64,000 bases of DNA, taken from the NCBI GenBank assembly GCA_902801525.1, contig CADCIN010000003.1, positions 20,096-84,095 on the forward strand, written 5' to 3'. The notes under the pieces were generated by a model. The model had not been told where the DNA came from, did not search any database, and worked only from the letters and a program-made list of their open reading frames with translations. Made by a program: the position numbers and the translations under genes. Below, piece after piece: positions 1 through 64,000 of the stretch; position 1 is the first letter of the stretch, and each line of letters begins with the position of its first letter. This stretch comes from an uncultured Erysipelotrichaceae bacterium. GTDB taxonomy: Bacteria > Bacillota_I > Bacilli_A > RF39 > UBA660.

Positions 1-55
1 TAATAGAATTAGCCAAACTAGTTAATGAATTATCATAATCTATCTTAAACCTCAT
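1..55 (-). CDS. 5' end of an unidentified gene running off the window (MRFKIDYDNSLTSLANSI...)
   Basis: ATG at 55-53 on the minus strand with GGAGG (62-66) upstream. The frame is open to the window edge, but the fragment is too short to name. Confidence 0.3.
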   Translation of the reverse strand, partial: MRFKIDYDNSLTSLANSI

Positions 56-65
56 TTAATACCTC

Positions 66-611
66 CTATTTAAATACACAACAATCATCATGTGAATTAA
101 TTATACCTACTGCTTGTAAATAAGAATATATAATGACACTTCCAACAAATCTCATTCCTCTTTTATATAAATCCTTAGATAATCGATCTGAAATATCAGA
201 TGTAGTTTTATCATTTTCATATATTATTTTGTCACCACAAAAAGTCTTTAAGTAATTATAAAAACTTCCATACTCTAAAACTATATCATTAAATATAATA
301 CTATTTTTTATACTAGCTTTTATTTTTAATCTATTACGAACTATACCTTTATTATTATAAAGTTCTTCCTGTTTTTTTTCATCATAATTCATTATTTTAT
401 CTATATCAAAATCATCATAAGCTTCTCTAAAATTATCTCTTTTATTTAATACACATTCCCATGAAAGTCCTGCTTGAAATGATTCTAAAATAAGCATCTC
501 AAATAAATACTTATCATCTACTCTAAATTTAGACCATTCATTATCATGATATAAAATATATTTTGGATTATTAAGATTAACCCAACTACATCTTTTTATT
601 TCACTACTCAT
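66..611 (-). CDS. tag: DNA-3-methyladenine glycosylase I
   Basis: 181 aa with the Tag-family signature LILESFQAGLSWECVLNKR and C-terminal CxxH-type residues. Confidence 0.85.
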   Translation of the reverse strand: MSSEIKRCSWVNLNNPKYILYHDNEWSKFRVDDKYLFEMLILESFQAGLSWECVLNKRDNFREAYDDFDIDKIMNYDEKKQEELYNNKGIVRNRLKIKASIKNSIIFNDIVLEYGSFYNYLKTFCGDKIIYENDKTTSDISDRLSKDLYKRGMRFVGSVIIYSYLQAVGIINSHDDCCVFK

Positions 612-677
612 TAATTACTCCCTCTAATAATACACTACTATTATAACATAATTTTAGCTTAAATAAAAACATGTTGT

Positions 678-1322
678 CTAGTTTAACATGTCCTTAATAT
701 CATTATTTAATAAGTAATCAGATACTTCTTTAAAGTTATTATCATAATTATATTTATCTTGTCCAAACTTAAGCCACATTCCAGAAAATGATTTATACTC
801 ATCTAAATATTTTTTAACATCTTTATCTTTAAACACTTTATTGTTATCTTGTTTTCTTAATGAAACATACCCTCTGTCATCATATATTTTAGCTTGTATA
901 TCACATTCTAATTTATCACAATAATATGCAAATAATGCTTCTTTTGTTTTTCTATCATCGAACTCAAATATTAAGTTCTTAATTTTATCTCCACATCTTA
1001 AATCACTTAAAATATTACATACAGCTTCATGTCCAAGTTTAATTTTATCACTTTTTTCAATATCAAAAATAGTTAAATCCCCAATTACTGTCTCTTCCAG
1101 TTCATGTACTGCAAGCATTAAAATTACTTTTTCTAAATCTATATCATATTTATATTCTGACCACATAGAAATAGCAAGCATTTGAACTCCATATATATGC
1201 TCTGCAACTGACTCAAGTCTATCACCTTCTAAATTCCACTTAATCCAACCTGATCTAATTAAAGATTTTAACTTATTACAAATCATATAATATTTTATAA
1301 CTTTCTCTTCTTTAGTCATCAT
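678..1322 (-). CDS. HD-domain phosphohydrolase (YfbR-like 5'-deoxynucleotidase family)
   Basis: Motifs SVAEHIYG ... LAVHELEETVIGD, and the length and layout resemble YfbR-type HD hydrolases. Confidence 0.6.
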   Translation of the reverse strand: MMTKEEKVIKYYMICNKLKSLIRSGWIKWNLEGDRLESVAEHIYGVQMLAISMWSEYKYDIDLEKVILMLAVHELEETVIGDLTIFDIEKSDKIKLGHEAVCNILSDLRCGDKIKNLIFEFDDRKTKEALFAYYCDKLECDIQAKIYDDRGYVSLRKQDNNKVFKDKDVKKYLDEYKSFSGMWLKFGQDKYNYDNNFKEVSDYLLNNDIKDMLN

Positions 1323-1860
1323 TAATCTCCTCTTTAAAATTACACTTATCTATAATATTCCCATCTATATCATATAAATAAAAATTATAATTATTGTAAA
1401 TTCCAAAAGAATAATTTGATTCTCCTCTAGGAAGTGAAATAGATCCTACATTAATAAAATATGTATTATTAAAAAATCTTATATAAGGAATATGTTCATG
1501 TCCATATATTAATATATTATCTTTAAAATAATCATAATTATTATACATATTATAGATATTTCCATGAGAAATAAACATATTTAACCCATCTACTTCTAAT
1601 TTATAATACTTATCAAACTGCTTAATATTAGAATTAAAATCATTATTACCCTTCATACATATTAATCTATCTTTAAAACTATTTAAAAAACCATAAACAT
1701 GTTCATTACTTATATAATGTTTTAAATCTGAATTTATTCCATAAGAATATAAATCTCCTAAACAAATTACTTTATCAAAATATATTTTCTTATCTAAAGA
1801 AATCAAATAATTAAGATTTTTATATATCCCATGTATATCAGAAAAGAAAAGTATTTTCAT
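1312..1860 (-). CDS. YfcE-type metallophosphoesterase
   Basis: MKILFFSDIHG ... GDL ... GNND ... GHEH calcineurin-like motifs. I moved the start to the ATG at 1860, which follows a GGTGA RBS. Confidence 0.7.
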   Translation of the reverse strand: MKILFFSDIHGIYKNLNYLISLDKKIYFDKVICLGDLYSYGINSDLKHYISNEHVYGFLNSFKDRLICMKGNNDFNSNIKQFDKYYKLEVDGLNMFISHGNIYNMYNNYDYFKDNILIYGHEHIPYIRFFNNTYFINVGSISLPRGESNYSFGIYNNYNFYLYDIDGNIIDKCNFKEEINDD

Positions 1861-1912
1861 AATTATCACCATTCAAATTATAACATAAAAAAATCATAAA
1901 TTTTTTTATGAT

Positions 1913-2617
1913 TTATTTAACTTCTACAACTTTAAATCCATTATTGTATGCATCTTCAAAACATTGATTATTATTGATATGCATACAGTATACTTTATGT
2001 TTAATATTATCTGGAATAGAATCTACTAAGTCCCCTATAAATAAATGTTTACCATTTGGTATATTACTACAATCAGTATAGATACTATGAATATTTTCAT
2101 TACTATTTATTAATTTTACTATATTATTAGTACTAGAAGTATCCCCAGTATAATAAATAATTCCATTATTTGTATGAAATAATATTCCATAACATTTCAT
2201 ATCAGAGCTATGAACTTCTTCCAAAAATTCAATTTTTTTAAGATAACTATACTGATTTAAATATCTCTTAATATCAACAAAACTATATTTATTCTGACAA
2301 TTAAATCCATCAAGTATTTTAATTAAATCATCTTTATATTCTACATTTGGACCAATAATAATATTAACTCTAATACCGAGTATTGCGTATGCATATGATA
2401 TTAAAGAACCTAAACTTCCTACATGATCAGAATGAGTATGAGTAATCATTACATTTATTTTATCAACATCATCTAATACATATTTCTTCATTAAAGACTC
2501 AAATACAGTCTCACCACAATCTATTAAAAACAGTTCATCATTAAGCATAAAATATGCAGAAGTATTACCTTCATAAACATTAAATGCAGAGCCTCTTCCT
2601 AAAAATTTTAAATTCAT
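1913..2617 (-). CDS. MBL-fold metallo-hydrolase
   Basis: HTHSDHVG (HxHxDH) motif in a 234-aa protein. Confidence 0.75.
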   Translation of the reverse strand: MNLKFLGRGSAFNVYEGNTSAYFMLNDELFLIDCGETVFESLMKKYVLDDVDKINVMITHTHSDHVGSLGSLISYAYAILGIRVNIIIGPNVEYKDDLIKILDGFNCQNKYSFVDIKRYLNQYSYLKKIEFLEEVHSSDMKCYGILFHTNNGIIYYTGDTSSTNNIVKLINSNENIHSIYTDCSNIPNGKHLFIGDLVDSIPDNIKHKVYCMHINNNQCFEDAYNNGFKVVEVK

Positions 2618-3726
2618 TATTTCTCCTCCTTGTCAAATTCACCATATTCACATCCAGCATTTAAAATTTCAATTTCATCAATCAATTTATCTCTGTGATA
2701 AAGTTTTAAATAACCTGTACCTGTCCCACCATTCCATAAATGATTATGCTTCTTGATTCCAAGTGGAGATTCATAGTTAACTAAAAGCATATCTTTCTTT
2801 AAACATTCTATATGACAAACAAATTTATTAGTAATATTTTTTTGTTCTACATCCCATATAATTTTGTCGTCAGTATCCTGACAGTTAAATTTAGTTCTAG
2901 TAAATGTCCAAAACTTAGAAAAATTAAATTCATAGCATTTTTCTTCATAATAAATTGCACTTAAAAGTTTTCTCTTTAATGCAACAAAACCAACTTTTGG
3001 ACATCCACCACCAATATCAAATACACTATTTGTAAGTTTTTTACCTGTTTTTTTACTAACTAAGTTATTTGAAGATAACCAAACCCAAGGTGATGTAAAG
3101 TCGCGTCCCCAATTTTTATCCGCATATCCATATGAAGTATCCTTTTTAACATCATAATGTACTCCATCTAATATTACTTCTCCATCATATGTACTTTTCA
3201 TACCCTCTGCATGCCAAAACATTTCAAATAAATTAAGTCTTCTAAAAAAAGAACTAGCTCCATAACCAACATTAAAAGGAATTATCTTATTAATTTTCAA
3301 ATTCCAAGAAAATTCACCATCCACACACATATATTCAGGATGTTTATTACTATTTATGCATTTAACAGAACCATAAGTTTTATAATCATCTAAATAACAA
3401 TCATCTGCTCTAACCTGAAAAGGATATGCTCTAATATTAATATTATTAATTCCAAAAAATCTATGTATTTGCTTAGCATCTTCTCCCCAAGTACCCACTT
3501 TTATCATTAAATAACTAGGTTTATTTTTCTCTTTAGTTTGACCAAATACTGGCCTGTCTCCTCCAAGTTCTGGATTACAAATAAAAAATTCTATAAAAAA
3601 AGATTTTTCCACTCCAGTTTCAGAATTAACTCCAGTAAATGAATGCCACCACCAATCATAACCTCTTCTGGCAAGCCTACCATGAAGCATAAAACTATCA
3701 CGTGTTTTATCACTTTTACTAAACAT
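2617..3726 (-). CDS. conserved hypothetical protein (possibly tocopherol-cyclase/AttH-like beta-barrel)
   Basis: Long intact 369-aa ORF with an N-terminal RRGYDWWWHSFTG motif. The family assignment is from memory only. Confidence 0.5.
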   Translation of the reverse strand: MFSKSDKTRDSFMLHGRLARRGYDWWWHSFTGVNSETGVEKSFFIEFFICNPELGGDRPVFGQTKEKNKPSYLMIKVGTWGEDAKQIHRFFGINNINIRAYPFQVRADDCYLDDYKTYGSVKCINSNKHPEYMCVDGEFSWNLKINKIIPFNVGYGASSFFRRLNLFEMFWHAEGMKSTYDGEVILDGVHYDVKKDTSYGYADKNWGRDFTSPWVWLSSNNLVSKKTGKKLTNSVFDIGGGCPKVGFVALKRKLLSAIYYEEKCYEFNFSKFWTFTRTKFNCQDTDDKIIWDVEQKNITNKFVCHIECLKKDMLLVNYESPLGIKKHNHLWNGGTGTGYLKLYHRDKLIDEIEILNAGCEYGEFDKEEK

Positions 3727-3771
3727 TTAGATCACTACCTTCTAAAAAATTATACCACAAAAAAAGTAGAA

Positions 3772-5346
3772 TTAATCTACTTTTTTAATAATTGATTCAC
3801 ACCATTTTTCATTTGGTTTAAGATCAAGTAAAGTTGTAATTGACGAAGCCAAATTAGCAAGGCCATAGTTACCATCTTTTAATTCATATTTAGAAATATT
3901 TTTTCCATAAAGAATAAATGGAACAGGATTAGTAGTATGTGAAGTCTTAGCAACTTTGCGAGTTTTATCTTTTAATTGATACATCTCCTCTGCATTACCA
4001 TGATCTGCAAGAACAATTAACATATAACCATTCTCATCACATGCCTTCATAATCTTACCAATATTATCATCAACTGCTTCAACTGCTTTAACAGTAGCAT
4101 CAAAGTTACCAGTATGTCCAACCATATCTCCATTAGGAAAATTACATCTAATAAATTCATATTTTCCACTTTCAATTGCAGATACCATATCATTACCAAC
4201 TAAATCAGCCTTCATACGTGGAGCTTTATCAAATGAAATTACATCACTTGGTATTTCGTTATAAGTTTCTAACTCTTCATTAAATTTATCACCTCTATTA
4301 CCATTCCAAAAATAAGTAACATGTCCATATTTTTGTGTTTCACTAACTGCATATTCATGTATATTATATTTACATAATTCTTCAGTTAAAGTATTTTCTA
4401 TTTTAGGAGGTTCAGTTAAATAATTAACAGGTATTTTTAAATCAGAATCGTATTGAAGCATTCCAGCATAAAATACTTTTGGATATCTAACTCTATCGAA
4501 TTTATCGAATTCTTCACTATCAAATGCTCTAGATATTTCAAGTGCTCTATCTCCTCTAAAATTAAAGAAAATAACTGAATCATGATCAAGTATTGGACCT
4601 ACTGGTTTACCGTCCCTTGCAATAACAAAACTATCTAGATCCTGATCAATTACATGATTTTCTTCTCTATATGTATTTATAGCATCTTCAGCACAAGAAA
4701 ATTCTCTAGCATCACCAAGTACATGTGCATGCCATCCTTTTTCAACCATACTCCAGTTAGCTTCATATCTATCCATTGTGATAGTCATACGACCCCCACC
4801 AGATGCTATCATACAGTCAAATGTATCATCATTTAATTCATTAATTTTTTTATTTAACATATCAACATATTTAAGTGCTGATGTTTCTTCAACATCACGT
4901 CCATCTAAAAGAATATGAACACGTACTTTAGAAATACCATCTTTTTTAGCCTCTTCAAGTAAAGTAAATAAATGATAAATATTAGAATGTACTCCTCCAT
5001 CACTTAATAACCCTATAAAATGTAGTGTATGATCTTTAGCATTTTCTATTGCTTTATTCCAAGTATCACTTTTAAATACTTCTCCTGATTTAATTGATTC
5101 ATTAACAAGTTTTGCTCCTTGTGAATAAATTTGTCCACACCCCATCGCATTATGTCCAACTTCTGAGTTTCCCATGTCATCATCACTTGGAAGTCCCACA
5201 TAAGTACCATGTGCATATATTGTTCTATTAGGATAATTATTCTTTAAATAATCTAAATTAGGAGTATTTGCTTCTAAAACTGCATTACCAAAAGTCTCTT
5301 CAGTAACACCTACTCCATCCATAATAACTAAAACTGTCTTATCCAT
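3772..5346 (-). CDS. gpmI: 2,3-bisphosphoglycerate-independent phosphoglycerate mutase
   Basis: 524 aa with MGNSEVGHNAMG, ADHGNAE and other iPGM motifs. Confidence 0.95.
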   Translation of the reverse strand: MDKTVLVIMDGVGVTEETFGNAVLEANTPNLDYLKNNYPNRTIYAHGTYVGLPSDDDMGNSEVGHNAMGCGQIYSQGAKLVNESIKSGEVFKSDTWNKAIENAKDHTLHFIGLLSDGGVHSNIYHLFTLLEEAKKDGISKVRVHILLDGRDVEETSALKYVDMLNKKINELNDDTFDCMIASGGGRMTITMDRYEANWSMVEKGWHAHVLGDAREFSCAEDAINTYREENHVIDQDLDSFVIARDGKPVGPILDHDSVIFFNFRGDRALEISRAFDSEEFDKFDRVRYPKVFYAGMLQYDSDLKIPVNYLTEPPKIENTLTEELCKYNIHEYAVSETQKYGHVTYFWNGNRGDKFNEELETYNEIPSDVISFDKAPRMKADLVGNDMVSAIESGKYEFIRCNFPNGDMVGHTGNFDATVKAVEAVDDNIGKIMKACDENGYMLIVLADHGNAEEMYQLKDKTRKVAKTSHTTNPVPFILYGKNISKYELKDGNYGLANLASSITTLLDLKPNEKWCESIIKKVD

Positions 5347-5421
5347 ATGTATATCCTCCTCTTATAAATGCACAAACATTATATCATGTTAAAGAAAATT
5401 AGTAAATTAATTATAAAAATA

Positions 5422-5449
5422 TTGACAAGAAAAAAAAAAATAATATAAT
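5422..5449 (+). promoter_or_regulatory. sigma-A-type promoter for ORF 5481-5825
   Basis: TTGACA (5422-5427), a 16-nt spacer, then TATAAT (5444-5449). An AGGAG RBS precedes the ATG at 5481. Confidence 0.5.
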
Positions 5450-5480
5450 AAATAAACATATTAAAAAAAGGAGATTTAAA

Positions 5481-5825
5481 ATGAGAGATGAACAATTAGT
5501 TGAATTACTAAAAAGTGAGCAAACAAAAGAAAAAATGAATAATTCATATTATGAATTAACAAAAGAAGAAAGAAATAAAATTAAAAAAATAATAATAAGA
5601 TTAAATGTAGAATATCCTGAAAGATTTCATGAAGATGCGTTTAATATTGTTTTAGAAAGATTAATAGAAAAAGTAATTGATGACAAAACATCACCAGAAA
5701 ATAAGTTAACTTATAAAAATTCTTTGCCAGACTTATTAAAAGAACTTGAATCATTTAGTGAAAAAGTTGATGATTATAATCCTGAATTCGATAGCTACGA
5801 TGATGGAAATCATATAAAATATTAA
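5481..5825 (+). CDS. hypothetical protein
   Basis: 114-aa ORF with a consensus promoter and RBS. I recognise no domain. Confidence 0.55.
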   Translation: MRDEQLVELLKSEQTKEKMNNSYYELTKEERNKIKKIIIRLNVEYPERFHEDAFNIVLERLIEKVIDDKTSPENKLTYKNSLPDLLKELESFSEKVDDYNPEFDSYDDGNHIKY

Positions 5826-5830
5826 AAAAC

Positions 5831-5859
5831 AAAAAAGCAATATAAAATTGCTTTTTTTT
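5831..5859. terminator. bidirectional rho-independent terminator between convergent genes
   Basis: AAAAAAGCAAT-ataaa-ATTGCTTTTTTTT: a stem flanked by an A-run and a T-run. Confidence 0.55.
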
Positions 5860-6280
5860 AATTTTCTAATTCTTTAAATAAATCACTTTTAATATTTAAT
5901 ATATCATCAAAATTAATTTTTAAATCATTACTTAAAAGCAAATACTGACTATTAATATTAATTTTTCTAAGATTATCACTAATAGTCTTATAAGAACCTC
6001 CACTCTTCTTATTATCTTTAATAAAATAAGTAATAGTAATTATAGGTCTATTATTTATATTATTTTTAAGTATGTTTAATTTATCATTTATAATTTGTTT
6101 TAAAGCCTCATCTAAAATAATCTTTTTATCAGTTAATCTCTTAGTCTCACATATAGCATCTTCATAACCTGTAAGTGCGGCAAAAGGTGCAAATTGTGCT
6201 GATCTATCATATAAACTCATTCTAGGATGAACTCTAGATGTAGGATGTTCTAAATTAATAATATCTTCATAAGTATCCAT
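5858..6280 (-). CDS. YolD-like protein
   Basis: QFAPFAALTGYEDAI motif, and the gene lies immediately downstream of a Y-family polymerase, as with yolD/uvrX. Confidence 0.7.
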   Translation of the reverse strand: MDTYEDIINLEHPTSRVHPRMSLYDRSAQFAPFAALTGYEDAICETKRLTDKKIILDEALKQIINDKLNILKNNINNRPIITITYFIKDNKKSGGSYKTISDNLRKININSQYLLLSNDLKINFDDILNIKSDLFKELEN

Positions 6281-7776
6281 TATTCACTATGACCTCCAAC
6301 TTGCTTATTTCTATCTATTGTAGTAGCACCTTCTTCTAAATCCATACCCTTGAGAATAATATTTTTTCCATATCTCTTTTTTAAATCAAGCATAGTTCTT
6401 TGTAAATTAGTCTCGCTTGGACAGTCTTTTAATTCCTTTTCTAAATCTTCTCCAGTATCATTAGAAAATAAATCTATTTGTTTAACAATTACTTGTTTTT
6501 TTACACTATCTTCATCAACTGTATTACACGCTACTATATTAATTCTTCTAATAAGTAAAGAAGGATTAACTATTTTGTTATAAAGAGACACAAAAGCTTC
6601 TCTAATAACTTTTGAAGATGATGTTTTATATTCTAAATTAATAGTCCCATGTGAATGTTTAGGAAGCTCTCTTCCATAAAAGTCAAAAACCGTCTCACCT
6701 TTATAAGATTCTCTAATATTAGAGTCTGTTAAATTACTAATATCATATCCAATTGTTAAAACTAGTTGTGAAGTAACTAAATGCTTATCTACTAAATCAA
6801 GTGCTAAACCATCTGCCATTTCTTTAACAATTATTAAAGCTTTATTATAATTATATGGACTATGAAGAACTTGCCCTGAACTTAAACTATTTGAAGTTGG
6901 TTTATAACTTCTAACAGATTCAACAGTACATGGTTCCCACCCCCAAGCATGATCTATTAAAAGTTCAGCGTTCACTCCAAACATTTTATATAAAAGTTCT
7001 TCATTATTTATTGAACATCTGGCAACATCTCCCATTGTTTTCATACCACGAGATTCAAGTTTTTTTGCATATCCCTTTCCTACTCTCCAAAAATCAGTAA
7101 TTGGCTTATGACTCCAAAGAATTTTCCTATAACTCGTCTCATCTAATTCAGCAATTCTAACACCATTCATATCAGCTTCAGCATGTTTTGCAACTATATC
7201 CATGGCAACTTTAGCTAAATAAAGATTAGTACCTATTCCTGCAGTAGCAGTTATTCCAGTTTGATAATATACATCATGAATCATCTTAGTAGCTAAATCC
7301 TTAGCACTTAATTTATAATAATTTAAGTAATCAGTAACATCACAAAAAACTTCATCAATAGAATAAACAAAAATATCTTCCGGTGCTAAATATTTTAGAT
7401 AAATATTATAAATTGCTGAACTATACTTCATATAGTAACCCATTCTAGGTTTCGCAGCTATATAATCAAGTTCTAAAAACTTATTATTATTAAGTTCAAC
7501 CTCATTAACACTTTTACCAGTAAATTTTTTATAGTTAATTTCTCTTCTTCTATTATTATTAATATTTCTAACTTTCTGAACAACTTCAAAAAGTCTAGAA
7601 CGACCACTAAGTCCAAATTTCTTTAAAGAAGGTGTAACAGCTAAACAAATAGTTTTTTCTGTCCTAGATGCATCTGCAACAACTAAATTAGTAGTTAAAG
7701 GATCAAGTCCTCTCTCATGACACTCAACTGATGCATAAAAACTTTTTAAATCTATACACATATAAGTCCTCGTCAT
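6280..7776 (-). CDS. Y-family (UmuC/UvrX-like) translesion DNA polymerase
   Basis: N-terminal MCIDLKSFYASVEC, SIDEVF, and a little-finger region, in 498 aa. Confidence 0.9.
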   Translation of the reverse strand: MTRTYMCIDLKSFYASVECHERGLDPLTTNLVVADASRTEKTICLAVTPSLKKFGLSGRSRLFEVVQKVRNINNNRRREINYKKFTGKSVNEVELNNNKFLELDYIAAKPRMGYYMKYSSAIYNIYLKYLAPEDIFVYSIDEVFCDVTDYLNYYKLSAKDLATKMIHDVYYQTGITATAGIGTNLYLAKVAMDIVAKHAEADMNGVRIAELDETSYRKILWSHKPITDFWRVGKGYAKKLESRGMKTMGDVARCSINNEELLYKMFGVNAELLIDHAWGWEPCTVESVRSYKPTSNSLSSGQVLHSPYNYNKALIIVKEMADGLALDLVDKHLVTSQLVLTIGYDISNLTDSNIRESYKGETVFDFYGRELPKHSHGTINLEYKTSSSKVIREAFVSLYNKIVNPSLLIRRINIVACNTVDEDSVKKQVIVKQIDLFSNDTGEDLEKELKDCPSETNLQRTMLDLKKRYGKNIILKGMDLEEGATTIDRNKQVGGHSE

Positions 7777-7797
7777 AAAACACCTCCTCCATATTTA

Positions 7798-8547
7798 TTA
7801 TTTAATATCTAATTCAATTGGACAATGATCACTTCCAAAAATATCAGTATGAATTTTACTATCGGTAATATTATTCATAAATTCTTTATTAACTATAAAG
7901 TAATCAAGTCTCCATCCAATATTATTTTCTCTAGCATGTCCCATATAACTCCACCAAGTATATTTTTCATCAGTTGGATATAAATATCTAAATGTATCTA
8001 CATATCCATTATTAAGAAGCTCAGTCATTTTACTTCTCTCTTCATCTGTAAATCCTGCTTTTCCTCTATTAGATTTAGCATTTTTTATATCAATTTCTTG
8101 ATGACAAACATTTAAGTCACCACAATATACTACATTTTTATTACTTTTTAATTCATTCAAATAATCTTTCATCAAGTCTTCAAATCGTTCTCTAGACTCT
8201 AATCTACTTAAATCTCTTTTTACATTAGGTACATAGCAAGTTACTAGATAAAAATCATCAAACTCTAATGTAATAGTTCTACCTTCCCCATCATATTCAC
8301 TATCATCTATTCCATATTTAACACTAATCGGCTTAATTCTAGAATAAATAATAGTCCCAGAGTAACCTTTTTTCTCTGCAGGAAATAAATATTCTGAATA
8401 TCCATCTACATGAAATGGATTTTGTTCTTCTAAAACTTTAGACTCCTGCATACAAAAAACATCTGCATTTATACTTTCAAAAAAATCTGGTAATCCTTTT
8501 TTAAAACAAGCTCTAAGTCCTGCAACGTTCCAAGATATAATTTTCAT
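7798..8547 (-). CDS. xth: exodeoxyribonuclease III
   Basis: MKIISWNVAGLRA ... QESK ... GSDHCP motifs. Confidence 0.9.
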   Translation of the reverse strand: MKIISWNVAGLRACFKKGLPDFFESINADVFCMQESKVLEEQNPFHVDGYSEYLFPAEKKGYSGTIIYSRIKPISVKYGIDDSEYDGEGRTITLEFDDFYLVTCYVPNVKRDLSRLESRERFEDLMKDYLNELKSNKNVVYCGDLNVCHQEIDIKNAKSNRGKAGFTDEERSKMTELLNNGYVDTFRYLYPTDEKYTWWSYMGHARENNIGWRLDYFIVNKEFMNNITDSKIHTDIFGSDHCPIELDIK

Positions 8548-8696
8548 ATTAACACTCCTATCTCATAAAATTATATCATAAATCTCGAATTTTTGTTTGA
8601 TAATAGCAAATTTTTTTAACATTTAACATATAGAAAAATCTTTTAATTAACAATAACAGCATTTTAGGTTATAATATAAACGAACGGAGGAATATT

Positions 8697-9452
8697 GTGA
8701 TAACAATTAAAAGTAAAAGAGAAATCGAATTAATGAAAAAAGCTGGCTTATTAGTATCAGAAATGCATAAATTTATTAAACCATATATTAAAGAAGGAAT
8801 AACTACTAAAGAATTAGATAAACTTTGTGAAGATTTTATTAGAAGCCAAGATGCAGTTCCAACAGAAAAAGGATATGAAGGCTACCCTGCTAGTATTTGT
8901 GCATCAGTCAATGATACAGTTGTACATGGAATACCAAATAATTATAAATTAAAAAACGGGGATATTATAACAATTGACACAGTAATTGGCTATAAAGGAT
9001 ATCAAGGGGATTCAGCATGGACATATAAAGTTGGAGAAATAAATGAAGATGATGAATATCTTATGAAACATACAGAAAAAGCTCTATATAAAGGAATAAA
9101 TGAAGTTAAACCTGGAGCTAGAATTGGAGATGTTTCGGCTGCAGTTGAAAAATATGCTAAAGAACATAATTTAGGAGTTGTTAGAGAACTTTGTGGTCAT
9201 GGAATTGGAAGCGAAATGCATGAAGATCCTGAAGTACCAAATTATGGACTTCCAAACACAGGTCCAAAACTTAAACCAGGAATGGTAATTTGTATTGAAC
9301 CAATGTTAACTTTTGGTAAAAGATATATTTATCAAGAAGATGATGGTTGGACAATAAAAACAGAAGATGGAAAAAATGCTGCTCACTATGAACATACAGT
9401 ACTAGTAACAGAAAATGGATATGAAATATTAACTCCAAGATTAGATGATTAA
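8697..9452 (+). CDS. map: type I methionine aminopeptidase
   Basis: 251 aa with the pita-bread metal ligands (D..D..H..E..E) in the expected context. GTG start after GGAGGAA. Confidence 0.95.
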   Translation: MITIKSKREIELMKKAGLLVSEMHKFIKPYIKEGITTKELDKLCEDFIRSQDAVPTEKGYEGYPASICASVNDTVVHGIPNNYKLKNGDIITIDTVIGYKGYQGDSAWTYKVGEINEDDEYLMKHTEKALYKGINEVKPGARIGDVSAAVEKYAKEHNLGVVRELCGHGIGSEMHEDPEVPNYGLPNTGPKLKPGMVICIEPMLTFGKRYIYQEDDGWTIKTEDGKNAAHYEHTVLVTENGYEILTPRLDD

Positions 9453-9488
9453 ACAGTCATCTTTTTTTTATAAAAAAAAGATAAAGAA

Positions 9489-9986
9489 TTAATCTTCATC
9501 TTTATATAATACAACTTTTTTACTTTTAATTGACTTCTTAACATCTATTACTCTTTGATTACTAGATCCACAATAATTAAGTCTAGGATCACGTAGCGTA
9601 ATATCAAATCTACCATCAACTAAAACATCTATATAGTTAAGAGCTTCCTTATCTTTTAAATCATCAAATAGGAAACCACTCCATACCCAAATATTCTTAT
9701 CAGGAAATTTTTCTTTAAAAGCCATAGCAAGCTTACAAGTTCCATCTATGTTTCTGGCATGCATAGGTTCTCCTCCAAGAATAGATAAACCAGAAATAAA
9801 TTCCTTATCGCAAAGTTCAAGTATATGATTTATTACATCATCATTAAATTCTAATCCATCTTTAAAGTTCCAAGTTTCTTCATTAAAACATCCCTTGCAG
9901 TGAAAAGTACACCCTTGCATAAATATAGAAACTCTAACTCCAGGACCATTAGATATATCAGATTTTCTTATTTTATTGTAATGCAT
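9489..9986 (-). CDS. nrdG: anaerobic ribonucleoside-triphosphate reductase activating protein
   Basis: GPGVRVSIFMQGCTFHCKGCFN radical-SAM motif, and the gene is directly downstream of nrdD. Confidence 0.9.
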   Translation of the reverse strand: MHYNKIRKSDISNGPGVRVSIFMQGCTFHCKGCFNEETWNFKDGLEFNDDVINHILELCDKEFISGLSILGGEPMHARNIDGTCKLAMAFKEKFPDKNIWVWSGFLFDDLKDKEALNYIDVLVDGRFDITLRDPRLNYCGSSNQRVIDVKKSIKSKKVVLYKDED

Positions 9987-9991
9987 AATAA

Positions 9992-12187
9992 CTACTCCTC
10001 ATCATCATGATTATCAAGATGTACATATCTTTCTTTTATTTCTTGAGTTCTACCTTTATTCCAGAAATTAGTACCAATATAACCACAAGTACGACGAGCA
10101 ACATTTAATGTATCATGATCTTTATTACCACATTCAGGACAATACCAATCTAAATTTTCATCTAATAATATTTCTCCAGAATATCCACATTTTTGACAAT
10201 AATCAGATTTAGTATTCATTTCAGCATACATAATATTATTATAAATAAATTTAATAACTTCTAAAACTGAACCTAAATTCTTCTCTAAGTTTGAGCATTC
10301 GATATATGAAATAGCACCACCTGGTGAAAGTCTTTGAAAATCAGATTCAAGTTTTAATTTAGTAAATGCATCGATTTTCTCAAACACAGGGACATGATAT
10401 GAATTAGTAATATAATCCCTATCAGTTACACCTTTAATCATACCAAATCTATCTCTTAAACATTTTGCAAATTTATATGTTGTTGATTCAATAGGAGATC
10501 CATAAACTGAATAATCAATATCTTCAGCATCTTTCCATTCCTTACATTTATCATTCATATGTTGCATAACTTTAATGGCAAAATCATAACCTTCTCCACC
10601 ATCAGTATGAGAATGTCCTGTCATATATTTAACACATTCATAAAGTCCAGCATATCCAAGTGATAATGTTGAGTATCCATGATGTAATAATTCATGAATT
10701 GATTCACCTTTTTCAAGTCTTGCAAGAGCACCATGTTGCCAAAGAATTGGAGCAACATCACTAGTTACTTTGGAAAGTCTCTTATGTCTAATTTGTAATG
10801 CTCTATGACATAAGTCAAGTCTTTCATCAAATATTGTCCAGAAATCATCCATATCTTTACTAGAAGATAAAGCAATATCAACTAAGTTAAGAGTAACAAC
10901 ACCTTGGTTAAATCTACCATAGTATTTACCTTTACCAGGTACATAGTTTTTAGCTTTAGCAATATTACCTAGACTAATACTTCTATCTGGAGTCAAGAAT
11001 GAACGACATCCCATACAAGGATAACAATCTCCTTCTCCATTTTCATTAATCTTCATTTCTTTCATTACTTTTTCAGAAATATAATCAGGAACCATTCTCT
11101 TAGCAGTACATTTAGCAGCAAGCTTAGTTAAATAATAATATTTTGATTTAGGATTCATGTTATCTTCTTCAAGTACATAAAGTAATTTAGGGAAAGCAGG
11201 AGTAACATAAACACCTTTTTCATTTTTCATACCTAAAATTCTTTGATTTAATACTTCTTCAATGATCATAGCAAGTTCATCTTTATATTCATCAGTTTCA
11301 CCTAAATACATAGTAACTGATAAAAATGGTGCCTGACCATTTGTAGTAGTCATAGAATTTATTTGATATTGAAAAGTTTGAACACCATCAACAATCTCTT
11401 TATGTAAATCTTCTTCAACATATTTTTCAATTTGAGCTTTAGTAAGTTTACGTGCTTTATATTTTTTTTCATAAGCTTCACGACTAGATCTAACAAATGG
11501 AGCTAAATGTGAAAGTGTAATTGTACATCCACCATATTGAGATGATGAAACTGCAGTAATTAATTGGGTAGCAATTGTCATAGCTGTTAAAAATCTATGT
11601 GGTTTTTCAATCATAACTCCATTAATATTTGTACCATTTTGAAGCATATCTTCTAAGTTAATTAAATCACAATTATGAAGTGCATTTTGTGCAAAATAAT
11701 CTGCATCATGAAAATGAATAATACCTTCATCATGTGCTTTAACTACATCTTCAGGAAGTAAAAATCTTCTAGTAATATCTGTACTAGTAATACCTGCTAA
11801 ATAATCTCTTTGAGTAGTAACTACTTTAGCATTTTTATTAGAATTTTCTGTATTCCAATATTCACTCTCACCATCAATAAGTTCTTTAATAGTCATATCT
11901 GTTGTATTACTTCTGCGAACAAGTTCTCTTGTATAACGATAAGTAATATATTGTTTTGCAAGTTTATATTTACCTATATCCATTAAACGCATTTCAATTA
12001 TATCTTGAATATCCTCCACTAAAATACGTCTTTTATGTAAACCTTCAATATACTTAACTATATTTTTTATTTGAATATCACTAACTCTATCTTCTTCGCT
12101 AACATCTAAATTAGCTTTTGATATGGCAGTTTCAATTTTTTCAGGACAGTAATCAACTATATGTCCATCTCTTTTAATTATCTTCAT
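9992..12187 (-). CDS. nrdD: anaerobic ribonucleoside-triphosphate reductase
   Basis: 731 aa with an N-terminal ATP-cone, a C-terminal Zn ribbon (CQKCGY..CPECG) and the glycyl-radical motif RTCGYIG. Confidence 0.95.
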   Translation of the reverse strand: MKIIKRDGHIVDYCPEKIETAISKANLDVSEEDRVSDIQIKNIVKYIEGLHKRRILVEDIQDIIEMRLMDIGKYKLAKQYITYRYTRELVRRSNTTDMTIKELIDGESEYWNTENSNKNAKVVTTQRDYLAGITSTDITRRFLLPEDVVKAHDEGIIHFHDADYFAQNALHNCDLINLEDMLQNGTNINGVMIEKPHRFLTAMTIATQLITAVSSSQYGGCTITLSHLAPFVRSSREAYEKKYKARKLTKAQIEKYVEEDLHKEIVDGVQTFQYQINSMTTTNGQAPFLSVTMYLGETDEYKDELAMIIEEVLNQRILGMKNEKGVYVTPAFPKLLYVLEEDNMNPKSKYYYLTKLAAKCTAKRMVPDYISEKVMKEMKINENGEGDCYPCMGCRSFLTPDRSISLGNIAKAKNYVPGKGKYYGRFNQGVVTLNLVDIALSSSKDMDDFWTIFDERLDLCHRALQIRHKRLSKVTSDVAPILWQHGALARLEKGESIHELLHHGYSTLSLGYAGLYECVKYMTGHSHTDGGEGYDFAIKVMQHMNDKCKEWKDAEDIDYSVYGSPIESTTYKFAKCLRDRFGMIKGVTDRDYITNSYHVPVFEKIDAFTKLKLESDFQRLSPGGAISYIECSNLEKNLGSVLEVIKFIYNNIMYAEMNTKSDYCQKCGYSGEILLDENLDWYCPECGNKDHDTLNVARRTCGYIGTNFWNKGRTQEIKERYVHLDNHDDEE

Positions 12188-12246
12188 TTAAAACACCTAC
12201 TTTCTCTATTCACAAATCAAGTATATTACTTTTTTAAAAAAATGTA

Positions 12247-12264
12247 ATGTTGCATTTGCAACAT
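12247..12264. promoter_or_regulatory. perfect 8-2-8 palindrome in the nrdD / crp-fnr divergent intergenic region
   Basis: ATGTTGCA-tt-TGCAACAT, directly followed by TTGACA (12265-12270). Confidence 0.35.
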
Positions 12265-12303
12265 TTGACATTTTTTGTTAAACTTTTTTTAGAAGGTGTT
12301 TTT

Positions 12304-12936
12304 ATGACTTATATATTTCAAGGAATAACTGAAAAAAATAAAAGAAAACTGCTTAACAATCTTTACGCTGATACTTTACACATAAAGACAGGTCAAGGTA
12401 TTTTTGATATGTATAAAGATGAAGAAATAATAGGGATAATTATAAAAGGTAATTTAAAAATTATTTCTAATACAGAAAATGGAAATGAAATTTTAATTGA
12501 AAATTTAGAAGAAAATGATATTTTTTCAACAACATTATCATTTTCTTCTGCATCAGTATCAGATGTAATTGCAATAGAAGATTCTGAAGTAATAATAATA
12601 TCATACGATGAAATATTAAAATATAAAGATAATTCAAAAAAATATTATAATTTATTTATTAAAAATTTATTTATAATATTTAGTCAAAAATTAAAAGAAA
12701 GAAACGAAAGACTTCAAATAATCTCTAAAAAAACAATCAGAAATAAACTACTTGAATACTTTGATATTATGTATAAGAAAAATCTTTCAAGAAACATATA
12801 TCTTCCTGGTACTTATATATCATTTGCTGCATATCTTGCAACAGATAGATCTGCATTATCAAGAGAATTAAAAAACTTAAAAGATGAAGGTTTTATCCTA
12901 ATAAATGGAAAAAGAATTACTCTTTTATATAAGTAA
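12304..12936 (+). CDS. Crp/Fnr family transcriptional regulator
   Basis: cNMP-binding-like N-terminus plus a C-terminal HTH (SFAAYLATDRSALSRELKNLKDEG). I moved the start to the ATG at 12304, which follows GAAGGTG. Confidence 0.75.
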   Translation: MTYIFQGITEKNKRKLLNNLYADTLHIKTGQGIFDMYKDEEIIGIIIKGNLKIISNTENGNEILIENLEENDIFSTTLSFSSASVSDVIAIEDSEVIIISYDEILKYKDNSKKYYNLFIKNLFIIFSQKLKERNERLQIISKKTIRNKLLEYFDIMYKKNLSRNIYLPGTYISFAAYLATDRSALSRELKNLKDEGFILINGKRITLLYK

Positions 12937-12943
12937 TTCTTTT

Positions 12944-13555
12944 TTATGCTTTTATTTTATTTTGAAAAAAATTAAGTCCATAACATATTCCGTATGCAAC
13001 TAAGAACATACTAATAAACCAAAATATCGAAACAAATACAGGTTGATTATAAACCATTAAGAATGGATAAGGACCAACAATTTTACGTATAATATTTAAA
13101 GTAATAGTTAATGCACTATATATACATGTAAAACCAAGACCAATAAGAACTGTTTTCTTATTATATTTATTTTTATAATCAAAGAATAAATATTTAACAA
13201 TTGCAAGGACTGGACATAAAGTATGAAAGAAAATAAAATCATTATGAAATAAATAAAATCCATATCTAAAATGATCAATCGGTGCAAGTACTAAAAGAAC
13301 AGTTAAAAATGTATTAGTAATAGAACATATGCTTATAAAATTAAAATCATTAATCCATTTCTTACTACCCTTGCCAAATATTAAATTTAATAAGTAAATA
13401 CTTGTAGAAATTAATAGTAGTAAATTACTAAGTTCTGTATAATAAATAAATAAAAAATCACCATTAATTCTAATTGAATAAGTTAATGCAATTACCTCCA
13501 AAATAACAATAAGTGAATTTATTAATATAGCTAAAAATTTTTTCATCTGTAACAC
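12944..13555 (-). CDS. polytopic membrane protein (possibly Pr6Pr family)
   Basis: About six predicted TM helices and a YYTELSNLL motif. Confidence 0.5.
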   Translation of the reverse strand: MLQMKKFLAILINSLIVILEVIALTYSIRINGDFLFIYYTELSNLLLLISTSIYLLNLIFGKGSKKWINDFNFISICSITNTFLTVLLVLAPIDHFRYGFYLFHNDFIFFHTLCPVLAIVKYLFFDYKNKYNKKTVLIGLGFTCIYSALTITLNIIRKIVGPYPFLMVYNQPVFVSIFWFISMFLVAYGICYGLNFFQNKIKA

Positions 13556-13674
13556 CTAACATTCTCGAATATTTTTATAACTTCTTCTTTGAAGTTACCA
13601 CGCAAGAAATAATTATAGTGAATTTGAAAAATAATTTCAATACAATTATATCAAAAAAGCATAAATTTGACACA

Positions 13675-14142
13675 TTATTTATATTTTTTTACATAAGCAG
13701 TCTTTATATCATTTCTTTTAGCTCCATATATATCAGCAATAATATCATTACCAATAAAAAGTGTCTCTGAAGGCTTAGTTTCTAAATTATCTAAAGCCAC
13801 AATAAAGTTCTTTTTTAAAGGTTTATTAGCAAGTGAAATATAGGTAATTCCAAGTGATTTAAAATACTTTTCTATTCTATAATCTTTTCCATTACTTAAA
13901 ACAATAACTTTAAAATTATTATTAATCATGTTAATCCATTCTCTATTAATTGCTGGAATAGAACCCATATTAGTTCTTAAAGTATCGTCAACATCTAGTA
14001 TAATAGCTTTAATACCCAAAAGTTTCAAATCATATATGTGTTCTAATTCCATCTCATTAACAGAATCAAGAACCAAGTCAGGTTTTCCAATATTAATACA
14101 TAACTTATCAAGAATTTCGTTAATAACATTATTATATAGCAT
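13675..14142 (-). CDS. YqeG-family HAD-IIIA phosphatase
   Basis: ILDVDDTL ... VLSNG ... GNDIIADI motifs in 155 aa. Confidence 0.7.
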   Translation of the reverse strand: MLYNNVINEILDKLCINIGKPDLVLDSVNEMELEHIYDLKLLGIKAIILDVDDTLRTNMGSIPAINREWINMINNNFKVIVLSNGKDYRIEKYFKSLGITYISLANKPLKKNFIVALDNLETKPSETLFIGNDIIADIYGAKRNDIKTAYVKKYK

Positions 14143-14150
14143 AAGTATAC

Positions 14151-16019
14151 CTACTTTAAAGTTCTCATTGAATTAATAACAGCAAGAACTGTAACTCCTA
14201 CATCGGCAAAAACTGCTAGCCACATTGATGCAAAACCAGTTGCAGATAAAATAAGAACAAGTACTTTAACTATAATTGCAAAATAAATATTTTCAAGAGC
14301 AATTCTTTGAGTCTTTTTTGATATTTTAATAGCAGAAAATAAATTAGTGATTTTATCGTTCATAAGAACAACATCAGCTGCCTCTATTGCTGCATCAGCC
14401 CCCATAGCACCCATAGAAATACCAATATCAGATCTTGCAATAACAGGTGCATCATTAATTCCATCACCAACGAATGAAACAAGACCACTTTCATTCTTTT
14501 CAATAATATCTTCAACTATTTTAACTTTATCTTCTGGAAGAAGCTCTGCATAATAAGAATCAATACCAAGTTTTTTAGATATATTACTTGCGATTTTCTC
14601 ACTATCACCAGTTAACATGACAGTATTAATATTTAATTTATTAATTAATTCTAAAGCTTCGAAACTATCATCTTTAATTTTATCAGAAATTATAATATGA
14701 CCTAAATACTTATCCTTGGTAGCGATATGTATAATTGAACCAACTTCATCACATTTGTCATATTTAATTTTTATTTTTTTCATAAGTTTATCATTACCTA
14801 CATAAATAAACTCACCATTGACTTTAGCTTTAACACCATAACCTGAATTTTCTTCAACTTCTTCTATATGACAATGATCACCTTTTTTAACTCTTTCAAA
14901 ATAAGCTTGTCTAAGTGAAACTGCAATTGGATGAGATGATACTGACTCAACATGATAAGCAAGATGTAGCAATTCATTTTCGTCATATAAAGAAGGATGA
15001 ATAGCCGTAACTTTAAAAACCCCTTCAGTCAAAGTACCAGTTTTATCAAAAACAATAGTACTAACTTTAGAAAGTGCTTCCAAATAATTAGCACCTTTTA
15101 TTAAGACACCTTTTTTAGCTGATCCACCAACTCCACCAAAATAAGATAGAGGAACAGAAATAACTAAGGCACATGGACAAGATACAACTAAAAAATTTAA
15201 ACTTCTTTTAATCCAAGTAACATAGTCACCAGTAATAAAAGAAGGAACAGTAGCAATTACAATAGCCATTAAAACGACAATCGGAGTATAAATTTTTGCG
15301 AATTTTGTAATAAACTTATCACTACTAGATTTATGATCATTAGCATTTTTAACTAAATCAATAATTTTAGAAGCAGTTGAATCACCAAATAACTTAGTAG
15401 TTTTAACTTTAATTTGTCCCTCATTATTCACACAACCAGATAAAATATTATCTCCAGATTTAACTTTTTTAGGAATAGATTCTCCAGTTAATGCAACTGT
15501 ATTTAAACTACTTACACCATCAATAACAACACCATCTAAAGGAACCTTTTCATAAGGATTAATAATAATTGTATCTCCTACTTTAACATTAATTGAATCA
15601 CATCTAACAACTTCATCATCTACAACTAAATTAGCATAATCTCCTCTAATTTGAAGTAAAGAACTTATAGATTTTTCACTATTATTAGATGCAATAATTT
15701 CAAATAATTCACCAACTTGAAATAGAATCATAACAAAGACAGCTTCTAAAAACTCAGGAGAACTATCAGGCAAAAAACAAATTAGAAAAGCACCAATAGT
15801 TGCGATACACATAAGTAAATTTTCATTAAATATTTCACCTTCTCTAAACTCCTCAACAGACCCAATATAAACATCATATCCTGCAATAAGATAAGGTATT
15901 AAAAATAATATAAAAGTTACATATAAGGGTAAAGAAAAAATATTATTAATAACTACGATAATAACAAGTACTATTACTGAAATAATAATTTGTAAAAACT
16001 TCTTAAAAATCTCATTCAT
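14151..16019 (-). CDS. heavy-metal (Cd/Zn/Co-type) translocating P-type ATPase
   Basis: CPC in a TM helix (VSCPCALV), DKTGTLT and GDGINDAP. There is no N-terminal HMA domain. Confidence 0.9.
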   Translation of the reverse strand: MNEIFKKFLQIIISVIVLVIIVVINNIFSLPLYVTFILFLIPYLIAGYDVYIGSVEEFREGEIFNENLLMCIATIGAFLICFLPDSSPEFLEAVFVMILFQVGELFEIIASNNSEKSISSLLQIRGDYANLVVDDEVVRCDSINVKVGDTIIINPYEKVPLDGVVIDGVSSLNTVALTGESIPKKVKSGDNILSGCVNNEGQIKVKTTKLFGDSTASKIIDLVKNANDHKSSSDKFITKFAKIYTPIVVLMAIVIATVPSFITGDYVTWIKRSLNFLVVSCPCALVISVPLSYFGGVGGSAKKGVLIKGANYLEALSKVSTIVFDKTGTLTEGVFKVTAIHPSLYDENELLHLAYHVESVSSHPIAVSLRQAYFERVKKGDHCHIEEVEENSGYGVKAKVNGEFIYVGNDKLMKKIKIKYDKCDEVGSIIHIATKDKYLGHIIISDKIKDDSFEALELINKLNINTVMLTGDSEKIASNISKKLGIDSYYAELLPEDKVKIVEDIIEKNESGLVSFVGDGINDAPVIARSDIGISMGAMGADAAIEAADVVLMNDKITNLFSAIKISKKTQRIALENIYFAIIVKVLVLILSATGFASMWLAVFADVGVTVLAVINSMRTLK

Positions 16020-16029
16020 GAAAAACCTC

Positions 16030-16791
16030 CTATTTTTTTAATATATGTAATATATGTCTTCCTGCTCCAAGTAATTCGATTCTTTCACATACTGAGAAAT
16101 GATATTTTAAAAAAAGTGAAAATTCTTCATCATTTAATTTATTAAGATCACTTCTCATATATTCACATGGACCATCTTGATTAATAATTAACTGTTCCCT
16201 AAGTCCAGAATCATCTTTGAGTTTATATATATCCTCTATTCTAACAAAAGAATATAAGTCTGTATCTTTAGATACAATATTAAAGTTATCATCTATTAAT
16301 TTATTATTAACTGAATCTAAAATATTTCTTTCCATAAATCCATGTTTAATAATTGCAAAGTCATTCATACAATAACTAATAAATATTAACCCATCATTTT
16401 TAACTACTCTCTTAGCTTCCTTCAAAGCCTTTAACTTATTTTCATAACTTATTAAATGATACAAAGGTCCAAATAATAAAACAATATCAAAACTATTATC
16501 ATCAAATCTGGATAAATCAGTCGCATTACCTTGATAACACTCAATACCCTTTTCTTCTATATATCTTAAATTATGTTTAACAAGTTCAACTGCCACCACA
16601 TCATATTTATTATTAAAATATTCACTATAAACACCAGTACCCGCACCAACATCTAGTATTTTATCGCCATCTTTTAAATACTTTTCAATATATTTAATAG
16701 TAGTAAGAAATTCAACTTGTCCATGTCTTCTTTTAAGTCTTTTATCTTCATTAAATTTATTATAATATTCTATAAGATTATTCTCATTCAT
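16030..16791 (-). CDS. class I SAM-dependent methyltransferase
   Basis: ILDVGAGTGVYS motif I. I moved the start to MNENNLIEYY. Confidence 0.75.
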   Translation of the reverse strand: MNENNLIEYYNKFNEDKRLKRRHGQVEFLTTIKYIEKYLKDGDKILDVGAGTGVYSEYFNNKYDVVAVELVKHNLRYIEEKGIECYQGNATDLSRFDDNSFDIVLLFGPLYHLISYENKLKALKEAKRVVKNDGLIFISYCMNDFAIIKHGFMERNILDSVNNKLIDDNFNIVSKDTDLYSFVRIEDIYKLKDDSGLREQLIINQDGPCEYMRSDLNKLNDEEFSLFLKYHFSVCERIELLGAGRHILHILKK

Positions 16792-16792
16792 T

Positions 16793-17752
16793 TTATTTAT
16801 CACCTTTCTTTTTATCTTTCTCAGTATCATTAATAAAATATAAAGGTCTTTTTTTAATTTCTAAATAAAGTTTAGATAAATAAATACCTATAATTCCTAA
16901 AAAGAAAAGTTGAATACCACTTAAGAATATAATTATACATACAAGTGATGGCCATCCAGATACAGGATCTCCCCAAATAATAGTTTTTACTATAATAATA
17001 ATTATAAATATAAATGCAATTAAACAAAATAATAGTCCTATATATGCAGATAAAAGTAAAGGTTTAGTAGATGTAGAACTAATCGCATCTATTGAATAAG
17101 AAAATAGTTTTCTAAGATTAAATTTAGACTTACCTGCTGCTCTATCATCAGTATTAATTGCAATCCATTTAATGTTATATCCCATATAAGAATAAAGTCC
17201 CCTAGTATATCTATTAACTTCCTGCATAGAAAGTAATGAATCAATTACTTTTTTACTCATAAGTCTATAATCTCTAGTACCAGGCTTTTCTAAATTACCA
17301 GATAATGAAGAATTTATTTTATACCAAATTTTAGTTAATAAGTTTCTGAAAAAAGAATAATCTTTATGACTTAGTGAATAAATAGCAGCTGCATCAAATC
17401 CTTCTTCTGTAACTGCATTATACATATCATTTAATAATTCAGGAGGATCCTGTAAATCACAATCCATAATAGTCACAAAATTTCCTAAACTACTCTTAAG
17501 ACCAGCATATATCGCAGCTTCTTTTCCAAAATTACGTGAAAAAGAAATAAATCTAACTCTTTTATCTAAAGAATTTAATTTTTTTATAATATTTAAACTA
17601 TTATCAGTAGAACCATCATCTACAAAAATGAATTCGAAGTTAACAAATTTCATATCCTTAGAAATAATATTTATTTTATCGTAAAAAATATTAATAACTT
17701 CTTCTTCATTATAAGTTGGAATAACTACTGAAATTAAATCTTTCTTTTTCAT
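16793..17752 (-). CDS. family 2 glycosyltransferase (GtrB/bactoprenol-sugar transferase-like)
   Basis: ISVVIPTYNEE and DCDLQDPP motifs plus two C-terminal TM helices. Confidence 0.85.
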   Translation of the reverse strand: MKKKDLISVVIPTYNEEEVINIFYDKINIISKDMKFVNFEFIFVDDGSTDNSLNIIKKLNSLDKRVRFISFSRNFGKEAAIYAGLKSSLGNFVTIMDCDLQDPPELLNDMYNAVTEEGFDAAAIYSLSHKDYSFFRNLLTKIWYKINSSLSGNLEKPGTRDYRLMSKKVIDSLLSMQEVNRYTRGLYSYMGYNIKWIAINTDDRAAGKSKFNLRKLFSYSIDAISSTSTKPLLLSAYIGLLFCLIAFIFIIIIIVKTIIWGDPVSGWPSLVCIIIFLSGIQLFFLGIIGIYLSKLYLEIKKRPLYFINDTEKDKKKGDK

Positions 17753-17772
17753 ACATAAACCCTCTAACTATA

Positions 17773-18803
17773 TTATATTTTATCAAAAAAAATAAAATAA
17801 ATCCACAAAAAAACCATACTATAAATAGTATGGTTAAAATGATTCTCAAAATTAGTCATTTTATCAATATTACTTTCTGATTTATCAATTAAATTAGTTA
17901 ATTCTAAAAAAGAAGAAGGATTAAATGGTAAAAATGTAAGATTAACAGCTTGTTGCATTTCATCTTCATTATGATAAGCATTTTTTAAAAATATTTGATA
18001 TAACTCATCTTCACTCATCACAGAATCACCAAAATCGCCAAATCCAAAAACGAAATAAATACTTTGAAAATCAGGATTATTATAATGAATTTTTAACTTA
18101 CTTAAAATATCAGAATTTAAGAGTAATTTAATAAAACCAACTTTAGTTCTTCTACCAGTACTAAATCTTTCAGCTAAAATCTTATGATCAGTTAATTTAA
18201 CATTGTGTTTTTTACTATTATCGAGAAGCTTATGAACTTTACCAGAAAATTCTTTATCATTGTTATTTGTATGTTTAAGTATATTAAGAGTTTTTTTAGA
18301 CTTTCTAATAGAAGAATCAGCTTTACCAGAACTATAAGCATTTGAAATATTTAATAAACTATCAAAATCATCTAAAGTAATAACATAATTATATATTTTA
18401 GAGCCTAAATACCGATCATCTAAACTATCAGGATTATATTTTTCTTGAATATATATTTTTAATGTACTATTTAATTTTTTTAAATTAGATTCTATATCAT
18501 TAAATAAAGAATCATCAGAATATAAATGATATATTTCATCAATTGAAAATATCTCTTTACTAATTGAATCAATAAGATCACTAGTTTGTTTATTTAAAAT
18601 ATATAAAGAAAATTGAATTAAATCACTATCAGCATAAAAGAATTCTGAAAAATAATGAGCATTATCATCAAAACTAATACTAGGATCATAATAATCTTGA
18701 TATCTGATATGGTTATCTACAAAATCATATTTAGCAAGATTATCGTTTACTTCTTCAGATAAATTAATAATACTAAGTAATTGATATTTTTAAAAACATC
18801 CAT
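17773..18803 (-). pseudogene. hypothetical gene, apparently frameshifted near its 5' end
   Basis: My translation shows the frame of ORF 17773-18021 stays open upstream to 18790 with no start codon. An ATG at 18803 lies one frame off, across a T5A5 run (18787-18796). Confidence 0.4.
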
Positions 18804-18860
18804 TTGAATGATTTATAGAATCTTTTATACTAATTATTTTATTTAAAACTTCTAGTTTAT

Positions 18861-19244
18861 TCATATTCTTCTTTCCTTTTTATCTTCTTTAAATTTATTC
18901 TTGCTTTTTATTTTATTTAGAATAGTATTTGTCTTTCTGACATCTAAATCACTATCATAATATAAACAATCCAAAAGATATGATGCTTCAACCAAAGTAT
19001 CATAATCTTTAGAATGATTATATTGAGATAATAAATCAACTATATATAATAATCTATTAATTCTATCATCAGTAACATTTGTATTATCTGCTATTTTACA
19101 CTCATAACTTATATTAGAAATATCATTTAACTTTTCATTTCTTAATTCATTTACTAAATGTAAAATTACCTTTTTATCATAATTAGAAATATCTTTGTTT
19201 GTTAATAATTCATCTTTTATTAATTTAATATCTTCATTAGTCAT
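18861..19244 (-). CDS. hypothetical protein
   Basis: 127-aa ORF immediately downstream of fic. I recognise no domain. Confidence 0.5.
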   Translation of the reverse strand: MTNEDIKLIKDELLTNKDISNYDKKVILHLVNELRNEKLNDISNISYECKIADNTNVTDDRINRLLYIVDLLSQYNHSKDYDTLVEASYLLDCLYYDSDLDVRKTNTILNKIKSKNKFKEDKKERRI

Positions 19245-19255
19245 AATACCCCCCT

Positions 19256-19966
19256 TTATTTACTTAATCCGTTATTAATACTATCAGAACCAATACTTTT
19301 CTTCAAGAAATCAGCTAAATTCTTATCACAATACTTATCAATATAATTTAATTGTTCTTCATTAGATAGTACTGTAGTTCTTGATTGAAATATTTGACCT
19401 AACAATCTATTATCGCCAAGTAAACTTTTTATACTAGCAGAAATCATCTCATCTCTATCTACTTTTGAAATATTAAAATCAAGTCCATTTATTCTTCCAA
19501 GTGCAGTAATAAATTCTCTTTGAGTTCTACCATTACCTTCTCTAAATGGATGCATTGAATTTAAATCACCAAATAAATCTACTAAGCAAGTAAATTTCTC
19601 ATTTATAGGTAGATCAATATAATAATTTTTTTTCTTTAATTTTCTAAATATATCTTTAGAATAGTCACTAATATAACTAACATAGCAAAAAGGAATACCT
19701 TTACCTATTTCACAATTTCTAAACTCTCCAGCCCAAGGATAAACATCTTGAAATAAGTAAGAATGTATATTTTTTAAATGATTTTCATCAAAACTACCCT
19801 TAACAGGATTATTTTTAATATCAAGCATTCTCAATGAAACATATTTTCTTTCAGTAGAAACTAATAAATCATTGTCTTTAATATCAAAATTATTAACTAA
19901 AACCTCAGTATTAGGATAATACCAATAAGGATAATTATAATTTACTTTTTCCTTCATATTCATCAT
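19256..19966 (-). CDS. Fic family protein (class I, toxin-like AMP-transferase)
   Basis: Canonical Fido motif HPFREGNGRTQR. Confidence 0.9.
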   Translation of the reverse strand: MMNMKEKVNYNYPYWYYPNTEVLVNNFDIKDNDLLVSTERKYVSLRMLDIKNNPVKGSFDENHLKNIHSYLFQDVYPWAGEFRNCEIGKGIPFCYVSYISDYSKDIFRKLKKKNYYIDLPINEKFTCLVDLFGDLNSMHPFREGNGRTQREFITALGRINGLDFNISKVDRDEMISASIKSLLGDNRLLGQIFQSRTTVLSNEEQLNYIDKYCDKNLADFLKKSIGSDSINNGLSK

Positions 19967-20216
19967 TTCCTTTTAATTTATTAAGTCCTTTAACTGCACC
20001 ATTTACATATTCATTGTAATATTTTCTAGCATCACTACCAGATATATTACCAATTTCTATTTGAGCAAGAATAGCAAATTCACTTTTAGTTAAATATTCC
20101 CCTTCCTGTGCCAAAGAAAAATAAACATCCATAACATCATCTTTCTTATCTTCAGGTAAAGTATCTATTATATTCCTGAAATTTTCAGGTAACTTATTGT
20201 AATATTCTTCTTTCAT
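19935..20216 (-). CDS. VbhA/FicA-like antitoxin with inhibitory (S/T)xxxE(G/N) motif
   Basis: SLAQEG motif in a 93-aa ORF whose 3' end overlaps the fic start. Confidence 0.65.
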   Translation of the reverse strand: MKEEYYNKLPENFRNIIDTLPEDKKDDVMDVYFSLAQEGEYLTKSEFAILAQIEIGNISGSDARKYYNEYVNGAVKGLNKLKGNDEYEGKSKL

Positions 20217-20289
20217 TTAAATCCCTCTTTCTAAGAGATATTATATCATTTAAATATATAAAAAAAAACTTAAACTAAAGTTTTTTTGT

Positions 20290-20846
20290 TTATTTTAATA
20301 AAATTAATAAGAAAACATCAAGTCCAAGTACAATTAAAATTATTATAGATAATATCTTTGTTTTTTTATTGCCTAATTTATTACATATCTTTTCAAATAA
20401 GGGCTGCAATAAGTATAAAAATAATACTCCTCCAAGGCCAAATCTGATTGATGGTGACAAAGCTATTCTAGCTTGAAAATTAATCTTATAATCAGCATAT
20501 GTTTGCCAAGGCCATGATCCAGAAATAAATTCAGAGATATACGAAGTAATTAATTCAAGCAAAGTTGCAGAAAACATACACCCCAAAAATACTAGAGGTA
20601 AATATAAAAGTCTTTATTTCCTTTAGTATTTTTTATTAAAGGATATATAAAAAATAAAAATATTAAAGCTCCAAAACCATATACAGGAAACCAAGGACCA
20701 AATAAAACTCCTCTATTAGAAAAACCTCATCTATAGACAACAACTTCAAGAAACACTTCATAAAGCCATCCAATCACACAATATAAAAAGAAATACACAA
20801 CATAATTAAAAAAACTATCTTTACAAAAATTATTACATTTTTTCAT
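20290..20846 (-). pseudogene. DUF1113 / 'ABC-transporter type IV' family membrane protein, disrupted
   Basis: RBS plus ATG at 20846 gives MKKCNNFCKDSFFNYVVYFFLYCVIGWLYEVF..., then an in-frame TGA (20727-20729). GFSNRGVLFGPWFPVYGFGA follows, then a frameshift near 20605-20625 leads into ORF 20290-20586. Confidence 0.6.
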
Positions 20847-21070
20847 AAAATAAACTCCTAACATATAAACAAATTATTACATAAATAACAAAAAATTATA
20901 TAAATCATTCTACTTATTATCACTATCTTAAAATAATTATACAATCTTTTTTACAACATTTCTATATAAGGTTTTAGTTTTCTCATAAACATGTTAATTT
21001 CTACTTAAATATATTTTTTTCAATTATTATAAACTTTTGATACAATACCACATCTTCTTTTTATATATTT

Positions 21071-21370
21071 TTAAGCATCAGTCCATAATTCATCATCGTT
21101 AAATATAATATTTGAAGGATAAGTGTGAACATCAGCTATTATAGTATTTGAAGGCAAAATTTTAATATTCACTTCAAGTTCATCACTAAATTTTTCATTA
21201 CCAGGTCCTACGCTGTAATCAAGCTGATTTCTAGAACCCTCTCTCATATTTTCATAATCTTCAACTACATTCATTTTATCAAAATAGATTAAATTTTCAC
21301 TTATTTTTTCCATAAAAAGCAGGATTTTACTCCTACTTAAATGCCTGTTTTTGTTAAATATTGTGATCAA
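21071..21370 (-). CDS. hypothetical protein
   Basis: 99-aa ORF with an uncertain start (an internal MEKISENL is possible). Confidence 0.35.
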   Translation of the reverse strand: MITIFNKNRHLSRSKILLFMEKISENLIYFDKMNVVEDYENMREGSRNQLDYSVGPGNEKFSDELEVNIKILPSNTIIADVHTYPSNIIFNDDELWTDA

Positions 21371-21393
21371 ATAAAAAAATGATATTTTTCATA

Positions 21394-21762
21394 TCACTTA
21401 TTAACTTCTCTAGCAATCCAAGTCATTAAAATGTATACTATATAATTTATTTCATTTTCACTTAATTCTCTTTTCTTTGGAATATGATGTATTTTTTCTA
21501 GACATCCTCTACAACAACACCCACAAGCATGTTGAGCTATAAATACTGGATGAACTTGTCTCATAGGAGTCTGCTTTCCATCATTTAATATAGTTGCAGG
21601 TCCAAGTCTATTTCTAATTAATTCAAAAGCATCAGATTCTAATTTTCTATAACCTTTTTCTTTAGCATAGTTTTTCATTTTACTATTCAAATGAAAAGAA
21701 CCTCTAAATTTGGATCTAGATAAACTATCTAATAAATTATTTACATATTCTTTATTTTTCAT
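21394..21762 (-). CDS. DUF4186 domain protein
   Basis: FHLNSKM ... HPVFIAQHACGCCCRGCLEKIH motif. ATG at 21762 follows GGGGTG. Confidence 0.65.
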   Translation of the reverse strand: MKNKEYVNNLLDSLSRSKFRGSFHLNSKMKNYAKEKGYRKLESDAFELIRNRLGPATILNDGKQTPMRQVHPVFIAQHACGCCCRGCLEKIHHIPKKRELSENEINYIVYILMTWIAREVNK

Positions 21763-21806
21763 AATACACCCCAAATATACTAAAAAAGAATTATCAAAGA
21801 TAATTC

Positions 21807-22586
21807 TTAATCATCCGAATAAAGATCATGAATTTGTACTGCAGAATTCCAACAAGCATCGAAATCAAAAGTATAACCTGCAAGACTAATAGTAAATTGA
21901 ATAATAAATTGTAATAAGAAAACAATCATAAGTGCAATTGCAATATTTAAAAATTTCTTTCCATCTGTTGATTTTTTATCATCTGGATTAATAACTGCTT
22001 TAAATAGATAAATAGTAAAAGCAAATATTGCTAAAATAGGACTAATTATCTTTATTATAGTCATAATAATTTTAACAATATATAAAATTTCTGCCAAAGC
22101 ATAATCACTACATGCTTCAGTTTCAATTTCCTTTAATAACACAGAAGGTTGTGAAGAAAGAGGAACAGCTTCATTTAAACCATTTTTTTTAAAATATATA
22201 CTAAATGTAGATGCACAAGAATTACCATCATTAGTAGTATTTTTTAAATATATATTATTTGGACATATATGAGCATTAGCTATCTGATTAGAATTAAACC
22301 AACTTGCACAACTAGCCAAGTCATAACCATCAAACTTATATGACATATTTCCACCAGAAGAACAAGCAGTTGGAAAAACTTCACTTGTGCTCACACTTAC
22401 ATTTGGGCATTCTTTAACATTATCATCATATACAAACTGTATTGATATTTTTTGCTTCATATCTAACCCAGCCTGATTAGTATCATATTCACAATTCAAT
22501 GTAGTTTTTGCAAAAACATTATTAGGAATTAAAAATATACTAATAACTAATATAAAAGTTATAATAAAAGAAAATTTCTTTTTCAT
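21807..22586 (-). CDS. secreted Cys-rich protein with C-terminal double TM anchor
   Basis: Signal peptide (VFAKTT), many Cys residues in the ectodomain and two C-terminal hydrophobic helices. Confidence 0.55.
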   Translation of the reverse strand: MKKKFSFIITFILVISIFLIPNNVFAKTTLNCEYDTNQAGLDMKQKISIQFVYDDNVKECPNVSVSTSEVFPTACSSGGNMSYKFDGYDLASCASWFNSNQIANAHICPNNIYLKNTTNDGNSCASTFSIYFKKNGLNEAVPLSSQPSVLLKEIETEACSDYALAEILYIVKIIMTIIKIISPILAIFAFTIYLFKAVINPDDKKSTDGKKFLNIAIALMIVFLLQFIIQFTISLAGYTFDFDACWNSAVQIHDLYSDD

Positions 22587-22628
22587 ATAATATCACCATT
22601 CTAAATATAACATAATAATTAAGAAATA

Positions 22629-23627
22629 TCAATTAGAAAACCAATAAGTTGGCATAAGTCTAAGCCCATGTTTACCACCACCAACAGGTTTATTTATTAT
22701 TTTTCCATTAATAACAAGTTCACTAGAACTACCACCATCTAAATTAGATGCATTATACGCACCATATTTATATAGAATATCTCTCACATCACTCATACTA
22801 GCACCAATACTAGAAGGAATTCTACCATTAATAACTAAAAATAAAACAATTCCATCTTTTCTTTGACCAATGGCAGTTCTAGGAGCTATACCCCATCCAC
22901 CATTACCAACTATTTTAACTTTTTTATGATTAACAATTAGAAAAGGACCAAATTCAACTGCATCTCTATAACCACTATTTAAAGCATCAAGACAGCCAAG
23001 ATTTCTCTTAAGAACTAATTTATTATCATTATTAAATCCAATAAATCCACCATTATCAATTGAAGATTTATAATCACTTAAAATTTTATTATTCTTGATA
23101 ACACAACCATGAGGAATAGCTCCATTCGAGTTCCAACCAGGATCAAAATAACCAACAGAATTCATAATTACTTTAGCTTTATTTCTTTTAGACACAGACA
23201 AAATACTCTCACCAGAAGTTAAAAAATTATTACTAATTGCAAGTTTAACATGAGAAGGATCATAAATACTAACCAAATAACCATTAAATGAACCTTCATT
23301 AATATTTATTAGTTTATATTTTTTATTTTTACTTTTCAAAATAGTTCTTTCATACTTATTACTATAAATACCTTCATTTAAACTAACTTTATTATTAGTA
23401 TCTATTAAATCAAGATTTGTATCCTCATTATTAGAAATAATATAATTATTATTATAAACTTTGTTAATATCATCTTCACTATATAATAAATAAGCCAAAT
23501 ATTTATGAGACTTAGATTTCATCGCAGAAGTTATCCAAAAATTTCTAAAAAAATTAAAAGGTCCATATAATATGAAAAGAATAATAATTAATAATGCTAA
23601 AATAATTTTAAAAATCTTTTTCTTCAT
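22629..23627 (-). CDS. phosphodiester glycosidase (NAGPA/DUF2233) family protein
   Basis: N-terminal TM anchor, RTAIGQRKDG and ASNLDGGSSS motifs. Confidence 0.75.
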   Translation of the reverse strand: MKKKIFKIILALLIIILFILYGPFNFFRNFWITSAMKSKSHKYLAYLLYSEDDINKVYNNNYIISNNEDTNLDLIDTNNKVSLNEGIYSNKYERTILKSKNKKYKLININEGSFNGYLVSIYDPSHVKLAISNNFLTSGESILSVSKRNKAKVIMNSVGYFDPGWNSNGAIPHGCVIKNNKILSDYKSSIDNGGFIGFNNDNKLVLKRNLGCLDALNSGYRDAVEFGPFLIVNHKKVKIVGNGGWGIAPRTAIGQRKDGIVLFLVINGRIPSSIGASMSDVRDILYKYGAYNASNLDGGSSSELVINGKIINKPVGGGKHGLRLMPTYWFSN

Positions 23628-23635
23628 AAACTAAA

Positions 23636-24205
23636 CTATTTAGCAATTAAAAATATAATTAAAACGATTAAAAGTAATAAAATAACATTAAACAAAATCT
23701 TATATTTATTATACCAACTAATATGATTGTCATCTAAAATATAATCATCTAATGTTTTAATGAATTCTTTTGTATGTGATTTATATTCTTTAGGTTTAAA
23801 TTTTTTCACATCTTTTAATACATCTTCTATTTTATTAAAATTCTTAAGTTCTAATATATATCTTTCTTTTACAAATTCCCTAATTACTTGTTTTTGATGA
23901 TCATTTTCATGTTCATCATATTTTTTAAGTCTTGCAGCAGCAATAACCTTCTTATTATATTTTAAACCTTCTAATATAGATCCAACTCCACCATGTGTAA
24001 TTAATAAATCACAAGACTTTATCATTTCACTAAATTTAGAAGAAGATATTAAATCAAATATTTCCATATTATCAGAACTATATTTAGTTGAACCTGCTTG
24101 TACAATTACTTTATCTTTAATAATACCTTTATCAATAGCATTATCTATAGCTTTAAGTAATCTAGTAAATTGCTTATCTTGTGTTCCTAAAGTAACTAAT
24201 ATCAT
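23636..24205 (-). CDS. PssE/Cps14G-like (Alg13-type) glycosyltransferase subunit
   Basis: MILVTLGTQ ... THGGVGS motifs. ATG at 24205 follows GGAGGG. Confidence 0.75.
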   Translation of the reverse strand: MILVTLGTQDKQFTRLLKAIDNAIDKGIIKDKVIVQAGSTKYSSDNMEIFDLISSSKFSEMIKSCDLLITHGGVGSILEGLKYNKKVIAAARLKKYDEHENDHQKQVIREFVKERYILELKNFNKIEDVLKDVKKFKPKEYKSHTKEFIKTLDDYILDDNHISWYNKYKILFNVILLLLIVLIIFLIAK

Positions 24206-24215
24206 AAACCCTCCA

Positions 24216-24689
24216 TTAATAAATAAATCCATTATAATGAGCTTTTGGATAAACTTTTAACATACCCTTCCACTGAACAATAAATAAATCAGCAACTGGA
24301 TAAATAAGCCTGCCAGTAATTGTCTTTGTATCTACATTTGCAAAACTTTCAATAAAAATAATTCTACTTCCAAAAAGTTTGCCAATTAAACACATAGGTC
24401 CAGCAGTATGTGCACCTGTAGTAATTATATAATCAGGATGTATTTTAAAATATAAATATAAACTTTTAAAACAGTTATATAATCCCTTAAAAGGATAAGA
24501 AATCATATGATGTTTAGTACCATATACTAAGAAAAATACTCTATTTAAATATTTATTTTTGAGATATAAATTAGACTTAGTCTTTTCAGTTACTATATAA
24601 TAATCATATTTTTTAAACATATCTTTCAAATTCATCATTTCAGATAGATGACCACCTGTTGAAGAAATAAATAAAACACGACTTTTCAT
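24216..24689 (-). CDS. PssD/Cps14F-like (Alg14-type) glycosyltransferase subunit
   Basis: FISSTGGHLSEM motif, paired with the Alg13-like gene downstream. Confidence 0.75.
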   Translation of the reverse strand: MKSRVLFISSTGGHLSEMMNLKDMFKKYDYYIVTEKTKSNLYLKNKYLNRVFFLVYGTKHHMISYPFKGLYNCFKSLYLYFKIHPDYIITTGAHTAGPMCLIGKLFGSRIIFIESFANVDTKTITGRLIYPVADLFIVQWKGMLKVYPKAHYNGFIY

Positions 24690-24693
24690 AAAA

Positions 24694-25839
24694 TCACTTC
24701 TTTCCAACTAAATCAAACCAATACTCTTTCACAATATCACTAGTATATTTTTTAGATTCTTTTCTAGCTTCTTTTCCTATTTCTTTTCTTTTTTCTTCAT
24801 TTTTCATAAGATCTTTTAACTTTTTAATAAATGCATTGTAACTTCTATTTTTAATTAAATAACCATTCTTGCCACTTGAAATTAATTCTCTTGCTCCCTC
24901 AGCAGATGAAAATGCAATACAAGGAAGTCCATGACTCATTGCTTCTATTAATACAATTCCAAATGATTCAGTAAAAGAAGTCATAACATATATACTTGAC
25001 TTATTTAAATATTTATCAATATATTCTTTATTTTGAAATCCATGTAATGTGACATTATTTTCTAATTTATGTTTCTTAATAAAATTAACTAATTTATTTT
25101 TTTCTTTACCATCACCAATAATATCAAGTTTCCAATCAGGATAATCTCTAATTAATAAATTATATATTTTTAATAAGTCAAGAAAACCCTTTTCTTCAGA
25201 TAATCTACCAACAGATATAATTCTTTTCTCAGTAAGTGTTGATAATCTCTTAGGTATAGAATCAACTATATTTGGAATATAAACGCATTTACACTTTGAT
25301 TTTTTAAGTTCTAATTCTTTACTATAAAATTTCTTTAATTGCTTTGAGACAAGTACTAAGTAATCTAAATTATTACATGATCTAGTAATTTTTCTGGCAT
25401 ATGCAAAATCATCATGATAATGATTATGTTCCCAACCTATTTTAAATACATCATCACTTCCATATTCACCAAGCCATTCGTCAAATATATCACGACTTGA
25501 AATAATTATATTAGAATCAGTATTTTTAATATAATTAACCATAGTTTTCTTTCTAAGCCTTAAAATCTTATAACTCTTAAGTCCCTCTTTAAAAACAGAT
25601 AAGAATTTCTTATTATGCATTGCAGATTTAAACTCATCTCTATTAGGTACTAAATCTTCTATTAAATATTTAACTTTTACTTTTTCATTAATTTCAAATA
25701 CAGGTTTATCAAATAATTTATATGAGCATGCTATTTCTACTTCATATTTTTCACTTAAAACATTTGCAAGTGCAACAATCGATTTTTCAATACCGCCATA
25801 TCCTAAATGCAATGCTAAAATTGATATTTTTTTCATCAA
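24694..25839 (-). CDS. family 4 (GT-B) glycosyltransferase
   Basis: C-terminal SFTESFGIVLIEAMSHGLPCIA (EX7E-type) motif. Confidence 0.85.
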   Translation of the reverse strand: MMKKISILALHLGYGGIEKSIVALANVLSEKYEVEIACSYKLFDKPVFEINEKVKVKYLIEDLVPNRDEFKSAMHNKKFLSVFKEGLKSYKILRLRKKTMVNYIKNTDSNIIISSRDIFDEWLGEYGSDDVFKIGWEHNHYHDDFAYARKITRSCNNLDYLVLVSKQLKKFYSKELELKKSKCKCVYIPNIVDSIPKRLSTLTEKRIISVGRLSEEKGFLDLLKIYNLLIRDYPDWKLDIIGDGKEKNKLVNFIKKHKLENNVTLHGFQNKEYIDKYLNKSSIYVMTSFTESFGIVLIEAMSHGLPCIAFSSAEGARELISSGKNGYLIKNRSYNAFIKKLKDLMKNEEKRKEIGKEARKESKKYTSDIVKEYWFDLVGKK

Positions 25840-25899
25840 ATCACCCTAAATTCATTATAACATCAAGCTATTATTAAATAAAGAAAAAAGAAGTCTATT

Positions 25900-26655
25900 T
25901 TAAAAAACTTCTAATTCATCTTCAGAATGATCGTCTGAATTTAATTTATCATCCTTATTTTCCAATTCATTTGAAACATCATCTGAAACAATATTAATAT
26001 CTTTATCTATATTATTTGAAGCAATAATGCCATCATTTAAACTATTATCTTTTATTTCTTCATCATTTGTCTTATCATCTTGTTTATTATCATTCTTATT
26101 AACTAATTCATTATTCTCTAAATCATTATATTCTATTTCATATGTATAACTATTCTTAGATTTGTTATTACTAAATACATATATTTTAATAGCAGAAAAT
26201 ATAACTGCTAATATAGTTAATAAAGAAAGCCCTATATAACTTACACTAAATTTAAATAAATAACCTATAAATGGAATTTTAAAATCAGATACATATCCAA
26301 GATAATCTCCCTCTTCAACATAATAAGATTTATTATTATTGTCAAGACTAACATTTGCAGATATTTGAGAACTTCTTAATCTACCAATATCAGTTATTGT
26401 ACCAAATAGAACCTTACCATCATAAAGAAAGCTGATATTCATACCTTGTTTTAAAGAACTAAACTTATCGTTGCTTATCAAAACAAGATCTCCACGATTA
26501 ATACCATTACTAGAATATTTAGCATCAGAAAAAACAATAGAGTTTGACCCAAAAGATATAATATTTCTATCATTTAATAATAGTATAAATACTAAATTGA
26601 TTAAAAAAAACATAATAAAAATAGCAAAAAATAAATTAAATAAAATCTTTTTCAT
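25900..26655 (-). CDS. membrane-anchored protein with acidic low-complexity tail
   Basis: N-terminal TM, a central TM and a D/E/N-rich C-terminus. I recognise no domain. Confidence 0.5.
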   Translation of the reverse strand: MKKILFNLFFAIFIMFFLINLVFILLLNDRNIISFGSNSIVFSDAKYSSNGINRGDLVLISNDKFSSLKQGMNISFLYDGKVLFGTITDIGRLRSSQISANVSLDNNNKSYYVEEGDYLGYVSDFKIPFIGYLFKFSVSYIGLSLLTILAVIFSAIKIYVFSNNKSKNSYTYEIEYNDLENNELVNKNDNKQDDKTNDEEIKDNSLNDGIIASNNIDKDINIVSDDVSNELENKDDKLNSDDHSEDELEVF

Positions 26656-26698
26656 AAACTTTCCTCTTCTATAATAAAAAAAGCATTAGTAGCTTTTT

Positions 26699-27784
26699 TT
26701 AAATTACATTATTATCATCAATTGCACTAATAACAGGAACACCATTTGTAACAGGTGCATTATTAACTGGTACACTTTGAATAGATGGTACTGAATTAAC
26801 AGAATTTACATTATTAGAATCTTGAATAACAGGAATGGATACTGAATCACTTACATTTGAAATTGTTGGAACAGATTCAATAGTTGGAACACTGTTAACA
26901 GGATTATTTTGAACTGGTACACTATTAATATTTGCTGCACTATTTTGTACAGGAGTATTAAAAGTATTTTGAATTGGAATTGATTGTGTATTTTCTAAAG
27001 GATTTGCTCCTCCATAAATTGCATGATGTTCAGGTTGAACATTAATTTTAGGAACATCTAAACTAGCACCACCATATGGTTGAGAAGCAGCAGGAACACT
27101 TACTGGAACTATAGGTTCAGGAGTAACTAGTGTACTTGGAGTTACAGGACCAGCAGCAATTGAAGCATCAATAATAGGACTAACTGGTGTTTCAGAAATT
27201 ACTGGACTATCTATAATAGGACTAACTGGTGTAGTATCAGAAACTACTGGACTATCTATTACAGGACTAACAGTTGTAGTATCAGAAATTACTGGACTAT
27301 CTGCAATAGGACTGACAGGCATTGATGGAATAGCAGAATTATCTGAAATAACAGGAGCACTTATATCCTGAATAGCTGGTTCAGGAAAACTTTGAGAAAC
27401 AGTCATAGAAGGTTGAACTTCAGGCTCAATAGCAGGGCTTGTAAAAACATTATTAACTGGTGTTTCAGAAACAGGAGTATCATTAACACTTCCTCCGGTT
27501 AAAGCAGGACTACTTAGTCCATTACTAGCATCATCAACCATATCTTGCGAAACATTGTTTGTTTGTGCACTAGTAGAAGGTTGAACTTCAGTCTGTACAG
27601 TACTAACTTCATTATTTTCACTATTTACCGCAGAAACTTCACTTGATTCTGAAACAGTATTTTGATTCTTTTTACCTTTCTTTCCAGAAACAATTAAAAT
27701 TATTAATGCAACTATTAATAATAAAACTCCACCAGTAATTAACATACCAGGTATTGTTAAAAACCAACTTAAATCAAAATTCAT
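26699..27784 (-). CDS. N-terminally anchored Pro/Ser/Val-rich repeat (mucin-like) surface protein
   Basis: TM helix plus a KKGKK stop-transfer signal, followed by about 300 aa of low-complexity P/S/V/T/N sequence with DSPVISDTTPVSPII repeats. Confidence 0.6.
   Translation of the reverse strand: MNFDLSWFLTIPGMLITGGVLLLIVALIILIVSGKKGKKNQNTVSESSEVSAVNSENNEVSTVQTEVQPSTSAQTNNVSQDMVDDASNGLSSPALTGGSVNDTPVSETPVNNVFTSPAIEPEVQPSMTVSQSFPEPAIQDISAPVISDNSAIPSMPVSPIADSPVISDTTTVSPVIDSPVVSDTTPVSPIIDSPVISETPVSPIIDASIAAGPVTPSTLVTPEPIVPVSVPAASQPYGGASLDVPKINVQPEHHAIYGGANPLENTQSIPIQNTFNTPVQNSAANINSVPVQNNPVNSVPTIESVPTISNVSDSVSIPVIQDSNNVNSVNSVPSIQSVPVNNAPVTNGVPVISAIDDNNVI
27170..27320. repeat. about 45-bp in-frame tandem repeats (about 3 copies) inside CDS 26699-27784
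   Basis: Recurring actggactatct(a/g)(t/c)aataggact(a/g)ac(t/a)gg units that encode DSPV(I/V)SDTTxVSP(V/I)I. Confidence 0.6.
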
Positions 27785-27874
27785 ATATATCTACTCCCTC
27801 TTTATTATAAATCTAATAATATAATAGCAAAAAAAAAAATTAAATGCAAATATTTCTGAATATTTACATCTAAT

Positions 27875-28537
27875 TTACATATTAAAATATGACCAGTAAT
27901 CAGTATGTTTTGGAAGTAATTCAAAAGACATCATTTCTTTTTTTACTGGATGCATAAATTCAAGTTTATAAGCATATAATGCAAGTTGTTTATTATCTCT
28001 TAATCCATATCGTTGATCACCACATAAAGCATGTCCTCTACTAGCAAATTGAACTCTAATCTGATGATGTCTTCCAGTTACTAAATCAATTTTAACAAGT
28101 GAAATGTTTTTTTCAATATTTTTGTCTAAAACTGTATAATTAAGTATAGATTCTTTACCATCATTTGACACAATTGTGTTACCATTATCAAGTTTTTTTA
28201 ACTTATCTTTAAAAGTTCCCATATTATCAAAATCAGTTCCATTAACAATTGCCAAATAAGTCTTCTTAAAATTTTTATGATTTTTAATATCATTAGAAAG
28301 TCTACTAGCTGCTTTACTACTTCTTGCAAATACCATAATACCACCTACTGGTCTATCAAGTCGATGAACGAGTCCAATATAAACATTACCAGGTTTATTA
28401 TATTTAACTTTTACATATTGTTTAACCATAGTAAGTAAATCTAAATCTCCTGTAGCATCTCCTTGACTTAATACATTAAATGGTTTTTCAACAACAATCA
28501 CATGATTATCTTCATACAAAACATTTAACTTATTCAT
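27875..28537 (-). CDS. RluA-family pseudouridine synthase
   Basis: HRLDRPVGG and GRHHQIR motifs. I moved the start to MNKLNVLYEDNHVIVVEKP. Confidence 0.85.
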   Translation of the reverse strand: MNKLNVLYEDNHVIVVEKPFNVLSQGDATGDLDLLTMVKQYVKVKYNKPGNVYIGLVHRLDRPVGGIMVFARSSKAASRLSNDIKNHKNFKKTYLAIVNGTDFDNMGTFKDKLKKLDNGNTIVSNDGKESILNYTVLDKNIEKNISLVKIDLVTGRHHQIRVQFASRGHALCGDQRYGLRDNKQLALYAYKLEFMHPVKKEMMSFELLPKHTDYWSYFNM

Positions 28538-29396
28538 TTTCTTCCCATCTTCCATAAATACCACAAGGTAAAACCAAATTATTTTCTTTAATTGGAAGTC
28601 CAATTTCACCACAGGAAATCTTACCTTCATATTTAATATTTAATTTTAATAAGTTTTCAAGTACTGTAGAAGAAAGACCAGCAGTATATGAATTAATTAA
28701 GAAAAATAAAGGTTTATCACTTAATAGTTGACTACAAAGTTTAATTAAATTATCTAAATCTTTTTCAATATTCCAAACCTCACCATTTGCTCCACGTCCA
28801 TAACTTGGTGGATCCATAACAATTGCATCATATTTATTACCACGTCTAATTTCTCTTTTAACAAATTTAACAACATCATCTACTAAATATCTAATATTTG
28901 CATCTTGATATCCACTGGAATTGACGTTTTCTTTACACCAATCTATCATTCCACGAGATGAATCAACATGAACAACACTAGCTCCTGCAGATAAACATGC
29001 AACAGTAGCACCACCTGTATAAGCAAATAAATTAAGAACTTTAATATCTCTTCCACTATTTTTAATTTTATTAATCATATAGTCCCAATTAATTGCCTGT
29101 TCAGGAAATAAACCAGTATGTTTAAATCCCATTTGCTTAATATGTAGTACTAAATCATTATAATTAATAGTCCATCTACTTGGAGTATTCTTTAAATTCT
29201 CCCAGTGCCCCCCACCAGTATTACTTCTATGATATACAGCATGTATTTTACCCTTATATTTATCAAGTAAATTACCATTATCCCATACTATTTGTGGATC
29301 TGGTCTAAGTAAATATATATTACCCCATCTTTCAAGTTTTTGTCCTAAACTAGCATCAATTATTTCATAATCTTTCCAAGTATTAACAACTCTCAT
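28530..29396 (-). CDS. class I SAM-dependent (RlmI/RlmK-like) RNA methyltransferase
   Basis: LNLFAYTGGATV ... HVDSS ... MDPPSYGRG motifs. Confidence 0.75.
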   Translation of the reverse strand: MRVVNTWKDYEIIDASLGQKLERWGNIYLLRPDPQIVWDNGNLLDKYKGKIHAVYHRSNTGGGHWENLKNTPSRWTINYNDLVLHIKQMGFKHTGLFPEQAINWDYMINKIKNSGRDIKVLNLFAYTGGATVACLSAGASVVHVDSSRGMIDWCKENVNSSGYQDANIRYLVDDVVKFVKREIRRGNKYDAIVMDPPSYGRGANGEVWNIEKDLDNLIKLCSQLLSDKPLFFLINSYTAGLSSTVLENLLKLNIKYEGKISCGEIGLPIKENNLVLPCGIYGRWEENE

Positions 29397-29858
29397 CTAA
29401 TCACCATCATTCTCATTATATATTAAAGCTTCATATAATAAATCAACTATATAATTACTACTTTCTAAATTATACTTATTAATTATTTTATCAATCACAT
29501 CATCTGAATATTCCATATCTAAATAATTAACAATAGACTCTTTATTATTATCAAAATATTTTAAATAATCTAAAGTATATTGATTATCAATAAATAATAA
29601 ATCATAGTCTTCAATAAATTCTTTAAATTTATCAATAATATCAAGACTATTATCTAAATAATCAAACTTATCATTGTCATAATCAGTTAATTCAAGTAAA
29701 TACTTATTATTAACTTTATCTTTATTTAGTCTATAATCAAATCTATCTAATAATTTTATTCCATCTAATTTTAATGCAGATAACTGAACAATATCTCCTT
29801 TATCTGGATCCAATGCAGTAGGAATAATTTCTAAAATTATATATTTTTTATTATCCAT
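29397..29858 (-). CDS. hypothetical protein with degenerate DEDD-exonuclease-like motifs
   Basis: ILEIIPTALDPDKGDIVQLSALKL resembles Exo I but has Leu in place of the first Asp. LLFIDNQYTLDYL resembles Exo II. Confidence 0.45.
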   Translation of the reverse strand: MDNKKYIILEIIPTALDPDKGDIVQLSALKLDGIKLLDRFDYRLNKDKVNNKYLLELTDYDNDKFDYLDNSLDIIDKFKEFIEDYDLLFIDNQYTLDYLKYFDNNKESIVNYLDMEYSDDVIDKIINKYNLESSNYIVDLLYEALIYNENDGD

Positions 29859-29900
29859 AAAATCACCTATTTGTAGTATATCATATTATTAATTAAGTCA

Positions 29901-29928
29901 AAATAAAAAAGAACTAAATAATTAGTTC
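29901..29928 (-). terminator. rho-independent terminator downstream of the ABC exporter gene
   Basis: GAACTAA-ataa-TTAGTTC stem followed, on the minus strand, by TTTTTTATTT. Confidence 0.45.
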
Positions 29929-30067
29929 AAGAATACTTAAAATGGTGCGAGTGGTTAAGTTATTTCAAACTTTTACTCACAAATTAGAAATTTTATAGTT
30001 TTATATCAATTTCTAATAATATTTTACTAAAAATTATAATTAAAATCAATTCAATTATAGATGTTTT

Positions 30068-31831
30068 TTAAAATTTGAATAAATCATTTTCATTAATGTT
30101 CATTTCAGGATTATACAATCTTTTATAAAGTGAGGATGTTTTTATCAATTCTTTGTGATTTCCACTTGCCAATACCTTACCATTTTCAATTAAATAAATA
30201 ATATCTGCATCCATAATTGTTGATAATCTATGAGCTACAATAATTATAGTGTGTGTGCTAACCAAATCATCTATTGTTTTTTTAATATATTCTTGTGATT
30301 CATTGTCTAAAGCTGATGTTGCTTCATCAAATAGTATTACTTTAGCATTTTTTAACAAAGTTCTTGCAATTGCAATTCTTTGCTTTTGACCACCAGATAA
30401 ATTTACACCACCTTCACCAATTATAGTATTATACTTTTTAGGCAATGACATAATATAGTCATCTATATATGCCTTTTTACATACATTCCTAATTTCTTCT
30501 AAAGTAGTATCGTTTTTAACCATTTTAAAATTATCTATAATACTTTGATTAAAAAGATATGGATCTTGGCGAATTATTGAAATGTTCTTTCTCAAATTAT
30601 CTTCTGTTAAATCTTTAATATCAACATCATTTATCTTAATTTTACCTAATGACGTATCAAAATATCTCATTAAAAGATTAAATATTGTCGATTTACCTTG
30701 ACCAGATTTTCCAACAATTGCAATTTTTTTATTTGGTAGTAATTGCATTGTTAATCCATTTAAAATATAATCTTCATCTTTTCTATATTTAAATTTTACG
30801 TCGTCGAATGTTATTTTTATTTTATTGTCATTGATTTCTTTTGTCCCAAACTTCTCATCTTTATATAAACGATTATTAACTAGTTCATCAATTCTTTTTA
30901 AGGATACAACAACTTTATTATAATTAACACCGAAATCAGATAAATTTTCAATAACACTGTCAAATCTCCATATTAATGTTTGAATTACTAAAAATAATTT
31001 TATATCAATATTTCCTTTGAAAACTAATAGACCTAGTGTTAAAAATATAATAAATTCAATTGTAAAATATACAAAATTGTTAATCCCATAATATATATTT
31101 TCATCGTTAGAAATTTTCTTTTGCTTATAATTAATATTTTCTATTATTTTTATCATTCTAGAACTAGCATTATCTTTGATCCCCAATGCTTTTATTTCTC
31201 TAATACCATTAATATCTTCAGTAGCATTTTTAGATAATTTATCACTTTCTTTACTAATTTCTTCTTGAACTTTTTTGATTCTAGGATAATAAATATTAGC
31301 TAAAATATACATTATTATTCCAAGTATTATAAATTCTAAACCAACAAAAATTGAAACATAAAACGAATAAATTAATATTACTATGGCAGTTATAAATCTT
31401 GAAGATAAATCAATTATCCTTTTTAAAAGTGATATAATCTTTTCCAAATCATTATTTAATCTATTGGTTAATTCTCCAACACCCATATCTTCAAATGCAA
31501 TAGCTGGTAAATCTAATATTTTATTATATAAATTTATTTGACCATTTTTAATAAAATTCTTTTCTAATTTATTATAAAGCAGTTCTTGAATTGTACTACA
31601 TATAGACCAAGTTAATATATTTGATAAGCCAAATAATGCTAGAAATATTATAAAATTAGCTTGTTGATTAGTAGTTAAATTATCAACTGCATAAGCCCAA
31701 AATATAGATATTGATAATGGTAATACATTTAATAGAATACTAAATATAACATATAAAATGATTTGTAATTTATCATTTTTTAAATATTTTAACATCAGTT
31801 TAAAATGTTTTAAATCCTTCACAAAAATCAC
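30068..31831 (-). CDS. ABC exporter, fused permease/ATPase (type 1 exporter fold), no C39 peptidase domain
   Basis: Six N-terminal TM helices, Walker A GKSGQGKST, signature LSGGQKQR and Walker B ILFDEATSALD. Confidence 0.9.
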   Translation of the reverse strand: MIFVKDLKHFKLMLKYLKNDKLQIILYVIFSILLNVLPLSISIFWAYAVDNLTTNQQANFIIFLALFGLSNILTWSICSTIQELLYNKLEKNFIKNGQINLYNKILDLPAIAFEDMGVGELTNRLNNDLEKIISLLKRIIDLSSRFITAIVILIYSFYVSIFVGLEFIILGIIMYILANIYYPRIKKVQEEISKESDKLSKNATEDINGIREIKALGIKDNASSRMIKIIENINYKQKKISNDENIYYGINNFVYFTIEFIIFLTLGLLVFKGNIDIKLFLVIQTLIWRFDSVIENLSDFGVNYNKVVVSLKRIDELVNNRLYKDEKFGTKEINDNKIKITFDDVKFKYRKDEDYILNGLTMQLLPNKKIAIVGKSGQGKSTIFNLLMRYFDTSLGKIKINDVDIKDLTEDNLRKNISIIRQDPYLFNQSIIDNFKMVKNDTTLEEIRNVCKKAYIDDYIMSLPKKYNTIIGEGGVNLSGGQKQRIAIARTLLKNAKVILFDEATSALDNESQEYIKKTIDDLVSTHTIIIVAHRLSTIMDADIIYLIENGKVLASGNHKELIKTSSLYKRLYNPEMNINENDLFKF

Positions 31832-31929
31832 TCCAGTACTACCTATCTATATAATTATAACATTTTTTTAAAAATAAGTCTTTTATTTACGTTCAAATTA
31901 TAATGTTTTTACCTTTATCATATCAACTT

Positions 31930-32823
31930 TTATTTTCTTTCAATTAAATACTTATTATCTTCATTTATTTGTTTTTGTAGTATTTCTAATTCTTTTATTC
32001 CATGGTTATTCTTTAATATTTCCATTTGATTTCTTGCAGATTCATTTAATTTTATAAGTCTTTCACTTTGACTTATTCCTAATTTAATAAATTCAGCATT
32101 AGAATTTTCTAAATTATTCAATATTACTAAATGAAGTAAATCTGTATAATCTCTCATATTCCCATCTTCTGCTAACTTAGGATTGGATTCTCTCCATTCT
32201 TTAGCAGTCATACCAAATAATGCAACATTTAATACATCAGCTTCTTCAGCATATACAAATTTCTTTTGTTTTTCAGTTAGTGTTGGAACAATATAATTTT
32301 TAACAGCATCAGTATGAACAACATAATTAGTTTTAGATAAAATTCTGTTAGCATGCCATTCTATCTTTTCTTGATATGCTTCATTTTTCTTTAATCTTTC
32401 AAATTCCTTAATTAAATACAATTTAAATTCTGGACTTAACCAACTTGCAAACTCAAAAGCTATATCAGGATGAGCAAATGTACCTATACTATATTTGCCA
32501 CCTTTAGAATATATTCCAATTGCATTAGTTCTTTGTATCCATCTCTTTGGACTTAATGTAAATGATGGGTAGCCTACTTCCTTGATTTTAATTTCACTGA
32601 ATTCCGTGAAATTAAAATTTTCATTATTTAATTGTTCCCATAAACCAATATAATCATATGTTCCTTTATTACTCATCCAGTGAATAATTACATTAGCTGG
32701 ATTATCTGGATTAGAATATTTTGCTAAATCCGTTAATGAAATATAATCAACATCTCCAATTCTCATAATTCCTATTTTATTATTTTTAACATCTATTTCT
32801 GTTTTTACCACATTATTTTTCAT
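31930..32823 (-). CDS. KilA-N domain protein
   Basis: ISLTDLAKYSNPDNPANVIIHWMSNKGTYDYIGLWEQLNN matches the KilA-N-type N-terminus common in mobile elements. Confidence 0.7.
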   Translation of the reverse strand: MKNNVVKTEIDVKNNKIGIMRIGDVDYISLTDLAKYSNPDNPANVIIHWMSNKGTYDYIGLWEQLNNENFNFTEFSEIKIKEVGYPSFTLSPKRWIQRTNAIGIYSKGGKYSIGTFAHPDIAFEFASWLSPEFKLYLIKEFERLKKNEAYQEKIEWHANRILSKTNYVVHTDAVKNYIVPTLTEKQKKFVYAEEADVLNVALFGMTAKEWRESNPKLAEDGNMRDYTDLLHLVILNNLENSNAEFIKLGISQSERLIKLNESARNQMEILKNNHGIKELEILQKQINEDNKYLIERK

Positions 32824-32843
32824 AAATCATTTCCTTTCTTGAA

Positions 32844-32925
32844 TTTTTCAGACACGTCTGAAAAATCTTAATTCTCTAACCACTGGCTAGAATTTTGATT
32901 ATAACAATTAGACAGACACGTCTGA
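32844..32925. promoter_or_regulatory. two copies of CAGACACGTCTGA (inverted-repeat core) between mob and kilA-N
   Basis: Copies at 32849-32861 (inside the 10-bp-arm hairpin TTTTTCAGAC-ac-GTCTGAAAAA) and at 32913-32925. Confidence 0.35.
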
Positions 32926-32968
32926 CCAATTTGTAAATTTTCTTATCTAATATAATTTTACCATAAAA

Positions 32969-34318
32969 TTATCGTTCTAAATCATCATCTTTAGCATAAT
33001 TACTACTAAATTCATTTTGTATAATTTTTAAATCATCATCATCAATTATTTCTTCTTCATGTAATTCATCAATAAAATCATCATACCTATTTGAAGAAAA
33101 GAATTTGTCTTGTAAGAACTTAATAAATTTTTTCCATAATTCTTTAAAGTAATCTAATGCCTCTTGTAATTTATCAACTTTATCTTCTAGCATATCAATA
33201 GTATCATTTGCAAAATCTAATCTATTTTCCAAATCACTAATTCTATCTTCACGAGTAGTGATTTTTTTCTTTAATTCTTTAACTTCATTAGAGTGATTTT
33301 TTAAATCTTGTTCATATTTATCTAATATTATATTTATATCATTAGAATTTTTTAAATTAGATGTAGTATCATTAGTTTGTTCTATATATTTTTTAATTTT
33401 ATCTATATCATCGTTTGAAATAGTATAATTATTTTTATTCATTATTGTTGGTTTTAAGTTGTTTATAATATCATTTATTTCATTTGATTTATTTTGTAAT
33501 TGATTGGCTTTATCATTTAATTCTTTTAATTGTTTCTTATGCTTTTCTTGTTCTTTTCTAAATTTATTATAATCTCTCATATTAGCAACATTTATATCAA
33601 TGTTTCTACCTTCTTCTTTATCTTTAAGAGAGTAGTTAAGATTATATATTCTATTAAATGAACTAATACAATATTCTCTCATTTTATCTTGGATATTAAC
33701 TAAACTAATTTTAGTAAATACATCTGATTTACCAACTTGTTTTTCCATACCATTTTTCATTCCATCTTTAAATGGAACACCAACAATATGTAAATGTGGT
33801 GATGATTCATCAAAGTGAATTGTTGCATTTGCTATCTTAAAATTAGGAACAACTTCTTCTAAATATTGTATTTGTTCTTTATAAACATCAATCATCTTCT
33901 TTTGAAACTTATCATCTTTATCAGACCAAAAATCCATATCTCCAAGTTCAATGATTATCTCACAAGCAAGATCTCTTTTATTATCATTTGAAATATGATT
34001 AAAATAATTATCTATCTTTCTATCATTCCTAGTTTGTTTTTCATTGTATTTAATTCGTGCATCTTCAAATAAATCTAAATATAAATTTTTAGTATCTTCT
34101 ACAACAGATGATGTTCCTTTTATAGTTTTAATTAGTTCTTGTTCTTCATCATATTTTCTTAAATTATGCTTATCAACTTTTGAAAGTTGTTGAAGATTTT
34201 GTATTGAATTATTATTAAGTGAAGTAGTTCCAGATTGATTAGATTTTGCTGTTTTTCTTGCTTTTTTAGATTTGTTTTTATCATTACCTAAATGTAGTGA
34301 ATAAGATAGTTCTATCAT
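32969..34318 (-). CDS. MobV-family relaxase (Mob/Pre plasmid recombination enzyme)
   Basis: HFDESSPHLHIVGVP (HxDExxPHxH motif) in the N-terminal domain, and a long coiled-coil C-terminus. Confidence 0.85.
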   Translation of the reverse strand: MIELSYSLHLGNDKNKSKKARKTAKSNQSGTTSLNNNSIQNLQQLSKVDKHNLRKYDEEQELIKTIKGTSSVVEDTKNLYLDLFEDARIKYNEKQTRNDRKIDNYFNHISNDNKRDLACEIIIELGDMDFWSDKDDKFQKKMIDVYKEQIQYLEEVVPNFKIANATIHFDESSPHLHIVGVPFKDGMKNGMEKQVGKSDVFTKISLVNIQDKMREYCISSFNRIYNLNYSLKDKEEGRNIDINVANMRDYNKFRKEQEKHKKQLKELNDKANQLQNKSNEINDIINNLKPTIMNKNNYTISNDDIDKIKKYIEQTNDTTSNLKNSNDINIILDKYEQDLKNHSNEVKELKKKITTREDRISDLENRLDFANDTIDMLEDKVDKLQEALDYFKELWKKFIKFLQDKFFSSNRYDDFIDELHEEEIIDDDDLKIIQNEFSSNYAKDDDLER

Positions 34319-34329
34319 TTATTTGCACC

Positions 34330-34520
34330 TCCTTTTTAGAACCTACTATTTGTATATAGTAGGGTTATTTTGCTATGTCAAAATTTCTAACCCCCTATAT
34401 ATTTTGACATCTACTTCGTTTATATCAAAATATGGGGGCTAAGGTTTTACACCTTAGGAACCATATACTTTATTCCGTAATAATGCTTGAGGCATTAAAA
34501 CTACATAAAGTATTGATAAA
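34330..34520. other. candidate oriT region upstream of the relaxase gene
   Basis: Dense inverted repeats: CCTACTAT/ATAGTAGG, ATGTCAAAAT/ATTTTGACAT, CTAAGG/CCTTAG and ATACTTTAT (34465-34473)/ATAAAGTAT (34505-34513). Confidence 0.3.
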
Positions 34521-34791
34521 ATAGAAAGTATTACTTTTTATTTTATCTATGTAAATTATTCAAAGTAATTGTAAACTTCGTAAACAATTATTTTGATAAT
34601 TTATTTAAACAAACTTTCCCCACTTTCATTGAACTGAGTTCAACAAAACGTGTTCGTTTGTTATAACTTTTTTTATAAAAAGTTAACAAAAACTTCTTCA
34701 TATGATAGATAACATCAAAACGAAAAGTGATTTTGTTTTGATATTTTCCCATTATTATTTTTATTTAGTTAGTCAAGAATTTCACAAGCAA

Positions 34792-36737
<1,946 letters not shown>

Positions 36738-36892
36738 TTAGATTTAATAAATTTTGATTATAAAATAAATACCAGTATCACTATTGGTACTGGTATTAAA
36801 CAAGAGAAAGTTAATATTGATAAATTAAATATTACAATCTCTTTTGGAATATAAGTAGCATATTTCAAATTAAAATAATAATTGTTGAATAG

Positions 36893-36950
36893 AAAAAATT
36901 CTACAAATATATTGCAGAATTTTTTTATTATAAGGTTGCTCCTTATAAAG
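36893..36950 (-). terminator. tandem hairpins terminating the rSAM operon
   Basis: TTATAAGG-ttgct-CCTTATAA lies just after the stop codon. It is followed by AAAAAATTCTACAA/TTGCAGAATTTTTT, which has a T-run on the minus strand. Confidence 0.55.
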
Positions 36951-36952
36951 TT

Positions 36953-37600
36953 TTAAAGTTTTCTTACCAATTGCTTTTGTGGGGAAGATACGTATTTAGA
37001 TTTTAAATCATTATATACACTTATATAATAATCTTTAGCCTCCTTAGTTTTACCACTTTTTAATAATTCTATTACAGGTAAAACCATATTAGCATAAATA
37101 TTATCTAAAATCTCATCCTTATCAGAACTATTAGATATTTTTTCAACTATTTGTGGAGCTGTTTTATAATATTCCAATACAATTTTTCTGAATTCTGGAT
37201 CTTCTTCAACAAGTTTGTCTCTGTACATTCTAAGTATATTTAATTCATCACAATCATCTGCCAAACCAAGATGATCAACAGCAGCAGTTGTTATATAGCA
37301 ACCACCGCCATCGCTTGAATTACTCCAACCAGAATCGCTCCAAGATCCACTCGAGTTATTCCAGCCAGAATCACTCCAAGATCCACTTGAGTTATTCCAA
37401 CCTCTATCCATCCAAGATCCACTTGAATTATTCCAACCTCTATCCATCCAAGATCCACTTGAGTTATTCCAACCTTTATCTAACCAAGAAGCAGTTGCCA
37501 TAGCTGGTATTAGTCTATCTTCTGAAGAAAAGACATCAACAATTGAATTTAGTTTTTTAGAGAAAACTTTTAAATTTTTTATTCCTTCCTGAGCAGCCAT
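36953..37600 (-). CDS. Trp-rich tandem-repeat protein, putative radical-SAM substrate/precursor, with C-terminal CYITTAA...DDC...LRMYRD domain
   Basis: AAAGGAGGTG RBS before the ATG at 37600 (MAAQEGIK...). Residues 39-100 hold 10 Trp in GWNNSSGSW(M/S)D(R/S) repeats. It is the last gene of the rSAM operon. Confidence 0.8.
   Translation of the reverse strand: MAAQEGIKNLKVFSKKLNSIVDVFSSEDRLIPAMATASWLDKGWNNSSGSWMDRGWNNSSGSWMDRGWNNSSGSWSDSGWNNSSGSWSDSGWSNSSDGGGCYITTAAVDHLGLADDCDELNILRMYRDKLVEEDPEFRKIVLEYYKTAPQIVEKISNSSDKDEILDNIYANMVLPVIELLKSGKTKEAKDYYISVYNDLKSKYVSSPQKQLVRKL
37301..37486. repeat. 36-bp in-frame tandem repeat, 4 full copies plus partial flanking copies
   Basis: Near-identical units ccaagatccact(t/c)ga(g/a)ttattcca(a/g)cc(tctat/agaat)c on the plus strand. 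Confidence 0.85.
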
Positions 37601-37623
37601 TTTTTCACCTCCTTTCATTGCAT

Positions 37624-38574
37624 TTAAATTGATTTAACTCTTCTTAGTATTTTTTCTTTATCAGGTTCTAAATCATAAGTTGATTTCCAAATGCCACTAC
37701 AATATTCTTTTACATCACATAACTGACATTCATCGTAATTTGTATTACAATTTGAATTCATATTTTCACTCATATTGTCCACTGACTCATCATTAGGAGC
37801 AATATAAGTTAAACTTTTGCTACTATTTATTTTATAATACTTCCAATAGTATGGGTCTACTAAACATAAAGGAGTCTCAATAATTTCAAGTTGTCTACCA
37901 CAATTATTTTTATTTCTTTCAAATGAATCTAAACTATCTTCTACATATGGTTGTAAATCTGTAAAGTTTATATATAGTTCATTTATATTTTTACGACATC
38001 TCCCAGAATAATCTGTTGCACATAATTCAAAGTCAATATTATTAGAAAAGTAATTACATAAATATTCTAAAGTCTCTCTCATATCTTGGACTGTAACTTT
38101 ATTCATTATATTTTTAATTGTTACTTGAATATTTCTTTCATCCAAATTTTCTAATCCTTTCATTGTTTCAATGTAGCTTCCATCTGCTCCTGTTAATCTG
38201 TCATGAATATTCTTGTTTAATGAATGAATTGCTGTAATATATCTAAATCTTTTAAAGTCGTAATCATCACCCAAAGACTCAATAATACTATCTACAAAGT
38301 TTTTATCTTTACATTTTGTGGCATTAGAAAGGATAGTAATATATGAATTTGATTTACCTAAAATTTTTAAAACCTCTAAGAAATTTGGATTTAAAGTTGG
38401 CTCTCCTCCAGAAATTGTTATGTGTAAATCATCACCATAAGTACTTAACTTAGTAATATTTTTTTTAATTACTTCTGAATCTAATTGTCCATGTAGTCTA
38501 TCATAAGTACTTAGTGGACAATTTAAACAATTGTGATTACATTTGTAACCTAAAGCAATATAAGAATTAATCAT
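37624..38574 (-). CDS. radical SAM protein (second maturase-like enzyme)
   Basis: C12-x3-C16-x2-C19 (YKCNHNCLNCP), the SGGEPTL glycine-rich motif and a C-terminal CNTNYDECQLCDVKEYCSG cluster. Confidence 0.85.
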   Translation of the reverse strand: MINSYIALGYKCNHNCLNCPLSTYDRLHGQLDSEVIKKNITKLSTYGDDLHITISGGEPTLNPNFLEVLKILGKSNSYITILSNATKCKDKNFVDSIIESLGDDYDFKRFRYITAIHSLNKNIHDRLTGADGSYIETMKGLENLDERNIQVTIKNIMNKVTVQDMRETLEYLCNYFSNNIDFELCATDYSGRCRKNINELYINFTDLQPYVEDSLDSFERNKNNCGRQLEIIETPLCLVDPYYWKYYKINSSKSLTYIAPNDESVDNMSENMNSNCNTNYDECQLCDVKEYCSGIWKSTYDLEPDKEKILRRVKSI

Positions 38575-38576
38575 TT

Positions 38577-39941
38577 CTATTCCCCCAATCTTATATTTTT
38601 TAGCGTTTGTTCAATTATTCTTTCATAAATAATCTTATTAAACTCACATTCTACTTCATCATATTTCATTTTACCATTCGAGTAGATAATTCTGCTTGTG
38701 CATCCCCCTTGACAATAGTACTGCCAAGGACAAGATTTACATTCACTATTAATCTTTTTCTGAAAATATATATTATTTTTTTTAGATTTATTAATTTGAC
38801 TTATTAAATCATAATTTGAAGATAATTTTCCATCTTTATAGATTGAACCGATTTTAACATTTTTATAATCCATCATTTCGCAAGGATATATATCACCATT
38901 TATATCTATTGACAACAGATTAATTCCACCTTTACATCCATTGGAGATGCAATAGCTATTATTACTTCTCTCGTTTAAATTACTAATTCTCATTTGAATA
39001 TTTCCCTCACTAAATTTAATTCCTAACAAATTATATAGTTCAACTACATCAAATAATTTATTAGCAAAAAATCTAACTTCTTCAAGTGATAAACCAATTC
39101 TATCTTCATTAGCATTAGGATTATCTTTGACTATATTGAACTTCATACTTGATATTTTAAGTTCGTTAGTAAAATAATTTATTATATCCGTAATATCCTT
39201 ATAATTATACTTTGTAACAACTGTTATACCACTAACATTGTCACCATAATATTTTTTTAGATTTTTTATTCCTTTTCTTACCATTTCATTTGATGATTTA
39301 TCATTGACCAATCTTCTTTGTATATCTTGATGCTTTTTAGTTCCATCGAGGCTTACTCCAACATTTACTTTCATATCAAACAATCTTTTTGCAATAGAAT
39401 CTGTAATTAAACTGCCATTAGTTTCAATATCAATTTTTAACATAATATCTGTATCTTTAAAAAAATTATATACAAATTCTAACTTGTCAATTGCTAATAA
39501 TGGTTCTCCGCCCCAAACTTGAACTGTAACATTCTTTAATTTTCTTTTTTTAATAATATTTAATATATAAGAACAAATATCTTGTAATCTGTCATTAGTT
39601 ATAACTCTATTATCATCAAGATTTCTAAAACAATATAAGCAGTCAAAATTACATTTTTTTGTAACATCGATGATGAAATAAATATTATTATTTTTTTCTT
39701 TTGATATAGAAATCTTAGGACTTTTAAGTGTTGCTAGTCCGTGTTGCAACATTTTGAATTTTAAGTTTTCTTTAATATTTTTGCTCATAATTCTATTTAA
39801 TAATTCTGCATCAACAATCATGGAACATCCATTTTTATTTAATAAAAATGAATATTTATTCCTTTCATTAGTAAACACAAAGATATCGTCAACATAAAAA
39901 TTATTATCAATATTAAATTTTTTCAATAATTCTTTTCTCAT
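38577..39941 (-). CDS. radical SAM/SPASM-domain protein with N-terminal RRE-like extension
   Basis: C97-x3-C101-x2-C104 (KKCNFDCLYCF), the WGGEPLL motif and C-terminal Cys clusters (CISNGCKGG, CEMMD, CKSCPWQYYCQGGC). Confidence 0.9.
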   Translation of the reverse strand: MRKELLKKFNIDNNFYVDDIFVFTNERNKYSFLLNKNGCSMIVDAELLNRIMSKNIKENLKFKMLQHGLATLKSPKISISKEKNNNIYFIIDVTKKCNFDCLYCFRNLDDNRVITNDRLQDICSYILNIIKKRKLKNVTVQVWGGEPLLAIDKLEFVYNFFKDTDIMLKIDIETNGSLITDSIAKRLFDMKVNVGVSLDGTKKHQDIQRRLVNDKSSNEMVRKGIKNLKKYYGDNVSGITVVTKYNYKDITDIINYFTNELKISSMKFNIVKDNPNANEDRIGLSLEEVRFFANKLFDVVELYNLLGIKFSEGNIQMRISNLNERSNNSYCISNGCKGGINLLSIDINGDIYPCEMMDYKNVKIGSIYKDGKLSSNYDLISQINKSKKNNIYFQKKINSECKSCPWQYYCQGGCTSRIIYSNGKMKYDEVECEFNKIIYERIIEQTLKNIRLGE

Positions 39942-39950
39942 GACAGCATC

Positions 39951-40220
39951 TCACTCTACAATAAAATTTCGTAATAAATATTCATATAAATTTTTTGGTT
40001 TCTCAGATATTTTTTTAAGTATTTTTATAAGTTGTTTGTAATTTGTTCCACGATGGAGAGCAGTTAATAATTCTTTTAAATTATTATTTGAACTTTTTAA
40101 TATTACTTCTTTGTTATAAAGAGTATTGTATAAATACAAGTAACCATCATCTATAAAAAATTTTACATAGTTATTTAAATAATTTAAATTGATATTATTT
40201 TTATTATAAACTATTTGCAT
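39951..40220 (-). CDS. small PqqD-like (RiPP recognition element-type) protein
   Basis: 89 aa, first gene of the operon after a GGGGGGAG RBS. Its size and the pattern (..LYLYNTLYNKEVILKSSNNNLKELLTAL..TNYKQLIKIL) resemble stand-alone PqqD/RRE proteins. Assigned from memory. Confidence 0.5.
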   Translation of the reverse strand: MQIVYNKNNINLNYLNNYVKFFIDDGYLYLYNTLYNKEVILKSSNNNLKELLTALHRGTNYKQLIKILKKISEKPKNLYEYLLRNFIVE

Positions 40221-40332
40221 AAAGATCTCCCCCCAAAATTTAGGATTATTATAATATAAAATTCATTAAATTGCAACATGTTTAAATTAATCACTAAAAA
40301 ATAGCTATGTAAATATTCCATTAAAAAATTAA

Positions 40333-40350
40333 ATATGTTAATCAACATAT
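40333..40350. promoter_or_regulatory. 7-4-7 palindrome upstream of the rSAM operon
   Basis: ATATGTT-aatc-AACATAT, about 115 nt upstream of the first operon gene. Confidence 0.3.
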
Positions 40351-40454
40351 CAAAAAATATACAAGTATCTATCTCAAAAATATTAGTGTTTACAATAGTT
40401 CACGAGTGTTTTATACAACATTATGGGCGTGTTTTATTCAATATTTTATCCTTA

Positions 40455-40482
40455 TTGACTTAAAACAAATAAGTGATACAAT
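40455..40482 (+). promoter_or_regulatory. strong sigma-A-type promoter with extended -10
   Basis: TTGACT (40455-40460), a 16-nt spacer, then TGaTACAAT (40474-40482). Confidence 0.55.
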
Positions 40483-40488
40483 ATAGTA

Positions 40489-40559
40489 GAATATGAAATA
40501 ATTAGGTGTAGATACATCTATTAATGGTACTAATTTTATAACAAGATTAGTACTTTTTT
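40489..40559 (+). ncRNA. candidate ~70-nt small RNA or attenuated leader
   Basis: The promoter above is followed by a GTACTAAT/ATTAGTAC stem (40527-40534/40546-40553) and a T6 run (40554-40559). There is no ORF inside. Confidence 0.4.
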
Positions 40560-40873
40560 CATATTCAACCAATCCCCCAATATTTATAATTTTATGGCCG
40601 AACTTTAGGCCATAAAGTTGTTAAAAAATATCTTGATTTTAGCCGAAAATATCAATTTTTACTATCTAAAAAGTGTGTACGATTGTTATACAGATTTTGG
40701 GAAGTCTTTATTTATAAGGGTTTATGAAAATAGCAAAGTTAACAATTGTATAACAATATTTTGAAATGTAAACACTTGTGTTTTTGCTAAACCCTTATGA
40801 AATAAGGGAAAACTCACCACTGGTGAGTTGTTTGTAAACAGGTCTTATCCTGCTTTATATAGATTGTTAAATT

Positions 40874-41047
40874 ATGGTCGAAGATTTTAAAAATTTAGCC
40901 GTAAAAATGCCCGAAGTTATGGCCGTAGATTTTTTAATTTTTTATTATTTTTTGGTCGAAATTTTTCTCATATTTATAGCTATATCACTAGTTATTTTTT
41001 TATGGGCTGTAATAAAAGTTAAAGCGCGTTATAATTTATTTAAGTAA
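40874..41047 (+). CDS. unannotated 57-aa hydrophobic peptide (MVEDFKNLAVKMPEVMAVDFLIFYYFLVEIFLIFIAISLVIFLWAVIKVKARYNLFK)
   Basis: I translated the frame by hand. It is below the ORF-track length cutoff. It has one long TM segment and a basic tail, but no obvious Shine-Dalgarno sequence. Confidence 0.35.
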   Translation: MVEDFKNLAVKMPEVMAVDFLIFYYFLVEIFLIFIAISLVIFLWAVIKVKARYNLFK

Positions 41048-41113
41048 TTAAAAAATGAAAGTTGGTGCTGACTATGAAATGAATTGTTTAAGAATTAAAG
41101 GGGGTAATATTTT

Positions 41114-41299
41114 ATGCAAGAAAGAAGTGATAAATATAATAATAAACTTAAATCATATATAGCAGAACTTGCTATGTTAGATTATATTTTTGATAATAAT
41201 TTAATTACTAATGATGAATATAAAATAATTAAAAATAAAATTGAACTTGAATATGCAAAGTATAAAACGTTAAACAATTCAGATTATAGTTTTGCATAA
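41114..41299 (+). CDS. small SHOCT-like protein upstream of the serine recombinase
   Basis: AAGGGGG RBS. LITNDEYKIIKNKIELEY resembles the SHOCT short C-terminal domain. Confidence 0.5.
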   Translation: MQERSDKYNNKLKSYIAELAMLDYIFDNNLITNDEYKIIKNKIELEYAKYKTLNNSDYSFA

Positions 41300-41348
41300 A
41301 ATACTATTTGAAATATGCTATTAATTCAACAATTATGGAAAGGAATTA

Positions 41349-43085
41349 ATGAATAACAAAGTTGAAGTAATAGCACCAACAAAGTGCTTAAATAAATTCA
41401 ATAATAATAAATTAATACGGGCTTGTGCTTATTGTAGAGTATCAACTGATAATGAAGATCAGAAAACTAGTTATGATTCACAAAGAATACATTATAAAAA
41501 TTATATTGAAGAAAACTCTAACTATGAATTTGTAGGTATCTATGCTGATGAAGGTATAACTGGAACTCAAACTAAAAAGAGAGAACAATTTAATTCTATG
41601 ATTAATAATGCTCTAAATGGTAAGATAGATTTAATAATAGCTAAATCTATTTCTAGATTTGCAAGAAATACAGTTGATACTTTAAATTGTGTTAGAACTC
41701 TAAGAGAACATAATGTAGATGTCTATTTTGAAAAAGAAAATATCCATACACTAGGTCTATCTAATGAATTATTTTTAACTTTATATAGTGCCTTCGCTCA
41801 AGCAGAAAGTGAATCAATATCAGAAAATGTTAAAGCTGGAGTCAGAATGAAAATGAAGCGTGGTGAATTAGTTGGTAAGTATGCACCATTTGGTTATATT
41901 TATGATAAAGAATTAAATAAGCTAGTCATAGATGAAAGCAAGAAATATATTATTATTTATATTTTTGAAGAATACTCTAAGGGTGTAGGTTTTAGAACTA
42001 TTGCTTTAAATCTTAATGAAAATAATATACCAAGTCCAACTGGTGTTAAATGGTGTCATGCTTCAGTTCGTAGAGTTATCACTAATGAGAAATATGTTGG
42101 AGATTTAAAGACTGGTAAATATTATTCTGATAATGTAATATCTCATAAAAGAAAGATAAATTATGGCGAGAAAGAACAATTCTTTACTTCTAATCATCAC
42201 GAACCTATTATATCACGTGAACTATGGGATAAATGCCAAGCAATATTACAAAAACGAAGTAAGATAGTTAAACCTGATGGTAATAGAGATAAATTCAGTA
42301 GAAAATATCCTTTTAGTAGTAAAATTTATTGTGGTATTTGTGGCGAAAGATTTATAAGACGTTCTTATAAAATAAGAAAGACTAATAAAGAAGTAGCTTA
42401 TTGGATATGTAGAAGTCATAGAAATAAAATAGAATGCTCTAATTTACTTCATTATAGACAAGAAGAATTAGAAGATATATTTGTTAAAGTTTATAACAAA
42501 CTAATTGAGAACAAAGAACAATATATTAATTCATTTATCAAAAAAGTTAATGATACTCTTTTAAATAATGATGATTATAATAACTCTAATAAAATTAAAG
42601 AAGAAATATCTAAACTTCAAAACAGATTATCAAATCTTATTGATTTAAAATTAGATAATAAAATATCTAAAGATATATTAGAAAGTAAAGAGTTTGAAAT
42701 TACTAATCAAATAAATGAATTAGAAAGTAAACTTGTATCTAATAAAGATTTAGAACTTACTAGAAAACAAAAGTTAGAACAAATAAACACAATATCTAAA
42801 ACATTAAAAGAATATCCCGGTCTTACTAAATTTAATGAAGATATATTTAATAATTTAGTAGATAGAATTATAATTGGTGAAGTATTAGATAACGGTGAAG
42901 AAGATTTATATAAAGTTAAATTTATACTTAAAACAGGTGAAATGATTAAAGATAATCTACCTAATAATACTTTAAAGATTGGCGACTATTTGGAACATTA
43001 TGGATTTAAAGTTAATAAGCAAGAATTAGAAATAAAAGAAGATAACGTGACTGCCTATGTGTTACGTAAGAACTCTTATGTATAG
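41349..43085 (+). CDS. large serine recombinase (intact)
   Basis: ACAYCRVSTDNEDQ catalytic N-terminus, a recombinase domain, a Zn ribbon (CGICGERF...CRSH) and a coiled coil, in 578 aa. Confidence 0.9.
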   Translation: MNNKVEVIAPTKCLNKFNNNKLIRACAYCRVSTDNEDQKTSYDSQRIHYKNYIEENSNYEFVGIYADEGITGTQTKKREQFNSMINNALNGKIDLIIAKSISRFARNTVDTLNCVRTLREHNVDVYFEKENIHTLGLSNELFLTLYSAFAQAESESISENVKAGVRMKMKRGELVGKYAPFGYIYDKELNKLVIDESKKYIIIYIFEEYSKGVGFRTIALNLNENNIPSPTGVKWCHASVRRVITNEKYVGDLKTGKYYSDNVISHKRKINYGEKEQFFTSNHHEPIISRELWDKCQAILQKRSKIVKPDGNRDKFSRKYPFSSKIYCGICGERFIRRSYKIRKTNKEVAYWICRSHRNKIECSNLLHYRQEELEDIFVKVYNKLIENKEQYINSFIKKVNDTLLNNDDYNNSNKIKEEISKLQNRLSNLIDLKLDNKISKDILESKEFEITNQINELESKLVSNKDLELTRKQKLEQINTISKTLKEYPGLTKFNEDIFNNLVDRIIIGEVLDNGEEDLYKVKFILKTGEMIKDNLPNNTLKIGDYLEHYGFKVNKQELEIKEDNVTAYVLRKNSYV

Positions 43086-43359
43086 ACCTGCAATTTTCTT
43101 TTCATTATTCATAAATTCTCAACTCCTTTTACTAAAAAAGAGGAGACAATAGTATCTAGTTAAAAGTCTAAATACTACTGACTCCTCTTAATAATTCAAT
43201 ATTATATAATTTGGATAATTTGTGTTTATATTTCATAGATGTACCTCTCTTTCTAGAGAATACCTCTTTTATTGGTTATTTATAATATCACTTTTTATAG
43301 ATTTGTCAATTCCCTGTTTAGGGAATAAGTAGTATCTTTAAGAAGTTGGTATATAAATA

Positions 43360-43635
43360 TTAATTTAATTGTTTTATAAATGACTCTAATTCGTTTATTT
43401 CAAATTTGTTTGATAAATTACCTACATATATAGTTTTTGAGTAATTAAAGGCTAAAAATGTTATTCCTTTAATAATTATTCTGTGTGGTTCTATGTATGA
43501 TAAATTAGTTCTATCAATTTTTCTTATATTACCATTTATTATTGTTGGAGTAGTGTTACAAAATCCACATATAAATTCTATTTTCTTTCTTAGTTCATCA
43601 TCAAACTCTAATTCTTTCTTTACAATATTAATCAT
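43360..43635 (-). CDS. hypothetical protein
   Basis: 91-aa ORF between the recombinase and the tRNA. I recognise no domain. Confidence 0.45.
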   Translation of the reverse strand: MINIVKKELEFDDELRKKIEFICGFCNTTPTIINGNIRKIDRTNLSYIEPHRIIIKGITFLAFNYSKTIYVGNLSNKFEINELESFIKQLN

Positions 43636-43742
43636 TTAAACCTGTCCTTTCTTTAATTAACAAAAAAATACCAACTTCTTTTAGAAATTGATATTTTCTA
43701 TATTAAATCCAAAACTATAAAAAGTCTGGACAGATTTCCCAA

Positions 43743-43829
43743 TGGTGCCTCCAGTCGGAATCGAACCGACATGATATTGCTATCACTGGATTTTGAGTCC
43801 AGCGCGTCTACCAGTTCCGCCATAGAGGC
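43743..43829 (-). tRNA. tRNA-Leu (anticodon CAA)
   Basis: The reverse complement folds as a cloverleaf: acceptor GCCTCTA/TGGAGGC, anticodon arm CTGGA-CTCAAAA-TCCAG, a long variable arm, T-arm CGGTTCGATTCCG, and an encoded CCA. Confidence 0.9.
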
Positions 43830-43866
43830 ATAACACATTAAAAGTATATCATATAAAAATATTTTT

Positions 43867-44298
43867 TTAAATACCTTTTCTTATATTAAACAATAATCTT
43901 AATTTTTTACAAGTATTTTTTTCATAATCTTTAACATTTAACGAATTTAAATTACATGTCAAAATAACATTATCAATGTCTCCTAACATATCAACTGTAC
44001 CAGTAAATGAAGTAGCATTTAATACTCTTCTTTGTTTATCTATATTAGCATGTTTAAGATTACTAACAAAATTAAATACAATCTTAGATTCTTCATCAGT
44101 AAGTTCAATATTATTTAAGTCAGTTAAAATATTATTAATATATTTTTTAGAATAAACTCTATAAATATTTTCTCCTTCTTTATAAAAGAAAACAATATCT
44201 CCTGCTTCAGCCATTGTCCAATTAGGAAAAATAATTCTATTTTTAGAATCTATTGAGCGTTTTTCAGCTTTACCAATCAAATATTCTTCTCCAAACAT
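43867..44298 (-). CDS. MraZ-like protein (orphan paralogue)
   Basis: MFGEEY...IDSKNRIIFP and IDKQRRVL echo the two MraZ DxxxR repeats. ATG at 44298 follows GGAGGGGA. The gene is not next to rsmH. Confidence 0.45.
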   Translation of the reverse strand: MFGEEYLIGKAEKRSIDSKNRIIFPNWTMAEAGDIVFFYKEGENIYRVYSKKYINNILTDLNNIELTDEESKIVFNFVSNLKHANIDKQRRVLNATSFTGTVDMLGDIDNVILTCNLNSLNVKDYEKNTCKKLRLLFNIRKGI

Positions 44299-44355
44299 AA
44301 ATTCCCCTCCAAATGGTACATATATTATCATAAAAAGGAAAAAATATCAATAGAT

Positions 44356-44640
44356 TTACTCAATAATACCAAATAGATCAATTATAATATAATTTTCCAA
44401 ATTATATTCAATATGTCCTTCAATTATAATTTCTTTATCAATTAATCTCTTAACAGATTCAATTTCATTTGAAATAAAATAAACAGGTATTTTATTATGT
44501 TTATTACAAACCTCATCATCATCAACTAATAGATATAATTTAATTGCACTCCTCTCTCCTAAATTAGTAGTCATTATCTCGTTAGTTACTTTACCTATAA
44601 GTGTAACTTCATTATTTAAAATTCTATTTTTCATGTTCAA
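44356..44640 (-). CDS. hypothetical protein
   Basis: 94-aa ORF, possibly an OB-fold by pattern only. Confidence 0.45.
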   Translation of the reverse strand: MNMKNRILNNEVTLIGKVTNEIMTTNLGERSAIKLYLLVDDDEVCNKHNKIPVYFISNEIESVKRLIDKEIIIEGHIEYNLENYIIIDLFGIIE

Positions 44641-44721
44641 TCTCTCCTCTCGTCAAACAATATACCCTATAAAAAAATAATTATCAAAGGAGTAAAATAC
44701 AAAATTAATAAGCAAAATCAC

Positions 44722-44753
44722 AAAAAAAAAAGCAAATTTCTCTATAGAAATTT
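44722..44753 (-). terminator. rho-independent terminator after scpB
   Basis: AAATTTCT-ctat-AGAAATTT stem with a T10 run on the minus strand. Confidence 0.6.
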
Positions 44754-44797
44754 ACATTTTACTTATTTTTTATAGTATAAATTACAAATTTAATAGC

Positions 44798-45385
44798 TTA
44801 TAAAGTTTCTACTTCCTTATATTTAGATTTATATAAATCAGTCTCAGAATCAATTTCTTCATCTTCCTCATTATTAATAAAATCATCTAAATTAGGTAAA
44901 TCAGATATATCAGAAAGACCAAAATAATCTAAAAATTCACTTGTAGTTTTATAAAGAATTGGTCTACCAGGTAACTCACTTCTAGCAGCTTCTCTAATAA
45001 ATCCTTTAGCAAGTAATTTTCTCAGTAATGATGCAGTAGAAACACCTCTTATTTTATCAAGTTCAACTCTTGTAATTGGTTCATTATATGCAATTATTGC
45101 AAGAGTCTCAAGTGCTGCTTGACTAAGTTTATTAGTTTCAGGATTCTCAATTAATTTTTGATAATATTCTCTATGTTCATATTTAGTAGTTAATTTAAAC
45201 TTATTTCCAAGGAAATCAATTCTAAGTCCTCTATTCTCACTTTCATAATCATGTTTAAGTTCTTTAAGTATTTCTTTCGCATCAACATCAGTAATTTCTA
45301 ATACATCTTCTATTTGTTCAAGACTTAACCCATCTTCTCCAACTACAAATAATAAACCTTCAAGTATTGCTTTGTTATTATTCAT
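44798..45385 (-). CDS. scpB: segregation and condensation protein B
   Basis: ILEGLLFVVGEDGLSLEQI ... ALETLAIIAYNEPITRVELDKIRGV. Confidence 0.9.
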   Translation of the reverse strand: MNNNKAILEGLLFVVGEDGLSLEQIEDVLEITDVDAKEILKELKHDYESENRGLRIDFLGNKFKLTTKYEHREYYQKLIENPETNKLSQAALETLAIIAYNEPITRVELDKIRGVSTASLLRKLLAKGFIREAARSELPGRPILYKTTSEFLDYFGLSDISDLPNLDDFINNEEDEEIDSETDLYKSKYKEVETL

Positions 45386-46097
45386 TAGGCACCTCACATA
45401 TTATTTCATCAAATGTATTATTTTGAACAATTATTAATTGATGACTCTTTGCCATTTCTAAAACTGCAAGAAAAGTCGCAACTATATATTCTTTATTAAC
45501 AATAGGAAATAATTCATTAAATGAAACTTTCTTTTTATCTTTTAATAATCCAGATATAAACTTCTTTCTAGAAGAAACACTAATCTCATTCACAGTAACT
45601 TTAGTATGTAATGGTTTATTATCTTTTTGTCTTTCTAAAAATCTAATAAAAGCATTAGTTAAATCATCAATAGTTAAATCTGAACTAATACTTATATTTT
45701 GATCATCAATATAATTATTAATATTTTCTGGATTTTTAGTATAAATTTTACTTCTCTCTGCTTCCCTTTCTTCAAGAACTTTTGTAATATCTTTATAAGC
45801 TTGATATTCAACAAGTCTTTTAACTAAATCATCTCTTGGATCTTCCTCTTCTTCATCCTCAATCTTAGGATTTGGTAAAAGCATTTTTGATTTAATTTCT
45901 ATAAGTTCTGCCGCAAGAACTAAATATTCACTCGCGACATCTAAATTAAGACTTTTTTGAAGTTCAATATAATTAACATATTGTCTAGTTATTTTTTCTA
46001 TCTCAATATTAAAAATATCCATCTTATTTTCTTTTATTAAATGAAGAAGTAAATCAAGTGGACCTTCAAAGTCATTAATCTTAAATTCCATTTCCAT
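45378..46097 (-). CDS. scpA: segregation and condensation protein A
   Basis: FEGPLDLLLHLI kleisin N-terminus. I moved the start to MEMEFKIN, which follows GGAGTG. Confidence 0.9.
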   Translation of the reverse strand: MEMEFKINDFEGPLDLLLHLIKENKMDIFNIEIEKITRQYVNYIELQKSLNLDVASEYLVLAAELIEIKSKMLLPNPKIEDEEEEDPRDDLVKRLVEYQAYKDITKVLEEREAERSKIYTKNPENINNYIDDQNISISSDLTIDDLTNAFIRFLERQKDNKPLHTKVTVNEISVSSRKKFISGLLKDKKKVSFNELFPIVNKEYIVATFLAVLEMAKSHQLIIVQNNTFDEIICEVPNE

Positions 46098-46160
46098 ACT
46101 AACACTCCAAACTAAAGTAATTATATCATAAACTAAAAACATATGCTATAATGTTTAAAG

Positions 46161-46472
46161 GTGATTGAAATGAAAAACTTTACAATGAGAGATGAGTCAT
46201 TTATTTGTGAAAACTGTAGAAAAGAAATCAAACCACTTGGTTATACTGCGAGAGACCATTGTCCATACTGTCTATATTCAAAACATCTAGATATTATGCC
46301 AGGAGATAGATTAAATGAATGTAAAGGACTATTAAAACCCATAGGAATTGAAAAATTTAAAGATACATATAAAATTGTCTATAAATGCGAAAAATGCAAC
46401 GAGTTTCATAAAAATATAATTGCAAAAGATGATGATATGACAGAAATAATTAATATATCAAAAAATAACTAG
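46161..46472 (+). CDS. RNHCP domain protein
   Basis: RDHCPYCLYSKHLD and a second CxxC pair. Confidence 0.7.
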   Translation: MIEMKNFTMRDESFICENCRKEIKPLGYTARDHCPYCLYSKHLDIMPGDRLNECKGLLKPIGIEKFKDTYKIVYKCEKCNEFHKNIIAKDDDMTEIINISKNN

Positions 46473-46481
46473 TACAAAATA

Positions 46482-46820
46482 CTAGTTATTTTTATTTAAT
46501 AATAAGTCAAAATAATCATTTAACTCATCTTTAACTAAATTAATCATATCATTAACTTTTTCTAAGTTTCTTAAATAATCTACATATAAAGGAATAGACT
46601 CTAATCTTTTATTAGTTAAATCTAATTCATTTTTAATACCTTCATCTTTAGATCCACTACGTACATACTTCTTTTGAAGTACTTTAACTTTACTAATTAA
46701 AGACTTAATCTCATCATTATTTTCCATTTTAGAAGATATCTTTAAACATTCTTGATACTCAAAAGAATTTTTAATATAGTTGACAATCTCTATAATATAT
46801 TTATTTACTTGCTTCTCCAT
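46482..46820 (-). CDS. YlbF/YmcA-family regulator
   Basis: 112-aa helical protein directly downstream of miaB, as with B. subtilis ymcB-ymcA. Confidence 0.65.
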   Translation of the reverse strand: MEKQVNKYIIEIVNYIKNSFEYQECLKISSKMENNDEIKSLISKVKVLQKKYVRSGSKDEGIKNELDLTNKRLESIPLYVDYLRNLEKVNDMINLVKDELNDYFDLLLNKNN

Positions 46821-48216
46821 CTAGACTCCATGTTTTACTATTAGTAATTTTAACATCAACTATATCCCCTGGTTTAACTTCTACATCACTTGTAAAATTA
46901 ACAAGCTTATTAGTATCACTATAACCAAAATACATATTCTTTTTACTTGATATTCCTTCTACAAGTACAGGTAAAATCTTACCTTCTAATTTCTTATTAT
47001 TTTCTAAGAAATATTTATTAACTATCTCATTAAGTCTTTGAAGTCTTTCTTCCCTAACTTCTTGTTTTACATTATCTTTTAATTTACAAGCAGGAGTTCC
47101 TTCTCTTTCACTATAAATAAAAGTAAATGCATTATCATACTTACAGTGATTAACCACATCCAAAGTATCTAAGAAGTCCTCTTCCTCTTCTCCAGGAAAT
47201 CCAACAATGATATCAGTACTTACCATACAATTAGGTATTTTTTCTTTAATTTTATCAAATAATTCCAAATATTCTTCTTTAGTATAACGTCTACCCATTA
47301 ATTTAAGTACTTTATTAGACCCACTTTGTACAGGTAAATGAATACTAGGCATAATATTTGGATATTTTGCAATTACATCTATCATATGATCTGTAAAATC
47401 CCATGGATGTGAAGTCATAAATCTAACTCTTGGAATATTAGTTTTAGCAATATCTTCAAGTAATTCACCCATAAAATAATCATCATATAAATCTTTTCCA
47501 TATGCATTAACATTTTGTCCTAGAATAGTAACTTCTTTATAACCATCTCTAACAAGTTCATCTATCTCTTTTAATATATCTTCTTTTTTTCTACTTCTTT
47601 CTCTACCTCTTGTATAAGGCACAATACAATATGTACAAAATTTATTACATCCATAAATAATATTCACAAAAGCTTTATAACTATTAGCTCTTTTAACAGG
47701 TAGATTTTCAATTAAATCTCCCTCTCTAGAATATACTTCTATTTGTTGTTTATTCTCACTAATAGCTTTATCAAGTATATCAGGAAGTTGATATAAATTA
47801 TGAGTACCAAATACAAAATTAACCCATTTATAATTATTTAATATATCATTAACCACACCAACTTCTTGAGCCATACAACCACATAATCCAACTATTAAAT
47901 CAGGATTATATTCTTTTAAATGTTTAAGTCTACCAAGCATACCAAATGCTTTATTATGAGCATTTTCTCTAACAGAACATGTATTAAGTAAAACTAAATC
48001 AGCATTTTGATAATCATCGATTCTTTTAAACCCAAGTTTTTCAAGTAAAGCTGCAATATTCTCACTATCATGTTCATTCATTTGACAACCATAAGTTTTT
48101 AAATAAAAACTCTTACCTTCATACTTATTTAAAACATCATCATTAAGTTTAAAAGCAATAGTATTATAATCTCTTTTATCTCTTAATTTTTCTTCTAATA
48201 AATCAGGTAAATTCAT
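46801..48216 (-). CDS. miaB: tRNA-2-methylthio-N6-dimethylallyladenosine synthase
   Basis: UPF0004 domain (TYGCQMNEHDSE), the rSAM motif CNKFCTYC and a TRAM domain. Confidence 0.9.
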   Translation of the reverse strand: MNLPDLLEEKLRDKRDYNTIAFKLNDDVLNKYEGKSFYLKTYGCQMNEHDSENIAALLEKLGFKRIDDYQNADLVLLNTCSVRENAHNKAFGMLGRLKHLKEYNPDLIVGLCGCMAQEVGVVNDILNNYKWVNFVFGTHNLYQLPDILDKAISENKQQIEVYSREGDLIENLPVKRANSYKAFVNIIYGCNKFCTYCIVPYTRGRERSRKKEDILKEIDELVRDGYKEVTILGQNVNAYGKDLYDDYFMGELLEDIAKTNIPRVRFMTSHPWDFTDHMIDVIAKYPNIMPSIHLPVQSGSNKVLKLMGRRYTKEEYLELFDKIKEKIPNCMVSTDIIVGFPGEEEEDFLDTLDVVNHCKYDNAFTFIYSEREGTPACKLKDNVKQEVREERLQRLNEIVNKYFLENNKKLEGKILPVLVEGISSKKNMYFGYSDTNKLVNFTSDVEVKPGDIVDVKITNSKTWSLDGEASK

Positions 48217-48271
48217 AATATCACTTCCATTCGCTAAACATAATAATACTAAAAAAACAAATAAAAAGCAA

Positions 48272-48964
48272 CTAATTAGTTGCTTCCATCATTGAATTAT
48301 ACAAAATATTATTAAGTATTTTATTATTATCTTTCATAATAGCTTTTTCAATAATTTCTTTATTATAATCTAATTTTAAATAAACATTCTCCATATTAGG
48401 TAAAAGTTCTTTTTTACCTAAACTATTAAATATAATTTTCATATTATTAATCTTTGAATATTTACCATAATTAGAATTATTTATACATAAGTTAATTAAA
48501 TTCTTAAAAGATATCATATCGAACCTATCAAATCTTTTATCTTCAAAAAATTTAAGTGCTGCAACTGACTTATTTTTTAATGCCAAATCCATTGCAGTTT
48601 CATTTTTATTATTTTTAATATTAGGAATATAATTTTTTTTCTTTAAAAGTTTGATTATAATTTGTAAACCCTTTAAAGAACAATCGCTTGCAAGTATATG
48701 TCCAAATGTATTTCCATCTAAATTTTGATGATTGACTTTCCAATCTCTCTTAGTCATTAAATTAATAACTAAATCATATTGTCTATACTTAAGTAATTTC
48801 ATCATAACATCATTACCCATATTATCATATGTATTAATACTAACAACATTTTTTTTAATTAGTTCATAAACAATATCACTATATCCATCTTTAATAAGAG
48901 TAAAAATCAGGGATGGATCCTCCTCACACGATTTCATAGCTTGCGCTTTATCATAAAATATCAT
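48272..48964 (-). CDS. ankyrin-repeat protein
   Basis: Repeated xxGNTxLHxA-like units (DNMGNDVMMKLL, DGNTFGHILA, NETAMDLAL). Confidence 0.6.
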   Translation of the reverse strand: MIFYDKAQAMKSCEEDPSLIFTLIKDGYSDIVYELIKKNVVSINTYDNMGNDVMMKLLKYRQYDLVINLMTKRDWKVNHQNLDGNTFGHILASDCSLKGLQIIIKLLKKKNYIPNIKNNKNETAMDLALKNKSVAALKFFEDKRFDRFDMISFKNLINLCINNSNYGKYSKINNMKIIFNSLGKKELLPNMENVYLKLDYNKEIIEKAIMKDNNKILNNILYNSMMEATN

Positions 48965-49133
48965 ATAAACACCTCTTCAATCACATGACAGATATATATT
49001 TTATCAAAAAAAGTCAAATATGTCAAATTACCATCTCTCCTCTCTATAATTTCATAGTGATTTCATAATATAAATTTTATTCACAAAAATAAAAATTTAT
49101 AGTAAAATAAATTATGATATGTGAGGATAAAAA

Positions 49134-49979
49134 ATGAGTTTAGATGATGATCAAATAAATAAATTAATAGAAATAACTAAAGAAATAGAAAATATATATA
49201 ATAAAATTAAAAAAAAAAGAAATAATAATTATAATGATATTCAAAAGATAAAAGAATATATTTAAGAAGAAAACAGAATATATAAATTACTAAGTAAAGA
49301 AAAGACAAATAAATTATTAGTAAATATAGAAAATGATAAAAAAATAAATCAAAATATAAAAAATAGAATAAAAATAAATATAAATAATAATAATAAAAAT
49401 AATTATAAATTGAAAAATAACCCTTTTCAAAAAGAAACAGAAAACTATTACAAAATAATAAATATAATAAATAATGATATAAATAAAAACTTATATTTGC
49501 TAACAAAAAAAGAAATAGAAAATGAATCTAATATTAATATTAAAAATATGTTAAATAACTTTATCTATAATATTATTTTTTTAAACAAAGATATAGAAAA
49601 GAAACTATTGTATAATCAAGAAATAAAAGCAAATGGTCTAGAAATATTAGAACTATCAAATAATGAAAATAGTAAAATTAGAAGTATTTATTATACATAT
49701 ATTTATAAAGAAGTAAGTGAAACAATAAATAAGTTATTAAGTAATAATGATTATAAAGAATATAAAAATGATAAAGAAAAACTATTATATTTAGAAAGTT
49801 GTATAATAACTTTAAATGGGGATATAAGATCAAAACTAATAAAAGAAATAAAAGAAAGTATCTTACCTGATAAAGAATTAATTATGTATTTATCTAGTTA
49901 TAAAAGTCTAAATTATGAAAAAATAAATAAAATACTAGATAAATATAGTGATAAAGAAAAAATACTATCAAAACGATAG
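49134..49979 (+). pseudogene. K/N/I-rich hypothetical gene interrupted by one in-frame TAA
   Basis: GAGGA RBS plus ATG at 49134. TAA at 49263-49265. I checked codon by codon that the same frame then stays open through 49410 to 49979. Confidence 0.45.
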
Positions 49980-49984
49980 TATTT

Positions 49985-51979
49985 TTATAATACCTCATCA
50001 TCATTTGAAGTATTAATATTATTAGAAGAATACTCTTTAAATATAGTATCTAATTTTTCTTTAATTTGTTCTTTACTAAATGGTTTAGCAATATAATCTA
50101 CAAACCCTTCAGAAATATATTTTTCTTTTGCTCCTGCAACAGCATCAGCAGTTAATGCAATTACTGGAGTTCTAAAACCAGATATCTGTTTTAAATTATT
50201 TAATGCTGACTCCCCTGACATGACAGGCATCATAATATCCATTAATATAACATCATAGTTATTACCTGATTTAACCATATCTATAGCTTCTTTTCCATTT
50301 TCACATGTATCTATATCTAAATTAAGAGGCTCAAGAGCACGCATTGCAACTTTTATATTAAGCTTATTATCATCTACCAATAATAATCTTCTGCCAGAAT
50401 TATTAGTAGATAAGTTATTAACAAAATTAGTAGTATTAATATTATTATTGTTATTATTATTAATATTAGTTAAATTATTATTAGAATTATCATTTTCTAT
50501 AATTAAATCATCAGTTATTTTAGGAAGATTAGAAGTACCTTGATGAACAACAATTGTTTCAACGTTAGTACTACTTAATTTGCTTATTTTTTGAGGAATT
50601 TGAACCATAAACATAGAACCAATTCCAAATTGAGACTGAACATTTATTTTACCACCCATCATCTCAACTAAACTTTTAGTAATTGCAAGACCAAGTCCAG
50701 TACCTTCAACAGTAGTATTTCTTTCTATATCTAATCTTTCAAATTTAGTAAATAATTTTTTAATATTTTCTTCTGAAATACCTCTACCAGTATCTTGAAC
50801 ACAAATAATTAAATTACAAATATCATCTTGATTAATACACTTACAAGAAAGTTTAATCTCACCCTTTTCAGTATATTTAATTGCATTAGTTAATAAATTA
50901 TTAACTACTTCTTTCATTTTACCTTTATCACCAATTAATTCATCAGGAATATCTTCTGCAATTTCCATTTTAAAATCAATTGGTTTATCACCTATTCTTG
51001 TTGAATCTATATGAGCAAGACTAGATACCTCTGACTTAAAATCATAATTAGTATCAATAATTTCCATTTTATTAGTTTCAATTTTAGAAATATCTAAAAT
51101 ATTTCCAACTATTTCAAGTAAAGTATGAGAAGCTTCCATAATATATCCAGCATCTTCTACAATAATTGGATCTGCTTTATCTTTATTATCTTGAATATCC
51201 TCAGAAAAACCTACAATAGCATTAAGAGGTGTTCTTATTTCATGTGACATACTTGATAAAAAATCAGATTTAGCACGATTTGCTTTTTCAGCTTGAGTTT
51301 TAGCAAAAGTCATCTCATTAAGCATTTTCATGTCAGGATTTTCAATAGTAAAATACATCATACAACAAAGAAAAGTTTCAACACAATCAGAAATAACAAA
51401 CTCAGGATGTTTTATTTGAACAATCATTGAAATAAAGCCAAAAAACATATAGAAGAAAAGAGGCATAACTTTCTTAGTTTCAATCTTTGATTTTTTTATA
51501 AATAACATAAAAAATAAAATAGAAGATGTTACAGATGTAACTAAATAAGTAAAATTTACAGCCAATCCCTTCGAATAATAAATATTACTACCAACATCAA
51601 CAACAGAATTTATTGGTAAAAAAACAAGTATAATTATTTCAATAAAACATTTAATATAAGTAAAAAGATATATTTTCTTTTTATTTGAAATTAAAATTAA
51701 TAGAAAATAACACAATAAAGCATTAATAAATAAAATAAATAATACTAAAAATATTTTTAAAACAACAAAAATAAATATTTGATTAAACAAATAATTATAT
51801 TTTGATACAATATCACATGAAATATGTGAAAGCAATCCCATTAAATTAACAATTAATAAAAATTTATACACTTTATTTTCTTCATTATCTAACCTATCAG
51901 CAGAGAAATATAAATAGCACAAAGAAATCATATAAATGATACTAGCATAAACTAATAAAGAAATATTTTCAATAAACAT
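49985..51979 (-). CDS. hybrid sensor histidine kinase / response regulator
   Basis: Multi-TM sensor, H-box SHEIRTPLN, HATPase (GTGLGL), a poly-Asn linker and a REC domain (LLVDDN...LMDIMMP). I moved the start to MFIENISL, which follows GGGTGA. Confidence 0.85.
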   Translation of the reverse strand: MFIENISLLVYASIIYMISLCYLYFSADRLDNEENKVYKFLLIVNLMGLLSHISCDIVSKYNYLFNQIFIFVVLKIFLVLFILFINALLCYFLLILISNKKKIYLFTYIKCFIEIIILVFLPINSVVDVGSNIYYSKGLAVNFTYLVTSVTSSILFFMLFIKKSKIETKKVMPLFFYMFFGFISMIVQIKHPEFVISDCVETFLCCMMYFTIENPDMKMLNEMTFAKTQAEKANRAKSDFLSSMSHEIRTPLNAIVGFSEDIQDNKDKADPIIVEDAGYIMEASHTLLEIVGNILDISKIETNKMEIIDTNYDFKSEVSSLAHIDSTRIGDKPIDFKMEIAEDIPDELIGDKGKMKEVVNNLLTNAIKYTEKGEIKLSCKCINQDDICNLIICVQDTGRGISEENIKKLFTKFERLDIERNTTVEGTGLGLAITKSLVEMMGGKINVQSQFGIGSMFMVQIPQKISKLSSTNVETIVVHQGTSNLPKITDDLIIENDNSNNNLTNINNNNNNNINTTNFVNNLSTNNSGRRLLLVDDNKLNIKVAMRALEPLNLDIDTCENGKEAIDMVKSGNNYDVILMDIMMPVMSGESALNNLKQISGFRTPVIALTADAVAGAKEKYISEGFVDYIAKPFSKEQIKEKLDTIFKEYSSNNINTSNDDEVL

Positions 51980-52043
51980 CTTAATCACCCTATTATTATT
52001 ATAACACAATAAAAAAAATATCACAAAAAAGTGACATAAAAAA

Positions 52044-53903
52044 TTATTTATTATAAGTATTTTTTTTGTTGAAATCAAACGAAATAAATCCTTCAATTTC
52101 TTCTTTCATTAATTTAGTATCTCTTTTTCCAGATTTAGCATACGGAAATTCTTCTCTAATTTTAAATATTTTAGGCACATAGTCTGAATCATTAAACCTA
52201 TTCATTATACTATTTTGAATATGATTAAGTTTAATATCTAACAATTCTGGATTATCCTTAAGTTTATCAGAAAATTCATCTGTAAAAATCAAATGACAAA
52301 CCAATTTATCACCATTACCATTTGTCGATAAAACATCAGTATTTTTTATATCATCGTCAGACATAATTTGATTTTCAACATCAAAATTATAAATTTTATT
52401 ACTGTTAATAATAGTAAAATCACTTTTTCGACCTTGAACAAATAAATTTCCTTCATTATCAATATATCCAATATCACCTGTACAATTCCATTTAACGCCA
52501 AATTCATCAGTATAAAAATATTCATTTGAAGCTTCAGGATTATTATAATATTCAACCATACCAGATTTTGTATTAACTAAGATTTCTCCTCTTTTTCCAT
52601 AAGTAAGCTCATTTTTTTCATCATCAAATATTCCACAAATAACTCCTGGAATAGGAATACCTACAGATCCATCTGATCTATAAAAGTCATCAGTCTGAGT
52701 AGCAATACCAGCCCCACACTCACATTGCCCATATCCAATCTTTAACGCACTTTTTGTACCATGTTGTTTGAAAACGTCTTCTATACCTTCCTTAGTTTCT
52801 TTTTTTAAAGGTTCTCCGCCTTGAAAAGGATTAGTAAAATTAGATAAATCACCATTTTTAATTAAATTTTTATCTAAAAATCCTTCATACATACTTGTAG
52901 GTGCAACAGTAGCATTTATTTTATTTTTAACAATATTTTTTACAAAAACATCTCTGTCAAACCTTGGATCCATAAATACAATTGCACCATTTGCAAGAGG
53001 AAGATGTATAGAAGTACTAGATCCTGTTGAAAACCAAGGTGGAATAATTTGATAAAACTTTTGTCCACCATTCAAATTAATTCCACATGATTCATATGAA
53101 TGAATAGAATTTTGAAAACTATCATTTGATAAAACTATTGCTTTCGAAGCACCTGTAGAACCAGATGAATATACGAGTGCTAAAGGAGTATTAGGATTAT
53201 AATTAACCTCAGGAATATAATTAATATTTTTACCTTCTTTAACAAAATTTTTTAATGAATAAACTGAATCTTCATTAATTTCAGGTGAAGGTTTAAGAAA
53301 TCTCAAAATACTAGAATTTAGCGTAGGTAAAATAACTGTTTTCTTAATAGTTGAATCTTTTATAGCAGGCTTAATAATATCATAGAAAGAATCCATAACC
53401 AACAATAGTTCTGAATTACAATTTTTAATTCTATCTCTCATTTGATCTTTATCAAAAAATGGAGACATAAAATTAGCAACAGCCCCTATTTTTGCTAAAG
53501 CATAAAAAGAATAAATAACTTCAGGTATACCTGCACAACAAATTGTAACAAAATCGCCCTCTTTTACATTATTTGCTAGAAAAGATTTTGCATATTCATC
53601 AATTTTGTTAAATAATTTTTTATATTTGATTTTTGCACCAAAAAATTCAATAGCAACATTGTTTAAATTGTTTTTATTATTATCTCTAATTTCTTGATAA
53701 ACAGTTTTTTTCTCTCTAATTCTATTTTGACTTTCTAAGTCAACATATTTTAACCATGGTTTATCAATACTAGGATAACCAGTATGAGGTCCTTGAATAT
53801 TACCTAAAGCAAAATTTCTTAAATAAATATCCCTAAGTTTTTTTTCATTCATACTTAAACTAGATATTTTATTTTTATAACTTTTTAAATCATCATTTCT
53901 CAT
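52044..53903 (-). CDS. AMP-binding (acyl/aryl-CoA ligase family) enzyme
   Basis: YSSGSTGASKAI AMP-binding motif, GYGQCE and TGDIGYID motifs. Confidence 0.8.
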   Translation of the reverse strand: MRNDDLKSYKNKISSLSMNEKKLRDIYLRNFALGNIQGPHTGYPSIDKPWLKYVDLESQNRIREKKTVYQEIRDNNKNNLNNVAIEFFGAKIKYKKLFNKIDEYAKSFLANNVKEGDFVTICCAGIPEVIYSFYALAKIGAVANFMSPFFDKDQMRDRIKNCNSELLLVMDSFYDIIKPAIKDSTIKKTVILPTLNSSILRFLKPSPEINEDSVYSLKNFVKEGKNINYIPEVNYNPNTPLALVYSSGSTGASKAIVLSNDSFQNSIHSYESCGINLNGGQKFYQIIPPWFSTGSSTSIHLPLANGAIVFMDPRFDRDVFVKNIVKNKINATVAPTSMYEGFLDKNLIKNGDLSNFTNPFQGGEPLKKETKEGIEDVFKQHGTKSALKIGYGQCECGAGIATQTDDFYRSDGSVGIPIPGVICGIFDDEKNELTYGKRGEILVNTKSGMVEYYNNPEASNEYFYTDEFGVKWNCTGDIGYIDNEGNLFVQGRKSDFTIINSNKIYNFDVENQIMSDDDIKNTDVLSTNGNGDKLVCHLIFTDEFSDKLKDNPELLDIKLNHIQNSIMNRFNDSDYVPKIFKIREEFPYAKSGKRDTKLMKEEIEGFISFDFNKKNTYNK

Positions 53904-53993
53904 ATTAAATGCCTCACAATAAACTAATCTATATTTAGAATAACACAAATAACATAATAAATCAAAAAATAATTAAAAATTATTTATTTAAAT

Positions 53994-54023
53994 GTAAACA
54001 AAAAACTATCAATTAGATAGTTT
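53994..54023 (-). terminator. terminator closing the SipW/TasA-like operon
   Basis: AAACTATC-aatta-GATAGTTT stem followed, on the minus strand, by TTTTTGTTT. Confidence 0.5.
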
Positions 54024-54625
54024 TATAATATTTCAATATCATCATCTACTTTTTTACTCTTCTTTTTTCTAATAGGAGAAACTTTAAAACTCTTTGAATC
54101 TCCAACCATAACAATAGTAGTATTATCAATACTATCAAATAAATTAGAATACTTATTTTCTTGATTATTATATTCAAAAGCTAAATCTTGTAAAATAACT
54201 GAATTAGAATTATCATTAACCTTTAAAACATAAATATAAACTTCTTTATCATCAAACAAGATAAAATTACAACATTCATTTTCTAAATAGTAAGAAATAG
54301 GTTTTCTAACTTCCATTTGAGCATTAACTAAATCATTAAAACTATTTAAAACAATAGGAGTTCTATTACCCAAATTAATATGATTGTCACTCTTAACTAA
54401 TATAGAATCATAAGTATTTAATATTCGTTTAAGTTTTCTATTAAAAATACCTATATCAGAAGAATCTCTTCTTAAAAAAATAATAATAAATAATATAAAG
54501 AATAAAACTGCTAAACTATATAAAATAATTGAGTAAAATTTATATAGACTATTTAGTAAAAGTACTGCTAATAAAGTACAAAGAATCATAAAAAACAAAT
54601 ATATAAATTTTCTCATATTCTTCAC
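54023..54625 (-). CDS. membrane protein, last gene of the fibre operon
   Basis: Two N-terminal TM helices plus a ~140-aa soluble domain. Its start abuts the sipW stop. Confidence 0.5.
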   Translation of the reverse strand: MKNMRKFIYLFFMILCTLLAVLLLNSLYKFYSIILYSLAVLFFILFIIIFLRRDSSDIGIFNRKLKRILNTYDSILVKSDNHINLGNRTPIVLNSFNDLVNAQMEVRKPISYYLENECCNFILFDDKEVYIYVLKVNDNSNSVILQDLAFEYNNQENKYSNLFDSIDNTTIVMVGDSKSFKVSPIRKKKSKKVDDDIEIL

Positions 54626-55759
54626 CTAACCAATCATTTGATCTAATTTAATACTTGGAATAGCTACTGAAGGAATAATAAAAAGTACACGTCCTTCAAT
54701 ATCCTTTAATTCCAAATCTAAATTATCTCCGCTAATATTTGAATCCCCTTTAGTATGATAAATAATATGTCCATTTTTATTAGTAATAGACACTACTCTA
54801 TGTACTATAGAATTATTATCATCATCTTTAAATAATATTATATCATTAATTTTTAATTTTGAGGAGTTATTAATTCTAGAAATAAATGCACAGTCACCTA
54901 CTTTTATACTAGGTTCCATTGATTTAGAAGCAATTCCTACTAAATAAAAACTACCAATTCCACTAACTAAATAAATAAATAATATAGTAATAAAAATAAC
55001 AGGTAAATCTTTAATACTTATAATATTATTATTAAAATTATGTTCATTCCCGTAGTAATATAAATTCATATTTCGACTAATAATTTTATATATAATAAAT
55101 AGAATAAATATACTTAAAAATACTATTATATATCTAGAAACATTACTAATTAAAGGAATAAAAAATAAATAAGTATAAATAAACACTTTATAAGTAATTG
55201 GAACATAATATCCTAAATAAAAATTAGTATAAGTAAATACAATAGAAAAAATTAAAAGTGGTACAAAATTAAATGAAAAAGTAAGTAATAAATCTATAAA
55301 ATCTAAATTAGAACTAAACTTATTAAGTAATATAAATTCAAAAATACATAGTATAAAAGTAAATAATATATTTCTAACTATCCTATCTTTATTCGCACTT
55401 ATAAATAAATATCTAATAAATTCAATATTAAAAACAGATGTTAAAACTAATAAACCATTTAAATAAAAATTATTTGTTAACAAATTATTATTATGAACAA
55501 AACCATTTTTAAAACCACTTAAATATATAATAAGTATAAAAAAAAATGAAATTATCAAAGTAGTAATAACTACCCTTCTTTTAACAGGATTTAACTTATT
55601 ATTTCGATATCCAAAAAATATATAAGAAATGAATATCATAAAAATAGTAAAAGTAAAATCACTAATTATTTTATAAGATATATTTCTAAAAAAGAAAAAA
55701 GATAATAAAGTATATAAAAATAATAATAATATAATTAAATAACTTTTATATTTTCTCAT
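54626..55759 (-). CDS. SipW-type (S26B, ER/archaeal-type) signal peptidase I fused to a large polytopic N-terminal membrane domain
   Basis: C-terminal GIASKSMEPSIKVGD ... IVHRVV catalytic Ser/His motifs, preceded by about 270 aa with about 9-10 hydrophobic helices. Confidence 0.8.
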   Translation of the reverse strand: MRKYKSYLIILLLFLYTLLSFFFFRNISYKIISDFTFTIFMIFISYIFFGYRNNKLNPVKRRVVITTLIISFFFILIIYLSGFKNGFVHNNNLLTNNFYLNGLLVLTSVFNIEFIRYLFISANKDRIVRNILFTFILCIFEFILLNKFSSNLDFIDLLLTFSFNFVPLLIFSIVFTYTNFYLGYYVPITYKVFIYTYLFFIPLISNVSRYIIVFLSIFILFIIYKIISRNMNLYYYGNEHNFNNNIISIKDLPVIFITILFIYLVSGIGSFYLVGIASKSMEPSIKVGDCAFISRINNSSKLKINDIILFKDDDNNSIVHRVVSITNKNGHIIYHTKGDSNISGDNLDLELKDIEGRVLFIIPSVAIPSIKLDQMIG

Positions 55760-55879
55760 ATACTTCACCTCTTTATTATAATATTTTATCATTATAAAAG
55801 ATCAGTATAAATATTTAATAGATAAAAATAATTACTTGACACTTTATTTACAAAAAAAATATAGATTTTCATCTATATT

Positions 55880-57598
55880 TTAACTATTATAAACAATATA
55901 TGGATTATTTTGAGTTCCATCTCCACCACTTATTTTAACGTTTTTTGATAAGTTAACAACTGGTCTAGCATAATATTCATTGGTAATAATATTAGCACTA
56001 ATAATACCATTTGAAGTAACATTACCAGCTTTACCTATCATATCATTTGATTGATAAAAATAAGGTGACATAGTCCAGTAAGTACTACCAATATTTAAAT
56101 AAAAATTTGTATTAACACTTCCATTAATTCCACCAGCAAAACTAGTTTCATCAGCATTGATAGTAGCAACAGGATAAGTAAGTTTTCCATTTGAAACTGT
56201 ATATCTACTATTGCTGTTACATTTTAATGTACTAGTTATAGTAGAATTACTAGAATGCAGTCTTCTATAAGGGCCAAAAAATAAATCAGTAAATGTAGAA
56301 AAACTACTACTATCTTCAATATTTAAATCACTACAGAAAGTAGAATCAGTTAAATAATCAGAATATAAAACACCATTAGAGTCACTCTTACCAAGAATAT
56401 TACTTGAATACCAATTATCAATCTTAGTCTTTAAACTTGAAGAAGTACCAGTTTTAAATAATGAATCATAGTCTTTTGTTCCATAAGTAATACGACTTAT
56501 AATAGCAGATGAATTAGAAGAAGTTTTACCAATAACTTTTGCAATCCAATTACATGAATCACTGCTTTGATCTTGAAAACATACATAAGGATAACTAGCA
56601 ATTGCAGTATCTTTAACATCACTCCATTTACCAGTTATAACATCTCCAGATAAACTAAATAAACCAGTATTCTCATCAAACCTATAACTAGATCCAAAAT
56701 TATAAACCTGATTTTCATAAATTTTAGTAAAAGTAGAACTATCATCTTGCTTTTTAACTTCAAAATTAGGTTGATAATTATAACTTTCAAATATAGGATC
56801 ATAATTATAAGGATTAAATTTAGTACTACCAATTGTTACATTCTTACCAGTATCACTTGTACTAGTACCAGAATAAATTAATCTAACAGATCCGTCACCA
56901 TTTTCTCTGACTATTCTCCAAATAAATCCAGCATAAGATACATAGTTATTTAATACATTTCCTCTATAAAAATAGCTTGTTCCATCATCATCAGAAGTAC
57001 TATATAAACCAACTTGTGAATCCAAAGAATCAACAGTATTATATGAATATCTAGTAGCATTAGTAATTTTATAAGTAGTAGAGCCATCATCTTCATTAAT
57101 GATTTTATAAGAATTAACTTTATAAATATTAGCACATGTCTTATAACTACCAGTAGTACCACCACAAGTATAATAGCCAATATAATTATCATTTAACGGT
57201 TTATTTGTATAATTAACTAAAGTATACATACCAGAAACTTCATCAAATGTATAACTTTGTCCCAAAGTAAAATGTGCTTTAGTAATTAACGTAGCAACAT
57301 CTTTTTCAGTAACACTATTAGTAATAATTTTATATTTCAAAGTAGGAGCTGAATGATTAACATCAGCACTATCTTTATTACTGATATAACTTTTTGCACT
57401 ACTAACACTATCAGAAAAATTTTCCATAACAAGCATACAATCACTTAATTTAGTAAAACCATTATTAATACAGTAATTATTTTCTGGAACAGTAATAGAT
57501 GAAGATTTAGTATCTTTAATTTGAAATCTAGAATAAACATACCCTGTAGAAGATATTACTAAAATAAAAGTAATTATAAATATAATTTTCTTTTTCAT
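55880..57598 (-). CDS. large secreted protein with SipW-cognate-like signal (candidate fibre tip/adhesin)
   Basis: AGGGGGA RBS. Signal-anchor MKKKIIFIITFILVISSTGYVYSRF. C-terminal ...YYARPVVNLSKNVKISGGDGTQNNPY. Confidence 0.6.
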   Translation of the reverse strand: MKKKIIFIITFILVISSTGYVYSRFQIKDTKSSSITVPENNYCINNGFTKLSDCMLVMENFSDSVSSAKSYISNKDSADVNHSAPTLKYKIITNSVTEKDVATLITKAHFTLGQSYTFDEVSGMYTLVNYTNKPLNDNYIGYYTCGGTTGSYKTCANIYKVNSYKIINEDDGSTTYKITNATRYSYNTVDSLDSQVGLYSTSDDDGTSYFYRGNVLNNYVSYAGFIWRIVRENGDGSVRLIYSGTSTSDTGKNVTIGSTKFNPYNYDPIFESYNYQPNFEVKKQDDSSTFTKIYENQVYNFGSSYRFDENTGLFSLSGDVITGKWSDVKDTAIASYPYVCFQDQSSDSCNWIAKVIGKTSSNSSAIISRITYGTKDYDSLFKTGTSSSLKTKIDNWYSSNILGKSDSNGVLYSDYLTDSTFCSDLNIEDSSSFSTFTDLFFGPYRRLHSSNSTITSTLKCNSNSRYTVSNGKLTYPVATINADETSFAGGINGSVNTNFYLNIGSTYWTMSPYFYQSNDMIGKAGNVTSNGIISANIITNEYYARPVVNLSKNVKISGGDGTQNNPYIVYNS

Positions 57599-57608
57599 AT
57601 ATATCCCC

Positions 57609-58124
57609 CTAACTATTTTCTTTTTGAACTGCATCTAAATCAACATTAAAGTCAACTTTTTCTTTTAATCCACTAGTATTCTTAACAAAAACTTTAAACT
57701 GTGTTTCATATTTCTTATCATGTTTAAAAGAATAAACAGGTGTAGTTAATGATGAAACATACTCATCACTAGAACTGCTCTTATTACCATCACTATCTAT
57801 ATAATAATAAACTCCATTAGATCCATTCTTATTAGAAATAGTAAGCTTATAATCAACATCCACTCCACTAATAATATCACCATCATAATTAGTCACAGTT
57901 ACTAAAAAATAAGCTTTATTATTTTCTATATAACTAGATTTACTATCTATATTTATTAAACATTTCATATTTCCAGATACTGAATTGATATTAATATTTT
58001 TATTAGAAACATATCTAGAAAAAGATACTCTAATAAAAAATGCAGTAATTAATACTATAAATAATGATGATATTTTAACAATATTTCTTTTATTATTAAA
58101 TATTTTAATATTTCTTCCTTTCAT
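57609..58124 (-). CDS. secreted protein with SipW-cognate-like signal (minor fibre subunit candidate)
   Basis: TM segment followed by VSFSRYVS, in about 170 aa. Confidence 0.5.
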   Translation of the reverse strand: MKGRNIKIFNNKRNIVKISSLFIVLITAFFIRVSFSRYVSNKNININSVSGNMKCLINIDSKSSYIENNKAYFLVTVTNYDGDIISGVDVDYKLTISNKNGSNGVYYYIDSDGNKSSSSDEYVSSLTTPVYSFKHDKKYETQFKVFVKNTSGLKEKVDFNVDLDAVQKENS

Positions 58125-58129
58125 AGATA

Positions 58130-58678
58130 TCACCCACTAACCTTTTGTTTAGCATCAATAATAAAGTTAGCATTTAAATCAGCATCAGACCAGATACCAG
58201 TTTCATCTTCAGTAGTATAAGTCCATTTCCAATAAATATTTTTATTAAGTATTTGCTCACCATCATAATTAATCTCGCCATCAAAACCATCAAACAAAGT
58301 AGTATAAGACGAATCAGTATAAAATTTTAAATTACTAGGTAAATTACTATTATTTAACTTAATTGAATAAACAATAGATACTTTAGAACCATTACAATCA
58401 ATATTAATAGGAATAACTCCATAACTACCAGGTACAACTTTATTAGTATTATATAAATTATTCTTATCAAGAGTATCATCTAAAGAAATAGTTAAATTAC
58501 TGTTATCTGAGCCATTTACTTTAAAATTCCAAGTAGCAACTTTAACATTATAATTACTATCAGACCTATTTAAATATCTTGCATTAGTAGTAACAATAGA
58601 AGTCGTAACAAGTAATATAAAAGTTAATAAAAACAAAGATGTAATAAATAAATTTATTAATTTAGTATTTTTAATCAT
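58130..58678 (-). CDS. TasA/camelysin-like secreted protein
   Basis: The signal ends in ...TTNARY. KVATWNFKVNGSD and VVPGSYGVIPINIDCNGSKVSIVYSI are paralogous to ORF 59587-60162. Confidence 0.55.
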   Translation of the reverse strand: MIKNTKLINLFITSLFLLTFILLVTTSIVTTNARYLNRSDSNYNVKVATWNFKVNGSDNSNLTISLDDTLDKNNLYNTNKVVPGSYGVIPINIDCNGSKVSIVYSIKLNNSNLPSNLKFYTDSSYTTLFDGFDGEINYDGEQILNKNIYWKWTYTTEDETGIWSDADLNANFIIDAKQKVSG

Positions 58679-58701
58679 AATTACCAGACTCCTTCCTATT
58701 A

Positions 58702-59505
58702 TTAATTACTTTCTGCATTTATTAATACATTTAATGTATAACTAGAATCAGCTGCTCCTATTTCAGAATCATTATTCCCATCAAACCATTTCCAATCAAG
58801 GATATATTTATCTTTTTCTTTGCTATTTAAATTAGTAATTTGAATATTTAACATATCATAACTAACCCAATTACTAGAACTACCAACTAAATATTTATCA
58901 TTTTTCTTTAATCTATATTTCATATTAATCATATGTTCATTAATTTCATTAAAAGTTAATTTATAATTAATTGAATACTTAGTTTTATTATTAATATAGA
59001 AAACATATGAATTGCTAGATAATGGAGCAATAACTTCATCATTATCATATAAAGGATTCTCAAATATTCTTAATCTATTAGTTGATTGCCAAATCAAATT
59101 TTTATCGCTAACTTCTAAATTTCCATATACATATTTATCATTTGTAGTAGTATCTGTAGGATTATTAATACCTGTAGAATTATCAGTATTATTATTATTA
59201 TTAGTTTGATTAAGTCTCATTAATACTAGTCACAACAATATCATTATTACTATTACAATCACTACATTTTCCACCTGATACTATATTAAAAATATCATAT
59301 TTCTTATTTTTTTATTATCTAAATTATCAGTATTGGGAATATTACCTATTAATCCACAAAAACCATATTCTTTATTAATAATAATAAATTTAAATAAAAG
59401 TAATAATAAAAGTATAATAATAACAATAAGTATTCTAATATATCTTTTATGTTTCTTTAGCAATTCTTTATCTTTAGAAATTATTTCTAAACTATTATCA
59501 TCCAT
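58702..59505 (-). pseudogene. TasA-like subunit gene apparently split by two compensating frameshifts
   Basis: ORF 59281-59505 has AGGAGGGA plus a TM anchor. ORF 58702-59220 has the beta-rich domain but neither RBS nor signal. The two are in the same frame, and a 33-codon open bridge lies in another frame starting at a T7 run (59307-59313). Confidence 0.45.
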
Positions 59506-59586
59506 AGTATCCCTCCTATATTTTTATTCCCATCTAAATATATTAGATAAGTAATATACTTAGATGGAAGCAAAAACTTCCAAATA

Positions 59587-60162
59587 TTAATTAACTGATT
59601 GAGTTGCAGTAACTGTAACTGGAATAGAAATATCATTAGCATCAGAACCAGTATTTGTATCTTCTATATTTGCACTATCAGTATTTTTATCTGTCCAAGT
59701 AATTGTTACATTAGCATTAACTTTAGTACCACTAGTAACTTCTGCAAGAGTTAATGTTCCAGTATAAACACCATCTACACCAGTTAATTCAGTACCATTA
59801 ATTTTAACACTTGTAACTTCTATATTACTATTATTAATTGCAGTAGAATCAATTTTAATTGAATAATCCATAGCAACTTTAGAACCAGTTGGATCAAGTT
59901 CAATATTAAAGTTTCCACTTCTACCAGGTGCAATATATCCATCTGCTATATTCTTATTACTAGACCAAGTAATATCATTTGTAGTAAATGTTTTATTCTT
60001 AACAATATCAGTACCATTAACACTTACCTTCCATGGAGCAACTTTAGCAGTTGAAGAATCATTAGAAGAACTAGAATATCTAGAATAAGTATAGAAAACA
60101 AAACTACAAGTAAATAAAACAAGTAAAATTGCTAAAACAGAAATACCACTTCTCTTTTTCAT
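59587..60162 (-). CDS. TasA/camelysin-like secreted protein (likely major fibre subunit)
   Basis: First gene of the operon with an AGGAGG RBS. Signal ...FVFYTYSRYSSS. IAPGRSGNFNIELDPTGSKVAMDYSI. A partial terminator lies downstream. Confidence 0.6.
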   Translation of the reverse strand: MKKRSGISVLAILLVLFTCSFVFYTYSRYSSSSNDSSTAKVAPWKVSVNGTDIVKNKTFTTNDITWSSNKNIADGYIAPGRSGNFNIELDPTGSKVAMDYSIKIDSTAINNSNIEVTSVKINGTELTGVDGVYTGTLTLAEVTSGTKVNANVTITWTDKNTDSANIEDTNTGSDANDISIPVTVTATQSVN

Positions 60163-60203
60163 ATAATTACCTCCTTAATGAAATACTATATATATTCTCT
60201 CTA

Positions 60204-60233
60204 ATTATAACACTTAATAAATAATATTCGTAA
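60204..60233 (-). promoter_or_regulatory. candidate promoter of the fibre operon
   Basis: On the minus strand: TTACGA, an 18-nt spacer, then TGtTATAAT (extended -10). Confidence 0.4.
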
Positions 60234-60245
60234 AATATTAGTAAA

Positions 60246-60277
60246 TAAAAAAAAAGTTTACACTTAAATGTAAACTT
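60246..60277 (-). terminator. rho-independent terminator of serS
   Basis: AAGTTTACA-cttaaa-TGTAAACTT stem overlapping the stop codon, with a T9 run on the minus strand. Confidence 0.65.
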
Positions 60278-61565
60278 ACTTTTTAATAGGTTCTAATAGT
60301 TCTTTTCCACCCATATATGGTTGTAAAACCTTAGGAATTTTTAATGTTCCATCTGCTTGATAATTATTTTCAACAACAGCAATTAATCCACGAGGTGTAG
60401 CAACAACTGTATTATTTAAAGTATCTACATAATATATTCCATCTTTTCCTTTAGTACGAATACCTAAACGTCTAGCTTGAGCATCTCCTAGTGTAGAACA
60501 ACTACCAACTTCAAAATATGTTTTTTGTCTAGGACTCCAAGCTTCAACATCACATGATTTAACTTTTAAATCTGCTAAATCACCAGAACAACACTCAAGT
60601 GTTCTAACTGGAACATCTAAGCTTCTAAAGAAATCAACAGTATATTTCCACATTTTATTATACCAGTCCATTCTCTCTTCAGGTTTACATAATACAATCA
60701 TTTCTTGCTTTTCAAATTGATGTACACGATAAAGACCTCTCTCTTCAAGTCCATGGCTTCCACCCTCTTTTCTAAAACAAGGGGAATAACTTGTCATTGC
60801 AATTGGTAAATCTGCTTCTTTAACTATTTGTCCTTTAAATCTACCAATCATTGAATGTTCTGAAGTACCAATTAAATATAAATCTTCACCTTCTATTTTA
60901 TACATCATTTCTTCCATTTCAGGGAAAGACATTACACCAGTAACTACATCACTTCTAATCATAAATGGTGGGATAGCATATGTAAATCCTTTATCAATCA
61001 TAAAATCTCTTGCATATGCAAGCATAGCTTCATGAAGTCTAGCAATATCTCCAAGTAAGTAATAAAAACCTTCACCACTAGTTCTACCTGCAGATTCTTT
61101 ATCTAAACCATTAAAAGATGAAATAATATCTGCATGATATGGAATTTCATAATCAGGAACAACAGGCTCTCCAAATTTTTCAATTTCAACATTCTTTGAA
61201 TCATCTTCACCAATAGGTACAGATTCATCCATAATATTTGGAATAACAAACATCTTTTCACGAATTTGATCATTTAACTTTTTTTCTTCTTCTTCTAATT
61301 TTTCAATTTTCTCACCAAAAGATGAAATTTCTTCTTTAATTTTCATAGCTTCATCTTTTTTACCATCACGCATTAAAAGACCAATTTCACTACTTTTTTT
61401 ATTTTTTTCACTTCTAAGAAGATCACCTTCATTTTTAAGTTTACGAACTCTTTCATCAAGTTCTTTAACTTCATCTACAAAAGGTAATTTTTCATCTTGA
61501 AATTTCTTTTTAATATTTTCTTTAACAATATCTGGATTTTCTCTTATTAATTTAATATCTATCAT
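60276..61565 (-). CDS. serS: seryl-tRNA synthetase
   Basis: N-terminal coiled coil and class II motifs (FRKEGGSHG, GLYRVHQFEK, GSCSTLGDAQARR). The start MIDIKLIRENP follows AGGAGG. Confidence 0.95.
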   Translation of the reverse strand: MIDIKLIRENPDIVKENIKKKFQDEKLPFVDEVKELDERVRKLKNEGDLLRSEKNKKSSEIGLLMRDGKKDEAMKIKEEISSFGEKIEKLEEEEKKLNDQIREKMFVIPNIMDESVPIGEDDSKNVEIEKFGEPVVPDYEIPYHADIISSFNGLDKESAGRTSGEGFYYLLGDIARLHEAMLAYARDFMIDKGFTYAIPPFMIRSDVVTGVMSFPEMEEMMYKIEGEDLYLIGTSEHSMIGRFKGQIVKEADLPIAMTSYSPCFRKEGGSHGLEERGLYRVHQFEKQEMIVLCKPEERMDWYNKMWKYTVDFFRSLDVPVRTLECCSGDLADLKVKSCDVEAWSPRQKTYFEVGSCSTLGDAQARRLGIRTKGKDGIYYVDTLNNTVVATPRGLIAVVENNYQADGTLKIPKVLQPYMGGKELLEPIKK

Positions 61566-61575
61566 AATAAACCTC

Positions 61576-61815
61576 CTATTTTTTATTAATATTAATTTCT
61601 TCAAATCGATATTTTTGTTCTACATCAGGATACTTAACATGATCTACTTCGCTTAAAAACATTTCAAGTGGTCTTACGTATAAATCACAGTTACCATATA
61701 ACTGTCTATATAAAACCATTTTTTCATTAGTTTCAGAATTAAAAACAATATCAATAACTAAATAATTATTCCCCTTAAAATGTCTATAAATAGTGTTAAG
61801 TTTAATTTTTCTCAT
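61576..61815 (-). CDS. DUF1653 domain protein
   Basis: YRHFKGNNY ... VLYRQLYG ... YVRPLEMF motifs. Confidence 0.7.
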   Translation of the reverse strand: MRKIKLNTIYRHFKGNNYLVIDIVFNSETNEKMVLYRQLYGNCDLYVRPLEMFLSEVDHVKYPDVEQKYRFEEININKK

Positions 61816-61826
61816 AATTTACCTCC

Positions 61827-62030
61827 AAAAAAAATAAAGAATTAACAACCAAGGAGCCTATTTAGGCGGTGCCATCCTTTATTTTACTTAATTAGATAAC
61901 GGTATAAACCGGGTATAAACCATCTATAGAGTAGATAAATAAACCATCAACATCGTTTTCACCAACCACGATTTCTCTACGCTCAATTAATTTATTATTG
62001 ATTCTAATCATCGATTCAATAATATTATAA
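61827..62030 (-). promoter_or_regulatory. T-box riboswitch leader (Ser specifier likely UCU)
   Basis: The reverse complement shows a TCGATGA K-turn element, the GTAGAGA (AGAGA box), a GGTGAAAA distal motif and UCU-A in the specifier region. It also has the T-box sequence AAAGGATGGCACCGCC, then a terminator with a T8 run. Confidence 0.7.
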
Positions 62031-62067
62031 AACAAAAATATTAATTTATCAATATATTAAATAATAA

Positions 62068-63372
62068 TTATCTAACAATAACCGATCTTTTACCAACTGC
62101 ATTATATATATGTTCAGCTTTATTTTTATTCAAAGACCAATAAGAACTTAAAGTTTTCTATTTCCATGGGTCAACAATAATCTGATCACCAGTAATTTTA
62201 TTATATCCAGTCAAAAGTTGTACATGAAGATTAGAATGTGCATTATTTGACCAATTCTTAGGTTCGACAAATTTCGCAGTCATATAAATAATAACAGGAT
62301 TATTATTATCTAATTCTCTATCTAATTGATCAAGTGATAACCCAGTACCAATAACAATATTAGCATTACCTGAAGATGATATTCCAAAGTTTTTTAATGC
62401 CTCCGGTGCAATCCAATGTGATACATTAGTTGGCTCAGTACCAAATATATCCAAGTAAAAACCATTGTTTGGATTATCAGATTTTGGCATATCACTGGCA
62501 AATTGATATAAACTCATATTAGAAAGATATTCCTTATATTTAAGTGCCATTAAAAGTGATGCAGCCTCACAACCATTCATAACATTATTTTCATTTTGAC
62601 TTATATATGGAACATTTAATTTAACCCAACTTTCATTGACTAATTTATTTCTAGCAAGAGCTTCTTCCCTTACTTCTTTTTCTCTCTCAATTCTTTCATT
62701 CTCTAATCTAATTTTTTTCTTTTCATCTTTATCTTTTAAATAATTATTGACAATATTTAGTTTATCACTAAATTGTTTCTTTAAATTATCATGTTGAATA
62801 TTATTAACTAAGTTTAAAGAACTATTATACTCATCCCAATTGACATTTTCTCTAACAGTATTATTTTCGAAGTTAGAAAATAAATTATTAACAGAATTCT
62901 TAGTATTAATAATTAAACTTAAATCATTTTTATATTTAGATACTTTATCAGAACAAATAATCTTAATTTTATTTTCAAAAAAGCCACATGAATCATTTAA
63001 TTTTTCATAATTATCAGGATTAAAAACTTAATTAGATAAATCAGTATTATATTGATTATCAATATACTTATCAAAATCGATATAATTATTCATAATTTGA
63101 ATTTTATTTTTATATTCAATAATATCACTATTAATATTATCTATTTTATTTAATTTTTCCTGGCATAATGCTATGTTTTTATCATTAAATTTTGAACTAT
63201 TTTTAAGATCATTAATAACATCATCACAATAAAGTTTTGATTGTTTAAACTCCTTATTAGCTATTCTAATATTTTCATTAGATTTCTTTATGTTATAAAA
63301 AAGAAAACATATAATAAATAATAAAAATATAACAATAAATATAATTAATTTATTAAAAGTAACTTTTTTCAT
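62068..63372 (-). pseudogene. membrane-anchored C39-like (YvpB-type) cysteine peptidase gene with two in-frame stop codons
   Basis: ORFs 63028-63423 and 62158-62580 share a frame. I translated the 447-nt gap and found it open, containing ...VPYISQNENNVMNGCEAASLLMAL. The interruptions are TAA at 63028-63030 and TAG at 62158-62160, followed by 29 further open codons. Confidence 0.55.
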
Positions 63373-63448
63373 AAATACAACTTCTCTATTATAGAGATTA
63401 ATGTAAAAAGATATATTTGTCAATAAAAATAAAAAAAGAAAATAGAAT

Positions 63449-63709
63449 TTATCTATTTTCTACGATTAATTTTATAGCAGTTCTCTCTTCTCCATCAATA
63501 GCAATATCTTGAAATGCAGGAATACATATTAAATTCTTGCCTGACGGAGCAACAAACCCCCTTGCAATTGCAATTGCTTTAATTGCCTGATTAATAGCAC
63601 CAGCACCAACCGCTTGAACTTCTACTACACCTTTTTCTCTAAACACATTTGCAAGTGCTCCTGCTACACTATTTGGATTAGATTTACTACTAACTTTTAA
63701 TATTTCCAT
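63449..63709 (-). CDS. spoVS: stage V sporulation protein S
   Basis: 86 aa, MEILKVSSKSNPNSVAGALANV...AVGAGAINQAIKAIAIARGF, a highly conserved SpoVS sequence. Confidence 0.9.
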   Translation of the reverse strand: MEILKVSSKSNPNSVAGALANVFREKGVVEVQAVGAGAINQAIKAIAIARGFVAPSGKNLICIPAFQDIAIDGEERTAIKLIVENR

Positions 63710-63762
63710 AATTATTTCCTCTCTTTCTAAATTAAATATATGAAAGAGATAAAAATATATGA

Positions 63763-64000
63763 TTAATTAATTTTAGAAATAGCTTCTTTTATTACTGAAA
63801 TTGAATTATTGAAGGCTATTTTCTCACTATTATTAAGATCAAGATTTAATACTTTACTAACTCCTGAATTATTAACAATAGCAGGCATTCCAATAAAAAT
63901 TTTCTCTTTTTCATTATAACAAGAAACAGTCAAAATATTATTTTGATCATCTAATATGGAATTAGTAATATATGCTAAACTCATACCTATTCCATAATAA
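63763..64000 (-). CDS. ldh: L-lactate dehydrogenase, C-terminal part (gene continues beyond the window)
   Basis: The frame is open to the window edge and reads ...YYGIGMSLAYITNSILDDQ...GMPAIVNNSGV, typical of the LDH C-terminal domain. Confidence 0.8.
   Translation of the reverse strand, partial: YYGIGMSLAYITNSILDDQNNILTVSCYNEKEKIFIGMPAIVNNSGVSKVLNLDLNNSEKIAFNNSISVIKEAISKIN

What the first reader, a model, noticed from the sequence alone, without database searches (positions are those of the whole stretch)
36953..40220. Compact radical-SAM maturation operon: PqqD-like protein, rSAM/SPASM enzyme, second rSAM enzyme and a Trp-repeat substrate
Seen in sequence:
- Four minus-strand ORFs are separated by only 9, 2 and 23 nt. 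They have their own upstream region (GGGGGGAG RBS, a palindrome at 40333-40350) and tandem hairpin terminators right after the last gene.
- ORF 38577-39941 has C97-x3-C101-x2-C104 plus C-terminal Cys clusters (CKSCPWQYYCQGGC) of SPASM type, and a ~90-aa N-terminal extension.
- ORF 37624-38574 has C12-x3-C16-x2-C19 and a C-terminal CQLCDVKEYC cluster.
- The 89-aa first gene resembles a stand-alone PqqD/RRE peptide-binding protein.

Established knowledge: rSAM(/SPASM) plus RRE plus an adjacent precursor is the hallmark of RiPP pathways (PQQ, sactipeptides, streptide, darobactin, triceptides). The bioinformatically defined His-Xaa-Ser (HxsABCD) system has the same layout of small protein, two rSAM enzymes and a repeat protein.

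Inference: this is a RiPP-like or protein-crosslinking system whose substrate motif I do not recognise from any characterised family. No protease or transporter is encoded in the operon.
Basis: partly seen in the sequence, partly recalled or inferred. Interest (0 to 1): 0.9.

Follow-up and report, generated by a model that had tools for sequence, protein, structure and literature searches.

The report
HXS-like radical-SAM module, Trp-repeat effector
A mobile four-gene cassette in a low-GC gut bacterium pairs two radical-SAM enzymes related to the HxsB/HxsC maturases of the HXS anti-phage system with a new substrate protein, probably to cross-link its ten tryptophans; this is a previously undescribed Gram-positive variant of a system described only in 2026.

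Summary
Four co-oriented minus-strand genes (89, 454, 316 and 215 aa) have the stated Cys motifs and spacing, and end in a strong double-hairpin terminator.

- **Enzymes.** They pair one-to-one with HxsB and HxsC of the HXS anti-phage system (Nat Commun 2026) and lie in the same D-B-C-A order. All scores are far below the family cut-offs.
- **Small protein.** It shows no detectable homology to HxsD or PqqD.
- **Substrate.** It is not HxsA. It has no signal peptide and no His-x-Ser. It consists of a conserved leader, 4.5 copies of GWNNSSGSW(M/S)D(R/S), and a C-terminal CFI-box-CTERM helical domain.
- **Motif.** In 105 relatives, 990 of 996 Trp residues ahead of the CFI box are W-x-N or W-x-D. 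This is the three-residue motif that triceptide rSAM enzymes such as OscB cross-link.
- **Co-occurrence.** All four genes occur together in every locus with enough flank. They sit in variable or mobile regions, several next to defence genes or serine recombinases. No protease or exporter is conserved.

Best reading: an HXS-type module that produces a Trp-cross-linked protein effector, probably for defence. The defence role is inferred, not shown. It is a new variant of a known kind.

The parts
40227..40234 (-). GGGGGGAG ribosome-binding site, 6 nt upstream of the ATG of the first gene
   Evidence: Read directly from the sequence.
40333..40350 (.). 8-bp inverted repeat (ATATGTT..AACATAT) upstream of the operon. 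It is a possible operator; its function is unknown.
   Evidence: One search shows the hairpin in the fold. The upstream region as a whole does not fold better than shuffles (z = +1.7).
40248..40276 (-). Promoter-like TTGCAA-17-TATAAT just upstream of the first gene (weak evidence)
   Evidence: Such matches are not enriched over shuffles in this AT-rich DNA.
39951..40220 (-). 89-aa accessory protein in the position of HxsD. It is a candidate substrate-recognition partner of the HxsC-like enzyme.
   Evidence: It is conserved immediately upstream of B in all loci. No HMM hit to HxsD or PqqD. hhalign against HxsD gives probability 1.3%.
38577..39941 (-). HxsB-like radical SAM/SPASM enzyme (454 aa). 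It has a ~90-aa N-terminal extension, C97x3C101x2C104, and eight further Cys in a SPASM arrangement.
   Evidence: NCBIfam scores are DynA 123, anaerobic sulfatase maturase 120 and HxsB 116 bits, all below cut-off. It hits 5 of 5 HxsB and 0 of 5 HxsC.
37624..38574 (-). HxsC-like radical SAM enzyme (316 aa). C12x3C16x2C19 lies at the very N-terminus, with a C-terminal Cx6Cx2Cx5C cluster.
   Evidence: HxsC scores 113 bits (cut-off 268; next family 55). tblastn against plasmids returns almost only annotated hxsC. The closest solved structure is SkfB.
37487..37600 (-). Substrate gene, leader region (residues 1-38) carrying the conserved motif [LIV]x[LIV][FY]SxK (here LKVFSKK). No signal peptide.
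   Evidence: The motif is present in 101 of 111 homologues, and there is no hydrophobic N-terminal run.
37310..37486 (-). Substrate gene, repeat core (residues 39-97). It holds 4.5 copies of GWNNSSGSW(M/S)D(R/S), with 10 Trp, all in W-x-N or W-x-D triads.
   Evidence: There is a weak TIGR04260 GrrA/OscA1 hit. The region is disordered in the AF2 model.
36953..37309 (-). Substrate gene, GGG linker plus CFI-box-CTERM domain (residues 98-215, C101 and C117 invariant). It is a predicted five-helix bundle. The stop codon is included.
   Evidence: NF041770 scores 43.5 bits against a cut-off of 40. Invariant columns are listed. AF2 pLDDT is 70-87. No PDB or BFVD fold match.
36893..36948 (-). Two adjacent hairpins followed by a U-run; the likely intrinsic terminator of the operon.
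   Evidence: -19.8 kcal/mol, z = -7.3, and 0 of 200 shuffles fold as well.

Best explanation
The cassette is a self-contained, horizontally mobile HXS-type maturation module for a protein effector. I call the genes S (89 aa), B (454 aa), C (316 aa) and A (215 aa).

**Proposed mechanism.**
- The 215-aa protein A is made with an N-terminal leader carrying the LKVFSKK motif.
- Recognition of the leader is assigned to the N-terminal extension of the SPASM enzyme B and to the 89-aa protein S. S is proposed to serve the HxsC-like enzyme C, which has no N-terminal domain of its own. In E. coli HXS, HxsD binds HxsC.
- The two radical-SAM enzymes abstract hydrogen atoms in the repeat array. They covalently cross-link each Trp to the beta-carbon of the Asn or Asp two residues downstream. 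This would give up to ten three-residue cyclophanes (W-x-N and W-x-D).
- One enzyme may handle each triad type.
- The C-terminal CFI-box helical domain is kept. The product is therefore a rigidified, Trp-studded protein, not a small secreted peptide.
- The CFI-box domain probably provides localisation or partner binding.
- By analogy with HXS, and from the genomic context, the module most likely acts in phage or mobile-element defence. It must work by a mechanism different from periplasmic HxsA, because there is no signal peptide, no peptidoglycan-binding domain and no basic repeats.

**Shown here:** gene content, family relations, motif conservation and co-occurrence.

**Inferred:** the chemistry, the division of labour between the enzymes, and the defence role.
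For: **Enzyme relations.**
- C's best NCBIfam family is HxsC, at 113 bits against 55 for the next family.
- tblastn of C against plasmids returns 362 records, almost all annotated hxsC.
- B hits 5 of 5 HxsB and no HxsC. C hits 5 of 5 HxsC and no HxsB.
- The order and sizes, 89/454/316/215 aa, match Klebsiella hxsD-B-C-A at 90/462/370/211 aa. The D-B-C-A order is reported for 99.6% of HXS systems.
- HXS is experimentally anti-phage. HxsB/C/D mature the protein HxsA, and HxsC binds HxsD.

**Substrate motif.**
- 990 of 996 Trp in 105 homologues are W-x-N (561) or W-x-D (429), while X2 varies freely.
- OscB links Trp C7 to the beta-carbon of Asn or Asp at i+2. The dynobactin maturase links Trp C6 to an Asn beta-carbon.
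- B's top family score is DynA, and the repeat region weakly hits GrrA/OscA1.

**Protein rather than peptide product.**
- The CFI-box domain passes its cut-off and is predicted to be a folded helix bundle.
- No protease or exporter is conserved, and there is no signal peptide.

**Co-occurrence.** S, B, C and A are together in all loci with enough flank.

**Genomic context.**
- Serine recombinases are adjacent in the window, L001 and L094.
- A RADAR RdrB-like gene is adjacent in L004, and a type II restriction-modification system with Vsr in L005.
- A PD-T4-6-like kinase lies nearby in L001, and PDC-S13 and PDC-S02 candidate defence genes in L092.
- Elsewhere the CFI-box is fused to HNH, PIN plus kinase, dynamin-like GTPase plus Sel1, and eCIS-core domains. 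These are typical of conflict systems.
Against: - Every enzyme score is far below the curated Hxs cut-offs, and B scores equally well against DynA and anaerobic sulfatase maturase.
- The small protein has no detectable similarity to HxsD.
- The substrate shares no domain with HxsA.
- No PADLOC model hits the cassette, apart from generic rSAM similarity to viperins.
- The defence context is anecdotal: about 4 of 9 independent contexts, with no background statistics. Some loci sit in capsule or flagellin-glycosylation islands.
- HXS chemistry itself is unresolved. The reported modification is +8 Da, not the -2 Da of a simple cyclophane.
- No chemistry was or could be tested here.
Confidence: 0.6

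Rival explanations
1. This is a classical RiPP natural-product pathway. Protein A is a multi-core precursor. After cyclophane formation, the 12-residue units are cut out by a protease encoded elsewhere and exported. The products act as triceptide- or darobactin-like antibiotics or signals. The CFI-box domain is only a follower or recognition scaffold.
For: - The W-x-N/D triads, the weak GrrA/OscA1 hit and B's similarity to DynA, DarE, PapB and YhhB-type peptide maturases fit a RiPP pathway.
- The repeat copy number varies between relatives (4-12 Trp), as in multi-core precursors.
- Some Hxs systems use short HxsA2 peptides of about 96 aa.
- An ABC exporter lies about 5 kb away in the window, at 30068-31831.
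Against: - No protease or exporter is conserved in nine independent neighbourhoods. The window's ABC gene is separated from the cassette by recombinase, relaxase and KilA-N genes.
- The CFI-box is an autonomous domain found in about 8,000 50%-identity clusters. Most have no rSAM neighbour, and many are fused to enzymes.
- There are no conserved cleavage motifs flanking the units.
Confidence: 0.2
2. The module matures a cell-envelope-associated or cofactor-bearing protein with no role in conflict. Examples would be a Trp-derived quinone or redox protein, or a surface-polysaccharide-linked factor.
For: - B also resembles the quinohemoprotein amine dehydrogenase maturase QhpD (91 bits).
- Several loci lie inside capsule, flagellin-glycosylation or GlmS/VanZ regions.
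- Lachnospiraceae versions carry a PseH-like GNAT gene overlapping the end of A.
Against: - No dehydrogenase or other client enzyme co-occurs.
- The repeat number is variable.
- The GNAT is absent from the window and from its closest relative, L008.
- Surface-glycan islands are themselves hypervariable hot spots where mobile and defence genes accumulate (established knowledge).
Confidence: 0.12
3. The cassette is decaying cargo of a mobile element with no current function.
For: It lies next to a frameshifted serine recombinase at 34792-36716.
Against: - All four ORFs are intact, with ribosome-binding sites and a terminator.
- All catalytic Cys are present.
- The closest relative keeps 82% amino-acid identity and the same synteny.
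- The W-x-N/D triads are 99.4% conserved.
Confidence: 0.03

Closest known systems
HXS (HxsABCD) anti-phage system of Pseudomonadota (TIGR03976-03979; Li et al., Nat Commun 2026, PMC13128918)
   Same: - It has the same four-gene layout and order: small protein, about 460-aa rSAM with N-terminal extension, second rSAM, then a repeat protein of about 210 aa.
- B maps to HxsB and C to HxsC one-to-one by sequence.
- C shares the C-terminal CxxCx5C cluster.
- The substrate is a protein with a short three-residue aromatic-x-polar repeat followed by a globular C-terminal domain.
- It is found on plasmids and mobile regions.
   Different: - Identity is only 20-25%, and all scores are far below the family cut-offs.
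- C lacks the roughly 90-aa N-terminal region of Klebsiella HxsC. B has a full 8-Cys SPASM region, where Klebsiella HxsB has fewer Cys.
- The small protein is not detectably related to HxsD (no LYW or LLNDYxLRE motif).
- The substrate has Trp-x-Asn/Asp instead of His-x-Ser. It has no signal peptide, no basic residues for DNA binding, and a CFI-box instead of a peptidoglycan-binding domain.
- The hosts are Gram-positive gut Bacillota without a periplasm, whereas 99.7% of HXS systems are in Pseudomonadota.
Triceptides / three-residue cyclophane-forming rSAM enzymes (OscB/GrrM with OscA/GrrA; XncB; MscB/FxsB; TIGR04260/04261)
   Same: - Repeated aromatic-X-X3 triads with Trp at position 1 and Asn or Asp at position 3, exactly the residues OscB cross-links (Trp C7 to the beta-carbon).
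- A Gly/Ser-rich repeat context.
- A SPASM-type maturase.
   Different: - B scores only 72 bits against GrrM/OscB (cut-off 310), and the substrate only 21.6 bits against GrrA/OscA1 (cut-off 31).
- There are two rSAM enzymes instead of one.
- The substrate carries a 115-aa folded C-terminal domain.
Darobactin and dynobactin maturases (DarE, DynA)
   Same: DynA is the highest-scoring NCBIfam family for B (123 bits). The chemistry is Trp to Asn beta-carbon C-C bond formation in a WN-rich core.
   Different: - The score is far below the cut-off (450).
- The precursors are short single-core peptides, exported from Gram-negative producers.
- Neither a second rSAM nor a CFI-box is involved.
CFI-box-CTERM domain proteins (NCBIfam NF041770), function unknown
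   Same: The C-terminal 115 residues pass the model cut-off. They share the invariant C...C, R..R, YY and AP positions.
   Different: Most family members have other N-terminal parts (HNH, PIN-kinase, dynamin-Sel1, eCIS core, Zn ribbons, or none) and no neighbouring rSAM gene. Only about 12 of about 8,000 50%-identity clusters carry the Trp-repeat array.
Cys-Pro-repeat CFI-box proteins with a single adjacent SPASM rSAM (seen here in L014 and L136; not described in the literature searched)
   Same: They share the architecture: repeat array, then Gly-rich linker, then CFI-box. An rSAM/SPASM gene overlaps the substrate gene.
   Different: The repeats are QCNPCHPCYPDQ-type, probably thioether chemistry. 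There is one StsB/AlbA-like rSAM, with no HxsB/C-like pair and no small protein.

Membership tests
HXS (HxsABCD) system | HxsC-family rSAM (TIGR03977, cut-off 267.9 bits) | tested here: not met
   112.9 bits. It is still the best family by far, and C hits 5 of 5 real HxsC sequences and no HxsB.
HXS (HxsABCD) system | HxsB-family rSAM (TIGR03978, cut-off 370 bits) | tested here: not met
   115.7 bits, with the alignment covering the N-terminal extension. B hits 5 of 5 HxsB and no HxsC. DynA and anaerobic sulfatase maturase score equally well.
HXS (HxsABCD) system | HxsD small protein (TIGR03976; LYW and LLNDYxLRE motifs) | tested here: not met
   No HMM hit. Profile-profile probability is 1.3%. 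Only the size and position are shared.
HXS (HxsABCD) system | HxsA: signal peptide, His-Xaa-Ser repeats, peptidoglycan-binding domain (TIGR03979) | tested here: not met
   No hit. There is no His in the repeats and no signal-peptide-like N-terminus. Klebsiella HxsA has no CFI-box.
HXS (HxsABCD) system | Gene order D-B-C-A in one operon | tested here: met
HXS (HxsABCD) system | Confers phage resistance; maturation of A depends on B, C and D | not testable with these tools
   Needs phage challenge and mass spectrometry.
Triceptide (3-CyFE) RiPPs | Aromatic-X-X3 triads as the modified motif | tested here: met
   10 of 10 Trp in the window protein and 990 of 996 in 105 homologues are W-x-N/D. The motif matches OscB chemistry.
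Triceptide (3-CyFE) RiPPs | Maturase belongs to a 3-CyFE family (GrrM/OscB TIGR04261 cut-off 310; FxsB 370; YhhB 445; AmcB 425) | tested here: not met
   72, 77, 97 and 82 bits respectively.
Triceptide (3-CyFE) RiPPs | Precursor in the GrrA/OscA1 family (TIGR04260, cut-off 31) | tested here: not met
   21.6 bits, E = 2.6e-4, over the repeat region only.
Triceptide (3-CyFE) RiPPs | C-C bond between the aromatic ring and the beta-carbon of residue i+2 | not testable with these tools
   Needs MS/MS and NMR.
PqqD / RRE peptide-binding proteins (PF05402) | HMM match or winged-helix beta3-alpha3 fold | tested here: inconclusive
   No Pfam hit for 7 family members, even at E <= 10. The single-sequence AF2 model has pLDDT 57 and is unusable.
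CFI-box-CTERM domain (NF041770) | HMM score of at least 40 bits | tested here: met
   43.5 bits over residues 107-176 of the 221-aa ORF.
SPASM-domain rSAM enzymes (PF13186) | C-terminal Cys-rich auxiliary-cluster domain | tested here: met
   B scores 21.7 bits against a cut-off of 21.5, and 8 Cys lie at 331-432. C has only a 4-Cys Cx6Cx2Cx5C cluster and no SPASM hit.
Anaerobic sulfatase maturase (TIGR03942, cut-off 349) | HMM above cut-off and a sulfatase substrate nearby | tested here: not met
   120 bits. No sulfatase was found in the window neighbourhood or in related loci.
Dynobactin/darobactin maturases (NF041298 cut-off 450; NF038005 cut-off 650) | HMM above cut-off | tested here: not met
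   123 and 79 bits.

The most novel reading that the evidence does not exclude
'Repeat array plus CFI-box' proteins may be a broad, unrecognised class of radical-SAM-armoured protein effectors of prokaryotic conflict.

- The His-x-Ser motif of HXS and the Trp-x-Asn/Asp motif here would be the same three-residue cross-link logic.
- HXS-type immunity would then extend into Gram-positive gut bacteria, with an intracellular or wall-associated effector that works by a mechanism unlike periplasmic DNA trapping.
- The CFI-box would be the shared adaptor or localisation module. It also plugs HNH, PIN-kinase and dynamin-like effectors into the same pathway.
Probability: 0.3. Interest if true: 0.85.

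Novelty: new variant of a known kind. Interest (0 to 1): 0.68.

Why it matters
**HXS context.** HXS was shown to be a potent, broad anti-phage system only in 2026. Its chemistry is unresolved, and it is reported as almost confined to Pseudomonadota. This cassette shows that the HxsB/HxsC enzyme pair has been recruited in gut Bacillota to a completely different effector.

**A chemical hypothesis.** The motif of that effector (W-x-N/D, 99.4% conserved) has a known chemical precedent in the triceptides. This gives a concrete, testable hypothesis for what Hxs-type enzyme pairs do, namely three-residue cross-links. The system may also be more tractable for biochemistry than HxsA, which was reported as insoluble.

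**CFI-box domain.**
- The finding links the uncharacterised but very common CFI-box domain (about 8,000 50%-identity clusters) to rSAM-modified proteins and to conflict-type domain fusions.
- It also reveals a parallel Cys-Pro-repeat family with its own rSAM.

**If the defence role holds,** this would be an rSAM-matured protein effector in Gram-positive bacteria.

Tried and rejected
- **Nucleotide searches.** Megablast of the cassette and of 23 kb of flank against plasmids and phages found nothing. The window has no close sequenced relative in those sets.
- **PADLOC on the four proteins.** Only generic rSAM similarity to viperins was found. This was rejected as membership.
- **HxsA homology through the CFI-box.** Rejected. 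Klebsiella HxsA has a PG_binding-like C-terminus and no CFI-box, and none of the best 120 listed hits (of 278) to the CFI-box profile is named HxsA.
- **HxsD homology.** hhalign probability is 1.3%.
- **Small protein.**
  - No similarity to the N-terminal domain of B.
  - No Pfam PqqD hit.
  - No hit to PDB sequences.
- **Fold of the CFI-box model.** Foldseek against PDB and BFVD gave nothing with E <= 0.001.
- **Phage origin.** Rejected for the cassette.
  - Only 1 of 50,697 phage records has a CFI-box.
  - 40 IMG/VR loci have a CFI-box, but none carries the cassette.
- **Promoter scan.** Uninformative in this AT-rich DNA.
- **ABC exporter at 30068-31831.** Considered as the missing transporter and rejected, because it is not conserved in other loci and is separated from the cassette by mobile-element genes.
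- **Clostridium perfringens plasmid hit (L007).** It is a different RiPP-like cluster, not a relative of this cassette.
- **Literature search.** One search term set ('dyna') was swamped by 'dynamics'.

Full report
**1. The observation.**

The region 36953-40220 holds four minus-strand ORFs of 89, 454, 316 and 221 aa.
- The last gene most likely starts at the second ATG (37600), which is preceded by AAAGGAGG.
- The Cys motifs are as stated.
  - B has C97x3C101x2C104 plus eight more Cys, including CKSCPWQYYCQGGC.
  - C has C12x3C16x2C19 plus Cx6Cx2Cx5C, including CQLCDVKEYC.
- Pfam finds Radical_SAM in both enzymes and SPASM in B.
- The GGGGGGAG ribosome-binding site and an 8-bp inverted repeat lie upstream.
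- Two adjacent hairpins followed by a U-run lie just after the last stop codon, with free energy -19.8 kcal/mol and z = -7.3.
- The consensus scans for promoters and terminators were uninformative in this DNA of about 25% G+C.
- The repeat is visible in the DNA as 4.9 copies of a 36-bp unit at 37314-37489.

**2. The enzymes.**

Against NCBIfam, C matches HxsC best by a wide margin (113 bits; next family 55). B matches DynA (123), anaerobic sulfatase maturase (120) and HxsB (116). All are far below the curated cut-offs.
- tblastn of C against 72,556 plasmids returns 362 records, almost all annotated hxsC, at 20-25% identity.
- I took five real Hxs loci, from Klebsiella, Paraburkholderia, Nostoc, Adhaeribacter and Leptospira. 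B hits all five HxsB and no HxsC. C hits all five HxsC and no HxsB.
- Gene order and sizes match. The window has 89/454/316/215 aa, and Klebsiella hxsD-B-C-A has 90/462/370/211 aa.
- The closest solved structures are anaerobic sulfatase maturase and CteB for B, and SkfB for C.
- There are also differences.
  - C starts directly with the rSAM motif, whereas Klebsiella HxsC has about 90 extra N-terminal residues.
  - B has a fuller SPASM Cys complement than Klebsiella HxsB.

**3. HXS is now characterised.**

Li et al. (Nat Commun 2026, PMC13128918) report the following.
- hxsDBCA protected E. coli against 110 of 113 phages.
- All four genes are needed.
- HxsC binds HxsD.
- Mature HxsA acts in the periplasm through a peptidoglycan-binding domain and basic HxS repeats.
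- 99.7% of the systems are in Pseudomonadota, and 99.6% have the order D-B-C-A.

No other paper in the library describes Hxs variants. 'CFI-box-CTERM' occurs in no paper.

**4. The small protein.**

The small protein is conserved in every related locus. No relationship to a known family could be detected.
- It has no HMM match to HxsD, PqqD or any other family. This holds for seven family members, even at E <= 10.
- Profile-profile comparison with an HxsD alignment gives probability 1.3%.
- Comparison with the N-terminal domain of B gives nothing.
- A usable structure model could not be obtained.

It is therefore a positional analogue of HxsD.

**5. The substrate.**

Klebsiella HxsA is a signal peptide, then HRSHSS repeats, a Ser-rich linker and a PG_binding-like domain. 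It has no CFI-box.

The window protein has three different parts.
- The leader carries a conserved motif, present in 101 of 111 homologues. It has no hydrophobic signal sequence.
- The core holds 4.5 copies of GWNNSSGSW(M/S)D(R/S).
- After GGG comes a domain that passes the NCBIfam CFI_box_CTERM cut-off, at 43.5 bits against 40.

The key result concerns the Trp residues ahead of the CFI box.
- All 10 in the window protein, and 990 of 996 in 105 homologues, are followed at i+2 by Asn (561) or Asp (429). Position i+1 varies freely.
- This is the aromatic-X-X3 triad of the triceptides. OscB links Trp C7 to the beta-carbon of Asn or Asp at i+2.
- The dynobactin enzyme also joins Trp C6 to an Asn beta-carbon.
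- The weak GrrA/OscA1 hit over the repeat region (21.6 bits, cut-off 31) fits this.
- His-x-Ser is formally the same kind of triad. That parallel is my inference.

**6. The CFI-box domain.**

AlphaFold2 with the family alignment predicts a five-helix bundle (residues 102-203, pLDDT 70-87) and a disordered repeat region. There is no significant fold match in PDB or BFVD.

The domain is very common, but the Trp-repeat form is rare.
- A full HMMER scan of 1.84 billion representatives finds 7,979 clusters at E <= 1e-3. Only about a dozen of them span the Trp-repeat region as well.
- In GTDB species genomes, only about five hits are full length: an uncultured rabbit-gut Bacilli MAG at 82% identity, Lachnospiraceae, Blautia and Eubacteriales. 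The other hits share only the CFI-box, across many phyla.

Elsewhere the domain sits at the C-terminus of many other architectures:
- HNH nucleases, ankyrin repeats and zinc ribbons;
- dynamin-like GTPase plus Sel1 proteins;
- PIN plus protein-kinase proteins;
- eCIS-core proteins;
- or it stands alone.

Most of these have no HxsB/C-like neighbour. This pattern resembles adaptor domains of conflict systems; that comparison is my inference from general knowledge.

A parallel family exists with QCNPCHPCYPDQ-type repeats, a Gly linker and a CFI-box. Its gene is immediately followed by a single StsB/AlbA-like SPASM rSAM gene (L014, L136). 'Repeat array plus CFI-box' therefore seems to be a recurring design for rSAM substrates.

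**7. Co-occurrence and context.**

Every locus with enough flank has S, B, C and A together: L001/2/11, L004/10, L005, L008, L009 and L092-L095, plus the window. No protease or exporter is conserved.

Accessory genes vary.
- Lachnospiraceae versions have a PseH-like GNAT overlapping the end of A.
- L005 has an extra rSAM plus an HD protein.

The neighbours in each locus are as follows.
- Window, L001 and L094: large serine recombinases.
- L004: a RADAR RdrB-like deaminase.
- L005: a type II restriction enzyme, a methylase and Vsr.
- L001: a PD-T4-6-like kinase.
- L092: PDC-S13 and PDC-S02 candidate defence genes inside a capsule locus.
- L095: a flagellin-glycosylation island.

The window itself is chromosomal.
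- ScpA/ScpB and a MiaB-like gene lie to the right.
- A pseudouridine synthase and a methyltransferase lie to the left.
- The cassette sits in an inserted stretch of about 12 kb. That stretch also holds an intact serine recombinase, a frameshifted serine recombinase, a Mob_Pre relaxase and a KilA-N protein.
- The cassette was not found on phage genomes or IMG/VR contigs.

**8. Interpretation.**

- **Firm result.** This is a conserved, mobile, four-gene rSAM module. Its two enzymes are distant members of the HxsB and HxsC lineages. Its substrate is a 215-aa protein with invariant W-x-N/D triads and a CFI-box domain.
- **Most likely mechanism.** Leader-guided radical cross-linking of each Trp to the beta-carbon of the Asn or Asp at i+2 would give a rigid cyclophane-studded protein that keeps its helical domain.
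- **Defence role.** A role in phage or mobile-element defence is plausible, from the HXS precedent and the context. It is not shown.
- **Mechanism of action.** It cannot be the periplasmic DNA trap proposed for HxsA.
- **Rivals.** These are a multi-core triceptide natural product, an envelope- or cofactor-related protein, and a decaying remnant. The lack of a conserved protease or exporter, the autonomy of the CFI-box domain, and the intactness and conservation of the genes make them less likely.

**9. Verdict.**

Three corrections apply: the small protein is unassigned, the motif is recognisable, and the product is a protein.

The cassette fails the membership tests of HXS, of the triceptide families and of the darobactin/dynobactin families. 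It works like a hybrid of the first two. I rate it a new variant of a known kind, with interest 0.68.

Noticed in passing
window 34792-36716 (-): A large serine recombinase is split into two overlapping ORFs. The Resolvase domain lies at 35991-36716 and the Recombinase domain at 34792-36105. This suggests a frameshift or pseudogene directly downstream of the cassette.
   Followed up: partly
window 41349-43085 (+), 32969-34318 (-), 31930-32823 (-): An intact 578-aa large serine recombinase is divergent from the cassette. A Mob_Pre relaxase and a KilA-N protein lie on the other side. Together they suggest one or two integrated mobilisable elements of about 12 kb between housekeeping genes. The element ends were not mapped.
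   Followed up: partly
window 30068-31831 (-): A fused ABC exporter (ABC_membrane plus ABC_tran, 587 aa) lies about 5 kb from the cassette. It is not conserved next to the cassette in other genomes.
   Followed up: partly
window 19256-19966 (-) and 22629-25839 (-): A Fic/DOC protein, and a glycosyltransferase cluster in which one GT4 weakly matches the 'GT4-conflict' Pfam family.
   Followed up: no
L014 9635-11550; L136 7001-8823: A parallel family was seen. Proteins with 4-5 QCNPCHPCYPDQ-type Cys-Pro repeats, a Gly linker and a CFI-box domain are each followed immediately by one StsB/AlbA-like SPASM rSAM gene. This is probably a second kind of rSAM-modified CFI-box protein.
   Followed up: partly
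L015, L030, L080 (dynamin-like GTPase + Sel1); L026, L036 (PIN + protein kinase + Zn finger); L019, L031 (eCIS core); P0233, P0273 (HNH): The CFI-box domain ends many large multidomain proteins of conflict-system type, in many phyla. L027 has three CFI-box ORFs within 11 kb. The domain's function is unknown.
   Followed up: partly
L004 3-5344: A RADAR-like RdrB adenosine deaminase (E = 4e-28), preceded by an ORF of more than 896 aa with no PADLOC hit, lies directly upstream of a Blautia-type copy of the cassette.
   Followed up: no
L005 6850-12443: A variant cassette has the substrate gene first, then an extra 398-aa rSAM and a 399-aa HD-domain protein, and then the small protein, B and C. It lies next to a type II restriction-modification system with Vsr.
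   Followed up: partly
L007 (Clostridium perfringens plasmid NZ_CP075938.1, 17034-27867): An unrelated RiPP-like cluster was seen. It has an Os1348/NHLP-clan precursor, two rSAM genes, two DUF6365 genes, a nucleotidyltransferase, an ABC transporter, and its own MtnK and MetK genes.
   Followed up: no
L088, L089 (hxsA2 upstream of hxsD); L090 (a peptidoglycan-binding protein upstream of hxsD): Canonical Hxs loci themselves vary in the type and position of their substrate. Some have 96-aa HxsA2 peptides, and in others the substrate gene comes first.
   Followed up: no
L096, L105 (IMG/VR contigs): Viral contigs encode Q/N/S/T-rich proteins of about 370 aa that end in a CFI-box domain. Their role is unknown.
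   Followed up: no

Follow-up and report, generated by a model that had tools for sequence, protein, structure and literature searches.

A predicted sortase-independent, chaperone-free surface-fibre operon in an uncultured gut bacterium of the Bacilli

Described fibre loci with dedicated signal peptidases

A polytopic type I signal peptidase (SPase I) paired with a DUF5305 protein is known from two kinds of fibre locus, those of AbpX and those of the archaeal Tafi (PMC11821415; bioRxiv 10.64898/2026.01.04.697558), and the fibres are lost when the peptidase at such loci is deleted (PMC11821415; PMC12337348; bioRxiv 10.64898/2026.01.04.697558). AbpX was described in Pyrodictium abyssi, and homologous loci occur in Thermoproteota, Bacillota and Chloroflexota (bioRxiv 10.64898/2026.01.04.697558). 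The Tafi are the Tat-fimbriae of haloarchaea (TafA-G), in which the peptidase is required for both processing and fibres (PMC11821415, PMC12337348). In Bacillus subtilis, the accessory paralogue TapA of the tapA-sipW-tasA locus (PDB 8AUR) acts through strand complementation (PMC10151520).

The DNA analyzed here (the window, 64,000 nucleotides) comes from an uncultured low-GC gut bacterium (Bacilli), and its minus strand carries a previously unannotated operon of eight open reading frames, among which one gene is split. The original prediction described a SipW-dependent fibre with major and minor subunits and a large tip protein. Subunit paralogy, fold, a profile link to AbpX, a signal peptidase domain matching TIGR02228 and the lack of any LPXTG, sortase or prepilin motif support that general scheme, but the subunits are not TasA-family proteins proper, and the closest described system is of the AbpX/Tafi type rather than the tapA-sipW-tasA type.

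Like AbpX loci, the window operon pairs a dedicated SPase I of about ten transmembrane (TM) helices with a DUF5305 accessory and encodes acidic subunits, both major and AbpX-like minor ones, and a predicted tip protein; the AbpX signal ends in L-T-Y-A↓Q-W (the arrow marks the cut), so that the second mature residue is aromatic. The window operon differs in that its subunit family is distinct, its DUF5305 protein has no extracellular beta-sandwich, and its tip candidate has a DUF6273/C-type-lectin-like head. The anchor of this type of cassette would be subunit B with an N-terminal TM helix, not an SLH or LPXTG protein, and the canonical cassette has, in addition or instead, a small two-TM SipW. 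The resemblance to Tafi lies in the major and minor pilins, a large adhesin-like protein in the cluster, a signal peptidase with several TM helices (TafD), a protein of the DUF5305 family (TafG) and, as we propose for the window, assembly through strand donation. In contrast, Tafi subunits carry Tat signals where those of the window are Sec-type, the window host is bacterial, and TafD has 4 TM helices with an N-terminal peptidase domain, whereas the window peptidase F has about 9-10 with a C-terminal one.

With the Bacillus locus the window shares a dedicated ER-type signal peptidase encoded beside its substrates, an aromatic residue at position 2 after the cut (WA↓AF in TasA), the C-terminal strand pattern x-x-x-A-x-Q and, judging from sequence and model, putative donor-strand-exchange fibres. 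However, F has about eight more TM helices than SipW, and TasA and TapA are replaced by four paralogues and a head protein of 572 aa. The gene order also recalls chaperone-usher and Bacteroides type V pili (bioRxiv 10.1101/2024.11.15.621889): the major subunit comes first with a hairpin behind it, minor or adaptor subunits follow, and the set is completed by a terminal adhesin and a subunit serving as anchor or terminator. Unlike those systems, the window has no chaperone, usher or lipoprotein-type processing, its host has a Gram-positive-type envelope, and the subunit sequences are unrelated; the polarity is probably reversed, the tip donating a strand instead of accepting one.

Operon layout, subunit family and fold

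The operon is bounded by the serS terminator and a promoter at one end and by a terminator at the other, and all the genes listed in the original prediction lie where it placed them. Directly after the serS terminator hairpin (60271-60248), and before the ribosome-binding site (RBS) of gene A, the proposed promoter (60204-60233, minus strand) can be read as a candidate with a weak -35 element (TTACGA, 60233-60228) and an extended -10 element (TGtTATAAT, 60212-60204). A generic consensus promoter scan was not above chance (64 found, 69 expected) and is uninformative in DNA this rich in AT. The RBS of A is indeed strong (AAGGAGG, 60176-60170, 7 nt from the ATG). After the last gene, G, the expected terminator is an intrinsic-terminator-like hairpin with a U-run (54000-54024, minus strand; dG -8.2, z -3.0), in which stem AAAACUAUC, loop UAAUU and stem GAUAGUUUU are followed by UU; its high AT content puts it beyond the consensus scan. 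Directly 3' of A, where partial terminator hairpins had been proposed, there is a strong hairpin (59520-59577, minus strand; dG -24.4 kcal/mol, z -4.7) that lacks a U-run. Equivalent hairpins follow A in the related loci L007, L009 (two) and L044, with compensatory changes in 4 of 15 pairs; this conserved element is a candidate attenuator or 3'-end stabiliser.

Four of the genes encode related small proteins. Gene A (191 aa; 59587-60162, minus strand) has a signal-anchor helix followed by a beta-sandwich domain. C (182 aa; 58130-58678, minus strand) is its paralogue (99% HH probability, E 5e-18, by hhalign) and contains both sequence blocks previously quoted as shared with A. D (174 aa; 57609-58133, minus strand), which overlaps C by 4 nt and had been listed as a secreted protein of about 170 aa, proves to be a smaller paralogue as well (94.8% against the A/C profile, E 5.4e-8), as does B (96.9%, E 1.8e-10), so that A, B, C and D are all paralogous (~95-99%). 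The family of A comprises 3398 clusters at 50% identity. A comparison across five species showed that a TM helix and a Y-S/A↓R-Y/F motif are common to A (Y-S↓R-Y, residues 26-29), C (N-A-R-Y), D (F-S-R-Y) and the head protein E. This motif is in register with GLTYA↓QWSE of AbpX and WA↓AF of TasA, and the positions just past the putative cut site are conserved family-wide, with the consensus xYxSxAxG. Mature A has an acidic pI (4.0-4.4; 4.4 in the window). The putative donor strand of window A, RYSSSSNDSST, is Ser-rich and not clearly amphipathic, and it has no acidic residue at position 4, a feature of AbpX; calcium-mediated strand docking is therefore not indicated here, unlike in AbpX.

The high-confidence AF2 model of mature A (residues 28-191; pLDDT 94.2) is a beta-sandwich whose best full-length structural matches are Hyper2, CanA, TasA and AbpA (TM 0.43-0.52: 9bab 0.48/0.52, 9h8b 0.46/0.49, 8aur 0.45, 7ueg 0.43). 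All the top TM-scores fall on TasA-superfamily donor-strand fibres, as the original prediction would have it. Every Foldseek E-value exceeds 1e-3, and by this measure beta-sandwiches of sortase pilins and CBMs score much the same. Among profile comparisons, the family super-profile matches the AbpX family at 91% globally and 83% locally (E 1e-7 and 9e-6), in an alignment that spans signal, strand and whole domain; with the A/C profile alone the figure drops to 20%. Comparison with TasA itself by hhalign was insignificant (1.5-5.8%), AbpX searches do not retrieve the window's subunit family, and the family profiles have no match among PDB sequences. The TasA-like label did not survive the HMM check: no Pfam/NCBIfam TasA model, Peptidase_M73 or TIGR04088 matched any window protein or any of 63 family members.

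The weak Foldseek values, the additional matches to generic beta-sandwiches (CBMs, Ig-like pilin domains) and the absent TasA HMM matches would also suit secreted or surface beta-sandwich proteins and a lectin that never polymerise, with a peptidase dedicated to a non-standard signal peptide. We consider this improbable: the top TM-scores are specifically those of donor-strand fibres, the AbpX link is not confined to one segment of the protein, and the conserved region after the cut fits a functional N-terminal strand. In addition, four paralogues in fixed order, together with an anchor-type and a head-type protein, resemble pilus operons.

Peptidase F, its proposed accessory protein G and head protein E

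Gene F (377 aa, or 388 aa if an upstream ATG is used; 54626-55759, minus strand) encodes a polytopic membrane domain (about 9-10 helices from hydropathy segments) that is fused, on its C-terminal side, to a signal peptidase I domain of the ER/archaeal (SipW) type. The protein passes TIGR02228 (76.3 bits, cut-off 51.85), scores 25.2 bits against PF10502, and remains below the cut-off of the SipW equivalog (63.6 bits against 190). Its motifs SxSMEP, HR and KGDxN align with those of SipW-type peptidases, the catalytic Ser, His and Asp are retained, and F has no C-terminal anchor. The earlier assignment needs correcting: the protein is a polytopic fusion and not a plain SipW. G (54023-54616, minus strand), previously a membrane protein of 200 aa, is a truncated DUF5305 protein of 197 aa with two N-terminal TM helices and a cytoplasmic domain (PF17231, 34.1 bits, cut-off 29; profile positions 118-217 of 217 only). 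We propose G as an accessory of the peptidase because of the literature on TafG and the AbpX loci (PMC11821415; bioRxiv 10.64898/2026.01.04.697558).

In gene E (572 aa; 55880-57598, minus strand), a signal helix and a Y-S↓R-F motif are followed by an N-terminal strand of about 17 residues, a Cys-rich head and a DUF6273-like, C-type-lectin-like C-terminus; 8 of 29 family members match DUF6273. Window VYSRFQIKD corresponds to STAYFTTE in the L013 orthologue. E has more than 1291 homologues, and some of them begin with a TasA-like or a type IV prepilin domain; the A/C profile matches N-terminal domains of E homologues at 96.3%, and that of L069 passes Pfam Peptidase_M73. The orthologous C-terminus is the variable region of a DGR in L007, L013 and L093, with mismatches at template adenines in 11 of 11, 13 of 13 and 19 of 19 cases in sister-cassette DGRs, while the corresponding stretch of window E has drifted and is AT-rich. 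E is a candidate tip or ligand-binding protein. In sister loci the operon lies behind an invertible recombinase element; this and the DGR-hypermutated adhesin are also found in type V pili with DGR-diversified adhesins.

The split subunit and the proposed fibre

The gene suspected to be split is specifically that of the membrane-anchored subunit B. A 74-aa ORF (59281-59505, minus strand), whose TM helix spans residues 18-50, represents the detached cytoplasmic tail and TM helix and can be aligned to the N-terminal ends of intact B in L007, L009 and L044, and ORF B (172 aa; 58702-59220, minus strand) aligns with the beta-domain of intact orthologues of 206-289 aa. Intact B, membrane-anchored and with a long linker, occurs in L007, L009, L044, L093 and L094. 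In the window species, ORF B lacks its own signal sequence. Between the halves, all strains have indels and in-frame stops (TAG and TGA); the break is present in 6 of 6 same-species metagenome contigs, and the 74-aa ORF is called in every same-species contig. From its orthologues, B appears to be a subunit with an uncleaved membrane anchor. The order A-B-peptidase-C-D-E is kept in at least seven other species: C sits between B/peptidase and D in all cassettes, D directly before E in every one, and a 155-171-aa peptidase lies between B and C in every cassette except that of the window.

The break in B and the lack of the small peptidase mean that the locus may be partly decayed. A stronger claim is that in this species it is a remnant making no functional fibre, its anchor a pseudogene, its small SipW deleted and its DGR lost, as the fixed B split, the missing peptidase and the drifted E region could suggest. 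We give this little credence, since all genes from A to G except B are intact, with the same lengths, in 22 contigs from many samples, F has all its catalytic residues, the RBSs, post-A hairpin and terminator are intact, and L011/L012 is a natural cassette without B.

We favor a functional fibre, and in the most likely arrangement it is built from four related small subunits with a lectin-like tip and is processed by a many-helix signal peptidase. A, C, D and E would leave via Sec, each by its N-terminal signal-anchor helix, and the SipW-type domain of F, helped by G, would cleave [T]-Y-[S/A]↓[R/K]-[Y/F] after Ser/Ala. Cleavage would free an N-terminal strand whose second residue is aromatic, and this strand would enter the beta-sandwich of a neighbour (donor-strand complementation) to give a polymer composed mostly of A. 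A is the predicted major subunit, as its gene comes first, behind the strongest RBS, and has the conserved hairpin after it; C is a candidate minor subunit and D a candidate adaptor. Since E has a donor strand and no pilin domain of its own, it would be restricted to capping the fibre end whose groove is free, where it would display its C-type-lectin-like binding head. B, with a pilin domain and an uncleaved tail-TM-linker N-terminus, could only accept a strand and would sit close to the membrane as an anchor or terminator.

The same components might instead form a released extracellular-matrix scaffold like Bacillus TasA, with A making biofilm fibres, C, D and B serving as TapA-like nucleators or chaperones, and E an independent lectin that uses the same peptidase. 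TasA, AbpA and AbpX all form fibres of the matrix or bundling kind, TapA offers a precedent in strand complementation (PMC10151520), the pI of A is acidic like that of AbpX, and the detached B leaves no evident anchor here. We nevertheless regard a scaffold as unlikely, because relatives have an unbroken B that is anchored in the membrane and has a long linker, and E has the shared cleavage motif and a short N-terminal strand without a pilin domain. Moreover, homologues of E are physically fused to pilin domains, arguing for fibre attachment, and DGR diversification is typical of receptor-binding tips.

On balance, the operon probably encodes a cell-surface fibre of the TasA superfamily that needs neither sortase nor chaperone and is closest to the AbpX/Tafi type. 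With B broken and the canonical small SipW missing, processing in this species would fall to F alone, and the fibre would probably be unanchored via B. The system is a variant of a kind described only recently, and the variant itself is new.

Operon layout and the split B gene

The operon comprises eight ORFs on the minus strand, with small gaps or overlaps between neighbors: the small subunit A (59587-60162, 191 aa), a 74-aa ORF (59281-59505), the A paralogues B (58702-59220, 172 aa), C (58130-58678, 182 aa) and D (57609-58133, 174 aa), the head protein E (55880-57598, 572 aa), the polytopic signal peptidase F (54626-55759, 377 aa) and the truncated DUF5305 protein G (54023-54616, 197 aa). 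The source records name these genes "hypothetical" or spuriously, e.g. TamB. A is preceded by an extended -10 element (TGtTATAAT, 60212-60204) with a weak -35, and its RBS is strong (AAGGAGG, with the ATG 7 nt further on); 3' of G lies an AT-rich hairpin with a U-run (dG -8.2, z -3.0). The original prediction of a single same-strand operon is therefore correct in its layout and in its start and end signals. Because the DNA is ~24% GC throughout the window, generic promoter scans carry no information. Gene for gene, 22 metagenome contigs of the window species have this layout too.

The upstream neighbor of the operon is serS, which has its own terminator hairpin. A prophage or other mobile element as the origin of the locus is ruled out by uniform composition, by the adjacency of serS and by the absence of an integrase; relatives, unlike the window, do carry an integrase switch. 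Directly downstream (49985-53948) lie genes for a 703-aa hybrid histidine kinase/response regulator, whose linker is Asn-rich, and for a 634-aa AMP-binding enzyme, a pair that keeps this position only within the window species. AT content peaks in the window at 48000-50000 (GC 18.6%), a stretch with degenerate A-rich direct repeats at ~49137-49489.

Immediately 3' of A, the predicted major-subunit gene, lies a hairpin (59520-59577, minus strand) that has no U-run in the window. Equivalents are found in related metagenome loci (L007:10595-10635; L009:13310-13355 and 18045-18100; and L044, after A), and across four species the hairpin has dG -21 to -24, z about -5 and 4 compensatory pairs. Such a hairpin is consistent with A transcript being in excess, as is known for hairpins behind major-pilin genes. 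A GGAAG..CUUCC mini-hairpin upstream competes for one of its arms.

Comparison of L007, L009/L010, L044, L093 and L094 yields a canonical cassette, [integrase switch]-[small peptidase]-A-B-small SipW (155-171 aa)-C-D-E-[DGR]; L011/L012 have no B, and L007 has F-G in addition. In the window species B is broken, the small SipW is lost and F-G is kept. As judged from gene order and content, the window locus is a derived version, with F as its only predicted peptidase.

Several features of the relatives lie outside this core. A tyrosine-recombinase gene stands directly upstream of the fiber operon in three of them (L007, L009 and L094, at L094:8591-9688), and in two it is accompanied by inverted repeats of 27-42 nt with the common core TTTCATAAAGTTT (L007:7948-7974/9310-9336; L009:11249-11290/12602-12643). 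The repeat-flanked recombinase resembles an invertible switch, of the on/off or promoter kind. The integrase-A-B-peptidase-C-D segment is present in L009 and absent from L010. Besides the small peptidase gene between B and C, a second small S26 peptidase gene lies upstream of A in three loci (L007:9355-9900, L093:54-596, L044:4582-5193), and L007 has up to three signal peptidases in its locus.

B had been predicted to be a split gene, and comparison with intact orthologues (206-289 aa; L007, L009, L044) bears this out: the 74-aa ORF aligns with their tail and TM helix, and ORF B with their beta-domain. The DNA separating the two parts contains a TAG, a hydrophobic in-frame stretch, a TGA and indels that vary by strain. 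In L093, the closest other species (A 63% identical), B is an unbroken protein of 270 aa, and L094 also has an intact B, of 241 aa. The break is thus real and fixed in the window species, and it leaves the beta-domain ORF without an export signal. Readthrough, recoding and use of genetic code 4 were weighed as explanations of the split, but we found no evidence for recoding: the TAG, the TGA and the frame change vary between strains, and long ORFs elsewhere favor code 11. Within 58702-59280 and the equivalent regions of L001-L006, the loci of the same species, the break sits in an Asn/Thr-rich linker encoded by AAT repeats, whose indels vary among strains such that the second ORF has 172 aa or 183-184 aa. 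It may reflect simple decay or a slippage-prone switch.

The subunit family, its N-terminal motif and its fold

That A and C are paralogues is clear from hhalign (99%, E 5e-18), and a deeper A/C profile of 63 sequences also recovers B (96.9%, E 1.8e-10) and D (94.8%, E 5.4e-8). All four proteins share a C-terminal strand pattern (A ...VTVTATQ, B ...NVLINAE, C ...FIIDAKQ, D ...NVDLDAVQ). The family is large: at E≤1e-3 it counts 3398 representatives of 50%-identity clusters, and at E≤1e-10 still 1618. In giant surface proteins with LRR_5, Big or DUF4832 domains, some members form the N-terminal domain. In a Pfam and NCBIfam scan of all eight ORFs, F and G alone were recognized. The membership in Peptidase_M73/TasA that had been anticipated was not borne out: PF12389 (Peptidase_M73, the TasA/CalY/camelysin family) has no match in A-E at E≤1, and none of the 63 A/C-family members matches it at E≤0.01. 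Likewise, PDB sequences searched with the A-family profiles A2 and A6, and with the profile A4, gave no meaningful match.

In A, C, D and E, and in their orthologues from five other species, a hydrophobic helix is followed by the motif [Y/F/N]-[S/A]-[R/K]-[Y/F]. TasA is cleaved at WA↓AF. The AbpX signal ends at GLTYA↓QWSE, and in hhalign alignments the TYA↓xY of the family falls in register with the TYA↓QW of AbpX. The L013 orthologue of E has STAYFTTE at the exact place of VYSRFQIKD in E of the window. From the motif and its register with the AbpX and TasA sites we infer cleavage after Ser/Ala. The mature proteins would then begin R-Y/F: a cut at Y-S↓R-Y places Y or F at position 2 in A, C, D and E, an aromatic residue where TasA and AbpX also have one. 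Acidity of the mature proteins of the A family (pI 4.0-4.4) is a second feature shared with AbpX, but at position 4, acidic in AbpX, the A family has Ser/Thr/Asn. The resemblance to the SipW-cognate motif is visual, from alignments; the corresponding NCBIfam model, TIGR04088, which had been suggested as a check of the signal, matches none of A-E at E≤1, nor any of eight homologues with SYAAF-type N-termini. B differs from the others, having a long charged tail, a TM helix and a low-complexity linker ahead of its beta-domain, and the cleavage motif is absent. The predicted independence from sortase and prepilin peptidase is supported by the window: A-E have no LPXTG-like motif, no ORF of the 64 kb contains TLxTC, and no protein carries the prepilin methylation motif TIGR02532.

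We modeled A with AF2. A model of the full-length protein from 19 sequences had a pLDDT of 70 and gave uninformative Foldseek matches, whereas a model without the signal peptide, from 120 sequences, reached pLDDT 94.2 and pTM 0.84. It shows about eight strands packed as a beta-sandwich, plus two short helices. The best TM-scores against the PDB were to donor-strand fibers of the TasA superfamily (probabilities 0.92-1.0): the Hyper2 tube 9bab (0.48/0.52), the Pyrodictium cannula 9h8b (0.46/0.49, probability 1.0), the TasA fiber 8aur (0.45, probability 0.98) and AbpA 7ueg (0.43). The model is compatible with the expected TasA-like fold, but no Foldseek match has E < 1e-3 and beta-sandwiches of other kinds are scattered among the ranked matches. 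By E-value, sortase-pilin domains are placed high, yet their TM-score to the model is just ~0.3.

A super-profile combining A-D with the related N-terminal domains of E homologues aligned with the AbpX family at 91.1% (E 1.3e-7, 178 columns) in global and 83% (E 9e-6) in local mode, that is, profile-level homology of moderate strength to a solved TasA-superfamily member. The A/C profile without the other members gave 20% against AbpX and an insignificant 12% against one AbpX sequence; comparisons of family profiles with TasA as a single sequence were also insignificant (1.5-5.8%), although the register was sensible. The main weakness of the link is that the AbpX search returned just 5 close archaeal relatives, so that no deep AbpX/TasA profile could be built. 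We conclude, with moderate confidence, that the A/B/C/D family is a distant and separate branch of the TasA superfamily, which takes in TasA, AbpA, AbpX, CanA, Tafi and the 0406 thread, and that it lies nearer to AbpX than to TasA. The conserved N-terminal segment (xYxSxAxG...AxWxIKVN) is compatible with donor-strand complementation.

The peptidase, its proposed accessory protein and the head protein

F passes the model for archaeal/ER-type SPase I (TIGR02228, 76.3 bits against a cut-off of 51.85) as well as PF10502, but falls short of the Bacillus SipW equivalog NF046067 (63.6 bits against 190). It therefore has a SipW-type catalytic domain without being a SipW orthologue. SipW-type peptidases can be aligned with its final 120 residues, in which SxSMEP, HR and KGDxN (Ser, His, Asp) are kept; F lacks their C-terminal anchor and has ~9-10 N-terminal TM helices instead. 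The 8-9 hydropathy segments ahead of the catalytic Ser include two long enough for two helices each. The original prediction of a SipW-type peptidase thus stands for the catalytic domain, but not for the polytopic protein as a whole. G matches PF17231 (DUF5305) with 34.1 bits against a cut-off of 29, over the C-terminal half of the profile only (TM and cytoplasmic part). AbpX loci of archaea and Bacillota have a ten-TM SPase I with a DUF5305 "accessory", minor subunits and tip proteins (bioRxiv 10.64898/2026.01.04.697558); the window shares both the dedicated peptidase with about ten TM helices (F) and the DUF5305 protein adjoining it (G). Haloarchaeal tafi have such a pairing too, TafD/TafG, and there deletion of tafD blocks TafA processing and fiber formation (PMC11821415, PMC12337348).

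Homologues of E number more than 1291. Genomic matches, at least 595 of them, lie in MAGs of uncultured gut Bacilli/"Tenericutes" (including CAG:451, CAG:822, CAG:956, UMGS592 and Hadza MAGs), often in several copies per genome. The C-terminus matches DUF6273 weakly in 8 of 29 members; a C-type-lectin-like fold and targeting by DGRs have been reported for DUF6273 (PMC10743442). In the window, the signal and motif of E are followed by ~17 residues and then by a conserved Cys-rich module beginning NNYC. Most homologues outside the cassettes have a whole extra domain ahead of this module, of one of two kinds. The first is a SYAAF-type TasA-like domain (96.3%, E 1.8e-9 against the A/C profile); that of L069 passes Peptidase_M73 (22.9 bits against a cut-off of 22.5), and since none of ten further E homologues matches, this Pfam bridge rests on one protein. 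The second is a type IV prepilin N-terminus (TIGR02532; L030, L065, L070, L073). The module thus appears as a payload repeatedly mounted on filament subunits, which suggests exchange of this head between filament systems of the type IV and the TasA-like kind. At L070:2223-13756, four tandem genes encode E-type heads fused to type IV prepilin N-termini (KGFTLVELL).

In three orthologous cassettes the C-terminal 110-129 nt of E form a DGR variable region (VR), with Avd and RT genes following: L007 (VR 14429-14557; TR 16398-16526 and 16771-16899; Avd 17499-17930; RT 17923-19029), L093 (VR 5379-5488; TR 5823-5932) and L013 (VR 2499-2608; TR 2767-2876). Every VR/TR mismatch falls at a template adenine (11/11 in L093, 13/13 in L013 and, for the core region, 19/19 in L007). 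Seven other loci likewise have RT and Avd behind an E homologue (L018, L045, L046, L054, L065, L069, L092). We searched the window for an RT, Avd and a repeat of the 3' end of E, and all are absent; the segment equivalent to the variable region is drifted and AT-rich.

Proposed assembly model and significance

The best-supported reading of A-G, which we consider rather probable, is a fiber-assembly system; its steps are what we infer over and above the gene content, homology, fold class and motifs that are shown. A, C, D and E would be exported through Sec and cleaved at Y-S↓R-Y/F by F, with G. A would polymerize via donor strands, C and D serving as minor or adaptor subunits. E, predicted to have a strand and no groove, would cap the distal end and present the lectin-like head, and B, with a predicted groove, no free strand, a TM anchor and a wall-spanning linker, would form the fiber base.

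TasA-superfamily fiber loci that combine a polytopic SPase I and DUF5305 with minor subunits and a tip are already described in archaea and, in outline, in Bacillota. Our literature search found no paper on the subunit family of the window or its TM-anchored paralogue, and none on the strand-only DUF6273 head or its association with DGRs. We propose tentatively, and as a single joint possibility that we would not yet favor, that uncultured gut Bacilli possess a large and as yet unannotated class of Gram-positive pili, of which this locus would be one example, with a pilin family of at least 3,400 50%-identity clusters. SipW-type cleavage would lead to donor-strand exchange, with a TM-anchored pilin at the root and a strand-only C-type-lectin adhesin as the cap; in sister species the adhesin would be hypermutated by the DGR and the operon phase-switched by the invertible recombinase cassette.

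If the assembly model holds, annotation could rely on a simple signature: a TM helix with T-Y-S/A↓R-Y/F, a small beta-sandwich whose end reads x-A-x-Q, and an S26 peptidase in the neighborhood, DUF5305 being an optional companion. The copy in the window is naturally reduced (broken anchor, polytopic peptidase alone, no DGR), and is for that reason useful for asking which parts are essential. To our knowledge, the surface biology of this low-GC lineage of uncultured gut "Bacilli/Tenericutes" MAGs is almost uncharacterized. On the tentative reading of a whole pilus class, a programmable adhesin would here be found for the first time on a TasA-superfamily pilus, and the system would be a major colonization organelle of this lineage. 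The assembly model, if it holds, would tie DGR-driven adhesin diversification to TasA/AbpX-type fibers in Gram-positive bacteria; such fibers, so far those of biofilm matrices and of archaeal bundling pili, would then also include adhesive pili with a tip in gut commensals.
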